Source: Mayamaea pseudoterrestris
Taxonomy: Eukaryota
NCBI GenBank assembly: GCA_027923505.1
Contig: BROI01000003.1
Span: 992,001-1,056,000, forward strand
Length of the DNA stretch: 64,000 nt
Direction: 5' to 3'
In this document: positions 1-64,000 of the stretch, piece after piece
Layout of the letters: the number at the start of each line of letters is the position of its first letter
Numbering within the stretch: the first letter of the stretch is position 1
The notes under the pieces: model-generated
Seen by the model: the letters and a program-made list of their open reading frames with translations, nothing else
What the model was told of the DNA's origin: nothing
Database searches by the model: none
Position numbers and translations under genes: made by a program

Positions 1-1502
1 CCCTTCAAGAAACCGCCGAGAAAATTCTCTTCTTTCAGTTCCAGCATTCCACCTGGATCAAAAGACGGTCCGAGCATCATGACGCCGACAAGGTTAAGGG
101 CGCCAAGGGCGACGCACTGCGAAAATAGATTGAACGGAAGATGCGTCAAGCGAAACAGCGATTCGGAAAGGTAACAAGGAAGCTCCAATGTTGATTTCGT
201 TCGTCTCAACGAATCTTGTCGGTATAGAATCGATCGCCAGTCACTTTCGTCTTGCTCAGCAATAAACTCATGCGATCGTAACGCAACTTCAGATTCTGCC
301 AAGAGCTCTGGGAAAGTAAAGGTTGCATCCTGCAAAGACGTTTTAGAACTTGAAGGTTGGCCATTGAAATGAGCCACGATGAGCAGCCCTTGTTCCGTGA
401 TCCGTGCCGCGTCGCCCACATGGGCTGGCGGATAGTCTGCGTACGGACACAATTCGAGCAAAGTCACGCCAGTATTGCTGGACAGATGCTTGACGATATA
501 CGCGGCCCGCATATGCCATCGTTCCACTGGTGTCGGGCCCGGCTGGAACGGAGAAGGACCAAACAAGAATTCAACTGCCACTGAAAGAAGACCTCGATGT
601 TCCGCCGAAACGTCGGATGTCGTCCTGACTATGGCTTCATCGGAATCGCTGCGTCGAACGAGGCTTACGCCCTCTACGCCATATGCGCTGTCATGTATAG
701 CGACGGATCGCCCACCCCATCCTCGAAAAGCTCTTTGTCGCCGTCTTGAAAGCTGACTGACGCGCAACCAATAAAAAGCATTCATCGGATTGCCGCAACA
801 AACCGACAGGCACAAGGATGTGTCGTAGGCCATCTCTCTGTAGAAACTGCCTTCTCCTCCATCATCGGGCCCGAATAGAGCAAAACACCACAACAGCTGT
901 CGCATAGTATATAGGAGTGTTTGGATCTGACGCATTACGCGCTGGGCGCCATTGTTACTGTTTCCACTTCGACCAAGCGCAATCAATGCCGCAACTAGCC
1001 CAGCAATTGCAGCAATGCACAGAATCAAGAGCGAAAGAATCAAGCCAAATGCAGTCACTATCTGAACGACTCGAAGAGCCACATATCCAATTCGAACCAA
1101 AGCTTCGCGAATACTTTCTGCTCGCCGCGCCCTCATGGCGCGCTTTGCAAAATCATGTGGAAAGTAAAATACCATTACTGGTTGAGGACTCTTTGGCAAG
1201 GATTCAAACTCAAACCATGCCCCATGCTCTCCTCCTCCAACGGCTGTTAGTAAACCACAAAGTTCAGCGCAGGCGTCTTCAACTGATATGCCAAGATCTG
1301 CGGCCAAGCGAGCGGGCCGAATGATGAACGCGTTATCATTCGTCTTTTCCTTACAAGATTGAACGACTTCAATGACTCGTTTGTCGAGAGGACGAGGGAT
1401 ATTCAATTCATCATTTGAAGCAAGATCACTGTCTTTGTTTTCAGTAAAATCATCGTTTCGATCAATCGATAGTGACGCCACGCGACTGATGGCCATCGCC
1501 AT
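1..1502 (-). CDS. Membrane protein resembling the At5g03900/cyanobacterial uncharacterised family; 3' end runs off the window
   Basis: Hand translation from ATG 1502 stays open to base 1 (absent from the ORF track because it has no stop): MAMAISRVAS...RPARLAADLGISVEDA...VFYFPHDF...hydrophobic segment...VEFLFGP...ERWHMRAAYI...ELCPYAD...HFNGQP...FTFPEL...ALGALNLVG. The motif order matches my recollection of that family. Confidence 0.7.
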   Translation of the reverse strand, partial: MAMAISRVASLSIDRNDDFTENKDSDLASNDELNIPRPLDKRVIEVVQSCKEKTNDNAFIIRPARLAADLGISVEDACAELCGLLTAVGGGEHGAWFEFESLPKSPQPVMVFYFPHDFAKRAMRARRAESIREALVRIGYVALRVVQIVTAFGLILSLLILCIAAIAGLVAALIALGRSGNSNNGAQRVMRQIQTLLYTMRQLLWCFALFGPDDGGEGSFYREMAYDTSLCLSVCCGNPMNAFYWLRVSQLSRRRQRAFRGWGGRSVAIHDSAYGVEGVSLVRRSDSDEAIVRTTSDVSAEHRGLLSVAVEFLFGPSPFQPGPTPVERWHMRAAYIVKHLSSNTGVTLLELCPYADYPPAHVGDAARITEQGLLIVAHFNGQPSSSKTSLQDATFTFPELLAESEVALRSHEFIAEQDESDWRSILYRQDSLRRTKSTLELPCYLSESLFRLTHLPFNLFSQCVALGALNLVGVMMLGPSFDPGGMLELKEENFLGGFLK

Positions 1503-1729
1503 GGTGAGAATCTGGAAACGGAGATCGATGCGGCGCGTTCATCTATTTAGTACCGATACGACTGATATTCAATGAGAACACGTCATCAAGGCTTAAATAC
1601 TGATACTGAAAACGTGACTGTTACTCATAGCCCAAACTCAAGACCATGGGAGGCGACTGTGAATCTCAAGTGCCAATGAACTCGACGAAAGCGCGACTCT
1701 GCTGCACTGGTCGTCCATTAAGGTAAAGC

Positions 1730-2773
1730 ATGATCCCACACTTTGCAAAGCATTCTCACGCGAAGAAAGCGACGGCAGCTGTTGCATCATGCTTGGTCGC
1801 GAGTACGACATCGCGCGACACCGACGTTCGCGTGGAGGAACATGGAGCAGTCCGTCGATCGACCTCGACCACTACCACTACTTGTCGTTGTGACGAGGCG
1901 CCAACGAAGCATCAGACTTTCCATGACCGTTGTCCAAAGACGCAGACTTTACCGAAAGTACCATACCCAGCTTGGGAATATGACTGGGATGGTCGCTTGA
2001 CGCCGCGCACTTCTTTGGAGTCCATGCGTACCGTCGACGGTCTTAAAGCCTCCAAATCTGGTACGACGCGGCACATCATCATGGTCCGACACGGACAATA
2101 CGATATGAGCCATCCGGACGATGACGAAAAGTGCACTTTGACCGCTCTGGGTCGTCGTCAAGCCTTGCGGACCGGACAACGAATTGCTTTGATGACGCAG
2201 CAACTCCAGACTCCGGTCACCACAGATGGATCCAACGCTTCAGCCATTTGGATTTCCGCCATTCACCAAAGCAACATGGCTCGAGCCAAGGAGACTGCTA
2301 GTATCATCGCTTCCCAACTGCCGACGGTGGAGCTGCATCACCCAGATGCAAGTCTAAATGAAGCAATTCCGGCTCCCATGATACCCTTGCGACCAGACGT
2401 CCCAAATGCCAAGCAAGAGATTGATGAGCACCATGAACGCATTGAAGAAGCGTTTCGAAAATACTTTTGGCGGGCCGTGAATACCAAAAGTGATGGTGAT
2501 GGCGCAGACGAATCGGCAACGCGCAGCGAAGTGCACCAGCAACACGAATTTGAGATAATTGTTGGACATGCCAACATTATTCGTTACTTTGTTTGCAGGG
2601 CTCTACAGCTGCCACCCGAGGCATGGCTGCGCATGTCCATTTTCAACTGCAGCATGACCTACATTATGATCCAACCGAACGGCTACGTGACGGTGCGTTT
2701 GCTTGGCGACACTGGTCATTTGCCATATGAAGAGACCACCTTTTCTGGAAACCATGGATGGAATTGGTCGTAA
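1730..2773 (+). CDS. PGAM5: PGAM5-like histidine-phosphatase-family Ser/Thr protein phosphatase
   Basis: WEYDWD N-terminal motif, RHIIMVRHGQY catalytic motif, RAKETA, VGHANIIRYFVCRALQLPPEAWLR, GDTGHL. Confidence 0.9.
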   Translation: MIPHFAKHSHAKKATAAVASCLVASTTSRDTDVRVEEHGAVRRSTSTTTTTCRCDEAPTKHQTFHDRCPKTQTLPKVPYPAWEYDWDGRLTPRTSLESMRTVDGLKASKSGTTRHIIMVRHGQYDMSHPDDDEKCTLTALGRRQALRTGQRIALMTQQLQTPVTTDGSNASAIWISAIHQSNMARAKETASIIASQLPTVELHHPDASLNEAIPAPMIPLRPDVPNAKQEIDEHHERIEEAFRKYFWRAVNTKSDGDGADESATRSEVHQQHEFEIIVGHANIIRYFVCRALQLPPEAWLRMSIFNCSMTYIMIQPNGYVTVRLLGDTGHLPYEETTFSGNHGWNWS

Positions 2774-3285
2774 CAAACATCAGCACGCGCTGAAACTGAA
2801 TGATTTTGAAACGAACATGTGACATGCGACTCTCGGTACGCGCGGAGGACAAATTGACTGTTACTCACCGGGTAGCTGCTTCCGTCATGCATGCATAGTG
2901 ATTTTTACAAAGGTCAATGCTGACAACCTTTTCATATTAATACCCATCAGCAGGCTGATCAATGCTTACAACTGTATCATAGTCCTATCATAGTCCTACT
3001 AGTTTGTGCTGTCTGACCGGTTCTCTTCATTGTCGCGCGGGCGCCGCGACGACCGCGCACCGCGAGATGCGAATGCATGTACCGGTATGGATGGATGCTC
3101 CATTGCCCATCCTTTTACTGTTGATACCAGCACCTTTGACAATACCTGCATATCGATTATTACCAGACATCTCGTTTTGCATTGCCTGAAACGGTCCATT
3201 GCCGCCGTTGACTGCAGCGGTGGACCACACGCACATATCACAGAACTACGATAGCGCGCGAGAAGAGTTCAACTGCAAACCAACC

Positions 3286-3537
3286 ATGAGCTTGTTGGCA
3301 CAAGTCTGCGCTTTTCTGTTAAACGTTTTGAAATTGATCAAACGGCGAGTGCGAAAAGTGTTTCACAAACCGAATTGGGAGCAGGAGCAAGGTCAGATGT
3401 ATGAAGTCATTCAGCAGCTACGGAACACGGCGCTAGACGGTGACGACCCATCGTCATCGTCGTCTGATTCCATCTCATCTTACGGCTATGGAGACCGTGT
3501 TTCGCCATTATCATCGTCGAACAATTCTCTGGCTTGA
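3286..3537 (+). CDS. Small hypothetical protein
   Basis: ATG-initiated ORF MSLLAQVCAF... with a Ser-rich tail; no recognisable motif. Confidence 0.25.
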   Translation: MSLLAQVCAFLLNVLKLIKRRVRKVFHKPNWEQEQGQMYEVIQQLRNTALDGDDPSSSSSDSISSYGYGDRVSPLSSSNNSLA

Positions 3538-3818
3538 CGGGTGGTTTTGAGTCAAACAGCTTTGCTGGTCACCGATCGTTGAAATGCAAGAATGTAAGCA
3601 ATCTTCACGCGGGCAGCGAGTTAGCAATTACGTGAATCACTGCCTCTTTCTTGTAATCATGACGAGTCATTTTTTCAAGGGTGCTTTGATGTCATTCAGC
3701 CAAAAAAGAGGCCAATTGACCTTCTGAATGGATGCGCACGAATTTTTGAACAAATAAGCAGTCGAATGCTTAATGAATAACATTCACTAATTAGAGATTC
3801 ATATACATTACAATTTTA

Positions 3819-5235
3819 TCAAAGATCGACCGTCTGCATTTGTCGTGGCGATGCTGGTGGACTATCCTCCCCAGCGCTGTCGCTTTCACTTCGATTTAGC
3901 GCAACAGTCGGACTGCTTGTTCTATAGGAAGGCGTTCTAAAATGTGAATGATTGCCCCAACCAGAGTGCTGCACCGACTCGGCATCCATTGATGTTCCTG
4001 CATACGAGCTTCCCGCGTACGTGTCGCCAGCCACGGTCATGTCTCCACCGGCATCGACAAACTTGACAACGTCGTGGCCCTCACCATTGTCACTGCCTCC
4101 TCGCCGAAACGCAACTATGCCACCCGCTAGAACGATAAGAATTCCTGCACCTGCGGCTGCGATACCACCAATAGCAGCCGATGACATTGATGCAAATGGG
4201 TTAGAAAACATTGCCGCAGACTGGGGCATTGCTTTAAACTCCACCGCCGTTGTTGTCTGAAAAATGTTGCTAGGTGGGAGCGCCGCCAGATTGGCCAAAT
4301 ATGTGTCAAGCTCTCCAGAAGCTGAAAAGGCCTCCTCCAGCAAAGCATCCAGTTCATCAACAGTAGGTCGAGTGTCAGAGGATGGATCAACTGTTACTTC
4401 TGTAGTGAAAGTAATGTTCACTGGCTCATTCGGACCGACGAACGAAAAGCTATCGCGGGTCGTGTTCGAATACAAGAACTGCACCGACGACCCGTTTTGG
4501 AAATACTGTGCCATTTGCTCCTTGACAAAGTTGTCTGTGACATCAGTGACCCCAGTGTAGTCTGTATCGATAGGGATGCGATCAAGTTCCAGCGTATAAC
4601 TCAACTGGTAGGGTGTTGCCGCAATCGGCCCAGTTTCGGATGGTTCTGATGCAGACGACGGCGCATTCGTGCCTATAGAAGAAGATGGTGCTGGTTCATT
4701 GGGTTCCATACTAGTTGGTGAAGCAATACTGGGCACGCGAGCAGTTGGAACGCTTGGAGTCGGTACTTATGAATCATGTGAAATAGCGTGGTGGTGAGAA
4801 TTGGAGGGATATTGCATCGACGAGCGCAAGCGACAAGTATGACGACGAGTGGAACTTACCATGCGGAACAGCAACTTCTTCACATTCCAAATTATGTTTG
4901 GGTGCTTTCGGCAGCTTTCCTTTGCCTCTAATCATGGGAAGAATCGTCACATTGTGATGGTGGCCCCTCCGTTCCTTCAGAATCTTTGGTGGTGGAGGCG
5001 GCGGCGGGCAGCCCTTCGATCCTTTGGACGCACCTTTGACTCCCTTGGACCCTTTAATGGCCTTCGAAGCCATTTTAAAACTGCCATGGGGCATGCTAAA
5101 GCTCATACTCATGCTCATTTCGTGGAACGCAAGGCTCCGCGCAGCTCGCTCCTCGGGCACCTCGACGGCGTATGTGCACGACAGCACCAGCGCAAGGCTG
5201 AGTAACATTGATTGTTGCAGCTTTCTTCGTACCAT
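3819..5235 (-). CDS. Diatom-type secreted/type I membrane protein (2 exons: 5235-4860, 4765-3819)
   Basis: Signal peptide (MVRRKLQQSMLLSLALVLSCTYA), RSL site, KGSK-rich and poly-Pro segments. The GTAAGT...TAAG intron 4859-4766 joins the exons in frame to a Pro/Ser/Thr linker, a globular domain, one TM helix (AAIGGIAAAGAGILIVLAGGIVAF) and a Ser-rich cytosolic tail. Confidence 0.75.
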
Positions 5236-5500
5236 GACTGTTGTACTTGATTGATGTCTTGATGTAATACTACCTTTCAACTGCTGAGTTTATGCACAAG
5301 CAACCATTTTTGTCATTACAACGGTGAAGCGATCACCTTTGCACGACACGGAAGAAAAATGCTGGCCAAAAAATTCAAACTCAACGCTCGAAAACACGTC
5401 GGAGCGGTACTGAGGAGTACCGCTGCGAGATTTTTGTGGTTGACATGGCGCGCCGCTCGACCAAGGCCAACAAAACGGTCGACATTGCACTGCATGGACG

Positions 5501-6337
5501 ATGAAGGTCTCAAGTGCGATTTGCTTTCTCTGCCTTACTCTATTCCTAGTAGAAAGCGAATCCTTTCAGCTGCGGCGTCTTCAATCTCGAGTTCTCAATC
5601 AAACCCGACTTGTCAATCCGACTGCTACTGCTACCACAGAACATCGTTCGTCGTCACACCAGCATTGCCCTGCCTACCATCGACTCTCGTTGACACAACT
5701 AGCCAAAATAAGTTCCAACGGCGCGGATGACAGGAACACTAACATGGCAGTCTCGTTGGTCGGTAGCACGACATCAGCATTGGTCTCGATTACATTCTTT
5801 TGCGTCTTGGCTTGGAAGCGTGACGCCATCATGGTGACGTTCTTCATTGGCAGCATCCTGAACGGAATTCTTTCCAAAGTATTGAAAAAGGCCATTGGCG
5901 AGAGTCGGCCGCCGGAGCTCGAAACGCTGGAAATGAGCGTCAAACCAAGTGACGGTGGCATGCCAAGCTCACACGCCATGAGCCTTGGCTTTATTGGCAT
6001 TTTTACTGCACTATGTCTGCCGTGGACGAGACCTCTCATTGCTATTTACATTCTGGTAAGCCTTTACTATCGCGTCGCTGTCAATCTACACACGGTCGAA
6101 CAGATTGTCGTCGGACTTGTCCTTGGCACTGCACATGGGACGATGTGGTACCAGTTTTGTCAAGGAGCGACCGTCTTTGGAGTCACGCCTAAAGCAATTG
6201 TCGCCAGCCAGCTGTTAGATGAACAAGGTATTCTACCTTGGCCAGCATTGGTTGTTCCTATGATTGTAGGAGCTGCCGTGGTAGGGAGCTTTGAACGAAG
6301 GATAACCCAGTGGCTTCGTGAGACGAAGCAAGACTAA
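5501..6337 (+). CDS. PAP2-family lipid phosphate phosphatase (dolichyl-diphosphate phosphatase-like), probably organelle-targeted
   Basis: KKAIGESRP (C1), GMPSSH (C2), YRVAVNLHTVEQIVVG (C3), several TM helices, signal peptide followed by F. Confidence 0.85.
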   Translation: MKVSSAICFLCLTLFLVESESFQLRRLQSRVLNQTRLVNPTATATTEHRSSSHQHCPAYHRLSLTQLAKISSNGADDRNTNMAVSLVGSTTSALVSITFFCVLAWKRDAIMVTFFIGSILNGILSKVLKKAIGESRPPELETLEMSVKPSDGGMPSSHAMSLGFIGIFTALCLPWTRPLIAIYILVSLYYRVAVNLHTVEQIVVGLVLGTAHGTMWYQFCQGATVFGVTPKAIVASQLLDEQGILPWPALVVPMIVGAAVVGSFERRITQWLRETKQD

Positions 6338-6487
6338 ACGTCTTTGCTACCATATACGTTACAAGGCAGTTGCCAAATCAGGAGAATTTCTTTAATTATG
6401 TATGTAAATATGTAGTTAAAAATTTGATTGACTGCCGCAGTGTTGATGACAGACTACCATTCGGACCATCGCCTTGAGCTCATTCTA

Positions 6488-7275
6488 TCATTGATTCGTA
6501 ATCATGGCACCAGCTCCCACTGGCTGCATCTGAAAAGCATCTTGTTGCAGCAATGAGAATATCCCATACGGCGGCTGGATCGGTGTATTGTTGATGACAA
6601 GATTCTCAATCTTGTGCTCTACAATGAGTCCACTCTCGGAATCCAACTGATAATAGGAAATGCCATCTACGTGTAGAGGACGGCCGAGTAGAATCTTTGG
6701 GATCAAAACGGCGTGCCACGAAACGCGAATGGAGCTCCGACATTGATCGTACACCATGCGGAACTGGATACTGGGGCTGAACCAAAAATTGACAAATGTT
6801 TTAAAAAAGGCAAAGGCACTCTTGTATTGGTTTATTCCATGTAGCTGTACACCCGATGGATCGAGAAGCGTAATGTCCTTGTGATATATCGAGAAGTCTG
6901 TAGCATAAAGAAGCAATTATGTGAGACTCAGCATACGAAAGGCGGGTATAAAATTGATGATGTGCGCAATGCATAAATTGCCGTACCTGGCTTGTCTGTC
7001 AAAATTGTCTGCATGTCCTTCCTCAAAGTATCCATGGCACGGCCTAGCTTGACGTGATACTCCTGACGTTCGTCAACAATCCCTTGCAACACTGGCGGTA
7101 GGTCAATTTTTGTGTTGGTGGCGACAGATTCAACTACCCACGCAGATTCAATCGATTGAGTCAGAGAGGAAGGTGATCGGAACCTCGCCGACGCAGACTG
7201 AAAGCCGCTTGCTCCTGAGAGTAGCATCAGCACGGTGCATAGCAATGCTCGTATAGTTGGATACCTAGCGCTCAT
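6488..7275 (-). CDS. DUF2358/NTF2-like protein, likely plastid-targeted (2 exons: 7275-6987, 6897-6488)
   Basis: Signal peptide plus ASG-F. The GT...CAG intron 6986-6898 restores DKPDFSIYHKDI; also F/L-DP, G...Y and DGISYY...IVEH motifs. Confidence 0.75.
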
Positions 7276-7633
7276 TGTTGTTTTATAGCTGCAAAAAAGC
7301 CTTTATAGTACTCACTCTCACGCTAACGAAGTGGTGCTGAAAGATGCAGTTTGATATCGCGAAAGATTGATGGCTCTCTGGTGGATGACGTTTGTCACCT
7401 TTGTCGCTTCTGATTGGACGAGCACGTGATGGTCATCGCAAAGTTGAGACTCGTACCGGTAGTGGCTGTCAGAGCCATCATACCGGTACTCAAGCTGAAC
7501 GTGACGACGAGGTCCTTCTGTCGGAAGATCCAATTCATCCTGGATCGAAAAGATCGTCTCCGAAGCAACGCCAATCACCCCTCCATTGATAAAGATCTCT
7601 GCTTTTGTTCAAGCATAGAAGCGATCTGTCAAG

Positions 7634-9090
7634 ATGGGTTTCTTGTCTCGTGCCATTGCTGATCAGTTTGAGAAGGCCAAACCGGCCGAGCTAGACGTTG
7701 ACATTCGCATGATTTCAGGTGCGTGACGGCAGCTGATTACTTTGCTTCGGTTGTTGGATGGCTTCAGAAGGAAGCCTTGCCGGCTCATTCGTAATTGCAT
7801 CTTGCTCGTTCGTCTTTCTTGGTAAACTCACCTCTTGCTTTTGACCGTTCGTCTTTGTCATTCAGGATGCGACGACCATCAAACGTCGGCCGATGTTTCC
7901 AATGTGAAAAACTTCAAGCTGCCGAATGCAGCCGGTCACGCCGGAGGAGCCTGCACGAGTACCCTCTTGAGCATTCTCTACAAGGACGAGAAGACGCCCA
8001 AGGACACTCTTTCGTTTGTCCAGGTTCTTGAAAAGATGCGAAAGAGTTTAAGTTCGAGCAGCTACACGCAGATTCCGCAAATGACAAGCAGCAAGCCAAT
8101 TGATATGAAAAAGGATTTCGATTTGGTGCCTCCATCGGCTACAGGAACTCGCCGGGCCGTCATGATTGGAATCAACTATGTTGGTAAGTCAAGGGTATTG
8201 CGGAAATGAATGAATATGCTATCCTTGAGCAGCATATTGCAGCCTATTGATTGTTATTCCGTCATGGAGATCTGGTCACGCGTAACTGCCTTTACTAACA
8301 AGCAATCATACTTTCTAGGCCACGAAACTGGTGAGCTGAAGGGATGTCACTTTGATACATTGAACATGAAGCGTTACATTCAAAAGGTTCACAAGTTCAA
8401 GCCCGATAACATACAGCTCTTGCTTGATGACGGCGAACAAACAATGCCAACGCGCGCCAACATTTTGAAGGCACTCAAGAAAATGGTTGCTGCAGCTGAA
8501 CCAGGAGACGCCTTGTTTGTTCATTACTCGGGGCATGGAGCGAAAATGAAGGATGATACGGGGTAAGTTACGAGTGCAGTTGGACACCAATGATGCGACT
8601 GTCATGGCAGGCGCTCATTGTGCGAATCATTCATTCATTTGTTCTCGTAAAATTCCGTATTGACAAACCATTTCTCTTGGATTTGTCGCAGCGACGAGCA
8701 TGATGGTTATGACGAGACGCTCGTCCCGGTTGATTACGACAAGGGCGTTCCGTTTATTCGCGACGATGGTATGTGCGCAAGTTGCTTGATTGGCACTGAC
8801 TTGTCAAACCACCATGTTCATTTCCTCACCCTCGTCATCACAATTCCAACTATATAGACCTGTACGACATTCTCGTCAAGCCGATGCCGAAGGGAGCGCA
8901 TCTCTTTTGTCTCTTTGACTGCTGCCACAGCGGAACGGTCTTGGACTTGCCCTACCAGTTCAAGCCGGGTCGGGACAATGCCGATACTGGAATGCAGCTG
9001 CTTGAGAACTTTGACTACAAGCGCTTCATGAGCAAGCTTGGAACGGGAGAGAATGCCGTCGAATTTCTCATGGCGGCACTCAAGACGTAA
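7634..9090 (+). CDS. Type III metacaspase (p10 domain N-terminal to p20); 5 exons: 7634-7718, 7866-8183, 8319-8562, 8692-8768, 8858-9090
   Basis: MGFLSRAIADQFEKAKP...IRMISGCDDHQTSAD...GGACT...QIPQMTSS (p10), then RRAVMIGINY, HYSGHG, DGYDETLVPVD, DCCHSG (p20). All four introns are GT-AG and keep the frame. Confidence 0.92.
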
Positions 9091-9215
9091 TCAGGGTGGA
9101 GCGTATACGGTTGTGGTATGGAAGCTCTGGCGATTTGTGCTTTCCTATATTCAGGCAAATGATTGAAGATGAATCTAAAACATAACGAAAATGTTATAAA
9201 ATTACATAACCGAGA

Positions 9216-11904
9216 CTACGATATAGCGCAGTAGTCTTCACAGTTGCACTTTACATCCGCTTGCGGTGCAACCGAAACATCATTCTCATCCTCATGGAAG
9301 ACATCTTTACTGTACGCCGCCAATATCTTGGTGATAGTCGTAAACGCCGGCCGCAGACTTGGGTTCTCGTCCCAGCACTCCTTCAAAAGGTTTTGTAACC
9401 GAGCGTCAAGCTCGCGGGGAACAATTGGACGGTCACCGACTTCGGCCGCTCGCTTGACAGCTTGCATACCAGGAAGTTGCGGCCAAGGCGGTCGACCAAC
9501 AAATAAGTAAAACAAAATCATCGCGTAAGAATAGATATCAACCGTCTCGTTGTAGTCCTTGTGCAGAAATACTTCCGGCGCTGATATTTAAAGACAAATA
9601 ATTTGCTGTCAGAGAGGAAAGTTTGTGACGTGTATGAATAATATGCATATGCTACTTACCCATGAATCGATAGCTGCCAGTCTCGCCCGTCATGGTAAAT
9701 CGATCTGTTTCCTTCTTGTTGGGATCGGGACGAACCTTGCTCAAACCAAAATCGGAAATCTTAAGCATGCCTATGCATTCGGCGAGAAACAGAATGAGAA
9801 AAAGTGAAGCGCAAACAAGTTTTAACCAATCAATCATCGTTTCGCACCTGAATGATCAATGAGCAAGTTGGCGGGTTTTAAATCCCTGTGTATGATGGGA
9901 GGACGGCACGAATGGAGATAGGTCATTCCTTGAGCAAGCTGCCGTGCGTATACAATGGCTGTGCGATGCCTCATTTTGCTGCCTTGGATAATGTGCGCCT
10001 TAAATATATCCAGCAGCGAGCACTTCATGAGCTCAGAAATAAGGCACTCATAATTTTCCGTAGTCGAGTATGCCAACAGGAGCACAATGTGCGGGTGACG
10101 CAAGCCCTTCAAGACGGAAATTTCCTGGCGAAAGTCGGCCAGCGCAATTACCTTGGCTTCCTGGTCAAGCTCTGCTTCGTCAATCTCTTTGATGGCATCG
10201 TCCACGTCCTTGCCATCATTCAAAGCTTTTGACATGCGCTTAATGACCCAATCTCGTCGAATCTTTGCCGTCTTGATAATCTTGGCCGCCACAAGTGTCC
10301 CTCGCCATCGACACTTGTAGATTTCACCAAACGCGCCACTGCCAATTTTGTCAATCATTTCCAGCTCGTCAAACTGTACCTGCATATTATCCTGTTGTCG
10401 CCGACTGGAGGCATCCAAAAAGTCTGGCGACGACTGCTCCTGCTGCTGAATCATAGACGCTGACATTGCCGATCCAACGTGAGCCCCATACTTTTCCAAA
10501 ACATGCTGACACTCATCGTGTCGATTCTGAATGGCATCGTCCAACGGCGTTCGATGCCAGCGATCTTCAACATTTACATCTGCGCCAGCCTCGCACAGGG
10601 CATTGACAATGGCAACGTGTCCTTCACCTGCCGCCAAGTGCAAAGCCGTCCGACTATTGTAGTCTCCCTTGTTAATGTCAAAGACTGGAGCAGCAGCCTG
10701 ACCATTGGCGACAGGAGTAGTATTGATGGCTGCTGCAACAGCCGCTTTTCGATCAGCCACTGCCTTTGCTTCCTTGGCCGTTGCATCCAAAATCATGGTG
10801 ACTTCATCCAAGTCCCCATCCGCCGCCGCCTTGATAAAATTGACCAATCGATTGCCACTTCCCGTCGAAGCTCCCTTGTTGCGCAAATACAGGGCCACTT
10901 GTTGATGCCGATGTCGGTGCGCATCATCCAATGGACTGCCACCCCATCGGTCACTTCTATTCAAACGCGCCTGGCATTCCTCAATCAAGAATTTGCAAAC
11001 ATGCAAGTGCCCCTCACTCGCTGCAACATGCATGGCGGTGCGCCGATCGTAATCGCGAAAGTCAACATTGGTTTTCTTGTCGGCGAGCAATAAGCGCATG
11101 GCGCTGACATCGCCACGAGCGGCAGCTTGGAGCAAGTTGCAGCCAGCGGCGAATTGTTCTGGTGGCTGTTTATAGGGTGTGAGCGTTAAACAACAGTGGA
11201 AGTAAATAAAGACTGAGAGTTTCATTCTCGCAAAGCATGCAGCCCAAAACGCAACAAAGTCTACCATTTCTGCTTACCATCTCCAAGTCTTGTCGATTGG
11301 CAAGAATGCCTGCACCCGCCCAATTATGTTCCGTATTGCTGAGCTGACTGCACTGCAAAACGTCCGTCTCAACGCTGTTGTTAACGCTTCGTCCATTCGC
11401 CGTTGGCATAGATTGACTCATAATGGCGGCAGCGTGACTACTGCTGCTCGTAGTATGATGATGGTAGTGCTGTCCAGCATGCAGGACTCGCTGAATCAAT
11501 CCTCGACTTCGCGATGTACTCTTTTCCGTCCGCGGCACGCCAACGCTTCCAGCTGGCGGACCTGGAATAACGTCTTCATTACTTCCCACTGGAAACAAGT
11601 CTTCGTCATCATCCTCAATCGCAATGACAACTCCCTTCTTAGTAAGCTTGGTTGGACTATTACTAGAGGTTGATAACGTATGATTGTAATTACTGCTTGC
11701 ATTCGCACCATGATTCATGCGCTGTCCTCCACTCCCCTTGCGCGACAAACCGGCTGGCGGCGGCGGTGGCAGCGACGGTGAAACTCCCATATTGGCAAAT
11801 CCGTATTCAAGTAGATTAGGAGACGTGTGATTTCTGTTGGACATTGTCAATGGTCGATTGCTATTGTGCATATCATTCTTCTTGTCGGCCATGGTGCTCG
11901 TCAT
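9216..11904 (-). CDS. Ankyrin-repeat TKL protein kinase (ILK/MAP3K-like); exons 11904-11278, 11165-9848, 9770-9660, 9580-9216
   Basis: Two ankyrin clusters (DYDRRTAMHVAA, DYNSRTALHLAA), GSGAFG, VAAK, HRDLKPAN, DFG, and APE restored by splicing. Confidence 0.9.
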
Positions 11905-12220
11905 GTTTATTTTGCTGGATCAGCGGTGATGGCTGAGTGGTGCCTTTGCTTATAAATGCAGACTATTGTCAAACTGCTATTACAAATAACAATAGCAGCA
12001 GCAGGAGAGGGCAGCAGGATATACTTATACGCTGTCAGGTCGACGAGAGAAGGGACGAATCTTGTGTAAATGCGTGATGGTCGTCGTCAACTTCAGCGTC
12101 TTGAAAAGACATGGATGTTTATCGCATGGCGACTCATGCTCTGGAGGCCGAGCTACTGGGTACAAATCATGACTAGCAGTAGGCTATGAAAAATGCAATC
12201 TATAGATACTCTGTCGAATC

Positions 12221-13750
12221 CTACGTGTGCTGCCGCATACGTGCCAGCCATGCAATCGTAGCTCGTTCAATGTCAGCAGCCGTGTCGAAGGGACTCCTCT
12301 TGCCAACCTGACCTGTCGCTCGGGCTAGCCAGGTAGGCGTGAGCATTGCCACATCTGAAAACTCCATGTGATGCGAATCATCGACAACTTGAAAGTTAGA
12401 CGTTCCTTTAGGTCGACCAAGGCGTCCTTGACGGTAAAGCTCTTCAACAATCTTTGACTCGCCCCAATTCTTGTCCTGCCACTCCTTCGAGTACATTACT
12501 AGCAGGTCGTGCGGGTTAGTGCTACCTTTGCAATCAGTTTTAGTAGCTTTCCCGTATCCTCCAGTTCCTCCAGTGTACTTTTGTGTTAAGTCCATCATGA
12601 CGCTGTCGGAAAACAGGGATTTACGAGCATCATCCGTCATCCAGTCTACAGCCGGCTCGTGAGCAACCACACCACGGACAATATTAGGTCGCCTCGTCGC
12701 AGCAACTAGGGCGGTCGCTCCGCCAAATGAATGACCCATGAAAACAACATTGCTCTTGTCAAGCCGATCGCGCACAGATAGTCCAGCTTTGACAAGATCA
12801 ACATTATCGCGCGCGTCCAAAGCAAGAAACGCTTCCACCGCGGCAAGAAACTCTCGAGCTCGATAATCTGCTTGACCGCGTCTCCTTCTTACATAAGTAC
12901 TGTAGTCTTGACTTGACCATAGCTTGGCGACATTGTGGTCATAAAGGCGAACGGAACCGTCATGCAGCATCATCGCCGGAGCGCTTCCGTCAGAGTGGTT
13001 GATGGATAAAACCAAATAGCCTTGTGAAGCAAGACTCATCGTCTGATAGGTGTACATTTCACTGCTTCCACCTAGACCATGAGAATAGATAATGACTGGC
13101 AGTTTGGTCGAGTCACCAGTCAGCAGCGCGGCGTTCTTCCTGATGGGCACTCGAATTAGCCGCCAGTAATGAAGAAACCAGCCGCATTTTTTCAGCATCG
13201 ATGGGGCACCAAAAACCATAGTTTGTAAGCAATATACCTTCGCCAAGGCTGGATTCAAGTAGGGTATTCCACCATTTGATTCATCCATCGTCGGATACAG
13301 CAAGCGAACGGATACGTGACTCGGAATGGCATCCTCACCTCCGCTATTGCACGGATCACCAGCTTTGACAGGTAGAAAAAGATCAGCAACACCAACTCGG
13401 TACGGACCATGTATTGCTGGAAGTTTTAATGGAGGAAACAGCACGCAAAGCAATGCTGCCAACGCAATCAAGAGCATGCTGAGACTCATTATCAGCACCG
13501 TTGACCATCGGTGCTCGACTGACGGCACATATCGCAACGCTTGAAGCACAAGCAACGGAACCATCGGAAAGGTGAGAGGCCACCGGTTTGTCGGTCCAGC
13601 TGTAAGCATTGCCAAAACATATGGTATCGGAAAGACGATTGCGTGATAGAAATGGTCGACGGAAGAAATGCTTGTGACAAGGAGGAGACTCAAGCTTACA
13701 GCATCAAGAATGATGCGACTTGGAATGCAGCAAGATTCATTAAGCAACAT
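12221..13750 (-). CDS. PAF-acetylhydrolase-like alpha/beta hydrolase with N-terminal TM segments
   Basis: GPYRVG, PVIIYSHGLGG, LASQGYLV, H-x-DGSA, GHSFGGATA nucleophile elbow, HMEFSD. Confidence 0.85.
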   Translation of the reverse strand: MLLNESCCIPSRIILDAVSLSLLLVTSISSVDHFYHAIVFPIPYVLAMLTAGPTNRWPLTFPMVPLLVLQALRYVPSVEHRWSTVLIMSLSMLLIALAALLCVLFPPLKLPAIHGPYRVGVADLFLPVKAGDPCNSGGEDAIPSHVSVRLLYPTMDESNGGIPYLNPALAKVYCLQTMVFGAPSMLKKCGWFLHYWRLIRVPIRKNAALLTGDSTKLPVIIYSHGLGGSSEMYTYQTMSLASQGYLVLSINHSDGSAPAMMLHDGSVRLYDHNVAKLWSSQDYSTYVRRRRGQADYRAREFLAAVEAFLALDARDNVDLVKAGLSVRDRLDKSNVVFMGHSFGGATALVAATRRPNIVRGVVAHEPAVDWMTDDARKSLFSDSVMMDLTQKYTGGTGGYGKATKTDCKGSTNPHDLLVMYSKEWQDKNWGESKIVEELYRQGRLGRPKGTSNFQVVDDSHHMEFSDVAMLTPTWLARATGQVGKRSPFDTAADIERATIAWLARMRQHT

Positions 13751-14241
13751 TTTCGTTGAAAATCGGTTGAGTGATCTGCTTAAAGCCAAGATTACAAAGA
13801 AGAGTATCAGTGGTCGTATGACAACAAATGTAATATCGCTCTGATGACAGTGTGGTTTCTAGTTTGTTCGCCCATGGTCGTCGGGAGTTGCCGACGTGGT
13901 TCGAAAGAATTCAAGCGGAACGATTCTATTCGTGAAAAGATTGTGTAAAGATGGTTTTCAATCTTGCTTTATTTACATTGTCCTTTGTGGAAGGAAACGA
14001 TGCGTGCGCAATTTATCCTCCACTCCTTCCATGTCTACCGGTATACACATATCAAGAGTACAGTACCAGTAGATAGGTATACCCATTGCAATTAAATGGT
14101 ATATGCTTGGTTCTTAGTGCTGGACGCGACAATGATATCCGCTGACAATGCCTGCCTTTCACCAGCCATGTCATATCGCGGAGCGCGACTATGTACAGTC
14201 ATACAACCGGATTAATAGTTGATAGACAAAGCCATCAATGC

Positions 14242-17145
14242 TTAAAACTCTGCGCATTGAACAACTGATTGCTGACTCTCAGTGCGAGTTTCGGGCTCCT
14301 TCAAATCACATTCACTTGTCAAGTCATTTGCCGCAACCGGCTGGTCCACACAAGCAAAGCTCCTTGACTGGTTTAAGGACACATCGGCACTTGATCCCGG
14401 CAGTACAACAGTCAAATCACTAGAAGCGTCACTGAGTTCTTCTGGGCAAGTCGTCACAGCAGCAGACCCTGATTGCATCATGTCGACAGCTGAGTTAGCA
14501 ACATCGAAATTGTGACCGGAGTCGCCAGACTGGTCTGTTTGTAGAGGCTCTTCGAAGACAAAGCCTTTCATCGGTGAAACCCCCGCTTGACCAACAGTTT
14601 CATTACTTGGTTGTCGAGGCTGCGGTCGCATTTCGGATCCGTAAAAGCGGAAAAAATAGTTTCCAACAGATGCCAGCTTGCCATGAGCAACTTGAGAAAT
14701 TAGTTCAGCTGAAATATTAAGCGCTTTCCCAGCATCAACCAAGGATTGATACTTTGTAAGGACGGTCCCTGTTTCCAAACACAGCCTTTCCACTGGTTTT
14801 GAGCCTCCCGCAACACCACCTGATGCAGGTAGGATGTTTGAGCCCACGTAACGAAAGTAGAAGTCACCAACACGAGCACCACGGTAGACGCGACTAAGAG
14901 AGTTGCTGTCAAGCCCGAACGCGTCGCATGCGGCCTTAGACGATGGATATGTTGCTGCGACTGTATCCGTGAGTAAACAAACCCTTTCGACAGGCTTCGA
15001 CTGCACTTTCGGTTTCTTGGGTTGAGGTAATTGCTTGGCAGTCTTTGGCGTCGGCGTACCCAATTTCAACGTTAGCCCATCCACAGGCATCGACCGAACA
15101 ATTCGCGTATTCAGATGATTAATTGGCGTCGGCATACTCACACCTGCCGTTGACACATTGGCAGGCATACATTCCGATTGACTTGATTGCGAGGCAGTAT
15201 TTACTGTTACCATGTCACCAACTAAGGTTGGCTCAGCAGTTTGTGCACCAGCGGTGAAATGTGGCGGAAGGCGCTTCGATCCTTTAAAGCGAAAAAAGTA
15301 ATCGCCAGCTGAAATTCCTTGACCTCGAGCAACACGACGAATATCATTAATCTTCAATCTAGTAGATCTAGCAGCTTGTGTTAATGAGTCGTAACGACCC
15401 AACACTTCTCCAGTTGCGAGACTCAGCATTTCAACAGGACGAGGGAAACCATTCGGTACAAACGTCAAATCTTCTTCGAGCATATCAATTTGCGCATCGC
15501 CGGTGGGGACACTTGAACTATTGTAGCGAAAGAAGAAACCGCCAGTTGAATTGACTTTTGCTTGGAGAACGTCATATATTTTGCTTCGAGATATCTTGAG
15601 TTGCCTTGCGGCATCGGAGATGGATCCGTAGCCATCAATTACATCGCCGGTCTTTATACAAAGTCTTTCAATGGATCTTGCGCCTGCTGGATGCAGGTTG
15701 CGGCTAGCCGATGCTGTACTTTCACCCTTCACTTCAGAAACTTTATAGACCTTTCCATCGTGGAAGTCCCATGAGTACCCCGCAACTACCTTGCTTACTT
15801 TCGTGGCTGCCATGCAAGCATCTACAATCAGTCGTGCAGTAATGTCAAGCGATAAGACTCGCGTAGCCATACTAGCCGACGGAAACGTGTTTGTTATGCC
15901 AGTCGATAAATCTGTGCATGCAACATCACGAAAAGCTTCCGGCAGGGTCTTTCGGTTATACAAATGGGGTCTGCTGCTAATAGGAAATTTGCACGCCGGA
16001 CAGAAAAAGCTCTTTTGACACTGCTCCATGACGCATGTCCGGCAGAAGGTATGACAACACACGAGACTCCTGGGCGATTCCATAACGTCTCGTTTGCAAA
16101 AGGGGCAGGAATCTCCAAGCTTGCCCACCGAAACTGCGGAGACTTCGGATGGAACTGGAGACCCGGCATCCCTATTCGAATTAGCGCGCGAAGCTAACGG
16201 TGCAACAACCTTCTTTCGTGAGCGTGTTGATGCCGAACGCTTCCTTGGAGCGATGGTTGCAGCTGGCAATGACACAGAAGTGGTCTTTTGTTTCTTGGTG
16301 TTTGCGGTAGTCGTTTTTGCCGGCAGGGCTCGCTTCATTGATCCGTCCGCCGACGCGCTTCGCTTCCGCTTTACAGTAGCATTGCTGTCGACGCGCGGCT
16401 TGCCCTTTGCCTCGTGCTGCGCCTTTTGATTCTTTTCTGCTTTGCTCGAGTCTGCGTTGCCCAGCAGTTTGACATCTGTCAATGCCAAATTGACGTCAAT
16501 TTTGTCGCCATCGTCAAACAGAATTTTCATCTTGCCCTTTGTATTGACAACGCCAGTCACAACCGTTCCATCGTAGAATTTTCCTCCGTCACTGTCGTGA
16601 AAAAAGACTGCAATGCGAGTACCAGCTGTGATTCTAGTCATATCTAGCTCTTTCCCGTGAACGTAGCTTCCATCGTCCGAAGACGTCCTGACGCTCTCTT
16701 CGTCATCGTCAAGCAATCGAAACTTTTCCTCAAACAAGCACTCCCAAGTTTCCCCCTTGGTGTCATACTTGATGAGGTACTCATTGGCTTTTCCAAGCTC
16801 AATCTTTTGAACAGTCCCAGCAAACCATTCAGCGTATGGCGTCCAGTAAATCTCGACCCGAGTGCCAACCTTGACACGAGCGAGGAGTAATCGTTGCTCC
16901 TCCTGTTCCTTCGCTTCGGCCGTCCCAGCTGGATAAAGAACCCTATATATTTTGGTTGACAACACGATCCAGTCTCGATATCCATTGTCGTAGAGGATTC
17001 GCCACTGCTTCCCATCGTCGCGATTGTTCACCAACGTGCCTTTGACGTACTCTTGTTGCTCGGGCCACCACACCTCCAGCCGAGTTTTACCCGATTCAAA
17101 CATGGGCCCCTTTCGCTCCTTACGTTCGTCCACGGATCGACTCAT
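14242..17145 (-). CDS. Multidomain nuclear protein: 3 Tudor-like repeats, C3HC4 RING, 5 NUMOD1-like HTH repeats
   Basis: 967-aa intronless ORF with RxEVxW..W/Y.G....YD.G repeats, CPFC...CCHTFCRTC...CPAC, and five repeats of the form PVE.L...TG.V...Y.S...AA......I.....G.....G.FFRY. Confidence 0.75.
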   Translation of the reverse strand: MSRSVDERKERKGPMFESGKTRLEVWWPEQQEYVKGTLVNNRDDGKQWRILYDNGYRDWIVLSTKIYRVLYPAGTAEAKEQEEQRLLLARVKVGTRVEIYWTPYAEWFAGTVQKIELGKANEYLIKYDTKGETWECLFEEKFRLLDDDEESVRTSSDDGSYVHGKELDMTRITAGTRIAVFFHDSDGGKFYDGTVVTGVVNTKGKMKILFDDGDKIDVNLALTDVKLLGNADSSKAEKNQKAQHEAKGKPRVDSNATVKRKRSASADGSMKRALPAKTTTANTKKQKTTSVSLPAATIAPRKRSASTRSRKKVVAPLASRANSNRDAGSPVPSEVSAVSVGKLGDSCPFCKRDVMESPRSLVCCHTFCRTCVMEQCQKSFFCPACKFPISSRPHLYNRKTLPEAFRDVACTDLSTGITNTFPSASMATRVLSLDITARLIVDACMAATKVSKVVAGYSWDFHDGKVYKVSEVKGESTASASRNLHPAGARSIERLCIKTGDVIDGYGSISDAARQLKISRSKIYDVLQAKVNSTGGFFFRYNSSSVPTGDAQIDMLEEDLTFVPNGFPRPVEMLSLATGEVLGRYDSLTQAARSTRLKINDIRRVARGQGISAGDYFFRFKGSKRLPPHFTAGAQTAEPTLVGDMVTVNTASQSSQSECMPANVSTAGVSMPTPINHLNTRIVRSMPVDGLTLKLGTPTPKTAKQLPQPKKPKVQSKPVERVCLLTDTVAATYPSSKAACDAFGLDSNSLSRVYRGARVGDFYFRYVGSNILPASGGVAGGSKPVERLCLETGTVLTKYQSLVDAGKALNISAELISQVAHGKLASVGNYFFRFYGSEMRPQPRQPSNETVGQAGVSPMKGFVFEEPLQTDQSGDSGHNFDVANSAVDMMQSGSAAVTTCPEELSDASSDLTVVLPGSSADVSLNQSRSFACVDQPVAANDLTSECDLKEPETRTESQQSVVQCAEF

Positions 17146-17462
17146 TTGATGTTACAACGAGAGTTGATCTAGCAAAACGAGGAATTGTAGGCAAGAGCCG
17201 ATCAAAACCCACGCGATGGAAGAGGGCTCGCATTTCCTCGTGCTCGTCAAGGCGTCACGCTCGTGGTTGTCCGGCGCACTCACATGCATTCGATGGTACG
17301 CTTTGAATTATGCCAAATCATTTTGAGAGTCGCTGTGGAGTAGTTTTGGTGCCCGTACGACTTCACGAGGGGCGGCACGAAAGTCCGTTTCCATCACTCC
17401 ATCAGTTGAGGTATTCACGTCGACAACTATATACTTTTGTTACCGGTACGCTTGTATGAACA

Positions 17463-18280
17463 ATGTCGACAACTTATGAAGACTATGAGCGAGTAAGTTG
17501 ACTTGAAGTGATGCCTTTAAAGAGATGAAATCGAAGTGTGGAAAGGTTGCGACGAGCGAGATAAATAGTGACAAGAAACACAAGAACAACACGATCACTA
17601 ACCAATCATTATCCACTTTCTTTTTATGATCAAAGGAGTACCACGGCATTCTCGCGCGCATTCGCAACTTTTTAGCGGGTGCACGAAATTATGCGACTCT
17701 ACAGGAAGCTCAGAGCATGTTGAACGAAGCCAAACGTTGCGCGACGGCCATGCAAGGCCTTGCCGAGGTGGAAGGGAACTCGCTACGCGTCCAGGAAAGC
17801 AGAAATTTGCTGCAGCGAGATATTGGTCCCTTGTCAAGAGAGGTACAGCGGCAGTTGAATGAGTGTCAATCTCAGGAGCTCATGGGAGGAACGACCGTGT
17901 CATTAAGCGGTGGTGGAGGAGGCTACCAGCCGCCTGATTTGGAATCAAATTACACGGACATGGATAGCTTGATTCGGTCCAGTGAAGATTTGCTACGGGA
18001 ATCCCATTCCATAATGTATGAGACGGAGCATATTGGAAATACGACTCTTTTGCAAATGGGCCGACAGCGCGAGCAATTGGAGAATACAAATCGTCACCTG
18101 CAAGCTGTGCGCCAGGTGGCCGAGCAAGCGAAGAATATCTTGACAGGCCTTGGTCGTCGAGCTTTGAAAAACAAAATCGCTTTGTACTGCATGATTGCGC
18201 TATTGGCATGGGCGAACCTCTATGTACTGCACTTAATCTACAAGAAGCACCACAAAGGGAGCAGTGGCGGCAATCATTAA
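17463..18280 (+). CDS. Vti1-like Qb-SNARE (exons 17463-17492, 17636-18280)
   Basis: MSTTYEDYER|EY N-terminus through a GTAAGT...CTAAC...AAG intron; SNARE motif ETEHIGNTTLLQMGRQREQL; C-terminal TM helix. Confidence 0.75.
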
Positions 18281-18563
18281 TCATGCCACTTGCTTTGCCT
18301 CTACGGCAACGCCGGGTATTTTAAGTTGCATAGGATTATCAAGACATTCTTATATTTTTCACAGAAGCATGCTACCTTTTTGTGCATCGAGTAGACTACC
18401 AGGTCTTGTACAGTACTGTACTGTACATAGCTCGGACTGTCGCAATGGAAACCTGTGCGATGCGCATTGTGCCATCCATCTCGCGCGACGCTTTCCGACG
18501 CAACGATCGATAGTCAAAGCTCATGCAATCTTCGCCGCAAATGCTTTCATTTAACTTGACACA

Positions 18564-19727
18564 ATGGATCAGTCTCGTGTAAAATTGGAGAAGGTCTATG
18601 AGCAGCTAAAGCCGTATACTCCCGAATATGCTTTGCGCATCTCTCCTTGCATTTCCGACAAAGAAACACTGGCCTATCGCTGCAAATGTTCGTTCCAAAT
18701 GGTTAGAAACAATGACGGACGTTTTGATTTCGCTGTTCGAAAACAGGGAATACCTGTGATCATTGATGATTTTCCTGTGGCAAATGAGCGCATCCAACGA
18801 GTCATGAAAGGTTTCATCTCAATGCTTAACGACGACGCTACAATCGACACAGTCTTTCGAAATAACCTCTCGAGCATTACATTCTCAAGTTCTTGGAGTA
18901 ACGAAGGAGATTGCGTAGTGGCCTGTAACTACGACAGTTTGATACTAGATCCCACCCAATGGAAACAACAAGCTTTAAAAGTGTGTCATGAGCTTGGTCT
19001 GTCACATTTACTTTGTCGCTCACGAAAATGTGTCTTGTCAGCCTTTGATCACGACGCAATTCTGCGAGACCGAATTTTCATTCAAGTTGCTGGCGATAAC
19101 GACGACGAGTGGAAAGTCTTGTTCGGCGATGCTGGTCATATCGGTCGAGGAATCCCCGTGGACTACGAAAAGCCAGAGTCTGCCTTTTACCATCCCAACG
19201 TTCGTGCAATGCTGAAAGCACTACAATGGCAACTTGAACGTATGTCGCGCATCAGTCGTCAGATTTCAACTCGCAAGCTAAGACTACTTGAGCTATACTG
19301 CGGATGTGGCGCCCATACAGTTGCGCTAGCCAAGTCTGGCATGTTCGAGTCAATTGTTGCCGTCGAGCTGGATCAGCGATTGGTGGAGAAGGCTAGACGA
19401 AATGTTCAACTGAATGAGCTCGAGAACATATCAATTGTGTCAAATGATGCAGCTCTTTGGGCTGAGAAAAACTCGAATGCCTTGTTTGACGTGATCCTCG
19501 TCGATCCTCCCAGGCAAGGCCTCGCAGAAAGCGTTTGTAAAATGGTCATTAATGCATCCACTTGTGACAACATGCTATACATTTCTTGTGGATACGAGGC
19601 GCTGGTACGTGACCTTCAGATATTGGCCACGGCTTTTGATGTTATCGACTGCACGATCGTGGATTTATTTCCGACCATGGAGGGTGTCGAGTCTTTAGTG
19701 CATTTACACCGACGCAAAACCATCTGA
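18564..19727 (+). CDS. TrmA/RumA-family RNA (uracil-5)-methyltransferase
   Basis: YRCKCSF, F-x-H-PN, LLELYCGCG SAM-binding motif, VDPPRQGL, YISC catalytic Cys, DLFP...VE. Confidence 0.88.
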   Translation: MDQSRVKLEKVYEQLKPYTPEYALRISPCISDKETLAYRCKCSFQMVRNNDGRFDFAVRKQGIPVIIDDFPVANERIQRVMKGFISMLNDDATIDTVFRNNLSSITFSSSWSNEGDCVVACNYDSLILDPTQWKQQALKVCHELGLSHLLCRSRKCVLSAFDHDAILRDRIFIQVAGDNDDEWKVLFGDAGHIGRGIPVDYEKPESAFYHPNVRAMLKALQWQLERMSRISRQISTRKLRLLELYCGCGAHTVALAKSGMFESIVAVELDQRLVEKARRNVQLNELENISIVSNDAALWAEKNSNALFDVILVDPPRQGLAESVCKMVINASTCDNMLYISCGYEALVRDLQILATAFDVIDCTIVDLFPTMEGVESLVHLHRRKTI

Positions 19728-19833
19728 GTTGGTCCTTACATATTTGAGCTATCTAAGCGAATGATCGCATCGAGCGCGCATTACAAAGAACAGTTAGATA
19801 ATAATTTGTACAGGTCTGCGCAATCACTTAGAT

Positions 19834-21408
19834 TTATTTTGTAAAATTGCCCAATCTTGTCAACCATCTTCCAACGTCGACCGAGTACTGTGCAAGATAG
19901 GCGTCCTTTGACTGCTTGTAGTTGCGAACTTTAAGCGTGTGGTGAGGAGCAATGGTAACTTTGGCGCTGACTATCATTTGGGCGGCTTTACCATCGAAGT
20001 GCAGGTCGAGGAGTTGAGCATTGTGCCCCAAATCCAACGAAATGGCTGGCAACACGGGTACAAACATTCCAAATCCTGGATTGAGCGAGATTTCGAGCCC
20101 TGGAAATGTGAGCACGTGACCTCGGCTTGTGAAACCAAGGCCGGAGCGAACCTCAAACTCAAGGATCTTGCCGAAAACAGTCTTGGCCGCGCCCCGGCAG
20201 GATATTTTGCCGTTTGGAAGGATAACAATAGTGTCAATACTGATTCGAACAGCCTTGGTGCCACGAAGCTTGAGAATACGAGAAAGTAAATTCTTGAGTC
20301 CGTTTCGTATACATCGGGAATCGACAAGATCCTCTTGTGTGAAAGTTATATTGCGCCCGTGAAACTCGAACTGGTTTAAGTAACGGTGTCCTCTGACGGG
20401 AATCGGGCTGGGAGTGAGTGACCATAAACCCAAATTTAGTCGACTGACTTCGATCCGCCCCTTGTGCATTTGGATTGCTCCAAAAACAATGCGATCAAAA
20501 TCAACACTTGCATCACAAGCAAATCTTCCCTGCACAAGGTCCAGCGTATTGCTTTGTGGGTGACAGTTGACGCAAAGGTTAACATGTGACCCTTGCGACC
20601 ACCGATCAAGGAGTCCTACTAAAATGTTTTGCACCCATGGGCGTGTTATTCGCACAAACGGCGAGCCACCTTCAACAGTAGACTCGACTGGACTGGAGGC
20701 GGCTGGCAGTTGAGTCGTCGTGAGCTGTGCTATCTCTGCTTCGAGAGCACTGGCTATCATGCTGGATGACTCTTCATTAATCTCGATTGAATCAGCAGCG
20801 GCGAACGGATTCAATTGGTCTACCGGTAGATCTTTCACCGAACAAACAATCGAAGCAGACGTTGCTTCAACTTGTCGAGACGTTTGGCCGTTTCGCGCAG
20901 TCATAGGATGTAGTGACATGTGCATGCTTTCAACCGAATTAGTCGCGTGAACAGAGACTGGATCTACCGGTAGAGTATTTTCAAAGGTTAACACATCCAA
21001 ATTATGCGACAAGTTGTGCCGCAATCGGCTTTCCTGTTCCTTTCTCAAATCAAACGGCCGACCCATCAAATTTAAAGCTTGCTGCAAATCTACTTGCTCT
21101 TGGTGAGCAACAGCAGCACTCATTTCAAGTCCTTTTCGTCGGCTCCGTCGTCGAAAGACTCTTCGTAAAACACGCTGATGCCATCCCGTCGAGTCTGGGG
21201 ATGACTGGTGATAGTCCTGACCACTGCCATCGGCGATGGCTGCCGCCATGTAATGACTTGTCGTTGTTCGTCGGATTAAAGCATTCGTTCGACGATTTCT
21301 TGCGCCAGTGATTCCGCCAGATGTTGGTGGAACAATCGTCCAACTGCTAGACGGACAAGCAAGCAAAACTGCGGCTGCTGTAGTGGCTGCGATCCGCTTG
21401 ATAGTCAT
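19834..21408 (-). CDS. Signal-peptide protein with a C-terminal beta-rich (DUF2993/LmeA-like?) domain
   Basis: First plausible ATG (MTIKRIAA...) gives a signal plus transit-like peptide in a long clean ORF; the domain call is tentative. Confidence 0.55.
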   Translation of the reverse strand: MTIKRIAATTAAAVLLACPSSSWTIVPPTSGGITGARNRRTNALIRRTTTSHYMAAAIADGSGQDYHQSSPDSTGWHQRVLRRVFRRRSRRKGLEMSAAVAHQEQVDLQQALNLMGRPFDLRKEQESRLRHNLSHNLDVLTFENTLPVDPVSVHATNSVESMHMSLHPMTARNGQTSRQVEATSASIVCSVKDLPVDQLNPFAAADSIEINEESSSMIASALEAEIAQLTTTQLPAASSPVESTVEGGSPFVRITRPWVQNILVGLLDRWSQGSHVNLCVNCHPQSNTLDLVQGRFACDASVDFDRIVFGAIQMHKGRIEVSRLNLGLWSLTPSPIPVRGHRYLNQFEFHGRNITFTQEDLVDSRCIRNGLKNLLSRILKLRGTKAVRISIDTIVILPNGKISCRGAAKTVFGKILEFEVRSGLGFTSRGHVLTFPGLEISLNPGFGMFVPVLPAISLDLGHNAQLLDLHFDGKAAQMIVSAKVTIAPHHTLKVRNYKQSKDAYLAQYSVDVGRWLTRLGNFTK

Positions 21409-22204
21409 GGTGAGGAAGCCGATGTTGTGTGATGGATGACGAAAGTGCTCGTGGAGAACAAGGAAAAGCGTTCCGAAGTTCGGTTGGCCGTCTGCTTCTT
21501 GGCGCCAAAACTTCTGCCCAATGAGAAATGTCCAAATGTGGCTGACGCGTCGGGTGCAACCACCGCCGTTGCTTCGGGCTTGGTCCAACGAAGGCCGTCG
21601 ACGACACGAGCGCAGACAAGAGAAAGAGAAGCGAAGGCGAAGAGAGACAATCGACTGAACGAGCAATTGCTCTTGACTTCATGAACGGCTTCCGTCACGC
21701 AGCGCCTTTAGATATTTCAAATGAATGAGGCGAAAGATCGGACGACGATGGAGGGAGAATCACAACCATGAAACCGCGCCGGTAAAGAAGGCCAGAGCCG
21801 ATACGACACGAAAAAGAATGGCAGGAGGTGGCAGCTGGAGTACCGTTAGATAACGTAGCGACAGCATTCAACTACCGTGACGAAACGAACTACTTTACTC
21901 TATTGGTAGTCACTTACTACAATAGCTTCTACTCTTTAAACGGGTTTGTTATCTCGATCACTTTGCATCTACCCGCGGCAGATGCACAAACATTTTGATA
22001 CAGGCTAGGCAGTTTATTTCAGCGTGCACAGGCACAATGTCGAACGCCCCTCCGGTATGGAAGCGCTTCGTCATGCCTATTACTACTCTCACCGCAACAA
22101 ATTAACTGATAATCAAACTCCACTGCAGCATTTGTAAACAAGCCATGGGCTCATACTCCTTGCCATGTGTGAAGGACACGTCTCGAAACGACGCTCGTTT
22201 GTTG

Positions 22205-22771
22205 TCAATGTTCTTTCACTGCATCCCATGCGGACGCAACGCCAAAATTGGCACTCCCACTACCGGAAACATCGTCGGCTTTCATTCCGAAAGCATCCAG
22301 TAGAAAGAATATACAGGCCACAAAGACCACAATCACCATGAGCATCATACTCGCTTGCACATGCGGAGCATCTTCGACGGTCCATTTGTAGTCGATGGAA
22401 AAATAAGTTGGTTGGTCCTTGTTGTACACGGGATACTGATTGGAAACACTTTGAACAGATCCCGCTCGGCTGTAGATAAAATCAACTTGTAGCGACTGTA
22501 GATACTCTTGATTGTTGTTTCGGAGTGGAGTGCGAGGGATGGTCCAGAGTCCGTCTTCAAAGGTCATGGCAAACGTTTCTGATTTTTCAGCCGTCGAGCT
22601 AAACAGAAATTGAGCAGAGCTGGTCATGCCAAACAGTGGCCTTTGGCTGCGAAGAGCGTCGGAGATGTCTGCATCAAGTCGAATGTCAGTGTCGATGGCT
22701 TCACCGACGCGATAGGCGTGGACGTAGACTGCCATGCTAACTGCAGTAATCAGCCACATCAGTGCTTTCAT
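22205..22771 (-). CDS. Small type I membrane protein
   Basis: Signal peptide MKALMWLITAVSMAVYVHA|YRVGE and a C-terminal TM helix. Confidence 0.65.
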   Translation of the reverse strand: MKALMWLITAVSMAVYVHAYRVGEAIDTDIRLDADISDALRSQRPLFGMTSSAQFLFSSTAEKSETFAMTFEDGLWTIPRTPLRNNNQEYLQSLQVDFIYSRAGSVQSVSNQYPVYNKDQPTYFSIDYKWTVEDAPHVQASMMLMVIVVFVACIFFLLDAFGMKADDVSGSGSANFGVASAWDAVKEH

Positions 22772-22926
22772 ATTTAGGTGAAACTCTATTGCGCGTATCT
22801 TCATTCGTATGCAGACTGCATCGTCCTCTGCTCGCTGTTATATTTTCGGTCCAACTCGTCGCCATGGCCATCGAAACGAAAGGCGCGAGGATTTTCTCAG
22901 GCGGACTGTGGAGACTGTGGAGTAAA

Positions 22927-23066
22927 CAGTAGTGCCAAAAACTTTGAAAAATATCAAAGTTATTGGCACTGTACGTTGTAGAGTAGTGCAAAAATCAAAG
23001 TTTTTGGCACTGTACAACAAAAAGTAGTGCCAACAACTTTGATTTTCAGAGTTATTGGCACTGTAC
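22927..23066. repeat. Three tandem ~45-bp hairpin (inverted-repeat) units
   Basis: agtgccaaaaactttga..tcaaagttattggcact (22931-22970), a partly deleted unit (22985-23011), and agtgccaacaactttga..tcagagttattggcact (23026-23062); each unit ends in gcactgtac. Confidence 0.85.
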
Positions 23067-23180
23067 CGAGTCACACCGTGTCTCGTCAATTGACCATCGT
23101 CGATTGTCGCGCACCGCACCGCAACGCCTCATCTCTGCTGCCATTCACGACCAACAACTACGAGTATACTTCTTTACATC

Positions 23181-24743
23181 ATGAGCAGCGTCTACGTCTC
23201 AGAGCCTCCGACATCAGGCAAGGTCATCTTCGAGACGACCCACGGTCCGCTGGAAATTCAGCTCTGGTGTCGTGAGTGTCCAGCGACGACAAGATTTTTT
23301 CTGCAGCTTTGTCTCGACGGATTTTACGACAATATGCTCTTCCATCGAGTCGTCCCTTCCTTCTTGATTCAAGCTGGAACCATGAGACAAAGTGAAATAG
23401 CTGGTGGTGACAAGAGTACAGCGTCTACTGCCAGTAACCTGAGAATGAAGGAATATCGCGAAGCAATTCAAGCCGATCACGCGTTGGATCGACGTAAACT
23501 CGAGCTTCATTCACGCATTCGATTCAATCATCGTGGTCAAGTCAGCATGGCCTTGGCAATTGACGATCAGGAGGACGCTGAAGATTTGCAGCCCCAATTC
23601 TTCATTACTTTGGAAGAGTCAAAAAATTTGGACGGCAAGTATGTCTTGTTTGGAACCATTTCAGGCCCAACTTACTTTAACGCTGCGCGGATTGGAAGCT
23701 TAGATGTCGACCCCGAGACAAATCAGCCTGTCGACTTGGAACATGCGCCTCGGATTCTTTCAGCCAAAATTGTGGACAATCCCATGCACCAGGATTTGGT
23801 GCCGCAGCAGAAAGTGCCTTGGCGGGCGCCCAAGGATGCTTCAGACGCTTCGCGAAGGAAGAAGAAACGCATGGGTAAATTTGATAAGAACGTTCTCTCT
23901 TTTGGCGACGAACTAGACGATGTTTTGCTCCCATCCAATAATACGAGAGAAAATACGCATGCGAATGACGGAGAAGACATGAGCAAAGGCGTCGCGCCGT
24001 TAGATGGCGACGCATTACAGATGCCTTTTGCATCTGACCTTAAAAGTACACAAAACCAATTACCAGAATCGAAGGATGACAGCCGTAATTCTCAATGTCA
24101 AGTAGTGAGCTCGACAGGAGTTGAGCAAGAAACAGAAAAAGCAATGTCCTTGCAGTTCAGCTCATCGTCACATCGACATGTTGTTCCTCCGACCAAAGCA
24201 TCCGCTGACTCTAAAGAAAAGCCAATGCACCCAAAACATAAGGAGGAGACGGGAAGTGTTTTAGAGATGAGAAATGCGAAGTACCGTATATTAAAAACGA
24301 GTAAAAAGGATCGCGAAGGCGATACACTTTCCAAGTTATTTGCGTTCAAAAGCAAGGTGAAAGGTGAACTCGCTGGCTCGTCGTCCAATCAACATGAGGA
24401 CAACTCGTTGGCAGCACGAATGGCGCGGCGTGCTGAGGCGTCTGGGACTTTGGAACGAAACACATGTGCTGTGTACCATGGGCAAGTTTTGGAAAGTGAT
24501 GACGATGAAGGCCCGGGAAACAAGAACGATGGCTGGCTCAAGACTACATTCAAATGTAAGCGACACATCGACCACACGGCAGGAGGAGATGGACGCAATA
24601 TGGACGATTACGAAGTTGTCGATCCTTCTCATACGAACGATAATAATTTGGACGACGAAGACGCGGACGTGCACCGCCATCACCATGCGAACCGCCAAGT
24701 TCGGCATCATAAGCATCATAAGAAGCAAAAGTCACAAAGATAA
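23181..24743 (+). CDS. CWC27: Spliceosome-associated cyclophilin CWC27
   Basis: MSSVYVSEPPTSGKV, LWCRECP, FHRVV, ELHSRIRFNHRG, QFFITL, KNVLSFGDE, REGDTLSKLFAFKSK, DDYEVVDP. Confidence 0.9.
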   Translation: MSSVYVSEPPTSGKVIFETTHGPLEIQLWCRECPATTRFFLQLCLDGFYDNMLFHRVVPSFLIQAGTMRQSEIAGGDKSTASTASNLRMKEYREAIQADHALDRRKLELHSRIRFNHRGQVSMALAIDDQEDAEDLQPQFFITLEESKNLDGKYVLFGTISGPTYFNAARIGSLDVDPETNQPVDLEHAPRILSAKIVDNPMHQDLVPQQKVPWRAPKDASDASRRKKKRMGKFDKNVLSFGDELDDVLLPSNNTRENTHANDGEDMSKGVAPLDGDALQMPFASDLKSTQNQLPESKDDSRNSQCQVVSSTGVEQETEKAMSLQFSSSSHRHVVPPTKASADSKEKPMHPKHKEETGSVLEMRNAKYRILKTSKKDREGDTLSKLFAFKSKVKGELAGSSSNQHEDNSLAARMARRAEASGTLERNTCAVYHGQVLESDDDEGPGNKNDGWLKTTFKCKRHIDHTAGGDGRNMDDYEVVDPSHTNDNNLDDEDADVHRHHHANRQVRHHKHHKKQKSQR

Positions 24744-24785
24744 CGTATATAAATGCCTTTTCAGTTGCTGCTATGTATGCATAAT

Positions 24786-27041
24786 TTAGCTCCCAAATAG
24801 ACGAAAAGACTTTCCTTTCTTCCGTAGACCACCCAGTTCGTGTGCATTGATCTTTTGAGCCACTTCTTTAATGTTGCTTTCAATTTTGTCCATATTGACC
24901 TTGTCGATTGAACTGTCAGTCACAATGCGCAGAAAATCTTCCAGCATTTCTGTGTTACCGAGAATGTCGACATGGTCTGCGCTCTTTGGCCCTGCTCGCA
25001 TCGGGTCGTCGACAGAAAATTCGGCATGGTGTTCGTATTCGCGAGTAAAGACGGCGGTATTCGATGGGTTGAGCCCAGAGTCTTCTCGCTGCCAAGCATC
25101 AGCGCACATGTATCCGAGGCTGATTAATGGGACCGAGCCGTCTCCATTAACATAACGCACTCCGAGTTTGATGTTTTTGGCCTCGCTTTCCACCGTAAGA
25201 TCCATCTTCAAAACTGGGTCAGTAATATTAGCCACTAAGCCACCCTCGTCAACGGGTTCAATATTGTTTCGGCGGTAAAAATACGCCCGCTCGGTGTCTA
25301 GACCCGTTCCGTACAAGCAATACATTTTCATCTTCGGCGCGTACGGCAAAGGAGTCACCGTCGGATCGTGCCAGTTTCTGCTCGATGGTTTTGTGTCGCC
25401 ATGGAATGACATTAGCTTCACACTCGACGAGTTCTCACCAAATCCCCCACCAAATTTCGTTAGAAAGTCAAGGGTACCCTCATTTTCGTGTTCTTGTTTC
25501 AGTATAAATGGTGTGATCGCTTCGTTGATCATTGTTTCGGACCAATTACCGTCGAATGCAAGGCTACTGGTCGGACTAGCATCAGTCATTGCAATCAGAG
25601 GCGAAACCTGCGACGTAGGACATAGTAGATCATCGTCACCCCATTCCTCGCACATGTCGAAACCAGGCGACCACAAAGCATTGCCTCCTTTTGGTAGCAT
25701 GGTCCAAAGCGATCCCCATGAGGACCACAAGTCTCGCCGCACGCGCCTACCAAAAAATTGCTCCACCATGTCTCCGAAAGTTCCAATCAAGCCCGTGTCC
25801 GACATTTCTCCACTTAAAATAGCCGTCGTAGCTTTAGGGACGCCAAGATGTGAACCAGCAATGTTTATAAATGCATGCAAATGTTCGTCGACCCACTTGG
25901 AACCTGCTCCTCGTCCACCCTCGCTGGTGCTTGTCGTCACCCAGGCAAAAAAGTGATGCACGACAAGTGCACCCATGGAATGAGATGTAAGAACAACCTT
26001 TTTTCCAGTTACACGATGCATGTCCTCGATTCGGCTCTTCAACCTTGAAAAATAACCATCCCTTTCTTCCAGCAAATGGTACGCAAGACGCCAATCATAA
26101 GCTTCTAATGCCATGTTCGAAGGATTGTATCCAACATCGGCAAGATTCTCAATCACCTTGTTCCATACCCAATAATTTCCCATAAAGTAGTCAGCCGCTT
26201 CGAAGCCTTGCGACGCTCGGAGCCGCACTTCATCAGGGTCAGACCCAGTCAATGGATCTAGAATCATATGCTGTCGCCAGCAATCTCGATCGGCAATAAA
26301 ACTGCGGGCGCCACCCATGGCTGCCCACAACCGCTGTCGGAAATGCTTCTTTGCGCACGCCTTGCCTGCCCAAACTTCAAGTCCACTCGTGACAAAGCCC
26401 GGTACCATGACAATGGGATATTGCGCTTGCGCTCCTTCCGCAGTGGCCATTTGATAACCCGGCCGCTTCGTCTCCTGCGTCAAGTACGCTAGCGAGCTGT
26501 AAGCAGTCTCGTTAAACTGTGCATATATTTGGTCCACATATTGGCCCAGCTGCAAACTTTCTTCTAGCTGTAGCTGAATGCGCTCAATATGAGGAGCTAG
26601 CTGTTCCTTGACGGCCACATCCAATCGAAAGTCGTTGTTCAGCATTCCGAATCGCTTAAGACTCAATACAATGAGAATCTCGGCAATCCATAGCGCTAGC
26701 GCCAAGCCGAAGCAAAGTCTCGGCGGAGCAGGCATGCGACTTGGTGACGCACTACGGTGACTTGCATGGCTTTCTTCATCGTTACTGATATTTCCATGTT
26801 GTTTGCTGCTCGCTTTCGATTCGGGCGACGATGTTGGATCATAAGGTTCATCTTCTAAAGTTTCCGTGTCTTCTGGATCCTCCGTGTTGATAACACTAGG
26901 TGGTGCATCCGTGGACGCAGACATTCTGCCGTCCTTGCTCGTGCGCCGATGTTGCGTGCGTCCTCTTGTAGAACCTTGTTTTTGCGGTGTGGTCGACGTC
27001 TTCCGCGACTCCTTTACTCGATTGCTTTTGCCTGACAACAT
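24786..27041 (-). CDS. PDAT: Phospholipid:diacylglycerol acyltransferase (LCAT family)
   Basis: N-terminal TM; PIVMVPGFVTSGLEVW, FRQRLW, AYDWRL, SHSMG, LSGEM, GDGSVP, DHVDILGN. First in-frame ATG is at 27041. Confidence 0.93.
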   Translation of the reverse strand: MLSGKSNRVKESRKTSTTPQKQGSTRGRTQHRRTSKDGRMSASTDAPPSVINTEDPEDTETLEDEPYDPTSSPESKASSKQHGNISNDEESHASHRSASPSRMPAPPRLCFGLALALWIAEILIVLSLKRFGMLNNDFRLDVAVKEQLAPHIERIQLQLEESLQLGQYVDQIYAQFNETAYSSLAYLTQETKRPGYQMATAEGAQAQYPIVMVPGFVTSGLEVWAGKACAKKHFRQRLWAAMGGARSFIADRDCWRQHMILDPLTGSDPDEVRLRASQGFEAADYFMGNYWVWNKVIENLADVGYNPSNMALEAYDWRLAYHLLEERDGYFSRLKSRIEDMHRVTGKKVVLTSHSMGALVVHHFFAWVTTSTSEGGRGAGSKWVDEHLHAFINIAGSHLGVPKATTAILSGEMSDTGLIGTFGDMVEQFFGRRVRRDLWSSWGSLWTMLPKGGNALWSPGFDMCEEWGDDDLLCPTSQVSPLIAMTDASPTSSLAFDGNWSETMINEAITPFILKQEHENEGTLDFLTKFGGGFGENSSSVKLMSFHGDTKPSSRNWHDPTVTPLPYAPKMKMYCLYGTGLDTERAYFYRRNNIEPVDEGGLVANITDPVLKMDLTVESEAKNIKLGVRYVNGDGSVPLISLGYMCADAWQREDSGLNPSNTAVFTREYEHHAEFSVDDPMRAGPKSADHVDILGNTEMLEDFLRIVTDSSIDKVNMDKIESNIKEVAQKINAHELGGLRKKGKSFRLFGS

Positions 27042-27481
27042 GATATCAAAGAAGCGGAACCTCAAGTTTTTACCGGATTTAGATGGAAGCCTTTCACGCA
27101 GTGGAATATTGAGACTGGATCGACTTGGCTTCGTTTCCTTCAAGTTCTTTCGTCGCCGAGCTCATGCTTGTCGGACTGTTTCTCTTGCCTTCTTTTCCGC
27201 GCCAGCGCGGGCACCGCGCCATCGCGTCACAAGGAGGTTTTACGTGCGCGCCAGTCGGATTGCAACGGAATTCGAACGGGACTGGCCGACTTGCTCAGAC
27301 GTTTCTTCGTCCGCCACCACAAGCTCTGCGAAACAAGATTGTGAAGAGCAAACTACATCTGAAGTCAATTTGAACGTCTGCTACTGAGTCTGCTATTCAG
27401 CATCTATCCCTTTTCTAAAAGAGGCTGCGTAGTTGGAAAATACTCTGTCATCACTGACGAGAGATAAAGAAAAAATCGGCC

Positions 27482-29088
27482 ATGGATTCGTCTTCACGCT
27501 CACCAACGTCGCCACTGGATGACACTGCAATCTCGAACACGGACGCCTCGCAGTATCTCATCAAGGATCTCAAACAGCTGCAAGGCTCATCCATATTTGA
27601 CAAGCTTGATTTTAGCAAATGTCCCGACATGTACTTGGAGAAGCTCTTTGTGGCAAAGGCCGACTCGTACTTGCCACCGACTCCCTATCGATGTTCGTCG
27701 AGCCAAATTACGGACTGGATCAACATGACAGTCGCTGCGCAGGAGCAAGCTTTTGTGGAAATGAAAATACAGCCAACGGCACGGTTCAAGCGGCCGGCTC
27801 GACGAGTTTTGTGCAGCAAAAAGCTGGAGGATGAGGAGTCTGCCAGCTTGAATGGCGACGCTGGGGAATTTCAGGGAATCAAGGAGAAGCGAAAGATTGT
27901 GAGAAAGAAGGACAAGGTATGTTCAGACTATTGTGTGTCATCTTGCTTTTTGTGCTGTTGCTATACCGGCATTCTGTTATAGAAAGGTGAGCCTTTGTTC
28001 TCACGATCGTGTCGTCTCTTGCTCGCCAGATTGACAAGTCGTCTGATACGGAACAGCCCGCCCGGAAAAAGGCGCGCAAGCCACCTAAGAAGCTGTCCAT
28101 TCCATCAACCGATCATGAACAGCAAAGTAATGCACTGACTGGAAATGAGCTTGCCAATCAGGAAAAGGCGAATGACTTGTTGCGCAGTGAACAGTACTCA
28201 GCCATTGGTAGCATTATTTACAGTGACGATGAGGTTGAAAATGAGGTTGGTGATGATGCTGACGACGTTCAAATGTATAGAGGTAGACCCGTTGCTTTGG
28301 ACCACAAGAGCTTGCTGCAGGCGGCGCGAGTCTACATGAACACGGACAAGCGAGTGATTGATTTGAATTCGGATGAGGATGCAAACGATGCAACACAACC
28401 AAGGTCGGTGGCGTCGTCTAATCAGAAACCCATTCGCACGGCCCGCACTAGCACGACGCCACGCGGACTTGGCAGCCACAACAACAGACTCAGTATTGAC
28501 AGTCTCAACGAAGAAGAAGAGTTGTACAATGGGGCTTCCATCTTCGGACAAACACAGGGACAGAATGCAACGTGGGTCGAATGCGACAAGTGCAAAAAAT
28601 GGCGGCGATTGCGTGGAAAGGTGGATGCGTCGAAACTTCCAACTCGGTGGTTTTGCAGCATGAACAAGACGGACGCGGCTCGCGCCAAATGCTCGGCGCC
28701 GGAGGAAGCATACGACGAAGGTCAGTCGGTGACACCAGAGTCTGCGGCCGATGCACGAGCGAGGAAGCATTTTCGTGTATGGTCCAGGCGTATCAAGACC
28801 CAAGAAGCGTACGAGGCAGGTCAACCTCCCATGACACGTGGAAAAAAGAAGCAGGTTGCTGGTTCGAAGGATCCGTACGAGTGGGTTCGGTGTTGCAATC
28901 CATCATGCGGCAAATGGAGATCGCTGCTACGAGTTATGGGAGCCAAGTCGCATGTCATTGATCGCACCGCGAACGGAGAATGGTATTGTGTCATGAATCC
29001 CTGGGACGAAAAGATGGCATCGTGCGGTGCACCGCAGGAGAATCTTCCGACATTTGGTTGCCCGCCGTGGGTCCAACAAGATCCGTAG
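27482..29088 (+). CDS. Protein with two CW-type zinc fingers (exons 27482-27916, 28030-29088)
   Basis: WVECDKCKKWR...WFCSMN...C and WVRCCNPSCGKWR...WYCVMN...C; GT-AG intron keeps the frame. Confidence 0.85.
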
Positions 29089-29322
29089 CTTGCAGCATGG
29101 CGTCTATGTAACCTGCTAGATTTGTTGAGCATTTGCCAGTGAATTGCTCATCGTGTCCGTTGTCCACCTTGTTTTTGGTCTTCTAGCTCTGGCTCTTTGC
29201 TTATAGGTCATATCGTAAGCTACCGTAGACGATGCTTTGGTTAAAGTGGCTCGCATTTTGACGAAATTCTATCTAATATACAGCTGCCATTGGACAGACA
29301 ACGCTAACAAACACTTTATAGT

Positions 29323-29829
29323 CTATAGTCCTACCTGTCTCGCAATCTTCACCAAATCGTCCTTTGTCAGCAATCCATCTTGCGCATATTGATTGATCAT
29401 CTCGTCCAACTCATCTTCCTCTAAATTTTGGTCAAGTTCCTGACAAACGCGTTGCAAGTCCTCAACAATTACAACCCCCTTGTCAGCAGTGTCCAGTAGA
29501 CGAAAGACGCGATGCGCCCGCTGCGTCTGTCGATAGGCGTCGGCAATAAGTCGTTCCAGTGCAGGAGCTGAAGCCTCATCTGCCAGCCCTTGGCGAATAC
29601 TTTCGGGATTGAGGTGCGACAAGCCCAAATCTTTGCGCAGTCGCTTGAGTAAAGTTTTTACTTGCTTGTCTATATCAACGCCTCTCTTACTACTGATATC
29701 CATCGTCCGTGATATCACGTGTTGTATCTGCTGTTGGACGTCGTTCGGAAGGTCTTCGAATGTAGGAGCTTGCTGCTTTTGACTCTTTGAAGCGCCAGGC
29801 GATTTGCGCTTGCGAGATTTTGTGGGCAT
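29323..29829 (-). CDS. Centrin/calmodulin-like C-terminal EF-hand protein
   Basis: VFRLLDTADKGVVIVEDLQRVCQELDQNLEEDELDEMI resembles the centrin C-lobe; basic N-terminus. Confidence 0.7.
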   Translation of the reverse strand: MPTKSRKRKSPGASKSQKQQAPTFEDLPNDVQQQIQHVISRTMDISSKRGVDIDKQVKTLLKRLRKDLGLSHLNPESIRQGLADEASAPALERLIADAYRQTQRAHRVFRLLDTADKGVVIVEDLQRVCQELDQNLEEDELDEMINQYAQDGLLTKDDLVKIARQVGL

Positions 29830-30104
29830 CTTCGTCTACTGTATGCAGTAAATGTAGCAGTTCCTTGCTTCAAGACATGCGCAAGAGGATGCGCGGGACC
29901 ACAGTCGAGTTGGATTAGCGGCAGTTCATCAATGCCAGTGAAAAGTGGGTCATATTTTCCTTGAAAACTGCGTCACCAAGTTATATTTTCAACAATCGGT
30001 GTGAATGTTGTGATAGAGAGCTATCTCATCGTCGCGCTGCTGGCCTACCGGTATATTAAAAAGATCATTAACAATAAAAATTTAAATCTTAAATTAAACC
30101 ATAT

Positions 30105-33100
30105 TTAATTCCGCTGTCGGCGACGCAAAAGCTCCGGCCCCAACAGCATCAAAACATGAGGAATGCGGGCATCACCCTCGCCCGCCGCCGACTGGGAGCT
30201 AACACGCTGCTGGTAAGCATCACAGCAGGTGAGAACATTAATCCAAGCAGCATCTTCTCCCTCACTTGACGCCCCATCAGTCGACAAAAGCGACATTGCG
30301 TAATCTTCAGCCTTCACTCGCTTCATATGGTGAGGTGACGAAAGCAATTTAGGAGCTGACGAGAAAAGGTAATGGAGTATTGTTGACGGGCGAACAACCT
30401 TCATCCAAGGCTCACGAAGCAAAAGTTTGGATATTTCTTGACTTGACTTGCTCATATCTTCAAGTCCTGTCCAGAACAGCATTTGACGGACTGCGCGCAA
30501 TTCGGCATACGGCCGCCCATCACCCACATCATGCAAGGTCAACGAGCCACCATATTTGACGACAAACTGCTCTAAAATGAGTTCCAGGTCGCTGACATCC
30601 TGGGTGATGTGAAGACGAGCAGTCTCTCCAAAGGGGCGGATAAGCATCGAGTTTGAAATGAAGCAATATATGGTGTACGACGCGATAGCCGACGCCATGT
30701 AAGAAGCATACTCTGGAGGAAACTTGGACAAAATACTCGTGGCTATAGTTTCGAAAATGTCAGGAAAATGCTTCTGAACAAACGCCGGAAATTCGCCATC
30801 CGTAGTTGTGGGACTGTCGATGTAAACACCTTGATGTATTCTTGCTAGAACATTAGCTATCCGCCGATTCAAAGCCCGTATGACAGGATTCAAGACGGTG
30901 CTTTTCACCATCTTTTCTATAGCATGTAAACCAGGAACAAGGCCAGCTTTACACAGGTTTGCTGCCTCTTCGTGTTTCGATGACACAGTTGGCCGGTACG
31001 GAGCTATGAATGTTTTGTCCGGCGCTTGTCGAAGATATTTTGCAAGAGTATAGACAATCGCAATCACCTTGCGGTCATGTTGGAGGGAATCGCTCATGGA
31101 CCAATGCTCACCGATGTATCCATCGCGCTGAGATGACGCCCCGCTCAAAGCATTCTTGGCCAACTCGCAGAAACGAGATGTCATCGTTACGACGCAATCT
31201 GAAACCATTGTCACAAGAGTCAAATCCCCACCACCTTCGCGAGGATCGGCAAATGCGAGTTCCTGGCGTATGTTCTCGTCGAATCGCTGTACGTCGTATT
31301 TGCTGGGTAGCAGATGGAAACCTGCATTAATAGCGACGCCATCGTCGTCGACTTGTATATTCTCAGGAAACATATACTTTAATGGTGCACAGAGACGATC
31401 AGTACAAGCCTCAACGAACGCCTGTTGCAAACCAAAAAGACCGGTTGGCGATTTGGTGCTACCCTGCAGGGCTCTCCACTCAAAAGAGTTCATGACTGTC
31501 GATAGTGAAGACGACGAAAGACCTGTCGTGTAAGTTTGTGAACTCGCTTTCGCCGCAGCATGATTAGAATCCGTTTGACGAGACCATTGATCCGGCGCCG
31601 CTTGTGGATTGTCGCCGATCACCTCATTAGCAGCAGATTGTCCCGAGTTCCACTCCAAAAAGTTGTCATCCATCGTAGCCGTGCCGCCCAAGATACCAGC
31701 GAAACTCGTGGTGCCAGCTTCATCCAAAATGGACGACGGGAGCGACTCTTGCAGACGATTGATTAATTCAAGTCCCGCAGCTCGGACTGGAGGGTAAAGT
31801 GCCGCCACGTCTGGGGCATACTTTCCACCATCTTGCAAGAGTATGTGTCCTAGAATGCTTGACAGTGAGCTGCATAAGCGCGCCCAAAAGAGAGCAAAAA
31901 TCGAATTGATATCGCGCGACACGTATTCTGCGTACGCAGGCGGCGTCGGCGCAGTATTAACAACGTCGACAAACAATTGACGACTCACTGGATCGGTCTT
32001 GCGGGCAAGGACACGCTGCATGTTCCGAACCTGGAGAGCTATCTCCGTCATGCCTTGAATCCACTCCTGTGCCGCTTCGGCGCGAATTTGGCGAAGCTTT
32101 TTTTGGATCAATCGCGACTCTTTCGCGGTTCGCTTGGCCTGTTCCGCAAGATTTACCAAGGTGACTGGATTAAAGAGTTCGCGCGAAAGGGACTCCGCTT
32201 TGGCGTGAGCCTGATTCACGGCGTTCCAGACTGCCGATGGTAGCTCTCCAAGATGGAAGTAAACTTGAAAAATTGATCCGAGTTTCGGCAGCGCTGTTGT
32301 CTTCGTAAACGTCTGCTCCTGCAAAAGACGTGCGGCCGACTCTCGCACCTGTTTGGCCGTCGATTGAATTTCTGGCCGCATTTTCTCCACCACATCAATC
32401 CCTTGCTGCAGTTCGGCTTGTGACAAAAGCTCCTCCAAAACCGATACACTCGCCGCAGCTCGAGTCAAGTCTCTCTGGTCTTCTAAATCGTAGTTCATAA
32501 GTTTGTTCGTTTCAAACTGCAGTCGCAGAATAGATTTGAGCGTGTTACTCAACTTCAAGACACGCTCGAGCTTCGTGCATGACGCTTCCATCCGCGACAA
32601 ACCTCTCGTGAGCGAACAATCCACGCGACTGGCCACACTCTCCAATACATCAGCTTGTCGCTCGAGACGATCGGCGCGATCCCGGATAGAAGACAGCGTT
32701 GTGCTACCGGTAGTGGTGGACGTGACTGCAGTCGCAGCAGGTGCAGCAGCAGCTTCGCCCTCTTGCTCGGTCGTTCCGTCGAGCTCGTATCCATGCAGTC
32801 GAAGCAAATGCCCAGCAACTGCTTCAGGACGAGTCCGCGACAATTTGACCGCCAAGGATTCCACCAAGGCAAGTCGCTGCTCAACTTCCTGTAAACACGC
32901 GTCGGCTCGATCCTTCGTAGATGATCCCTTGTCAGTATTGCCGTTTGACTGTTCGCCGTCTTCATCCAACTGTAGCAAAGCTGCCGCATACGGAAAAGCG
33001 ACTTGATCTGGATTCGCTCTGCTTTCTGTCAATCCATACTGCATCAACAACTGGTCCTCTCGAAGGAGCAACTGCAGGCTATTCGCCGCTGCAGCTTGCG

Positions 33101-33197
33101 CCGAGCTCTCGTGGTGCGGCTGCGGATTCAATGCTTGTAGCTGTTTGGCGTTGCGTCCGTGGCGACCGCCCGAGTGACTGTTCATGGAAGAATCCAT
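30105..33197 (-). CDS. COG5: Conserved oligomeric Golgi complex subunit 5-like
   Basis: 1030-aa helical ORF; LGSIFQVYFHLGEL, LIRPFGETARLHITQDVSDLELIL, PYAELRAVRQMLF, HYLFS..P..LSSPH. Confidence 0.8.
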   Translation of the reverse strand: MDSSMNSHSGGRHGRNAKQLQALNPQPHHESSAQAAAANSLQLLLREDQLLMQYGLTESRANPDQVAFPYAAALLQLDEDGEQSNGNTDKGSSTKDRADACLQEVEQRLALVESLAVKLSRTRPEAVAGHLLRLHGYELDGTTEQEGEAAAAPAATAVTSTTTGSTTLSSIRDRADRLERQADVLESVASRVDCSLTRGLSRMEASCTKLERVLKLSNTLKSILRLQFETNKLMNYDLEDQRDLTRAAASVSVLEELLSQAELQQGIDVVEKMRPEIQSTAKQVRESAARLLQEQTFTKTTALPKLGSIFQVYFHLGELPSAVWNAVNQAHAKAESLSRELFNPVTLVNLAEQAKRTAKESRLIQKKLRQIRAEAAQEWIQGMTEIALQVRNMQRVLARKTDPVSRQLFVDVVNTAPTPPAYAEYVSRDINSIFALFWARLCSSLSSILGHILLQDGGKYAPDVAALYPPVRAAGLELINRLQESLPSSILDEAGTTSFAGILGGTATMDDNFLEWNSGQSAANEVIGDNPQAAPDQWSRQTDSNHAAAKASSQTYTTGLSSSSLSTVMNSFEWRALQGSTKSPTGLFGLQQAFVEACTDRLCAPLKYMFPENIQVDDDGVAINAGFHLLPSKYDVQRFDENIRQELAFADPREGGGDLTLVTMVSDCVVTMTSRFCELAKNALSGASSQRDGYIGEHWSMSDSLQHDRKVIAIVYTLAKYLRQAPDKTFIAPYRPTVSSKHEEAANLCKAGLVPGLHAIEKMVKSTVLNPVIRALNRRIANVLARIHQGVYIDSPTTTDGEFPAFVQKHFPDIFETIATSILSKFPPEYASYMASAIASYTIYCFISNSMLIRPFGETARLHITQDVSDLELILEQFVVKYGGSLTLHDVGDGRPYAELRAVRQMLFWTGLEDMSKSSQEISKLLLREPWMKVVRPSTILHYLFSSAPKLLSSPHHMKRVKAEDYAMSLLSTDGASSEGEDAAWINVLTCCDAYQQRVSSQSAAGEGDARIPHVLMLLGPELLRRRQRN

Positions 33198-33461
33198 TAA
33201 AGATGGTTTAGATGTTGAGAATGTGCCTCTATTAGCCCTGCAAGATTTGCTCGTCGCGACTTCATGGTCATCGACTAACCATCGCCGCGCGGTTCATGTA
33301 CTGTGACTTTGAAAGTAGTCTTTTCATTACTCCAGAGTAGGTATGTGTCGCTCCGGGCATGACTTTTGCGATCTTTGTGGTTTGACTTTCGACCCATCCC
33401 CCAGATCCTTCGATTGCTCGATCCCCTCGTCTACCGGTAGCAAAGAAACAATCCTTCCAAA

Positions 33462-34043
33462 ATGATCCAACTGACATTCTATCTGCTAGCGTCTCTGTCA
33501 CTATTCGGGGCTCATGGGTTCATATATTTGCATCCCGTTCGATGCCGAGCAGCGCCTCCAAGCAGCTCGTCATCGTTGTCGACCACCATCACTCGATCAA
33601 TGACCACATCAACATCATCAGCAGATGCGCACCATCGCATGGGTGAATTGAACGAGCCGGAACAAAAAGTGTTTGACCTGATGAAGGAACTGCATGATTC
33701 CAATTACAAGTTTCGCATTGTCGTGGTTGGCAATGGCGCCATTTTGGAAACAGTTTCGCCACTCGGACCAGTGACCAAAGTGCTTCAGAGCGCCTCCACT
33801 GGAACCAACCTGTTGACGCTGGCTAATGAGGATCAGTCGTTTGAGTTTCATTTGCAACTTTCGCAAGTATCCAAAATGGTGCTTACCTCAAAGGAAACAC
33901 CAAAGAGAGTGATGCAAAGTGTGCGCTTGTTGAATGCGAATGGAGTTTCCATGTGCAGCCTGATTCTCGCAGACGAGTCTGACGCTGCCATTGACTGGTA
34001 CATGAAACTACAAGACAGCTATGGAACAGAAGTGCAGCTATAG
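33462..34043 (+). CDS. ChuX/HutX-like haem-utilisation protein with a bipartite targeting peptide
   Basis: Signal peptide ...AHG-F plus Ser/Thr-rich transit peptide; RIVVVGNGAILE...FEFHL...SVRLLNANG..MCSLIL pattern. Confidence 0.6.
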   Translation: MIQLTFYLLASLSLFGAHGFIYLHPVRCRAAPPSSSSSLSTTITRSMTTSTSSADAHHRMGELNEPEQKVFDLMKELHDSNYKFRIVVVGNGAILETVSPLGPVTKVLQSASTGTNLLTLANEDQSFEFHLQLSQVSKMVLTSKETPKRVMQSVRLLNANGVSMCSLILADESDAAIDWYMKLQDSYGTEVQL

Positions 34044-34197
34044 TGCAAACGTAGGCATGCATGGCAGCACTTGGGCACGCCAACAAAGATGTTTCCAATC
34101 ACTATTTTTTCCTAAACAACAAGGCGATAAAATTGCAGCAAATCACACAATAAACATTGTATACTATTGATTACAGGCATGTACCCATGTATATAAC

Positions 34198-35403
34198 TTA
34201 GGGAAATAGACGAAGGCTTCCATCATAGAGGGAACGCCCAGATGCGAGCCGAGAATCGTCTCGGAGCAATCCTTCACTGGGACAGACAGAGTCAAACAGG
34301 CCACGACCGTAGATTTCCTTCTCGGCCCAAAAAGGAAGGTCGAATGAGCTGTTTTGTAGCCTTGGATGATAATAGGTGGTTGCCTTGCCGGCGTTACAAA
34401 TGCTGGCAAAGCGTTTTCGCATGAGCTCCTCCTGGTTTGGAAGGGGCGCCGACTTTTCGGCAACAATGCAACCAATCTGACCAGTTGGATACTGGAACAT
34501 GTGACGAAACCAGAGCAATGTGAGCATTTGGCAGTGCGCAACGCTCAGAGCGACAACAAACAGCAGTCAAAGCAAACGTACCGTGCTAATCATGATTGAA
34601 GCATAACGCGCCTCGACGAATCCTACGTGGAACGCCAAGTCTCGCCACTTTCCAATGGCCTCCAAGTCAGATGGAATTTGCAACGACTCTGCCTGAATGT
34701 TCAAGACGCCGTTCGGTTTTAGCTTTCGATACAAGTTGGCAAAGTGTTCGACAGAGTACAAGACGCTTGACGGCAAATCGACGCGTTCTCCAATCTCGTC
34801 GTGCGTCCAAGGATCACTGGAGTCTTGAATGATCACATCGTACGTTTGATCGGCAACTTGATCCAAAAAGGCTGCCCCGTCCTTGATGTGGAGCTTGACT
34901 CGTGGATCGTCCCACACGGCGCCCCATGGAAACATGAGTTTGCAAACTTGAATGACGTCTTCGTCAAGGTCGACGTGATCGACATGCACGACCGATTCAT
35001 GCTTTAGCACCTCTTGAACGACGTATCCGTCCCCACCTCCAATCACCAGGACGCGTTTGGGGTTTGGATGCTGCATGAGAGGAAGATGCGCCATCATTTC
35101 GTTGTAGGCATTGCCGTCTCGTTCCGTCAACTGCAGAACTCCATCGAGCACTAATATCCTTCCAAAGTGTGGGTTGTGATGAACTTCGATCAACTGATAA
35201 GGAGACTGCTTGCGAATTAGTGGCTTGCTATCCTTGATGCGCAATCCTTGGTAGAAGCCAGTCTCGGGGAAGTACTCCCCGATATTGTGGTGCCGACTTG
35301 CAGCTGCCTCATGGTCAGTTTGTGACGTTGCACTTGCCGTCAGACAAAAGAGGCCAATTACAAGACGCAGGATGGTGGCTGATTGGCATTTTCGCAGCAG
35401 CAT
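34198..35403 (-). CDS. Spermidine-synthase-family aminopropyltransferase with a signal peptide (exons 35403-34582, 34491-34198)
   Basis: SPYQ.I, GRILVLDG, QLTERD..AYNEMMAH, VLVIGGGDG, DVIIQDSSDP, spliced ISTYPTGQIG, YYHPRL..SSFDLP. Confidence 0.9.
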
Positions 35404-35848
35404 GATGATGCCAAAGTGCTGCTCGAGTAGTCGAGGTGTTGGCGCAAGTCCTCCTGTCGTTGAGAACGTTTCGAGATCCTAATATTTGAATGAAATTTGA
35501 GCTTCGAATCTCCGTTCCGCGCGCCGTGTGACGACGATGCGTTTCGTGCGCGAATGATGAGCACATTCTTGCTTATGGTGCGAAGCGTGACCAAACGCGT
35601 GTTCTCATATCATGGTGGATCTTGCACATCGGCGTGGCAGGAGTAATAACCCTCGTTTACCTGTTTTCTAGGCCTGTCGCACAGTGTTTAACCCTTCTTT
35701 ACCGGCTCGACGCAGGCCATTCGATAAAGTGACACAAACTCGCAAGCTCCACGAAATTTCGGCTTCGAAAGACAACAGCCACTGCTGCTTTTAGTCTTAC
35801 CGTAGCTTCACCTTTCGTACCAGCACAGATTCTATAGGCGTTTTTGTT

Positions 35849-36397
35849 ATGGGCAAAGCAAGCGTTGCCATTTCTGAGAAAGCAGGGCCGGTCAAGAGGA
35901 AGCGCGTTGTCGAAGTCGTCTCGGCCAGCTCGGCCTTTCCCATTTCAACCAAGCCGAAACGACAGTCAAGGCAATCATCGTTCGCAGCCGAGCGACTTGA
36001 AGAGCAGAAGCAGAAGGAAAAGAATTCAAAGTTCTTGGACTGGCATGATACTGTCAAGGAGGTGCGAAACTTTGGAGCGACTGCCTTTGTCGGCAAGCAA
36101 AAGCGCAACCATGAGGCGGAGGAATACAAGCGACTGACTGGTCGCGAGAAGAAGGGACAGCGAATTCCTTTGCCAATTGTGCGAGGCATTCAGAAAAAGG
36201 CGGCCCAGCGTGAGGCAAGGGTGCTTGAGGAAGCCAAGGCGGCGGGCATTGTCTTGCCTGCTGCAGCTGCGAGCAAGTCCAAGAAGGAAAAGGACAAGAA
36301 CAAAATAAATGAGGGGCATTCGTCACGACATGGACCAACCCCCTCGATTGGGCATGTCAATAAGGGAGTGTTAACTGTCAAGCGCAAGCCCATGTAA
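35849..36397 (+). CDS. Basic nucleolar-type protein (C1orf131/DUF4602-like, tentative)
   Basis: Lys/Arg-rich; EVRNFGATAF.GKQKR..E......LTG and the C-terminal IGHVNKGVL motif. Confidence 0.5.
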   Translation: MGKASVAISEKAGPVKRKRVVEVVSASSAFPISTKPKRQSRQSSFAAERLEEQKQKEKNSKFLDWHDTVKEVRNFGATAFVGKQKRNHEAEEYKRLTGREKKGQRIPLPIVRGIQKKAAQREARVLEEAKAAGIVLPAAAASKSKKEKDKNKINEGHSSRHGPTPSIGHVNKGVLTVKRKPM

Positions 36398-37160
36398 ATT
36401 GCATAATGGTCGGCCTGGCCGCGAAGCTACCGAGCAACCGAGGTACAGATGCTGCGGCGATACGCGATACCACACCGCCGTCTTTTCGGTTTGCCAAAGA
36501 AAAGAAAAAGAGAACTGACAGTCAGGCGTTACTCTACGAATCTCTGTGTGCTTTCGGTTCCGTTTGCACGCGTTTTAGTGAAGCGAAAAAAGCCGGAGCG
36601 GTCATGTGCATCGTTCCTCGTTTATGGGGTCGGCTGTATATGTAATGAAGTAATGATTGGTCACGAAAGATTTGCTTTAAAAGCAACCATCAATCGCATT
36701 GCCCTTACCTTTATCGTGAATTCGCTTTGCTTTCTCAAAGTGAGGGTCGCTCTGAACCATTTCGCTCCGATGCTGCAAACTGTTGCGATTTGGCCATTAT
36801 TGCCAAGAATTACATTAAGTACTTACTCGTAACGAGATCCACTCTTCACTTTGATGTAGTCCTTGCGCATGGTATGACAACTTTCGTCGTATGCTTGGTT
36901 CAATAGATTTATGTGCTGATCCATAAGTTGCCCTCTTATCAGTCTCTTGTTTAAAGTAGAACATGCCAAGCCAGTCTACACTGAACATTATAAAAGTAGC
37001 ACGCCTTACTTTCTTATTTATATAAAAGACAATTTAGTAATGTTAAAGCTCTCGATACCCTCTTCTCTCAAACACAACATATATAGATTGCCACTGGACG
37101 ACATCGTCCATCCAATCGTCAATTTCAATAAACTTGCAGTAAATACTCTCATGCCAAGCT

Positions 37161-37829
37161 TTACGCGCCCGACGTGTCGTGAGACGAGCGACAAAACTTG
37201 ATCGTCCAGTCGTCCGGGTCCTCGGCGGGTACAATAGTGCATTTCTTGCAATAAACGTTTCCTCCTTTGCAAAGAAACCAATCGCGCTGGAGGTGCTCGG
37301 GCGCTGGCTGCCACAATGGAATGAATGGTGTAGGCGCGTTTCGCGCGTGCGTGCCGCATAACTGGATTTCAAAAAAGGGAGGATAAACCTTGCATCCTTG
37401 ACAGTACGTCTTGCCGTCTTTATTCAAAACAAAGCCATTGATGTCGCGATGGAGCTTTTCGCCGGCTGGAAACTGAACTGCAACTTGGTGAGCATCAGCC
37501 TGTAGGTCCGGAGCACGAGGAAGCTCGCCGGGTTGCACGGCAGACGCGGATCCTTGCTGCGCTGGAAGCGCTACATTTTCCGCGGCCAATTTAAAAGCAT
37601 CTTGAGCATTTGCATTGGCCGTATGATGCGAAACCAGAGAATTAGTCGGACCAGCATTTCCAGCAGTGCGAAGCTGCTGCACTAACGTTGGACCATACGC
37701 ATCGATGACTCCACCAGGTTTGCCAACTTGAGCAGCCTTTCCAAATTGTGGAACGTGCGGAGCATGCAAACCAAACGCTGAATCATGCAGGCCGACCATT
37801 CCACCAGGTTGACCATGTTGAGCAGCCAC
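37161..37829 (-). CDS. Hypothetical protein with two CxxC motifs (possibly part of a larger degraded gene)
   Basis: 222-aa ATG ORF containing YCQGC and YCKKC. Confidence 0.35.
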   Translation of the reverse strand: MAAQHGQPGGMVGLHDSAFGLHAPHVPQFGKAAQVGKPGGVIDAYGPTLVQQLRTAGNAGPTNSLVSHHTANANAQDAFKLAAENVALPAQQGSASAVQPGELPRAPDLQADAHQVAVQFPAGEKLHRDINGFVLNKDGKTYCQGCKVYPPFFEIQLCGTHARNAPTPFIPLWQPAPEHLQRDWFLCKGGNVYCKKCTIVPAEDPDDWTIKFCRSSHDTSGA

Positions 37830-37868
37830 TCCGAAATGTTACACGTGCGGACCATGCCCACCATTCAA

Positions 37869-38495
37869 TTACCCGTGCGGGTCGATTATTCGAACAGGTT
37901 GACCACGACCATAATTAAACAGCCATTCCGTGATCGTGCGGACTGTCCAAACCAGATAGTTGATTACGCGAATCGACCATTCCAAAAAGATGCGACCAAA
38001 GAGTAGGCGCTGGATAAAATGGACTATACGGACCCGTGGTACTGCATGATTAGGACCAGCTTGGCTGGCTGCTTCAAGAGGAAGACCTCGAGGAGCAGCG
38101 GTTCCGAAACCTTGACCATCAGAACCATTAGCTTCCGCAACCAACGCTCGCACAAGCCTCCGCAGCTCCACTTTTGTCATTGGGAACATGTTCTCGGGGT
38201 CAGACTTGGGCGCCTTGACGACGTGCGAGATGGGCGTTCCCGTGCGCTCGCCAAAATCAAGTTGGCGAGAAAAGATGTCGGCGTCGGCATCGCTTGGAAA
38301 ATTCGTCGCGCCGCCATCACCTTGATCCTCCACGAAGTAGTCTTCCTTGTCTTCGTCGTCCTCCTCGGCGACTGGACTGGGAGCAGCCAAAGCTTTGGCA
38401 GCCTCAACAGCTTTCAATTCTTCAATGTATTCAAGCTGGGCTGGAGTCAGCGATTGAAGGTAGCGTCGGAGGCCCTTGGCCGAAGGTTTGTTAGA
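37869..38495 (-). CDS. Hypothetical ORF (acidic region plus a hydrophobic C-terminus), start unclear
   Basis: The frame is open upstream of the TTG start called by the track (GLRRYLQSLTPAQLEYIEELKA); no motif recognised. Confidence 0.3.
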   Translation of the reverse strand, partial: SNKPSAKGLRRYLQSLTPAQLEYIEELKAVEAAKALAAPSPVAEEDDEDKEDYFVEDQGDGGATNFPSDADADIFSRQLDFGERTGTPISHVVKAPKSDPENMFPMTKVELRRLVRALVAEANGSDGQGFGTAAPRGLPLEAASQAGPNHAVPRVRIVHFIQRLLFGRIFLEWSIRVINYLVWTVRTITEWLFNYGRGQPVRIIDPHG

Positions 38496-38519
38496 CTAAC
38501 AAGGCTTCGGCCAAGGGCC
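38471..38519. repeat. 49-bp near-perfect palindrome
   Basis: ggcccttggccgaag-gt-ttgttag-a-ctaacaa-gg-cttcggccaagggcc. Confidence 0.9.
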
Positions 38520-38727
38520 CTCGCATCCGTCGCCAGAAAGTGGAAGTCGCAGGCCACGCCAAGGGGTCGTCAAGGTGAAAACGAAAGAATCACGAGACGC
38601 GCAGCAAATGACACGATAATATCAGACGAACCTTTATTCCAGCGACTACAATGGACTACCGTAGGAGCGATCAACCTCTTCGTCCAGCGTAAAGCAAACA
38701 AACAAACTCAATTGCTAGAATAGTGCA

Positions 38728-39696
38728 TGTTACTCGCTACTCTACTCGTGCTCTTCGTCGTCCTCATTGGGTTCACGGTCGAGGTTCACGCCTCGATCGT
38801 CAGCGATTTCACTCATGTATGTGAGGATTCGGTCACAAGTGTGACTCAACCCTGCACAGGATTAAATGCATACAAAACACAGGTAGCTAACCGTCTTGTC
38901 ATGAGACACAGGTCAACTCAACTCAATAATATTGTGTCATCCCCCTTGATCTAGGCTTGTGACAACGATCGGTTTGCCGTATCACCCTTCCAGAAAAGAA
39001 TTGGAATGATCAATGGGCGGAACGTGGCATGCGGCAAGAACTTGGTAAGAACGTTGCTGAAGATGTGCTCAAAGTACAGAACATTGCTTGCAATGGCCTT
39101 GCAGACTCGATGGTAGGCGAGCGCATTGTGTCGCTTGGAAAGTGTGGAGTGCCGGATCGTTGACGACTTCTTGACACTTTCGTTGTCGCCAAACATCCAG
39201 GCTGGTCCACTCAAAGGAACTCCTAACATGCGTAAGGAGTATCGGAAATCCATAATCTGTTCCGTCGCGGTCTTGGCAATGACGAACTCGGATCCGTACG
39301 TTGCAGTCTCAACAGTATTCTGACGCTTGCAGAACCATTCAACGGGCGTCTGGTTCAGGAAATGCAGGACTCCCATAGCGGAACGTCCAGTAGTGTAATT
39401 ATGGTACGGGTTCGCGTCCATAAGGTAGTTAGTTGCACGGGCTTTCCCTTTGGGATTGGCATGTTCCACGGAAGCTCTTCACTTGAGTTGCCGTAGACCG
39501 ATTGCAACCAATCATACTTGGTAGGTTCCCCGTCATCGACAATCTTCATCCGGAAACGAACCGCCGCATCAGGGTACTCATCTAGGTAACCGCAGACTTG
39601 CTTGGCTCGGTCCAGGTGTACACGGCGCTTGGCGCAGCGGAATCGGCCAAGTGTCTTCACGGCACAATGAATGTCAAGTTGACATAGTGTCACTGC
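38728..39696 (-). mobile_element. Ty1/copia (CoDi-like) family A, 3' remnant: end of RT, RNase H, PPT and ~212-bp 3' LTR (38728-38939)
   Basis: NQTPVEWFCKRQNTVETATYGSEF, FGDNESV, KRHNALAYHRV; PPT AAGGGGGA directly before TGACACA; frameshifted. Confidence 0.85.
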
Positions 39697-42600
39697 TGAC
39701 TTAACACCGTTGACGATTTCGCAGTCAACATCTTACCTCCAAAGAGCTCCGATACAGGGTCCTTGGCCACGGTCTGTACAGCTCTTGATGGAGATGGCTC
39801 GTCGAATAGTCTTGCACTCGCCACTACACGAATACGACTGCACTCTCGTCGCAAACTTGTAGTTCTATATTGTGAGCTTATCGCTACATCGCTACATCGA
39901 CCACTCGGAAGATCATCCGATCAATCCATTTCTTTCAATCACATTACATCAGTCGTAATCTGTTGTTCCATTCATACAACGCATCCACATGACGGTTGCG
40001 CACTTTCTTCATTCACATGTCACATACAACAGCTGCGGACTCGACACAAGCTAATTAGAATTCAGGCTCTTGACTTCGCCGCTCTGCGACTTGTCACTCC
40101 CCTCGGGTACGCTGCTCGTCGTAGCCGCATTCTTGTCCTTCACAATTGCATACGATGTATCGCCTCGCCAAAATAAGACTGGCTTGAGCAATGGCATCGC
40201 ATCACAGTACGACAGGTACTTGGTAAGTACGTCCGCAATGTTCTCCTTTCCGTCAATCTTCACAAACTTGATAATCCCCGCAGCAACTGCCCAACGAACA
40301 CGATGGTACGCCAACGCATTGTGTCGCTTGGACAACGTCGAACTCGAGATTGTAGATTGCGTAATCACTGCTTGGTTGTCTCCGTACATCCAGGCAGACG
40401 TCTCCAATGGTACACCCATAGCCATGAGCGACGCACGTAGAGAAATGCTGATATCTGTTCCACTCTTTGCTACGCCGAATTTGGATCCGAAGGTCGCAGT
40501 TTCGACTGTAGCCTGGAGTTTGCAATGCCAGTCGACAGGCGTCTGGTTGACAAATGACAAAACTCCTTCCAATAACTTGCCCGTCACCATGCAATGCATG
40601 AGACACGCATCCTCGAAAGTTGATGTTCGCACAGTCACACCCTTTGGCGGTGGGTAGACGTCCAACATCTCATCAACTCCGTCCTTCCCGTAAACGCTGT
40701 GCTCCCAATCTTGTTCCTCCATGGTACCGAAGTGCTCCTCATTGGCTGGCCACTTCGTATGGAAACGGATTGCTGCGTCCGGTAACTCTCGTAAATATCC
40801 ACTGACTCGCTTCACCTGCTGCAGGTGTCGGAATCATGACAGACTCACAACTGCTACGGCAATGTCAAATCATCCCAAAGTAATCGCCCACTGAAGCGCT
40901 CCAACTAGAGACTGGTAAATCTTCTTCTCTCGGCCGTTCAGTAGTTCACTTTGGTCAAGTTTGGGATGGTCGTCTTTGTCGATTGGTGATGAATACTTAT
41001 TCAGTGGACCTTCAAACAAACGCTCGTACTGCGCCAAGAGTTTCGCAACGTAGGTCTTGGCCGACCAGTAAAGAGTTCCATCAGGATCGCGTCAAAAGTC
41101 ACCGCCGAGATGATACTCGGGATGTCCAACACCCTTGAGCTTAAACTTGTACTTCTCCTCTAGCATCTTGAAGAACGCTGCTGGATCGTCTGAAAATTCA
41201 ACAGATCGTCGACCCATACACAGAGGTAGTTGTAGCTGTCACCGGCGTCCTTGATCCACAAATCGGAATTGCAATAGGATGGCTTCCACCCTTCCGCAAG
41301 TAGGGTGTCGGCTAGGCATTCATGAAATCATGCTCCGCTCGTTCGCAATCCATACAAAGCCTTGATTGGCAGGATCTTGCTCCCCGTCGGTCATATTGTC
41401 ATCTTCCGGGTATTCCACCTTCTCCACTGAAGGGTTATCATCTTTGTCAGGAATGAAAGAATCATCGTCTCTGCTGTCAGCTTAGGTAATCTTCTTGATC
41501 ATTTCTGGCATAAGGATCTCGCCATTTAGACCAGGTACGGTATAGAGACGCGGCTCCCCTTCTTTCATGACTGGGGAAGCAGGTGCCAGTACGCGAAGGT
41601 TCAAAAATTTTGGGTCGTTTTGGGGTAAGCAAACCGATTGCTTCATGATCTCGTGTGTCTCGCAATCGCAGATGAAGTATGTCAGGTCATCTCCGCACGT
41701 CGTGTTGGGACCAAGCCAGTATGCCGCGCGTTGGCGGGTACCCGGGGCCTCGACATCCTTGACAAAGTAGTTGACAATTTCAAATTAACAAAAATGCAAA
41801 TACTTCGACACGTCGGGGACTTGCCCAGTGATAAACTCGATGGGAGACTTGCCGTCCAAGGCTGGATGCGACAAATGATGGTACATCTCAGTCTGAAAGA
41901 GTAAAGTGCATAGCCAGAAGCATGCCGGAGTGCCCGTTCGGTCCATAAGTCGTTCATGACTTTCCTTCACGTGCCCGATGATGCGCTCAGCTGGATTTTG
42001 ATTCTGATAGTACAGCTCCGATGTATGACGACGGCGAATCATGAACTCGCGCATTACTTCGTCAAACTTGGCACTCATCGCTTCTTTCGCATTATCCGAG
42101 AAGACTTCCAATGGAGCTCCAAACTCGCGGATGAAATCATGGATTTGTTTCGGTACGTCACCTTTCATCCGCATGGGATACACGACAATGATCTGACTGC
42201 GGCAACCATAGAATAGCTGCATGACTGTGCACCCTGCATGTCCATCGATATGATCATCCATGGCCGGTTCATTGAAGAACATGAAGTCATGGGCCCTCTT
42301 CGGGTTGCCGCTGGTGGTCATCTAGTGCATTGGGGGGGTATCGGCGCTGCGTGCATGTTCTCCCGGCTTGTCGGCGTCGTCGCGGCATGTTGATCAGGTG
42401 GTCGCAGTATCGTCGACTTGCGGGTTTCTTTGGCAGGATAGACTTGTAGGGCTGATAGACAAGATCCGCATTGTACTTCTGTACGACGGCACAAGTATTC
42501 AGCTCCTTCTCGGTGTAAACAGGTTGATTGTCGTGTCCGAGATTCGTATAAGCCACGTTGCTCTCACGATGGGTGCGATTCCGCGTACGCGACCGTGTCA

Positions 42601-45299
42601 CACGCGTGAAACCCTCTTCATTGTCACTGTCTTTGTCGTCTTCATTGCGTGACAACAAGTCCGGTACGTCATCGTTGTCATCCGCATCCGAACAGTCATA
42701 GTCGTTGTCCTCGGTCGGCTCAACGTCAAACTCATTTGGATCCCAAGGCCCATCGAAGGTCATCATGACGCGAGGTAAGGTGTGAAGCTCATGCGCCGAT
42801 ACTGGAAACATTGGCAAGGTTGCCATGCCACTTTCCATTCCGAGCATAAACTTGTATCCATCTGGCGTTTCGATTTGTAACTTGCCACCAAAGTTGTAAT
42901 GCTTGTCGTTGACGTGAAGTCCAAAGGCTTCCATCTGCATGCTCAAATGAATCGTCTTGCCGGTCCAGAATATGCGTAATTATGGAACTCGCCGACGACC
43001 CAACCCTTGGTGCTCTTAAGCTTGGCGACTGCTGTGACGGTAGACAGGTCTGAAAGTTTGAGACCACCGACTCCAGTGACTTCAATCTTGTGGAACTTGT
43101 CCTTGGTGAGGATGCGGCCATCCGCTCCCCATACTCTGCCACTCGCGCCGCGATTGACAGTCGACGCTGAATGCTTATCCAAATCAATGCTCACGACTTT
43201 GTACTTGCGACTCTGAGCGATATTTGCTCCCCGAGTCGTAGTCGTGGGCTGGTCTAGACCTAGGAAACTTTGCATTGCTGAGCCATGGCTGGTGTTGTTC
43301 ACACGCTCGGTCACCGCACTCGCCGTCATTGCTGCTGATGAAGTGGCTGCAACGTTCGCGTTGCGTTGTGTACTCGTCGTTTGCGTGGTGCCTGCCTGTG
43401 TTGCTGATGTCGAACCACCTGCAGCACTGGCCGCTCAACTCGTACCATGGTGTTCAAACACTTCATGTTGCTGATCGCGGGTAAGGAGTCGCCACGTGTT
43501 TGGTGAAATCATCGCATTCACATCACTCGGGACTTCAATCGTCTTTGTGTTGGCATAGCTGCGAACGTACGTACGAGTATCTCCCGACCGCGGCCGCCGC
43601 CGCCTCATCCCGTGCTCAAGCCGCCGCGACCACCGCCCCCCTGATTGGATTGCTGATTGTTGCTGCTACTTGGTGTAGACTGGGAATTGTTCACGCTTGC
43701 CTTCTTTGTCTTCTCCTTCTCTTTCTTGGTCTGCTCAGTTTGGTTCGCCTGGCGCTTCTCGGTCTCCTTGATGCCACGACGATTGTTGGATTGACATGCA
43801 AAGTCATTCAGGAGGTTCCAAAACTGGGTGTATGCCATTGGATTGCCGGTCTTGGACTCTTCCATCAGCGCCATGTTCACCGCCGCTGCCATATCCGCAT
43901 GGCGGAAAACTGCGCGCTCCAAAATCTGACGCTTCGTGCTCGCTGTAAGTAGCTCGGTTTCCTCTGCGTAGTCATTGTAGTTTTCTTCCTTGCTGGACCA
44001 CTGGATAAGCCAATTGACGAGAGACTTGGCGTAACCTGCGTCGAGGGTGACATTGCGCCATTTGTCCTCAGCCGAACGTAGATCCAACTTGCGCGCCATA
44101 CCATCCATAAATGTTGCTTCCAACTCTGCAATGCACGCTGAGGCGTTCGCGCTGTCGATGTGCTTACGGACAATGAGCTTGCTCTGCGGTGTCTTGCAGG
44201 TATACTCGAGCGCCGCTAAAAGCTTCGAACACTGATACTGATACTCGGCGAACTCGGGCTCGAGTGCAGCTGGTGCCTTGTACTCATCGTCCCAAAAGTA
44301 GCCAAGTCACTTGCTTCGCATGCGGTTCTTAAAGACCCGCCAGTACGAGCAAAACTTGCGATCGTTCTTGAGTTCTAGCATGGTCTTCAGATCCAACTTG
44401 ATGTCGTGTCGCTTCGTCGTGTTGTCGTTGCCTCTGATAACGCTGAAGTCTCCAAAACTGCGGTTGCCTGCGGTTGGTGACCCCGGTGCTACTGGTAGGT
44501 CTTGGCTCGTGATGTGGTCTTTCTCCAGGTCTTGCCATTGCGCAGTTGTCCGACGTTGCTTGTGAATCCAACTCATGAGCTTGCGCAATCGGCTTGTTCG
44601 TATCGTAGACCAATGGTACTTAATCTTAATGTTCGTCACGTCTTGTTCCGATAACTCGGCCATCGCCTCCGCAGTCGTGAGTTCTTTGTCTTCGAAGCAT
44701 GCTGCGGTAGGGTCAACTGGATCCCAAGTTCCGGTCGCTGCGAGCCACAGAATGTCGAAGACTTTACCAACGGCACACTTGTAGGTCGTTACATCAATCG
44801 TCGTCATGGTGGAGGTTGATCAGAGGAATTGGACTCGCTGCAGACGAATGTGTCACAATAGCTCCCTCGCTCGTTCTCACTCTAAAAGCACTGAAATGTT
44901 AATCTAACACCATTGACGATTTCACAGTCAACGTCTTACCTCCAAAAAGCTCCAATACAGGGTCCTTGGCCACGGTCTGTACAGCTCTTAATGGAAATGG
45001 CTCTTCGAATAGTCTTGCGCTCGCCACTACATGAATACGACTGCACTCTCGTCACAAACTTGTAGTTCTATATTGTGAGCTTATCGCTACAACGCTACAT
45101 CGACCACTCGGAAGATCATCCGATCAATCCGTTTCTTTCAATCACATTACATCAGTCGTAATCAGTCGTTCCATTCATACAACGCATCCACACAACGGTT
45201 GCGCACTTTCTTCATTCACATGTCACATACGACAGCTGTGGACTCAACACAAGCTAATTAGGGTTCGGGCTCTTGACTTCGCCACTCTGCGACTTGTCA
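39697..45299 (-). mobile_element. Ty1/copia family B copy 1: 5' LTR 44897-45299, gag-PR-IN-(deleted RT)-RH, 3' LTR 39697-40096; degenerate
   Basis: ~400-bp direct repeats starting TGACAAG; gag MTTIDVTT..., PR-like STVNRGASG, IN core FSDNAKE...QNPAERII, RNase H motifs; stops, frameshifts and deletions; no matching TSD. Confidence 0.9.
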
Positions 45300-48200
45300 C
45301 CGTACAGCAGGCCACATAAAAGACCCAAGACACTGTATTCAGCCACATCACATCCAGGCGCCAAAGCAAGATGTATGCCTGGATAGGTGTCTCAAGGGAC
45401 AGCAATGATATTGGTGACAACTTGTCCTCAGTCCTCAGCCCGCAGATGCCGTGACATTCAAACTGATCCTCTCGGTTCAGGCTCGATGTAGCGGCGACGC
45501 AAGACTATCGAAGAGCCATTTCATTAAGAGCTGTACAGCGTGGCCAAGACTGTATTGGAGCTTAGATGTCTGGGTACTGTGAAACGTCAATGGTGTTAGA
45601 TTAACAGTTTCAGTGCTAGAGTAGAACCCGAGCGAGGGAGCTATAGTGACACATTCGTCTGCAGCGAGTCCAATTCCTCTGATCAACCTCCACGATGGCA
45701 ACGATTGATGTAACGACCTACAAGTGTGCCGTCGGAAAGTCTTCGACATTCTGTGGCTCGCAGGGCCGAACTTGGGATCCAAGTGACCCTACCGCAGCGT
45801 GCATCAGACAAAGAACTCACGACGCGGAGGCGAATACGAGTTGTCGGAACAAGACGTGAGGACATTAGAACCAGTACCATTGGTCGACGATACGAACAAT
45901 GCCCAGCTCGCGAGCAGATGCATGAGCATTCGACGACTGCGCAATGGCAAGAGCTTGGAGAAAGACCACATTACGAACTGAAGACCTCCCAGTAGCACCG
46001 GGGTCACCAACGGCAGGCAACCGCAGTTTGAGGACTTCAGCGTTATCGGAGGCAACGGCACCACACAAGCGGGAGCCGCGACATCAAACGCTACCATGCT
46101 AGAGCTCAAGAACATCGCAAGTTCTGCTCCTACTGGCGGGCCTTCAGACCGCAGTACGCTGGCTTTTGGGACAACAGTTGCCAACTGCCACTCGCAGCCT
46201 GCAGTATCAGTATCAGTGTTCGAAGCTCTAGCGGCGCTCGAGTATACCTGCAAGACACCGCAGAGCAAGCTCATCGTCCGTGGCTATCGACAGCGCGAAT
46301 GCCTCAGCGTGCATTGCAGAGTTGGAGGCGACATTCCTCGATGGGATGGCGCGCAAGTTGGATCACGTTCGCCGAGACAAATGGCGCTAATTTCACCCTC
46401 GACGCAGCGCCAAGTATCTCGTATTGGCCATCCAGTGGTCCAGCACAGGAAGAAAACTACAAGACTACGCCGGAAACCAGCTCTCAGAGCACAGCGTCAG
46501 ATTCTGGCGTCACGGTTTTCCAGCCAGCGGATGATTCAAACGGCGTGAACATGCGCTGATAAAGTCCAAAACACCAAGTGTTACATCCAGTTTTACTCCT
46601 GCGTGCACGTCAATCTGACATGTCGTGGCTCAAGGGACCGAGAACGTGAGGCGACCAATCTGGCGACCAGAAAACGACGAGGCAGCGCATTTCTAGCACA
46701 ACAATCAGCGCTGTAGTGTAACAAAGGACAACTTGTCACAGCAGCCGCAGATGCTTCGGGAATATTCATATCCAAGCAGCGATGATACACCCAATGACAC
46801 CAGAATCGTGCCAACTCATTATTCAGGCAAACAAATGGTATGCGTGTGTCTAGGGTCGGCAAGACCGAACTCACCATGCGATTCAACCCCACAGCAGGCA
46901 GTATACACCCATGACACCAGAATGGTGACAACATCATTACAGGCTGCGCCAAATGGTATGCAAGGTCTAGGGAGCAAGATATTAGTGACAACTTGTCACC
47001 AGTCTCAGCCATGCCGTGACATTCTACAAGCAGTGGCGATGTATATAACGGCGTTGGCGGAGTATGGGAGCGGGCGGCCACATCATTACCGAGGCAAGTT
47101 CCACAAGATTGAAGTCCTGGAGTCGGGGTCTCAAACTTCCGACCTGTCTACCGTCACAGCAGTCGCCAAGCTTAGAGCACCAAGGTTGGCGAGCCATACA
47201 CCATATGACACCAGGGTGCCAAGCGTATCATTCAGTGTGCCAGATGGAAGCCTTCCTGGATCGTGTCTCAAGGAAAAGCATTGGTGACAACTTGGTGACA
47301 CAGTTTCAGTTATCAGACGGATGCCGTACATTACGCTCGAGTGGCTATGGCTACCTGCCAATGACTACCAGAATGGTGCCAGCATCATTATTCACGCTTG
47401 CGCTACAAGCTGGTATGCATGGCTAGTGACTCGAGGGGACGCTGATGGGATCGAACGTTTGACTGTCGCAGCCGGCAGATGATGACCTATGCCTCTTGGC
47501 ATGACGATGTACAACCAAATGACACAGAATGGTGCGACAACATCATTATTCAGGCTGCGCTACAGTTGGAGGCTTCACGCGCGTGACCGATTGGCGTACG
47601 CGGATTTGCACCCATCGTCAGAGCACGTGACGTTGCGAGTCTCGGACGACATTCAACCTTACACAGCAGGCAATGTATATACCCAAATGATACCAGAATG
47701 GTGCCAACATCATTATTCAGGCTGCGCTACAAGATGGTATGCCTGGCTAGTGTCTCAGGGGAATGCAATGATATTGGTGACAACTTGTCACCAGTCTCAG
47801 TCAGCAGATGCCGTGACATTCAAACGCCCCTACAGCAGGCCACTTATACACCCAAGTGACACCAGAATGGTGCCAACATCATTATTCAGGGCTGCGCTAC
47901 AAGATGGTATGCCTGGATAGTGTCTCAAGGGACAGCAATGATATTGGTGACAACTTGTCCCCAGTCTCAGCCCTCGGATGCCATGACATTCAAACGCCCC
48001 TACAGCAGGCTATGTAAACACCCAAATGACACCAAAATGGTGCCAACATCATTATTCAGGCTGCGCTACAAGATAGTATGCCTGGCCAGTGTCTCAGGGG
48101 ACGTCAATGATATTGGTGACAACTTGTCACCAGTCTCAGCCTTCAGATGCTGTGACATTCAAACGCCCCTACAGCAGGCCATGTATACACCCAAATGACA

Positions 48201-48495
48201 CCAGAATTGTGCCAACATCATTATTCAGGCTGCGCTACAAGAAGGTATGCCTGGCTTGTGTCTCAGGGTACGGCAATGATATTGGTGTCAACTTGTCACC
48301 AGTCTCAGCCTGCAGATGCCATGACATTCAAACACACCTACAGCAGGCCAAGTATATACCTAAATGACACCAGAATGGTGCCAACATCAATTTTCAGGCT
48401 GCGCTACAAGATGGTGGGCTTGGCTAGTGTCTCAGGGGATGGCAATGATATTGGTGACAACTTGTCACCAGTCTCAGCCCAAAGATGCCGTGACT
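45300..48495. repeat. 169-bp tandem satellite: ~5 clean units at 47670-48495, degenerate units at 45300-45465 and 46720-47670
   Basis: Unit starts (acccaaatga-like) at 47681, 47850, 48020, 48189 and 48358; each unit carries the palindrome TGGTGACAA-C-TTGTCACCA. Confidence 0.92.
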
Positions 48496-48590
48496 TCGAC
48501 ACACGTAGAGCAAGGCGCGTCGGTGCCCAAACGACACCAGAATTTTGAACTCGTATTCCGGCCCTGCTTCGAAAGAAGGGGAGCCGCGTC
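45465..48590 (+). mobile_element. Highly corrupted opposite-orientation family B copy (LTR end, gag, PR fragment, IN C-terminus) interleaved with satellite
   Basis: tggtgttagattaaca at ~45591, gag start ~45695, GKFHKIEV...SDLSTVTAVAKL at ~47090-47175, and gaaagaaggggagccgcgtct at 48571-48591. Confidence 0.7.
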
Positions 48591-48940
48591 TTAACACCGT
48601 TGACGATTTCGCAGTCAACGTCTTACCTCCAAAAAGCTCCGATACAGGGTCCTTGGCCACGGTCTGTACAGCTCTTGATGGAGATGGCTCGTCGAATAGT
48701 CTTGCGCTCGCCACTACACGAATACGACTGCACTCTCGTCGCAAACTAGTAGTTCTATATTGTGAGCTTATCGCTACATCGCTACATCGACCACTCGGAA
48801 GATCATCCGATCAATCCGTTTCTTTCAATCACATTACATCAGTCGTAACTGGTCGTTCCATTCATACAACGCATCCACACGACGGTTGCGCACTTTCTTC
48901 ATTCACATGTCACATACGACAGCTGCGGACTCGACACAAG

Positions 48941-51481
48941 CTAATTAGGGTTCGGGCTCTTGACTTCGCCGCTCTGCGACTTGTCACTCCCCTCGGGTAC
49001 GCTGCTGGTCGTAGCCGCATTCTTGTCCTTCACAATCGCATACGATGTATCGCCGCGCCAAAACAATACTGGCTTGAGCAATGGCATCGCATCACAGTAC
49101 GGCAGGTACTTCGTCAGTACGTCCGCAATGTTCTCCTTTCCGTCAATCTTCACAAACTTGATAATCCCCGCAGCAACTGCCCAACGAACACGATGGTAGG
49201 CCAACGCATTGTGTCGCTTGGACAATGTCGAACTTGGGATTGTAGATTGCGTAATCACTGCTTGGTTGTCTCCGTACATCCAGGCAGACTTCTCCAATGG
49301 TACGCCCATAGCCATGAGCGACGCGCGTAGAGAAATGCTGATATCCGTTCCACTCTTTGCTACGCCGAATTCCGATCCGAAGGTCGCAGTCTCGACTGTA
49401 GCCTGGAGTTTGCAATGCCAGTCGACAGGCGTCTGGTTGACAAATGACAAAACTCCTTCCAATGACTTGCCTGTCACCATGCAATGCATGAGACACGCAT
49501 CCTCGAAAGTTGATGTTCGTACGGTCACACCCTTTGGCGGTGGGTAGACGTCCAACATCTCATCAACTCCGTCCTTCCCGTAAACGCTGCGCTCCCAATC
49601 TTGTTCCTCCATGGTGCCGAAGTGCTCCTCGTTGGCTGGCCACTTCGTACGGAAACGGATTGCTGCGTCCGGTAACTCTCGCAAATATCCACAGACTCGC
49701 TTCACCCGCTGCAGGTGTCCCTTGCGCGGCTCCACACGGAATCGCGACAGACTCACAACTGCAACGGCAATGTCAAATCGTCCCAAAGTAATCGCCCACT
49801 GAAGTGCTCCGACTAGAGACTGGTAAATCTTCTTCTCTTGGTCGTTCAGTAGCTCGCTTTGGTCAAGTTCTGGATGATCGTCTTTGTCGATTGGTGATGA
49901 ATACTTCTTCGGAGGACCTTCAAACAAACGCTCGTACTGCGCCAAGAGTTTCGCAACGTAGGTCTTGGCCGACCAGTAAAGGGTTCCGTCAGGGTCTCGT
50001 CCAAAGTCACCGCCGAGATGATACTCGGGATGTCCAACACCTTTGAGCTTAAACTTGTACTTCTCCTCTAGCATCTTGAAGAACGCTGCTGGATCGTCTG
50101 AAATATTCAACAGATCGTCGACCCATACACAGAGGTAGTCGTAGCTGTCGCCGGCGTCCTTGATCCACAGATCGGAATCGCAATAGGACGGCTTCCACCC
50201 TTCCGCAAGTAGGGCGTCGGCTAAGCGTTCGTGAAATCGTGCTCCGCTCGTTCGCAATCCGTACAAAGCCTTGACGATGACCAGGATGTGTCCTTCGCGC
50301 TCCCCGAACTCGGGGCCTCCAACGAAGTATACCTTCTCCTTGGTGAACGCTTCGAGATAAGCATTCCCAATGTCACCGACCATGCACTTCTTGCCGTTTG
50401 CTTCTCCAATGACGAGAGCTAGACGCATTGCCTTCAATGAGATAACACTGGAGTAGGCATCGTCGTTGTCTTTCGTCATGTGGCCGCCTGCAACGAGACG
50501 TGCCTTGTATCGCAAATCGTGCTTGACATCGTACACAAAATGGACTCGGATCTTTTGGTAACCAGTTGGTGGTGCTGTGGTGGAACTCGGACCGAGATCT
50601 TGAAACGTCTCGTACTCGTCCAGGTTCGCAAGCTCCACGCCTTCCGCATCCGTCCACTTCGTGTGCCCTGCAGCTTCTTGTAGACGACGCGCTTCCTTCC
50701 AGTCTCGGGGTACTTGGACTCCAAACTTGTAGCGCGGTCCGTTCTTCTGCTGCTCCATTCGGGCGATCGCCACCTTGCGCGCAACCTTCTTGGCGTTCCG
50801 GGCCCATCGATTCAACGATGTCCATCCGTCCTTGTCGAGAAGATTATGCTTTTGCGCGTAGGCTGCCACTGATACTTTGTCGCTTTCGATCATCGCGTTG
50901 AGAGGCTCCCAAGTCTTGGATCCATCGTCCCATTGTACAAGGACGTTCCACTTGGAGTGCTTCCAGTTCTTCGACTTGCTCGTCAGCGGACCCTGATGGT
51001 CTAGAATCTCCTTGAAGAACCATTTACGCTCAGGATTCGCCATGTCTTGGTTCACTTCGGCCTCGTAGAGATCGGAAACCTCGACATAGGACATGACTTC
51101 GTCCGCTTCGCCGTTACCAAGCTTCAGCATCATTTTAATGTTCTGATGGTTCTGGGCGTCGCGGTTGTTCAGCTTGCTCATGACGGTCGCTCGAACTTCT
51201 TGCCCGTCGTCCATCTTCATGAGAAACGACTTGCCGATAAGTTCATCGGGTGCATACTTCGGGAGTTTGCGCCACGGATTGATGTTCTTCTTCTTCGGCT
51301 TGTCGTCGTCGTCATCGGCAGGATCGTCATCGGCAGGATTAGGATCTTCCTCCCCGTCGGTCATATCGTCGTCTTCCGGGTATTCCACCGTCTCAACCAA
51401 AGGGGTATCGTCTTCGTCAGGAATGAAAGAATCATCGTCTCTGCTGTCGGCGTCGGTAATCTTCTTGATCATTTCCGGCAT
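48941..51481 (-). CDS. Copia pol C-terminal part: chromodomain-like + RT + RNase H (copy 1)
   Basis: KARLVAGGH, GDIGNAYL, KALYGL, WVDD, GRFDI, FEDA, ETATFGSEF, NIADVLTK. Confidence 0.92.
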   Translation of the reverse strand: MPEMIKKITDADSRDDDSFIPDEDDTPLVETVEYPEDDDMTDGEEDPNPADDDPADDDDDKPKKKNINPWRKLPKYAPDELIGKSFLMKMDDGQEVRATVMSKLNNRDAQNHQNIKMMLKLGNGEADEVMSYVEVSDLYEAEVNQDMANPERKWFFKEILDHQGPLTSKSKNWKHSKWNVLVQWDDGSKTWEPLNAMIESDKVSVAAYAQKHNLLDKDGWTSLNRWARNAKKVARKVAIARMEQQKNGPRYKFGVQVPRDWKEARRLQEAAGHTKWTDAEGVELANLDEYETFQDLGPSSTTAPPTGYQKIRVHFVYDVKHDLRYKARLVAGGHMTKDNDDAYSSVISLKAMRLALVIGEANGKKCMVGDIGNAYLEAFTKEKVYFVGGPEFGEREGHILVIVKALYGLRTSGARFHERLADALLAEGWKPSYCDSDLWIKDAGDSYDYLCVWVDDLLNISDDPAAFFKMLEEKYKFKLKGVGHPEYHLGGDFGRDPDGTLYWSAKTYVAKLLAQYERLFEGPPKKYSSPIDKDDHPELDQSELLNDQEKKIYQSLVGALQWAITLGRFDIAVAVVSLSRFRVEPRKGHLQRVKRVCGYLRELPDAAIRFRTKWPANEEHFGTMEEQDWERSVYGKDGVDEMLDVYPPPKGVTVRTSTFEDACLMHCMVTGKSLEGVLSFVNQTPVDWHCKLQATVETATFGSEFGVAKSGTDISISLRASLMAMGVPLEKSAWMYGDNQAVITQSTIPSSTLSKRHNALAYHRVRWAVAAGIIKFVKIDGKENIADVLTKYLPYCDAMPLLKPVLFWRGDTSYAIVKDKNAATTSSVPEGSDKSQSGEVKSPNPN

Positions 51482-51893
51482 AAGGATCTCGCCACCTAGA
51501 CCAGGTACGGTATAGAGACGCTCCCTTCTTTCATGACTGGGGCTTAACACCGTTGACGATTTCGCAGTCAACGTCTTACCTCCAAAAAGCTCCGATACAG
51601 GGTCCTTGGCCACGGTCTGTACAGCTCTTGATGGAGATGGCTCGTCGAATAGTCTTGCGCTCGCCACTACACGAATACGACTGCACTCTCGTCGCAAACT
51701 AGTAGTTCTATATTGTGAGCTTATCGCTACATCGCTACATCGACCACTCGGAAGATCATCCGATCAATCCGTTTCTTTCAATCACATTACATCAGTCGTA
51801 ACTGGTCGTTCCATTCATACAACGCATCCACACGACGGTTGCGCACTTTCTTCATTCACATGTCACATACGACAGCTGCGGACTCGACACAAG

Positions 51894-54434
51894 CTAATTA
51901 GGGTTCGGGCTCTTGACTTCGCCGCTCTGCGACTTGTCACTCCCCTCGGGTACGCTGCTGGTCGTAGCCGCATTCTTGTCCTTCACAATCGCATACGATG
52001 TATCGCCGCGCCAAAACAATACTGGCTTGAGCAATGGCATCGCATCACAGTACGGCAGGTACTTCGTCAGTACGTCCGCAATGTTCTCCTTTCCGTCAAT
52101 CTTCACAAACTTGATAATCCCCGCAGCAACTGCCCAACGAACACGATGGTAGGCCAACGCATTGTGTCGCTTGGACAATGTCGAACTTGGGATTGTAGAT
52201 TGCGTAATCACTGCTTGGTTGTCTCCGTACATCCAGGCAGACTTCTCCAATGGTACGCCCATAGCCATGAGCGACGCGCGTAGAGAAATGCTGATATCCG
52301 TTCCACTCTTTGCTACGCCGAATTCCGATCCGAAGGTCGCAGTCTCGACTGTAGCCTGGAGTTTGCAATGCCAGTCGACAGGCGTCTGGTTGACAAATGA
52401 CAAAACTCCTTCCAATGACTTGCCTGTCACCATGCAATGCATGAGACACGCATCCTCGAAAGTTGATGTTCGTACGGTCACACCCTTTGGCGGTGGGTAG
52501 ACGTCCAACATCTCATCAACTCCGTCCTTCCCGTAAACGCTGCGCTCCCAATCTTGTTCCTCCATGGTGCCGAAGTGCTCCTCGTTGGCTGGCCACTTCG
52601 TACGGAAACGGATTGCTGCGTCCGGTAACTCTCGCAAATATCCACAGACTCGCTTCACCCGCTGCAGGTGTCCCTTGCGCGGCTCCACACGGAATCGCGA
52701 CAGACTCACAACTGCAACGGCAATGTCAAATCGTCCCAAAGTAATCGCCCACTGAAGTGCTCCGACTAGAGACTGGTAAATCTTCTTCTCTTGGTCGTTC
52801 AGTAGCTCGCTTTGGTCAAGTTCTGGATGATCGTCTTTGTCGATTGGTGATGAATACTTCTTCGGAGGACCTTCAAACAAACGCTCGTACTGCGCCAAGA
52901 GTTTCGCAACGTAGGTCTTGGCCGACCAGTAAAGGGTTCCGTCAGGGTCTCGTCCAAAGTCACCGCCGAGATGATACTCGGGATGTCCAACACCTTTGAG
53001 CTTAAACTTGTACTTCTCCTCTAGCATCTTGAAGAACGCTGCTGGATCGTCTGAAATATTCAACAGATCGTCGACCCATACACAGAGGTAGTCGTAGCTG
53101 TCGCCGGCGTCCTTGATCCACAGATCGGAATCGCAATAGGACGGCTTCCACCCTTCCGCAAGTAGGGCGTCGGCTAAGCGTTCGTGAAATCGTGCTCCGC
53201 TCGTTCGCAATCCGTACAAAGCCTTGACGATGACCAGGATGTGTCCTTCGCGCTCCCCGAACTCGGGGCCTCCAACGAAGTATACCTTCTCCTTGGTGAA
53301 CGCTTCGAGATAAGCATTCCCAATGTCACCGACCATGCACTTCTTGCCGTTTGCTTCTCCAATGACGAGAGCTAGACGCATTGCCTTCAATGAGATAACA
53401 CTGGAGTAGGCATCGTCGTTGTCTTTCGTCATGTGGCCGCCTGCAACGAGACGTGCCTTGTATCGCAAATCGTGCTTGACATCGTACACAAAATGGACTC
53501 GGATCTTTTGGTAACCAGTTGGTGGTGCTGTGGTGGAACTCGGACCGAGATCTTGAAACGTCTCGTACTCGTCCAGGTTCGCAAGCTCCACGCCTTCCGC
53601 ATCCGTCCACTTCGTGTGCCCTGCAGCTTCTTGTAGACGACGCGCTTCCTTCCAGTCTCGGGGTACTTGGACTCCAAACTTGTAGCGCGGTCCGTTCTTC
53701 TGCTGCTCCATTCGGGCGATCGCCACCTTGCGCGCAACCTTCTTGGCGTTCCGGGCCCATCGATTCAACGATGTCCATCCGTCCTTGTCGAGAAGATTAT
53801 GCTTTTGCGCGTAGGCTGCCACTGATACTTTGTCGCTTTCGATCATCGCGTTGAGAGGCTCCCAAGTCTTGGATCCATCGTCCCATTGTACAAGGACGTT
53901 CCACTTGGAGTGCTTCCAGTTCTTCGACTTGCTCGTCAGCGGACCCTGATGGTCTAGAATCTCCTTGAAGAACCATTTACGCTCAGGATTCGCCATGTCT
54001 TGGTTCACTTCGGCCTCGTAGAGATCGGAAACCTCGACATAGGACATGACTTCGTCCGCTTCGCCGTTACCAAGCTTCAGCATCATTTTAATGTTCTGAT
54101 GGTTCTGGGCGTCGCGGTTGTTCAGCTTGCTCATGACGGTCGCTCGAACTTCTTGCCCGTCGTCCATCTTCATGAGAAACGACTTGCCGATAAGTTCATC
54201 GGGTGCATACTTCGGGAGTTTGCGCCACGGATTGATGTTCTTCTTCTTCGGCTTGTCGTCGTCGTCATCGGCAGGATCGTCATCGGCAGGATTAGGATCT
54301 TCCTCCCCGTCGGTCATATCGTCGTCTTCCGGGTATTCCACCGTCTCAACCAAAGGGGTATCGTCTTCGTCAGGAATGAAAGAATCATCGTCTCTGCTGT
54401 CGGCGTCGGTAATCTTCTTGATCATTTCCGGCAT
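51894..54434 (-). CDS. Copia pol C-terminal part: chromodomain-like + RT + RNase H (copy 2; translation identical to copy 1)
   Basis: Same 846-aa translation, offset by 2953 bp. Confidence 0.92.
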   Translation of the reverse strand: MPEMIKKITDADSRDDDSFIPDEDDTPLVETVEYPEDDDMTDGEEDPNPADDDPADDDDDKPKKKNINPWRKLPKYAPDELIGKSFLMKMDDGQEVRATVMSKLNNRDAQNHQNIKMMLKLGNGEADEVMSYVEVSDLYEAEVNQDMANPERKWFFKEILDHQGPLTSKSKNWKHSKWNVLVQWDDGSKTWEPLNAMIESDKVSVAAYAQKHNLLDKDGWTSLNRWARNAKKVARKVAIARMEQQKNGPRYKFGVQVPRDWKEARRLQEAAGHTKWTDAEGVELANLDEYETFQDLGPSSTTAPPTGYQKIRVHFVYDVKHDLRYKARLVAGGHMTKDNDDAYSSVISLKAMRLALVIGEANGKKCMVGDIGNAYLEAFTKEKVYFVGGPEFGEREGHILVIVKALYGLRTSGARFHERLADALLAEGWKPSYCDSDLWIKDAGDSYDYLCVWVDDLLNISDDPAAFFKMLEEKYKFKLKGVGHPEYHLGGDFGRDPDGTLYWSAKTYVAKLLAQYERLFEGPPKKYSSPIDKDDHPELDQSELLNDQEKKIYQSLVGALQWAITLGRFDIAVAVVSLSRFRVEPRKGHLQRVKRVCGYLRELPDAAIRFRTKWPANEEHFGTMEEQDWERSVYGKDGVDEMLDVYPPPKGVTVRTSTFEDACLMHCMVTGKSLEGVLSFVNQTPVDWHCKLQATVETATFGSEFGVAKSGTDISISLRASLMAMGVPLEKSAWMYGDNQAVITQSTIPSSTLSKRHNALAYHRVRWAVAAGIIKFVKIDGKENIADVLTKYLPYCDAMPLLKPVLFWRGDTSYAIVKDKNAATTSSVPEGSDKSQSGEVKSPNPN

Positions 54435-57400
54435 AAGGATCTCGCCACCTAGACCAGGTACGGTATAGAGACGCTCCCTTCTTTCATGACTGGGGCGTGC
54501 CGACCGAGTTCAAATTTTTGGGTAAACAAACCGATCCTATGTCTCTTCGATCCAGATGAATGTCGGTCGTCTCCCGTCGTGTTGGGACCAAGCCAGTACG
54601 CCGGCGCGCGAGTCCGGGCCTCGACATCCTTGACAAAGTAGTTGACAATTTCAAACCAACGAAAATGCAAATGCTTCGACACGTCGGGGGACTTGCCCAG
54701 TGATAAACTCGATGGGGGACTTGCCGTCCAAGGCAGGATGCGACAAATGACGGTACATCTCGGTCTGAAAGAGTAAGCGCGTAGCCAGAAGCATGCCGTG
54801 CCCGTTCGGTCCATAAGTCGTTCACGACTTTCCTGTGCCCGATGATGCGCTCGCTGGATTTTGATTCTGGTAGTGCGGCTCCGATGTGTGCGCGGCGAAT
54901 CATGAACTTCGCGCTTGCTTCGTCAAACTCGGCACTCATCGCTTCTTTCGCATATCGAGAAGACTTCCAGCGGGCTCAACTCGCGGATGAAATCACGGAA
55001 TCGTTTCGGTACGTCACCTTTCGTCCGCATGGGATACCGACAATGATCTGACTGCGACAACCATACTCACATGTCCTGATATGATCGTCCATGGCGGTTC
55101 GTCGAAGAACATGGTGTCATGGGCCATCGATCATCTAGACGGTAGACGTTCAGGAATCGGATCTTTCGATGCATTCGTGGGGGGTATCGGCGCTCGTGCA
55201 TATTGAACTGCGTGCTGTGGCGCAAAGTATCCTTGATCGTCTGCGCGGTACCATGCAAAGTTCGGCAGCAATGCTCGATATCATTCTTTCAATGAAATCC
55301 GCATGTCTTCTGTGCGCGGCACAAACATTCAGCTCCTTCTCGGTGTAAACAGGTTGATTGTCGTGTCCGAGATTCGTATAAGTCACGTTGCTTTGACGAT
55401 GGGTGCGATTCCGCGTACGCGAACGTGTCGCGCGCGTAAACCCTCTTCGTTGTCACTGTCTTCGTCGTCTTCGTCGCGCGACAACAAGTCCGGTACGTCG
55501 TCCTCGTCGTCATCGTCATCGTCATCCGAAGAGTCATAGTCATCATCCTCGGTCGGCTCGACGTCAAACTCATTCGGATCCCAAGGCCCATCGAAGGTCA
55601 TCATGACCCGAGGTAAGGTGTGAAGCTCATGCGCCGACACTGGAAACATTGGCAAGGTCGCCATGCCACTTTCCATTCCGAGCATAAACTTGTATCCATC
55701 TGGCGTTTCGATTCGTAACTTGCCACCAAGGTTGTAATGCTTATGCGTTGACATGAAGTCGAAGGCTTCCATCTGCATACTTGAATGAATCGTCTTGCCG
55801 GTTCCAGAATATGCGTAATTATGGAACTCGCCGACGACCCAACCCTTGGTGCTCTTAAGCTTGGCGACTGCTGTGACGGTAGACAGGTCCGAAGTTTGGA
55901 CCACCGACTCCAGTGACTTCAATCTTGTGGAACTTGTCCTCGGTAAGTGACGGCCGTCGCTCCCCATACCTCCGCCACTCGCGCCGATCGACAGTCACTG
56001 GAATGCTTATCCAGTCAATGCTCGCGACTTTTACTTTGCGTGACTCTGAGCAATATTTGCTCCCAGTCGTAGTCGTGGCGGTGTCTGGACCTAAGAAACC
56101 TGGACCGCATCGCTGAGCCACGGCTGGTGTTGTTCCAGCTTCGGTCACGCAGACTCGCCGTCGTTGCCGCTGATGAAGTGGCTGCGACGTTCACGTTGCG
56201 TGTTGTACTGCGTCGTCTGCGTGGTGCCTGCCTGTGTTGCTGATGTCGGACCACCTGCAGCACTGGCCGCTCGACTCTACCACGGTGTTCAAACACTTCA
56301 TGTTGCTGATCGCGGGTAGGAGTCGCCACGTGTTGTGGAATCGTCGCATTCACGTCGCTGGGAATTTCGATCGTTTCTTGGTCGGCATAGCTGCGAACAT
56401 ACGAGCGAGTATCTCCCCCGACCGCTGCCGCCGCCAGCGCCTCGTCCGTGCTCAAGTCGCCGCGACCACCGCCCCCTGATTGGATTGCTGATTGTTGCTG
56501 CTACTTGGCGTGGAATTGTTCGCGCTTGCCTTCTTCGTCTTGTTCCTTCTCTCTTTCTTGGTCTGCTCAGATTGGTTCGCCTGGCGCTTCTCGGTCTCCC
56601 TTGATGCCACGACGATTTCATCGGATTGACGTGGCGACGTCGTTCAGGAGGTTCCAAAACTGGGTGTACGCCATCGGGTTGCCGGTCTTGGACTCTTCGA
56701 TCAGCGCCATGTTCACCGCCGCTGCCATATCCGCATGGCGAAAAACGCGCACTCCAAAATCCTGACGCCGTGCTTGCTGTAAGCATGCTCGGTTTCCTCG
56801 GCGTAGTCATTGTAGTTCTCTTCCTTGCTGGACCACTGGATAAGCCAATTGACGAGAGACTTGGGCGTAACTCGCGATCGGCCAGAGAGTGAAATTGCGC
56901 GCCATTCGTCTTCGCCGAACGTAGATCCAATTGCAGGGCGCCATCCCGTCGAGGAATGTCGCCTCCAACTCTGCAATGCACGCTGAGGCATTCGCGCTGT
57001 TGATGTGCTTGCGGACAATGAGCTTGCTCTGCGGTGTCTTGCAGGTATACTTCGAGCGCCGCTAAAAGCTTTGAACACTGATACTGATACTCGGCGAATT
57101 CGGGCCGAGGTAGCAGGGCCGGTTTGATTAACTCGTCGTCCCAAAAAGTAGCCAAGTCCTCGCTTCGTTGCTTGAAGGCCTAGCGAGAATGGCGGCGGAG
57201 CTCAGCGATGGTTCTTCAGCTCCAGCTTGATGGTCGTCGGCTTCGTTCGTCGTGGTGTCGTTGCCTCCGATAACGCTGAAGTCTCCGAAACTGCGGTTGC
57301 CTGCGGTCGGTCGACCCCGGTGCTGTGGAGGTCTCAGCTACGGAATGTGATCTTTCTCCAGGTCTTGCCATTGCGCAGTCGTCCGACGTTGCTCGTGAAT

Positions 57401-58169
57401 CCAACTCGTGAGCTTGCGCAATCGGGCTTGTTCCATATCGTCGACCACTGGTGCTGGGTCTGAATGTTCGTCACGTCTTGTTCCGACAGCCGGCCATCGC
57501 CTCCGCAGTCGTGAGTTCCTCTTGCTGACAAAGACACTGCGGTAGGGTCGTTTGGATCCCAAGTTGCGGATGCTGCGTGAGCCACGGACATGTCAAAGAC
57601 TTTACGACGGCACGCTTGTAGGTGCGTTACATCAATTGTCACCATGGTGGAGGTTGATCAGAGGAATCGGACTCGCTGCAGACGAATGATGTCACGATTA
57701 AGCTCCCCTCGCTCGCTCTTGCTCCGAAGCACTGAAATGTTAATCTAACACCGTTGACGATCTCGGCAGTCAACGTCTTACCTCCAAAAAGCTCCGATAC
57801 TGGGTGGTCCTTGGCCACGGTCTGTGCACAGCTCTTGATGGAGATGGCTCGTCGAATAGTCTTTGCGCTCGCCACTACACAAATACGACTGCGCACTCGT
57901 CGCAAACTAGTAGTTCTATATTGTGAGCTTATCGGCTACATCGCTACATCGACCACTCGGAAGATCATCCGATCAATCCCGTTTCTTTCAATCACATTAC
58001 ATCAGTCGTAACTGGTCGGTTCAGAATTTCATAAACGCAATCCACACGACGGTTGCGCACTTTCTTCATTCACATGTCACATAAGACAGCTGCGGACTAG
58101 ACACAAGCTAATTAGGGTTCGGGCTCTTGACTTCACCCCGCTCTGCTTGTCACGGCATGACTTCGATTC

Positions 58170-58700
58170 AGAATACCTGGTCTAGTGTGGAGATCCTTTA
58201 CGCGGGTGCAAAGTAGAGGTGTGCCGACAACGGCACACAAAGGCATGCCCAATTCATCTCAAGTTGCATGATGGGGTGCCCTTGGTGAACCAGACGGGTG
58301 GAATACAGGAATGGGGCGACGTATGCGCGGGAGGAGCCTTCCTGGGATCCATGCGGGGAAATGGAACCGAAGACGAAGATCGATCCAGTGGTGGATGCAA
58401 ACCATCGCCGTTAAGTATCACCCTATGCACTTATCTTGGCAAGTCGTTTCTCAATTTGCATAGGAAGGGCAAGACTGTTTGTGCGACCCGTCATGGGCCT
58501 GCAAGAAGCCAAACCACACCCCACTTGAACCATCGAACATTACAAGATGCTGAAGCTTGGTTTTACGGCAAAGCGGACGCCAAAAGTCATGTCCTTGCAC
58601 CCATCGAGGTTTAGCCCAAACTCAGCATATTGTGGTTGGCCATGGATAAAGTCTGGCTTTTTCCTTCGTTCAGGCTCCTGGTCCACTGATGAATCATGGA
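58170..58700 (+). mobile_element. Corrupted plus-strand family B pol fragment (continuation of the 45465-48590 copy)
   Basis: acctggtctag..gagatcctt, ggcaagtcgtttctc, gatgctgaagcttgg and aagtcatgtcct match the B region upstream of the chromodomain. Confidence 0.65.
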
Positions 58701-59350
58701 GATACCATGCAATCCACAGAGAAGGCCACTGCAAGCTCCCCTTATGAGGAGTTTGCATGTCTTCAAGTAAGCACCAGTTAAGTTGACTTAACAATGACTA
58801 CAGCACCTCCAGCAACACTAGTCCAACTTCCACAGACTACCGCTGCAACTACATCAGCACACTGTCATGCATTGATTTCAGTCACAGCAAGATGGAAAAA
58901 TTGCTCATGCAAGCCAGCTCTACCTGTGTATCAAGCACAAGTCAGCAATGTCACCTACAATATTGTGCCACCATGTTGAAACTCACTCCTTGTACAAACG
59001 TATATGTTGCTACACCTTCAGCCACATATGCGCCATGGAGTGAATAATCAAACAACAAATGGCTACACATGTATCAACATCTGTCAACTACTGGAGGAGT
59101 TGCCATGGGCACACACTTCTCAGATACTCCCTGCACTCAACAATGGCCTTCCAAGACATTTGATGCCATTGCTCAACTCTAGGTCTGCATGAAAAACCCA
59201 TTGATTCACTTTAGCCAATGCCAAACAAAGGACAAGTCACTTCAACACTCATGCAATTCATCAATGATTGCTACTTCCATACAGCTTGTATTCAGATGGT
59301 GCAATGAAAGAAAATATTATGCTGATTATAGAGATCAATCAACATTTTAG
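58700..59350 (+). pseudogene. Old CpG-depleted TE relic (possibly non-LTR)
   Basis: Only about 3 CpG in ~650 bp with CA/TG excess; LYSDGAMKE resembles the start of an RNase H. Confidence 0.3.
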
Positions 59351-61537
59351 GATTTGCAAGCACTGGGACAGTGAGCCAGAAACAGCAGTGTAATCATGGT
59401 ACAGGTTCGCCAGCCCATAAGGTAGTTAGTCGTATTGCGGCCTGTGTTCTCTGGATCGCATAGTTTTAATGGAAGCTCTTCGTTTGAGTTGCCGTGAGAC
59501 CGATTGCAACCAATCATACTTGGTAGGTTTCCGGTGATCAACGACCTTCGCCTGGAAACGAATCGCCAGATCAGGGTACTCAGCTAGGTAAATGATCGTC
59601 ACAGATTCCGTCGCGTGACGCTCTTGATGCGCCGCGTTGACTTGCCTCTGCGTCGAGGCCTGCTCGTTGGTTGCGCGTCGCCATCCGTTCCGGGTGTCTT
59701 GGGCGTCGCCGCAGCTTGTCCTTCAACTGCTTTCGCTGATCAAACTTCATCTCCAACCAGACTTCATCCTTCACGCCGCGTGAGTTTCTTCATGATCGCT
59801 GCAAATGCTCGCCGATAAGCCGCTTGAGTCGGGCGCCATTGCCGCCGCCGCCTCCTTCTTCCACTAGACTGCGCTTGATTGATTGTGCGCTTAGTCTTCG
59901 GTCGTCGATGGGTGTTTCTTGTCATACTTGATGCAGCACTTTTCTAAGTGCGCGTACAACTGCGCGAAATTGTCTTCCAAGTCGGTGTATGCCCCATGTG
60001 TTTCTTGATGGCAATCATTCCGTCAAAACCTGCTAGTGATGCGCTGAATCCTGTGTGCTCGGAGAAAGCGTCGCGTAGTGTACGTTGTAAACCTGTCAGA
60101 GCTTCTGCGTCCATTTCGAGCAGCCAGATGACTTTCTTGTAGAACAGTGCGAAATTGATCGTCGGCCGTGACCACTTCCCGGTCAGCCGCATTCCCTGCA
60201 GTTCCGTTCGCGCGCTTTCCTTCTCGTATGAGCAGTAGCACTTCTTAGATCGTTCAATCGTTGGTAGACTTGCGTCCGTCCATCTCGTCTTCTTGAACTG
60301 CTGTACTGCGAGTGATGACGGAGTTCGACAGTGCGTGAGAAAAAGATCCTGTATACAAACTACATTCTTCTTACATGCCTCTGTTCCTTCGTCCCTTTTC
60401 CCGCCGGGTGTCGAATCGCGTCAAAGACTTCGTGGAAGTCATGCATAGCATGACTTTCAACTCGGAAATCCACTGTTTCCACGAGGAATCCAGCTTCATT
60501 TCTTTACAATCCTTCGCCAGAACGATAGACTTCGTAAATTGGTCTGAATACTTCTCGTCGTCTTCGTCGTCGCCGAGGTCCAGTACGGATGTCGGTGACT
60601 GCTTCGTGTCCACGCCCACACTCGTCGGTGGCACCTTGTGGCGAGTCAGGCTTCGACTCGTCGCCTTTGTGAGGAGTCCTTGGATTCGTTCTTGATCCGT
60701 TTCGCTTTCTTCGCTGGAGGTTTCTGCTCCGTTTCCGCTGCCCACGCTGCAATGTTCGCGCGCTTGACTCGCCTTCGGGTCGCTGTGACGAACGCGCCAG
60801 CGTTTCGGTGGTCAGTTGCGAATGTCTTGATGTCCGCGACTCTTGGCGCCAAATACCATTCGATCGCGTTCGTGATCGCGGCGTTGTTTCATCTTCGCAG
60901 CGATGTTCGCTCGTTTCCTGCGTGACATTGTCGCCATCGTCAGTCGTCGTCGTTGTCGTCGTCGTGACGTTCCACTTCGTCGCGAAATCGTCGTACTCCA
61001 TCTCGATCAGTTGCGTAAGCGATTCTACTCCGAGTTCGTCGAATAACTCCTTGAACTGAGGATCTTGGAAAACGCCTACGTTCTCTTCGTAAACATGCGC
61101 AAACGCCGCGTCTTTCTGCGCGCGAGTTTCCGCCATCGTTGTCGTCGTGACAATGTTCTTGCTATCACCTGCGGAACTTTCCGGGCCAAGAACCAACGTC
61201 GGCCCACGTTACTGCTAAATCAATAGTACTCTTCGTCGATAAAGTCTCTATGCCGAGGCAATGAGTCTCAAGACAGTGTTAATCTTGTAACTTGTAAATC
61301 AAATCGTTGCACCTTTCGCTTGTAGCTGTCCTTGGATGGCCAATCCAAGCTTGCAGTTGCTACAATACGAGAGACGAATAAATCGCTTTCTTAACTCTTC
61401 AAGCTTAGTAAGTCTGCTTGTTTCTACTCTATATCGCACTAGTTTTTGCAATATACTTGTTGAATCGCTTCGAAGCCGTCGCTGCCACGCATCACGCGAT
61501 CGTGAGGCTGTGGTGAGCCGCGAGTGCCGCTGTGTCA
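59350..61537 (-). mobile_element. Degenerate, internally deleted copia (family C, related to A): probable 5' LTR ~61213-61537, gag from 61136, joined to an RT-end/RNase H fragment at 59400-59610
   Basis: TGACACA terminus; degenerate GGTTATGGGCC-like PBS at ~61201-61212; CoDi-like gag MAETRAQKDAAFAHV; 59470-59590 is similar to 39470-39590. Confidence 0.65.
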
Positions 61538-64000
61538 CCCTATCGGACATTCGGTGTGACTTGCCCGATTTTCGCTGTTTTCGTTCGCATCCTGCAAGTT
61601 ATCTGATTGTTTACCGCAGCACGTATCGCTCAGCGGCAATCCATCAGGCGAACAAACCATTCGAGGCAGCGCGCAAGTTGGCAAAAGAAGCGGAGCGTGC
61701 GGCAGATCGGGCCTGGTTCGCCGCGCAAGAGGCAGAGAAGAAAGCCAAGCTTGAGAAGCTTGCTAAAGCCAAGCGCAGCCTGCTGGAGACAGGGATGTGC
61801 CGCCAAGGGAGGCCTCAGCGCAATCCCCATGGTGGAGCAAATAAAATGATAGCTGGTCGAGGCGCGAGCGTGAACGAGGAATGTGTCAATCCACAGAAGA
61901 TGAACGAGCCAATCAGCGATCTTTCACGTGTTGGCGAGCAAGTTACTATGGCAGAAATCGCGATTGCCACGTCGGAGGAATGTGTCCCTCTCTTGGCGCA
62001 GCCAATCAGCGATGAGCACGAGGCCATCATTCGCGAAACACGTGTCCGGGTGTCGGTGCCAACAGTCACGCTGGTGTCATCGCTAGTGCCTCTGATTGGT
62101 CCGTTGAACATGCCGCCACGAGTGCAGCAACCAATCAGAGAGCTTGGAGCAATGTATGGGATCGGAGCACTTGACCATGAAGACAGTGAGTTTGCTCTGA
62201 CGGTTCAACCAACGAGAGCTAGTGGAACAACTCGGTTTCTCCTTGACTCGGGTGCAACCAAGCATGTCACGTCGACAGCAGCTGGAATGGTGGACCTGCG
62301 CCCTTGCAATCGGCGCTTGTCGTTAGCAGATGGATCAACGTGTCGCGTTTTGCAACGTGGATACTTGCCGCTCGTCACCAAGAATGGATTGCGCATCACT
62401 TTGGTCAACACCTATGTGATCGCATCGTCTGCAATGAATATAATCAGTTTACCATTGCTTCTGGACATTGGCGCGCAGATTCTTCGCTGGGATACTGATC
62501 GAGTTATCATTCAATTGGACGAAGACGACTCGCAGTCATTACTGGAATTCATCCGCGAAGAAGACTCAGTTCTCTATTACTTAGAGGCGCATCGCCGACA
62601 GCTCGCAAAAGGCACGATCGCAGCAACTGGCGATGATGGCGAGGATGGCGACGATGCGAGCGAGGAGGGCGATGACGGCGACGACGCAGATGCAGGTGGC
62701 CGTCACAACTCTGGCGACCGACCAGCCAAGCGAGTAGAGATTAACTTGGCACATCAGCTCTTTGACCATCCGGGACGCGTCAAGTTGCAGCAATACGCAC
62801 GACAGTACAATCTACGCCTCATTGGAGTATTGGAGCAGTGCTCGGCATGCGAGAAGGCGAAGGCGACGGCAAAACGTACGACGAAACTGTCAAATGTGGT
62901 CGCTAACGACCCCGGTGAACGACTTTTTGTCGACTCGAGTGGACCATATACGGAAACCAGTGGCGGGAATCGCTATTGGCTTGCCATTGTGGATCAGAAA
63001 ACCAATCGAGTCTGGTCGTACTTCACTCGAGCGAAGTCACGCCTGAGCGCTTTCGTCATTAAGCATCTCATTCGATATGAAGGCAGCGGCTTCCCTTGCA
63101 AGTTCATTCGCATGGACAATGCTGCGGAATGGGAAGAGCTCAAAGAGTTTGCTTTGGCGAATGGCATTGTTGTCGAGTTTACGGCGCCGCATACGCCAAT
63201 GTGGAACGGCGTCGTTGAGCGAGCGTTTCCTCATCTTCGCGATCGCGCTTACGCAAGCATGCTCGCAAGTCAATTCCAAAAGGATGAATATAAGAAGGTT
63301 CCAGTCTGGCAACGCCATATACCGGCTCAAGCCAGTCGCAAGTGCATCGAGATGACGCCGTTAGAGTTGCCGGAAAAGCTTTGGGCGCACGGCGTCCACG
63401 ATGCAACGTTAATGAGCAATCTGCTTGGACGGAATGGCTTTGCAAATGCCTTTAGACCCTTCAACGAGCAACCGCCAGTCCGCTTTGCAGACTTTGTACC
63501 GTGGGGTTGCCGTGGCTACATGAAGAAGCCGCAAAAGCAGAAGCATTTTCGGCCGAAATCAGAAATTGTTTATCGTGTGGGATACGCCGATCATCACTCG
63601 AGCGATACCTACTTGGTATATAAGGTTTCGACGGAAAGGATTGTTGCTACTCGCAACGTGCGATTCAGCTCTAAGTACTTTAAGTTGACAAATCCGCCGC
63701 CGAATCACAGCATCTCCAGTGCCTCGAGCGAAGACTCTGATGCTGATGATGAGGATGACGACAGTCCATATGTCCGTCGCCTCGATGACGATGATGATGA
63801 CGACGACGACGATGATTACAGCAGTGGCAGCAATTCATCATCTTTATCTTCCAAGAGCTTGGATCACGATTCGTATGAGATCAGAGGCAATGATGAATAT
63901 AGCACCGATGTCGAGCTAGGAGGGATGGACGCTGTCAATAAAGACATTGAGCATCGTCGATCTCGCGCTGGCAGGGAGGGACGCCCTCGCAAGGAGGGAA
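61538..64000 (+). mobile_element. Ty1/copia family D with an intact gag-end/protease/integrase reading frame running off the window
   Basis: Hand translation open throughout: FLLDSGATKH (PR), HQLFDH...CSAC (HHCC), FVDSSGP, RMDNAAE, NGVVER (DDE), GYADHHSSDTY...RNVRF. Absent from the ORF track because it has no stop. Confidence 0.9.

Follow-up and report, generated by a model that had tools for sequence, protein, structure and literature searches.

The gene and its genomic setting

The window analyzed here, a 64,000-nucleotide stretch of the Mayamaea pseudoterrestris genome, contains at positions 14242..17145 of the minus strand a gene for a 967-aa protein. The gene is a single open reading frame (ORF) with its ATG at 17145, its stop codon at 14242-14244, and neither an interruption nor a detectable intron in between; all features described below lie on the same strand. 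We confirmed that the protein consists of three Tudor barrels, a canonical C3HC4 RING, and five helix-turn-helix (HTH) modules of the I-HmuI/I-TevI (NUMOD1) type, without a nuclease. The original prediction had linked a domesticated array of DNA-binding modules with a reader of methyl marks and a RING, and this describes the architecture correctly.

The ORF aligned end to end with a GenBank-annotated protein of 972 aa (P0151) at 97% identity (939/972), and the second allele keeps the ORF intact. When we compared the allelic copy, 8/512 domain residues had changed versus 20/455 linker residues (Fisher p 0.011), which points to purifying, not diversifying, pressure on the domains between the two alleles. 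Contigs from runs X3 and X4 were collinear with parts of the ORF and showed no joint, and a neighboring gene was represented in the same runs by a GT..AG-joined contig. These contigs, from a series (X1 to X4) whose kind is not on record, are a weak hint that the gene is expressed.

The surrounding genes are housekeeping genes. We detected no direct or inverted repeats of at least 25 nt in the window between positions 11500 and 20000, and the gene showed no intron, intein, free-standing mobile cassette, or terminal-repeat context. Two copies of Copia-type retroelements lie in the same window without adjoining the gene, which shows that the genome contains such elements. We conclude that the gene is a host locus among housekeeping genes and not part of a mobile element.

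Three Tudor domains at the N terminus

A Tudor family HMM built in this analysis identified Tudor 1 (residues 19-71; 16933..17091; i-E 2.5e-15), Tudor 2 (residues 89-146; 16708..16881; i-E 6.9e-20), and Tudor 3 (residues 170-229; 16459..16638; i-E 1.3e-12). The Pfam model BAHCC1-like_Tudor (PF21744) scored 30.4 bits against a cut-off of 28, with its best stretch at residues 170-228. An AlphaFold2 model of residues 1-240 (mean pLDDT 85.2) contained three five-stranded barrels, the first of them at Tudor 1, bearing out the three Tudor-like repeats that had been predicted. Foldseek returned 98 PDB matches for this model at E<=0.001. At the top stood the SETDB1 triple Tudor and Spindlin (E 1e-6 to 1e-5), followed by the BAHCC1 tandem Tudor, with E values of 1e-6 to 3e-5 across the three. 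The TM-scores of the three-barrel model to SETDB1 and Spindlin were only about 0.2, indicating that the single barrels match these structures and that their mutual arrangement does not.

By sequence, the H3K4me1 reader of Arabidopsis RDM15/PDS5C appears to be the closest counterpart of the Tudors. A profile made from the Tudor alignment (A1) found the RDM15 Tudor-H3K4me1 structure (7de9_A) as its best PDB match, across Tudor 2 (E 4.7e-12), with BAHCC1 second (E 7e-4), and Tudor 1 alone matched 7de9_A by phmmer (E 5.6e-5). According to the structural report, the RDM15 aromatic cage is made up of W616, Y623, and Y641, residues D643 and D645 serve the monomethyl-lysine, and the domain reads H3K4me1 and not H3K9 or H3K27 methylation (PMC8184781). 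In Tudor 1, W27, V34, Y52, N54, and Y56 pair with W616, Y623, Y641, D643, and D645, respectively, which leaves two of the three cage aromatics (V34 occupies the Y623 position) and neither aspartate. All three aromatics are present in Tudor 2 (W101, F108, and Y127), with T129 and G131 at the two aspartate positions. Both aspartates are found in Tudor 3 only, where F182, Y191, F210, D212, and D214 fall into the RDM15 cage and aspartate columns (3/3 and 2/2) in a mapping made only through a three-way MAFFT alignment of the Tudors. Direct PDB matches of Tudor 3 were weak, the best being the 53BP1 Tudor (phmmer E 0.037). The H3R2-contacting E647 of RDM15 is kept in none of the three Tudors, whose equivalent residues are D58, T133, and I216.

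A canonical RING coupled to the first HTH module

The predicted C3HC4 RING held up: its eight zinc ligands (C347, C350, C363, H365, C368, C371, C382, and C385; domain at residues 347-385, 15991..16107) show canonical spacing that fits the pattern C-x2-C-x(9-39)-C-x(1-3)-H-x(2-3)-C-x2-C-x(4-48)-C-x2-C. All eight ligands and P383 were invariant in a 12-sequence alignment (A3), and in a 16-sequence alignment (A2) seven of the eight were invariant and C382 was conserved at >=90%. Nowhere is the family more conserved than in the unit formed by the RING and module 1. By eye, P383 and K386 lie at the positions that the E2-contacting proline and the "linchpin" basic residue usually take in RING E3s.

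Pfam RING models stayed under their cut-offs for the protein itself (zf-RING_2, 18.4 versus 27.3; zf-C3HC4, 13 versus 21). Of the 48 relatives scanned, 10 scored above the zf-C3HC4 cut-off, P0003 (23.2 versus 21) and P0018 (29.1 versus 21) among them. Searched against the PDB with phmmer, the RING matched the EHV-1 RING (E 1e-5), BMI1 (1e-4), and the UHRF1 RING region (2.4e-4); the chromatin E3s among its PDB matches included BMI1/PCGF, UHRF1, and BRCA1. The cross-brace fold was recognizable in the model, where residues 2-66 matched many RING and U-box structures at VIA-align Z values of 6-7.8, up to that of the RNF125 RING (8gbq_B; Z 7.8, rmsd 2.2 A over 56 residues); all of these values are below 8, a range that the tool's own note calls common background. 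Foldseek RING matches had probabilities of 0.9-1.0 at E values of at least 0.02. A RING can also be an interaction or dimerization domain without ligase activity.

Five nuclease-free NUMOD-type modules

The original prediction of five repeats was right in number, and their length proved to be 57-61 aa instead of about 50 aa. Modules 2 (residues 487-545; 15511..15687; i-E 1.7e-21), 3 (566-624; 15274..15450; 1.1e-21), 4 (714-770; 14836..15006; 1.6e-17), and 5 (780-838; 14632..14808; 8.9e-22) were all strong in the repeat family HMM (i-E 1e-17 to 1e-22), and module 5 starts 9 residues past module 4. Module 1 (residues 405-465; 15751..15933) is of a divergent subtype (i-E 0.0039). The expected match to NUMOD1/HTH families was found above the Pfam cut-offs for both I-HmuI_NUMOD-like (PF22083; 61 bits versus 27, best stretch 505-540 in module 2) and NUMOD1 (PF07453; 43.1 versus 22.8, best stretch 791-817 in module 5). 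The absence of a GIY-YIG or HNH motif was likewise upheld, as a Pfam scan of the protein up to E=10 contained no HNH, GIY-YIG, or any other nuclease family. When phage sequences were searched by tblastn, all seven records matched lay under annotated HNH endonuclease genes.

A model of residues 340-640 (mean pLDDT 82.3) gave the three modules that it covers a beta1-beta2-alpha1-alpha2-beta3 topology at pLDDT above 90. Module 2 superposed on the HTH domain of I-HmuI (1u3e_M residues 107-174) with a VIA-align Z of 9.4 (65 residues, rmsd 3.5 A), and on Paulinella sCTP-23166 (8b6e_A) with a Z of 7.5 (51/52 residues, rmsd 1.7 A), and the match to I-TevI (1i3j_A) had a Z of 6.3; since values below 8 are common background, only the I-HmuI match stands out. 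Foldseek returned nothing at E<=0.001 for the RING-NUMOD model, its best match being I-HmuI at 5.3e-3. As reported, sCTP-23166, a module of the I-HmuI/I-TevI HTH fold with no nuclease, binds double-stranded DNA with a KD of 3.4 nM, and the corresponding helix sits in the major groove in I-HmuI and I-TevI (PMC10319021). By analogy with these three proteins, we infer that the modules bind double-stranded DNA.

Variability across 507 repeat instances from the 150 best of 472 relatives was concentrated in helix 2, where the exposed positions 520, 521, 522, 524, 525, and 528 were the most variable (3.5-3.8 bits); A512 (0.25 bits), W539 (0.59), and I523 (0.98) were conserved core positions. Module 1 is continuous with the RING in the model, without a low-confidence linker between them, and F405, V408, S423, A427, C444, W459, and F461 are invariant in the 12 Tudor/RING/NUMOD relatives. 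With its poor repeat-HMM score and a net charge of zero, module 1 may not bind DNA.

Beyond its nine domains, the protein consists of low-complexity linkers. The linker between the Tudors and the RING (residues 230-344; 16114..16458) is basic, with a net charge of +19 across 115 residues, and its KRKR / KKQK / RKRSASTRSRKK stretches are putative nuclear localization signals. The N terminus is hydrophilic, and the 967-aa protein showed no organelle-targeting features. At the other end, a Ser-rich tail (residues 839-967; 14245..14631) contains no recognized domain or Pfam match, carries a net charge of -14 across 129 residues, and takes 8 of the 28 allelic substitutions, placing it among the fastest-evolving parts between the alleles.

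A family that recombines the three domain types

A HMMER search with this one protein matched 472 relatives (clusters at 50% identity). Tudor, RING, and NUMOD domains were all present in 19 of the best 150; P0003 and P0004, for instance, carry the full architecture at about 40% identity. The commonest form was the NUMOD-only array lacking a RING (69 of the best 150), and the remainder of these 150 were Tudor-only arrays or other mixes. The family recombines Tudor, RING, and NUMOD modules. Every cluster with an organism name (5/5) came from a diatom (Mayamaea, Attheya, or Chaetoceros), so that the family is lineage-specific, as had been proposed, as far as can be told. Our literature search found no characterized protein with the Tudor-RING-NUMOD architecture, no paper describing the family, and none linking NUMOD-type modules to diatoms. 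This agrees with the earlier statement that no characterized protein of this architecture was known; the 19 relatives show that the protein is not an isolated oddity. The family is undescribed and may represent DNA-targeted chromatin regulators that have so far been overlooked as a class. We know of no published survey of diatom gene regulation that includes a DNA-binding family derived from homing endonucleases.

Proposed function and alternatives

On balance, we favor the view that the protein is a RING E3 ubiquitin ligase that works in the nucleus, is directed to chromatin, and belongs to a diatom-specific family. The domain identities and their order, the predicted folds, the conservation, and the host-gene context are direct observations; such a ligase would in addition bind DNA and methyl-lysine, be located in the nucleus, have E3 activity, and act on a chromatin substrate, and it would be placed on chromatin by DNA sequence together with a low-methyl-lysine mark. 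The second helix of each of the five nuclease-free HTH modules would enter the major groove of double-stranded DNA, which would give the array a long composite site to read. The N-terminal triple Tudor would dock onto a methylated lysine of a histone tail, most likely in a low methylation state, since Tudor 3 appears to keep the aromatic cage and the two aspartates of RDM15/PDS5C H3K4me1 specificity. Rigidly coupled to the first HTH module, the RING would recruit E2~ubiquitin and modify a nearby chromatin protein. Weighing against this reading are the incomplete Tudor cages, the weak direct matches of Tudor 3, the Pfam RING scores under their cut-offs, the Foldseek result for the RING-NUMOD model, the poor score of module 1, and the fact that a RING need not have ligase activity. 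A bolder extension, to which we assign a fairly small chance, is that NUMOD arrays are a modular, programmable system of DNA recognition, similar in concept to zinc-finger or TALE arrays: each module of ~60 aa would read a few base pairs through its six hypervariable helix-2 positions, 2 to 13 modules in tandem would together specify a long target, the family would be a major unrecognized class of diatom transcription and chromatin regulators, and its Tudor-RING-NUMOD members would be sequence-programmed histone ubiquitin ligases, active only at sites that carry both the DNA sequence and a low-methyl-lysine mark.

The frequency of NUMOD-only arrays suggests that the module works alone as a DNA binder, in line with a sequence-specific transcription factor in which the HTH array would pick promoters, the Tudors and the acidic tail would recruit or sense the transcription machinery, and the RING would serve interaction, dimerization, or self-regulation. 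The hypervariable helix-2 positions are expected of diversified target specificity, the tail is acidic, and some relatives combine the Tudor module with a different DNA-binding domain (Zf_WRKY19 in P0017 from Mayamaea, 31 versus 27 bits; a sub-threshold AP2, 27.4 versus 33.3, in P0027 and in no other relative). However, the invariance of the RING ligands and P383 in 12 relatives, together with the conservation of the RING-module 1 unit, points to a constrained catalytic-type role, and the tail evolves fast between alleles; we regard a transcription factor as unlikely, if credible. The similarity of Tudor 3 to 53BP1, the match of the family profile to RDM15/PDS5C, and the presence of BRCA1, RNF8, and RNF168 among the RING matches raise a role in DNA damage or genome maintenance along the lines of 53BP1/RNF168/RAD18 or of plant PDS5C/MSH6-Tudor, with the Tudors bringing a DNA-bound E3 to marked chromatin to signal or organize repair. 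The Tudor type of RDM15/PDS5C does occur fused to MSH6 in plants and some stramenopiles, as a preprint describes (bioRxiv 10.1101/2024.10.15.618488). We assign this role a small chance, as the RING similarities are of a generic C3HC4 kind (E 1e-3 to 0.06), BRCT, UIM/MIU, and SAP domains were absent from the Pfam scan, and repair E3s normally read DNA structures or ubiquitin marks and not sequence, whereas five sequence-reading HTH modules with variable recognition positions suit site-specific targeting better.

Methyl-mark reading, ubiquitination, and above all the TE silencing that was originally suggested are inferences from domain identity. Descent of the module from mobile-element endonucleases, diversification within one lineage, as is often seen in arms-race families, and the two Copia-type copies in the window would fit a system for silencing transposons or viruses, whose array would recognize invading elements and whose RING/Tudor part would install or read repressive chromatin. 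The gene neither adjoins transposons nor is otherwise linked to them, the pressure on the domains between alleles appears purifying and not diversifying, and the closest Tudor relative is described as reading H3K4me1 and not H3K9/H3K27 methylation (PMC8184781), so that silencing is similarly improbable. NUMOD1 modules are otherwise typical of mobile endonucleases, but a decaying homing-endonuclease remnant, or a misassembled or chimeric ORF without cellular function, is already disfavored and highly improbable: the ORF is intact over 967 aa and kept by the second allele, the linkers have changed more than the domains, other diatoms have relatives with the full architecture, the folds are predicted at high confidence, and neither a nuclease nor an intron, intein, or terminal-repeat context was found.

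If the modules bind DNA like their solved relatives, a class of DNA-binding proteins of considerable size (472 clusters) has gone unannotated in diatoms. Some members would then wire DNA sequence recognition to histone-mark reading and ubiquitination on a single chain. This would be a reader/writer design of a new combinatorial kind and might also offer a new scaffold for engineering proteins that target DNA. They would also be the second eukaryotic case, after Paulinella, of nuclease-free domestication of endonuclease DNA-binding modules.

Comparison with known systems

The HTH modules of the diatom protein have the Pfam family (PF22083/PF07453) and fold in common with the C-terminal HTH DNA-binding domain of I-HmuI (1U3E) and I-TevI (1I3J). 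Unlike these enzymes, the diatom protein has no nuclease or mobile context, and its five tandem modules are fused to chromatin-type domains. Lacking both a nuclease domain and a mobile cassette, it was rejected as a homing endonuclease.

UHRF1 and plant ORTH(VIM), E3 ligases with a tandem Tudor, a DNA-binding SRA, and a RING, likewise combine a methyl-lysine-reading Tudor, a DNA-recognition unit, and a C3HC4 RING on one chain. These proteins contain SRA (YDG), PHD, and UBL domains, none of which appeared in the diatom protein in Pfam up to E=10, and the diatom RING is placed between the Tudors and the DNA binders. Recognition would also differ, as UHRF1 and ORTH(VIM) read DNA by 5mC base-flipping and the HTH modules presumably by sequence. 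The alignment to UHRF1 was limited to the RING region, and we consider UHRF1/ORTH(VIM) an analogue with homology limited to shared generic domains. RDM15/PDS5C (7DE9), BAHCC1 (8YE8), and SETDB1 match in the Tudors, with the cage aromatics partly kept; RDM15/PDS5C is a cohesin regulator, BAHCC1 a BAH-domain reader, and SETDB1 a methyltransferase, and none has a RING or NUMOD module.

The closest precedent for the nuclease-free module is the DB-sCTPs of Paulinella chromatophora, a eukaryotic, nucleus-encoded family of 161 proteins with a conserved core and a variable helix alpha2 (PMC10319021). The diatom family is likewise large and nuclear-encoded, with the I-HmuI/I-TevI HTH fold, no nuclease, and a variable helix alpha2 on a conserved core. 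The original reading needs amending on this point, since nuclease-free eukaryotic modules of this type had already been characterized. That paper mentions diatoms 0 times and states that the domain was never found as a stand-alone protein outside Paulinella (PMC10319021). Each sCTP is described there as one module on its own that enters the chromatophore by import, whereas the diatom protein joins five modules to Tudors and a RING; we rejected its assignment to the DB-sCTPs, as a 967-aa multidomain protein shares only the fold with a short chromatophore-targeted single module.

The diatom family also has a counterpart in the AP2/ERF and ApiAP2 proteins, in which a homing-endonuclease DNA-binding domain gave rise to lineage-specific eukaryotic transcription-factor families. 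AP2 is of a different fold and family than the NUMOD modules.

Domain composition of the Tudor-RING-NUMOD protein

The 967-aa protein encoded at 14242..17145 (-) had been predicted to carry three Tudors, a C3HC4 RING, and five NUMOD1/HTH-type repeats without a nuclease, and domain searches bore out each element. In a Pfam scan, I-HmuI_NUMOD-like (61 bits, cut-off 27), NUMOD1 (43.1 bits, cut-off 22.8), and the BAHCC1-like Tudor (30.4 bits, cut-off 28) scored above their curated cut-offs, and no nuclease family was found up to E=10. Family HMMs, started from the protein and refined iteratively with its relatives, placed Tudors 1 to 3 at residues 19-71, 89-146, and 170-229 (i-E 2.5e-15, 6.9e-20, and 1.3e-12), in agreement with three predicted barrels. 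The same HMMs located NUMOD modules 1 to 5 at residues 405-465, 487-545, 566-624, 714-770, and 780-838 (i-E 0.0039, 1.7e-21, 1.1e-21, 1.6e-17, and 8.9e-22). Module 1 has seven residues (F405, V408, S423, A427, C444, W459, and F461) that never vary when RING-bearing relatives are aligned, and its AlphaFold2 topology is the same as that of the other modules; judged by these invariant residues and the predicted fold, this low-scoring module is a genuine one.

Pfam RING models stayed under cut-off in the protein (zf-RING_2, 18.4 vs. 27.3). The RING was recognized from its C3HC4 ligands (C347, C350, C363, H365, C368, C371, C382, and C385), which are canonically spaced and, together with P383, invariant across 12 relatives (8 of 8 ligands). 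It was recognized as well from phmmer matches to PDB sequences, which for RINGs were confined to the C3HC4 region: the EHV-1 RING (1e-5), BMI1/PCGF (1e-4), and UHRF1 (2.4e-4), with weaker matches to BRCA1, COP1, RNF8, and RNF168. No domain was recognized in a basic linker (residues 230-344, net +19, with KRKR-type stretches), a second linker (625-713), or an acidic, Ser-rich tail (839-967, net -14).

Gene model and genomic setting

The coding region is one ORF of 967 codons. A 972-aa "hypothetical protein" in GenBank from the pennate diatom Mayamaea pseudoterrestris (P0151) is identical to it at 939 of 972 positions (97%) and collinear from the first residue through the last; because of this end-to-end agreement with an annotated protein, we accepted the ORF as an intron-less gene model. 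The two appear to be alleles or haplotypes. Between them, 8 substitutions fall within 512 domain residues vs. 20 within 455 linker residues (Fisher p 0.011), and the sole indel, of 5 aa, lies in a linker. Among coded sequencing runs covering 13500..18500, X1 was nearly identical to the window, and X2 and X4 departed from it at numerous single bases and by 1-nt indels, as a second haplotype or strain would, in line with the 97%-identical P0151.

Contigs from runs X3 and X4 show a GT..AG joint (17492 to 17636) in the neighboring SNARE gene, suggesting that they are RNA-derived. Contigs from both runs also cover parts of the 967-aa ORF collinearly, with no joint inside it, a weak hint that the gene is expressed and intron-less. 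The 143 nt that these contigs skip (17493..17635 (+)) have GT..AG ends and lie upstream of a SNARE-like ORF at 17717..18280, pointing to an intron within the 5' portion of a V-SNARE/Sec20-like gene.

The gene's neighbors are ordinary eukaryotic housekeeping genes, encoding a PAF-acetylhydrolase-like hydrolase, a SNARE, a tRNA U5-methyltransferase, a cyclophilin, an LCAT-like acyltransferase, and COG5. Neither direct nor inverted repeats of ≥25 nt were found within 11500-20000, GC content is even along the whole window, and none of the other six-frame ORFs of ≥50 aa in the window matched the family HMMs. Together, these features indicate a resident nuclear gene rather than part of a transposon or viral island.

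Relatives and taxonomic spread

A HMMER search of 1.84 billion cluster representatives returned 472 relatives at E≤1e-3, 132 at ≤1e-10, and 29 at ≤1e-30. We sorted the best 150 of the 472, counting the query, by means of the family HMMs and a strict regular expression for the RING. NUMOD modules alone (1 to 13 per protein) were present in 69 proteins and Tudors alone in 43, while 19 combined Tudor, RING, and NUMOD, 16 Tudor and NUMOD, two RING and NUMOD, and one RING and Tudor. RING counts are a lower bound, as the regular expression missed, for example, the Pfam zf-C3HC4 match of relative P0040; a Pfam scan of 48 relatives (P0003-P0050) otherwise agreed with these classes. Ten of the 19 triple-domain proteins start in the same order as the 967-aa protein, two or more Tudors preceding the RING and two or more NUMOD modules following it, and the full architecture recurs at ~40% identity in P0003 (978 aa) and P0004 (749 aa). 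Another recurring sub-architecture (P0006, P0015, P0018, P0021, P0034, and P0035) runs RING, three or four NUMOD modules, Tudor, and two NUMOD modules; the 967-aa protein, unlike these, has no Tudor at the equivalent position (625-713).

Most relatives are metagenomic, and taxonomic spread was judged from five organism-named clusters among 30 proteins looked up, all five from diatoms: P0151, P0010, and P0017 from M. pseudoterrestris, P0015 from Attheya sp. CCMP212, and P0081, a "RING-type domain-containing protein," from Chaetoceros debilis. The family is thus found in both pennate and centric diatoms at least. P0018 is an MMETSP transcript. A word-indexed homologue search found one relative and then two, probably because low-complexity linkers flooded its candidate list; with a NUMOD-only alignment as query, it returned 27 proteins, and true GIY-YIG + NUMOD proteins (PF01541) stood at the weak end of that list.

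Several relatives show other domain combinations. P0010 and P0017 are adjacent M. pseudoterrestris paralogues with consecutive locus tags, each carrying the triple-Tudor unit without RING or NUMOD; P0017 has an extra WRKY19-type zinc finger (31 bits, cut-off 27), indicating that the reader unit has been reused with another putative DNA binder. The NUMOD-only proteins P0078, P0118, P0026, and P0092 contain 10 to 13 modules in tandem, arrays that to our knowledge are far longer than in any known homing endonuclease. P0027 (883 aa, Tudor + NUMOD) has an N-terminal AP2 match below threshold (27.4 bits, cut-off 33.3) and, if that match holds, would place two distinct DNA-binding domains, both derived from endonucleases, on a single polypeptide. 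In several metagenome proteins (P0170-P0176), precomputed Pfam labels alone join NUMOD arrays to PF01693 and PF09565.

Predicted structures

The AlphaFold2 model of residues 340-640 (16-sequence alignment) had a mean pLDDT of 82.3, with the inter-module linkers as the sole low-confidence parts and the RING and module 1 forming one unbroken high-confidence stretch. Each module was predicted to adopt a beta-beta-alpha-alpha-beta topology. Foldseek placed I-HmuI (1u3e_M) at the top of the PDB matches to this model (E 5.3e-3, probability 1.0), with zero PDB matches at E≤0.001. In VIA-align, module 2 aligned with the I-HmuI HTH domain (chain residues 107-174) at Z 9.4, and with Paulinella sCTP-23166 at Z 7.5 (rmsd 1.7 Å, 51 of 52 residues); the model matched I-TevI at Z 6.3, and its N-terminal part matched many RING/U-box domains at Z 6-7.8. 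Since the tool itself warns that Z <8 is common background, I-HmuI is the match that stands out, a likeness clear only with VIA-align and not with Foldseek. The ESM Atlas returned generic RING clusters only, with scores ≤0.78 that fall under its own lead threshold.

Residues 1-240 (14-sequence alignment, mean pLDDT 85.2) were modeled as three five-stranded barrels. Foldseek found 98 matches at E≤0.001, with the SETDB1 triple Tudor, Spindlins, and the BAHCC1 tandem Tudor at the top; TM-scores were only ~0.2, indicating that individual barrels match and that their arrangement relative to one another does not.

Tudor 3 as a candidate methyl-lysine reader

A profile of the N-terminal region matched the Arabidopsis RDM15/PDS5C Tudor-H3K4me1 structure (7de9_A, E 4.7e-12) and BAHCC1 (7e-4). 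Excerpts of PMC8184781 describe a methyl cage in RDM15 formed by W616, Y623, and Y641, coordination of the monomethyl-ammonium by D643 and D645, and reading of H3R2 via E647 and Q654. At the cage and Asp positions, Tudor 1 has W27, V34, Y52, N54, and Y56, Tudor 2 has W101, F108, Y127, T129, and G131, and Tudor 3, mapped through a MAFFT alignment of the three Tudors, has F182, Y191, F210, D212, and D214. By that mapping, all five positions are conservatively kept in Tudor 3; the E647 equivalent is kept in none of the three. This comparison makes it plausible that Tudor 3 reads a lysine of low methylation state, and the case is weaker for Tudors 1 and 2. Searched directly against the PDB, Tudor 3 weakly matched the 53BP1 Tudor (E 0.037), with an FDDG motif in common.

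NUMOD modules and putative DNA recognition

Among 507 repeat instances from the best 150 of the 472 relatives, a hydrophobic/glycine core (V492, G500, F/Y506, S508, A512, I523, G536, W539, and R540) is conserved, with entropies of 0.25-1.3 bits, and second-helix positions 520, 521, 522, 524, 525, and 528 are among the most variable (3.5-3.8 bits). The portions of PMC10319021 dealing with these folds report the same pattern of conserved core and variable DNA-proximal helix alpha2 residues in 161 Paulinella DB-sCTPs, with sCTP-23166 binding dsDNA at a KD of 3.4 nM, and place the corresponding I-HmuI and I-TevI helices in the major groove, where they contact eight and six target positions, respectively. 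We equated the variable diatom positions with the DNA-contacting Q33, N34, and K37 of sCTP-23166 by eye, following the conserved Ile/Ala/Trp pattern. One-to-one positional orthology of repeats across relatives was weakly resolved (30-53% identity). When modules 2-3 were compared by tblastn with 50,697 phage records, seven matched (E 7e-4 to 1e-3), with every match falling in a gene annotated as an HNH endonuclease.

Proposed function and alternatives

On balance, we lean toward a nuclear, chromatin-directed RING E3 ligase positioned by DNA sequence and by a methyl-lysine mark: the HTH array would read DNA sequence as the first positioning input and the triple Tudor a methyl-lysine mark as the second. 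UHRF1/ORTH follows the same logic of Tudor, DNA reader, and RING; because the 967-aa protein, unlike UHRF1/ORTH, has no SRA, PHD, or UBL domain in the Pfam scan, we regard it as an analogue rather than a member. A possible but doubtful alternative is that the protein is a conventional transcription factor, sequence-specific and with a RING that is not catalytic; a genome-maintenance factor seems unlikely. Transposon silencing, the role raised in the original prediction, would be a special case and strikes us as improbable. That the gene is a decaying mobile-element remnant is very improbable, given an intact and conserved ORF and a genomic context that also speaks against it.

The original prediction knew of no characterised protein with this architecture, and full-text searches of open-access papers and bioRxiv agree, with no description found of a Tudor-RING-NUMOD protein or of nuclear proteins from diatoms or stramenopiles that carry NUMOD-type modules. 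Judged by title and abstract start, the NUMOD papers among the matches listed concern endonucleases, phages, organelles, or unrelated matters, and include Chrysanthemum NUMOD3 and Paulinella. By title, no diatom paper was returned for the InterPro, Pfam, and SMART names and accessions of the modules. The main text of PMC9724779 mentions neither Tudor nor RING, and the P0151 locus tag is absent from two supplementary files. The component domains are all known, and the nuclease-free module is already characterised in Paulinella. What makes the finding worth more than usual attention is that it brings to light a sizeable family, unannotated and open to direct testing, of putative DNA-binding chromatin proteins in a lineage of ecological importance.

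Other ORFs in the window

Two ORFs of equal length (846 aa) lie ~3 kb apart on the same strand at 48941..51481 (-) and 51894..54434 (-), with the same match to Pfam RVT_2, a Copia-type reverse transcriptase (3.2e-21), and resemble retrotransposon copies that are arranged in tandem or were duplicated recently. At 9834..11267 (-), a 477-aa ORF combines ankyrin repeats with a protein kinase match that ends at profile position 135 of 263; probably the gene either resumes beyond an intron or has been truncated.
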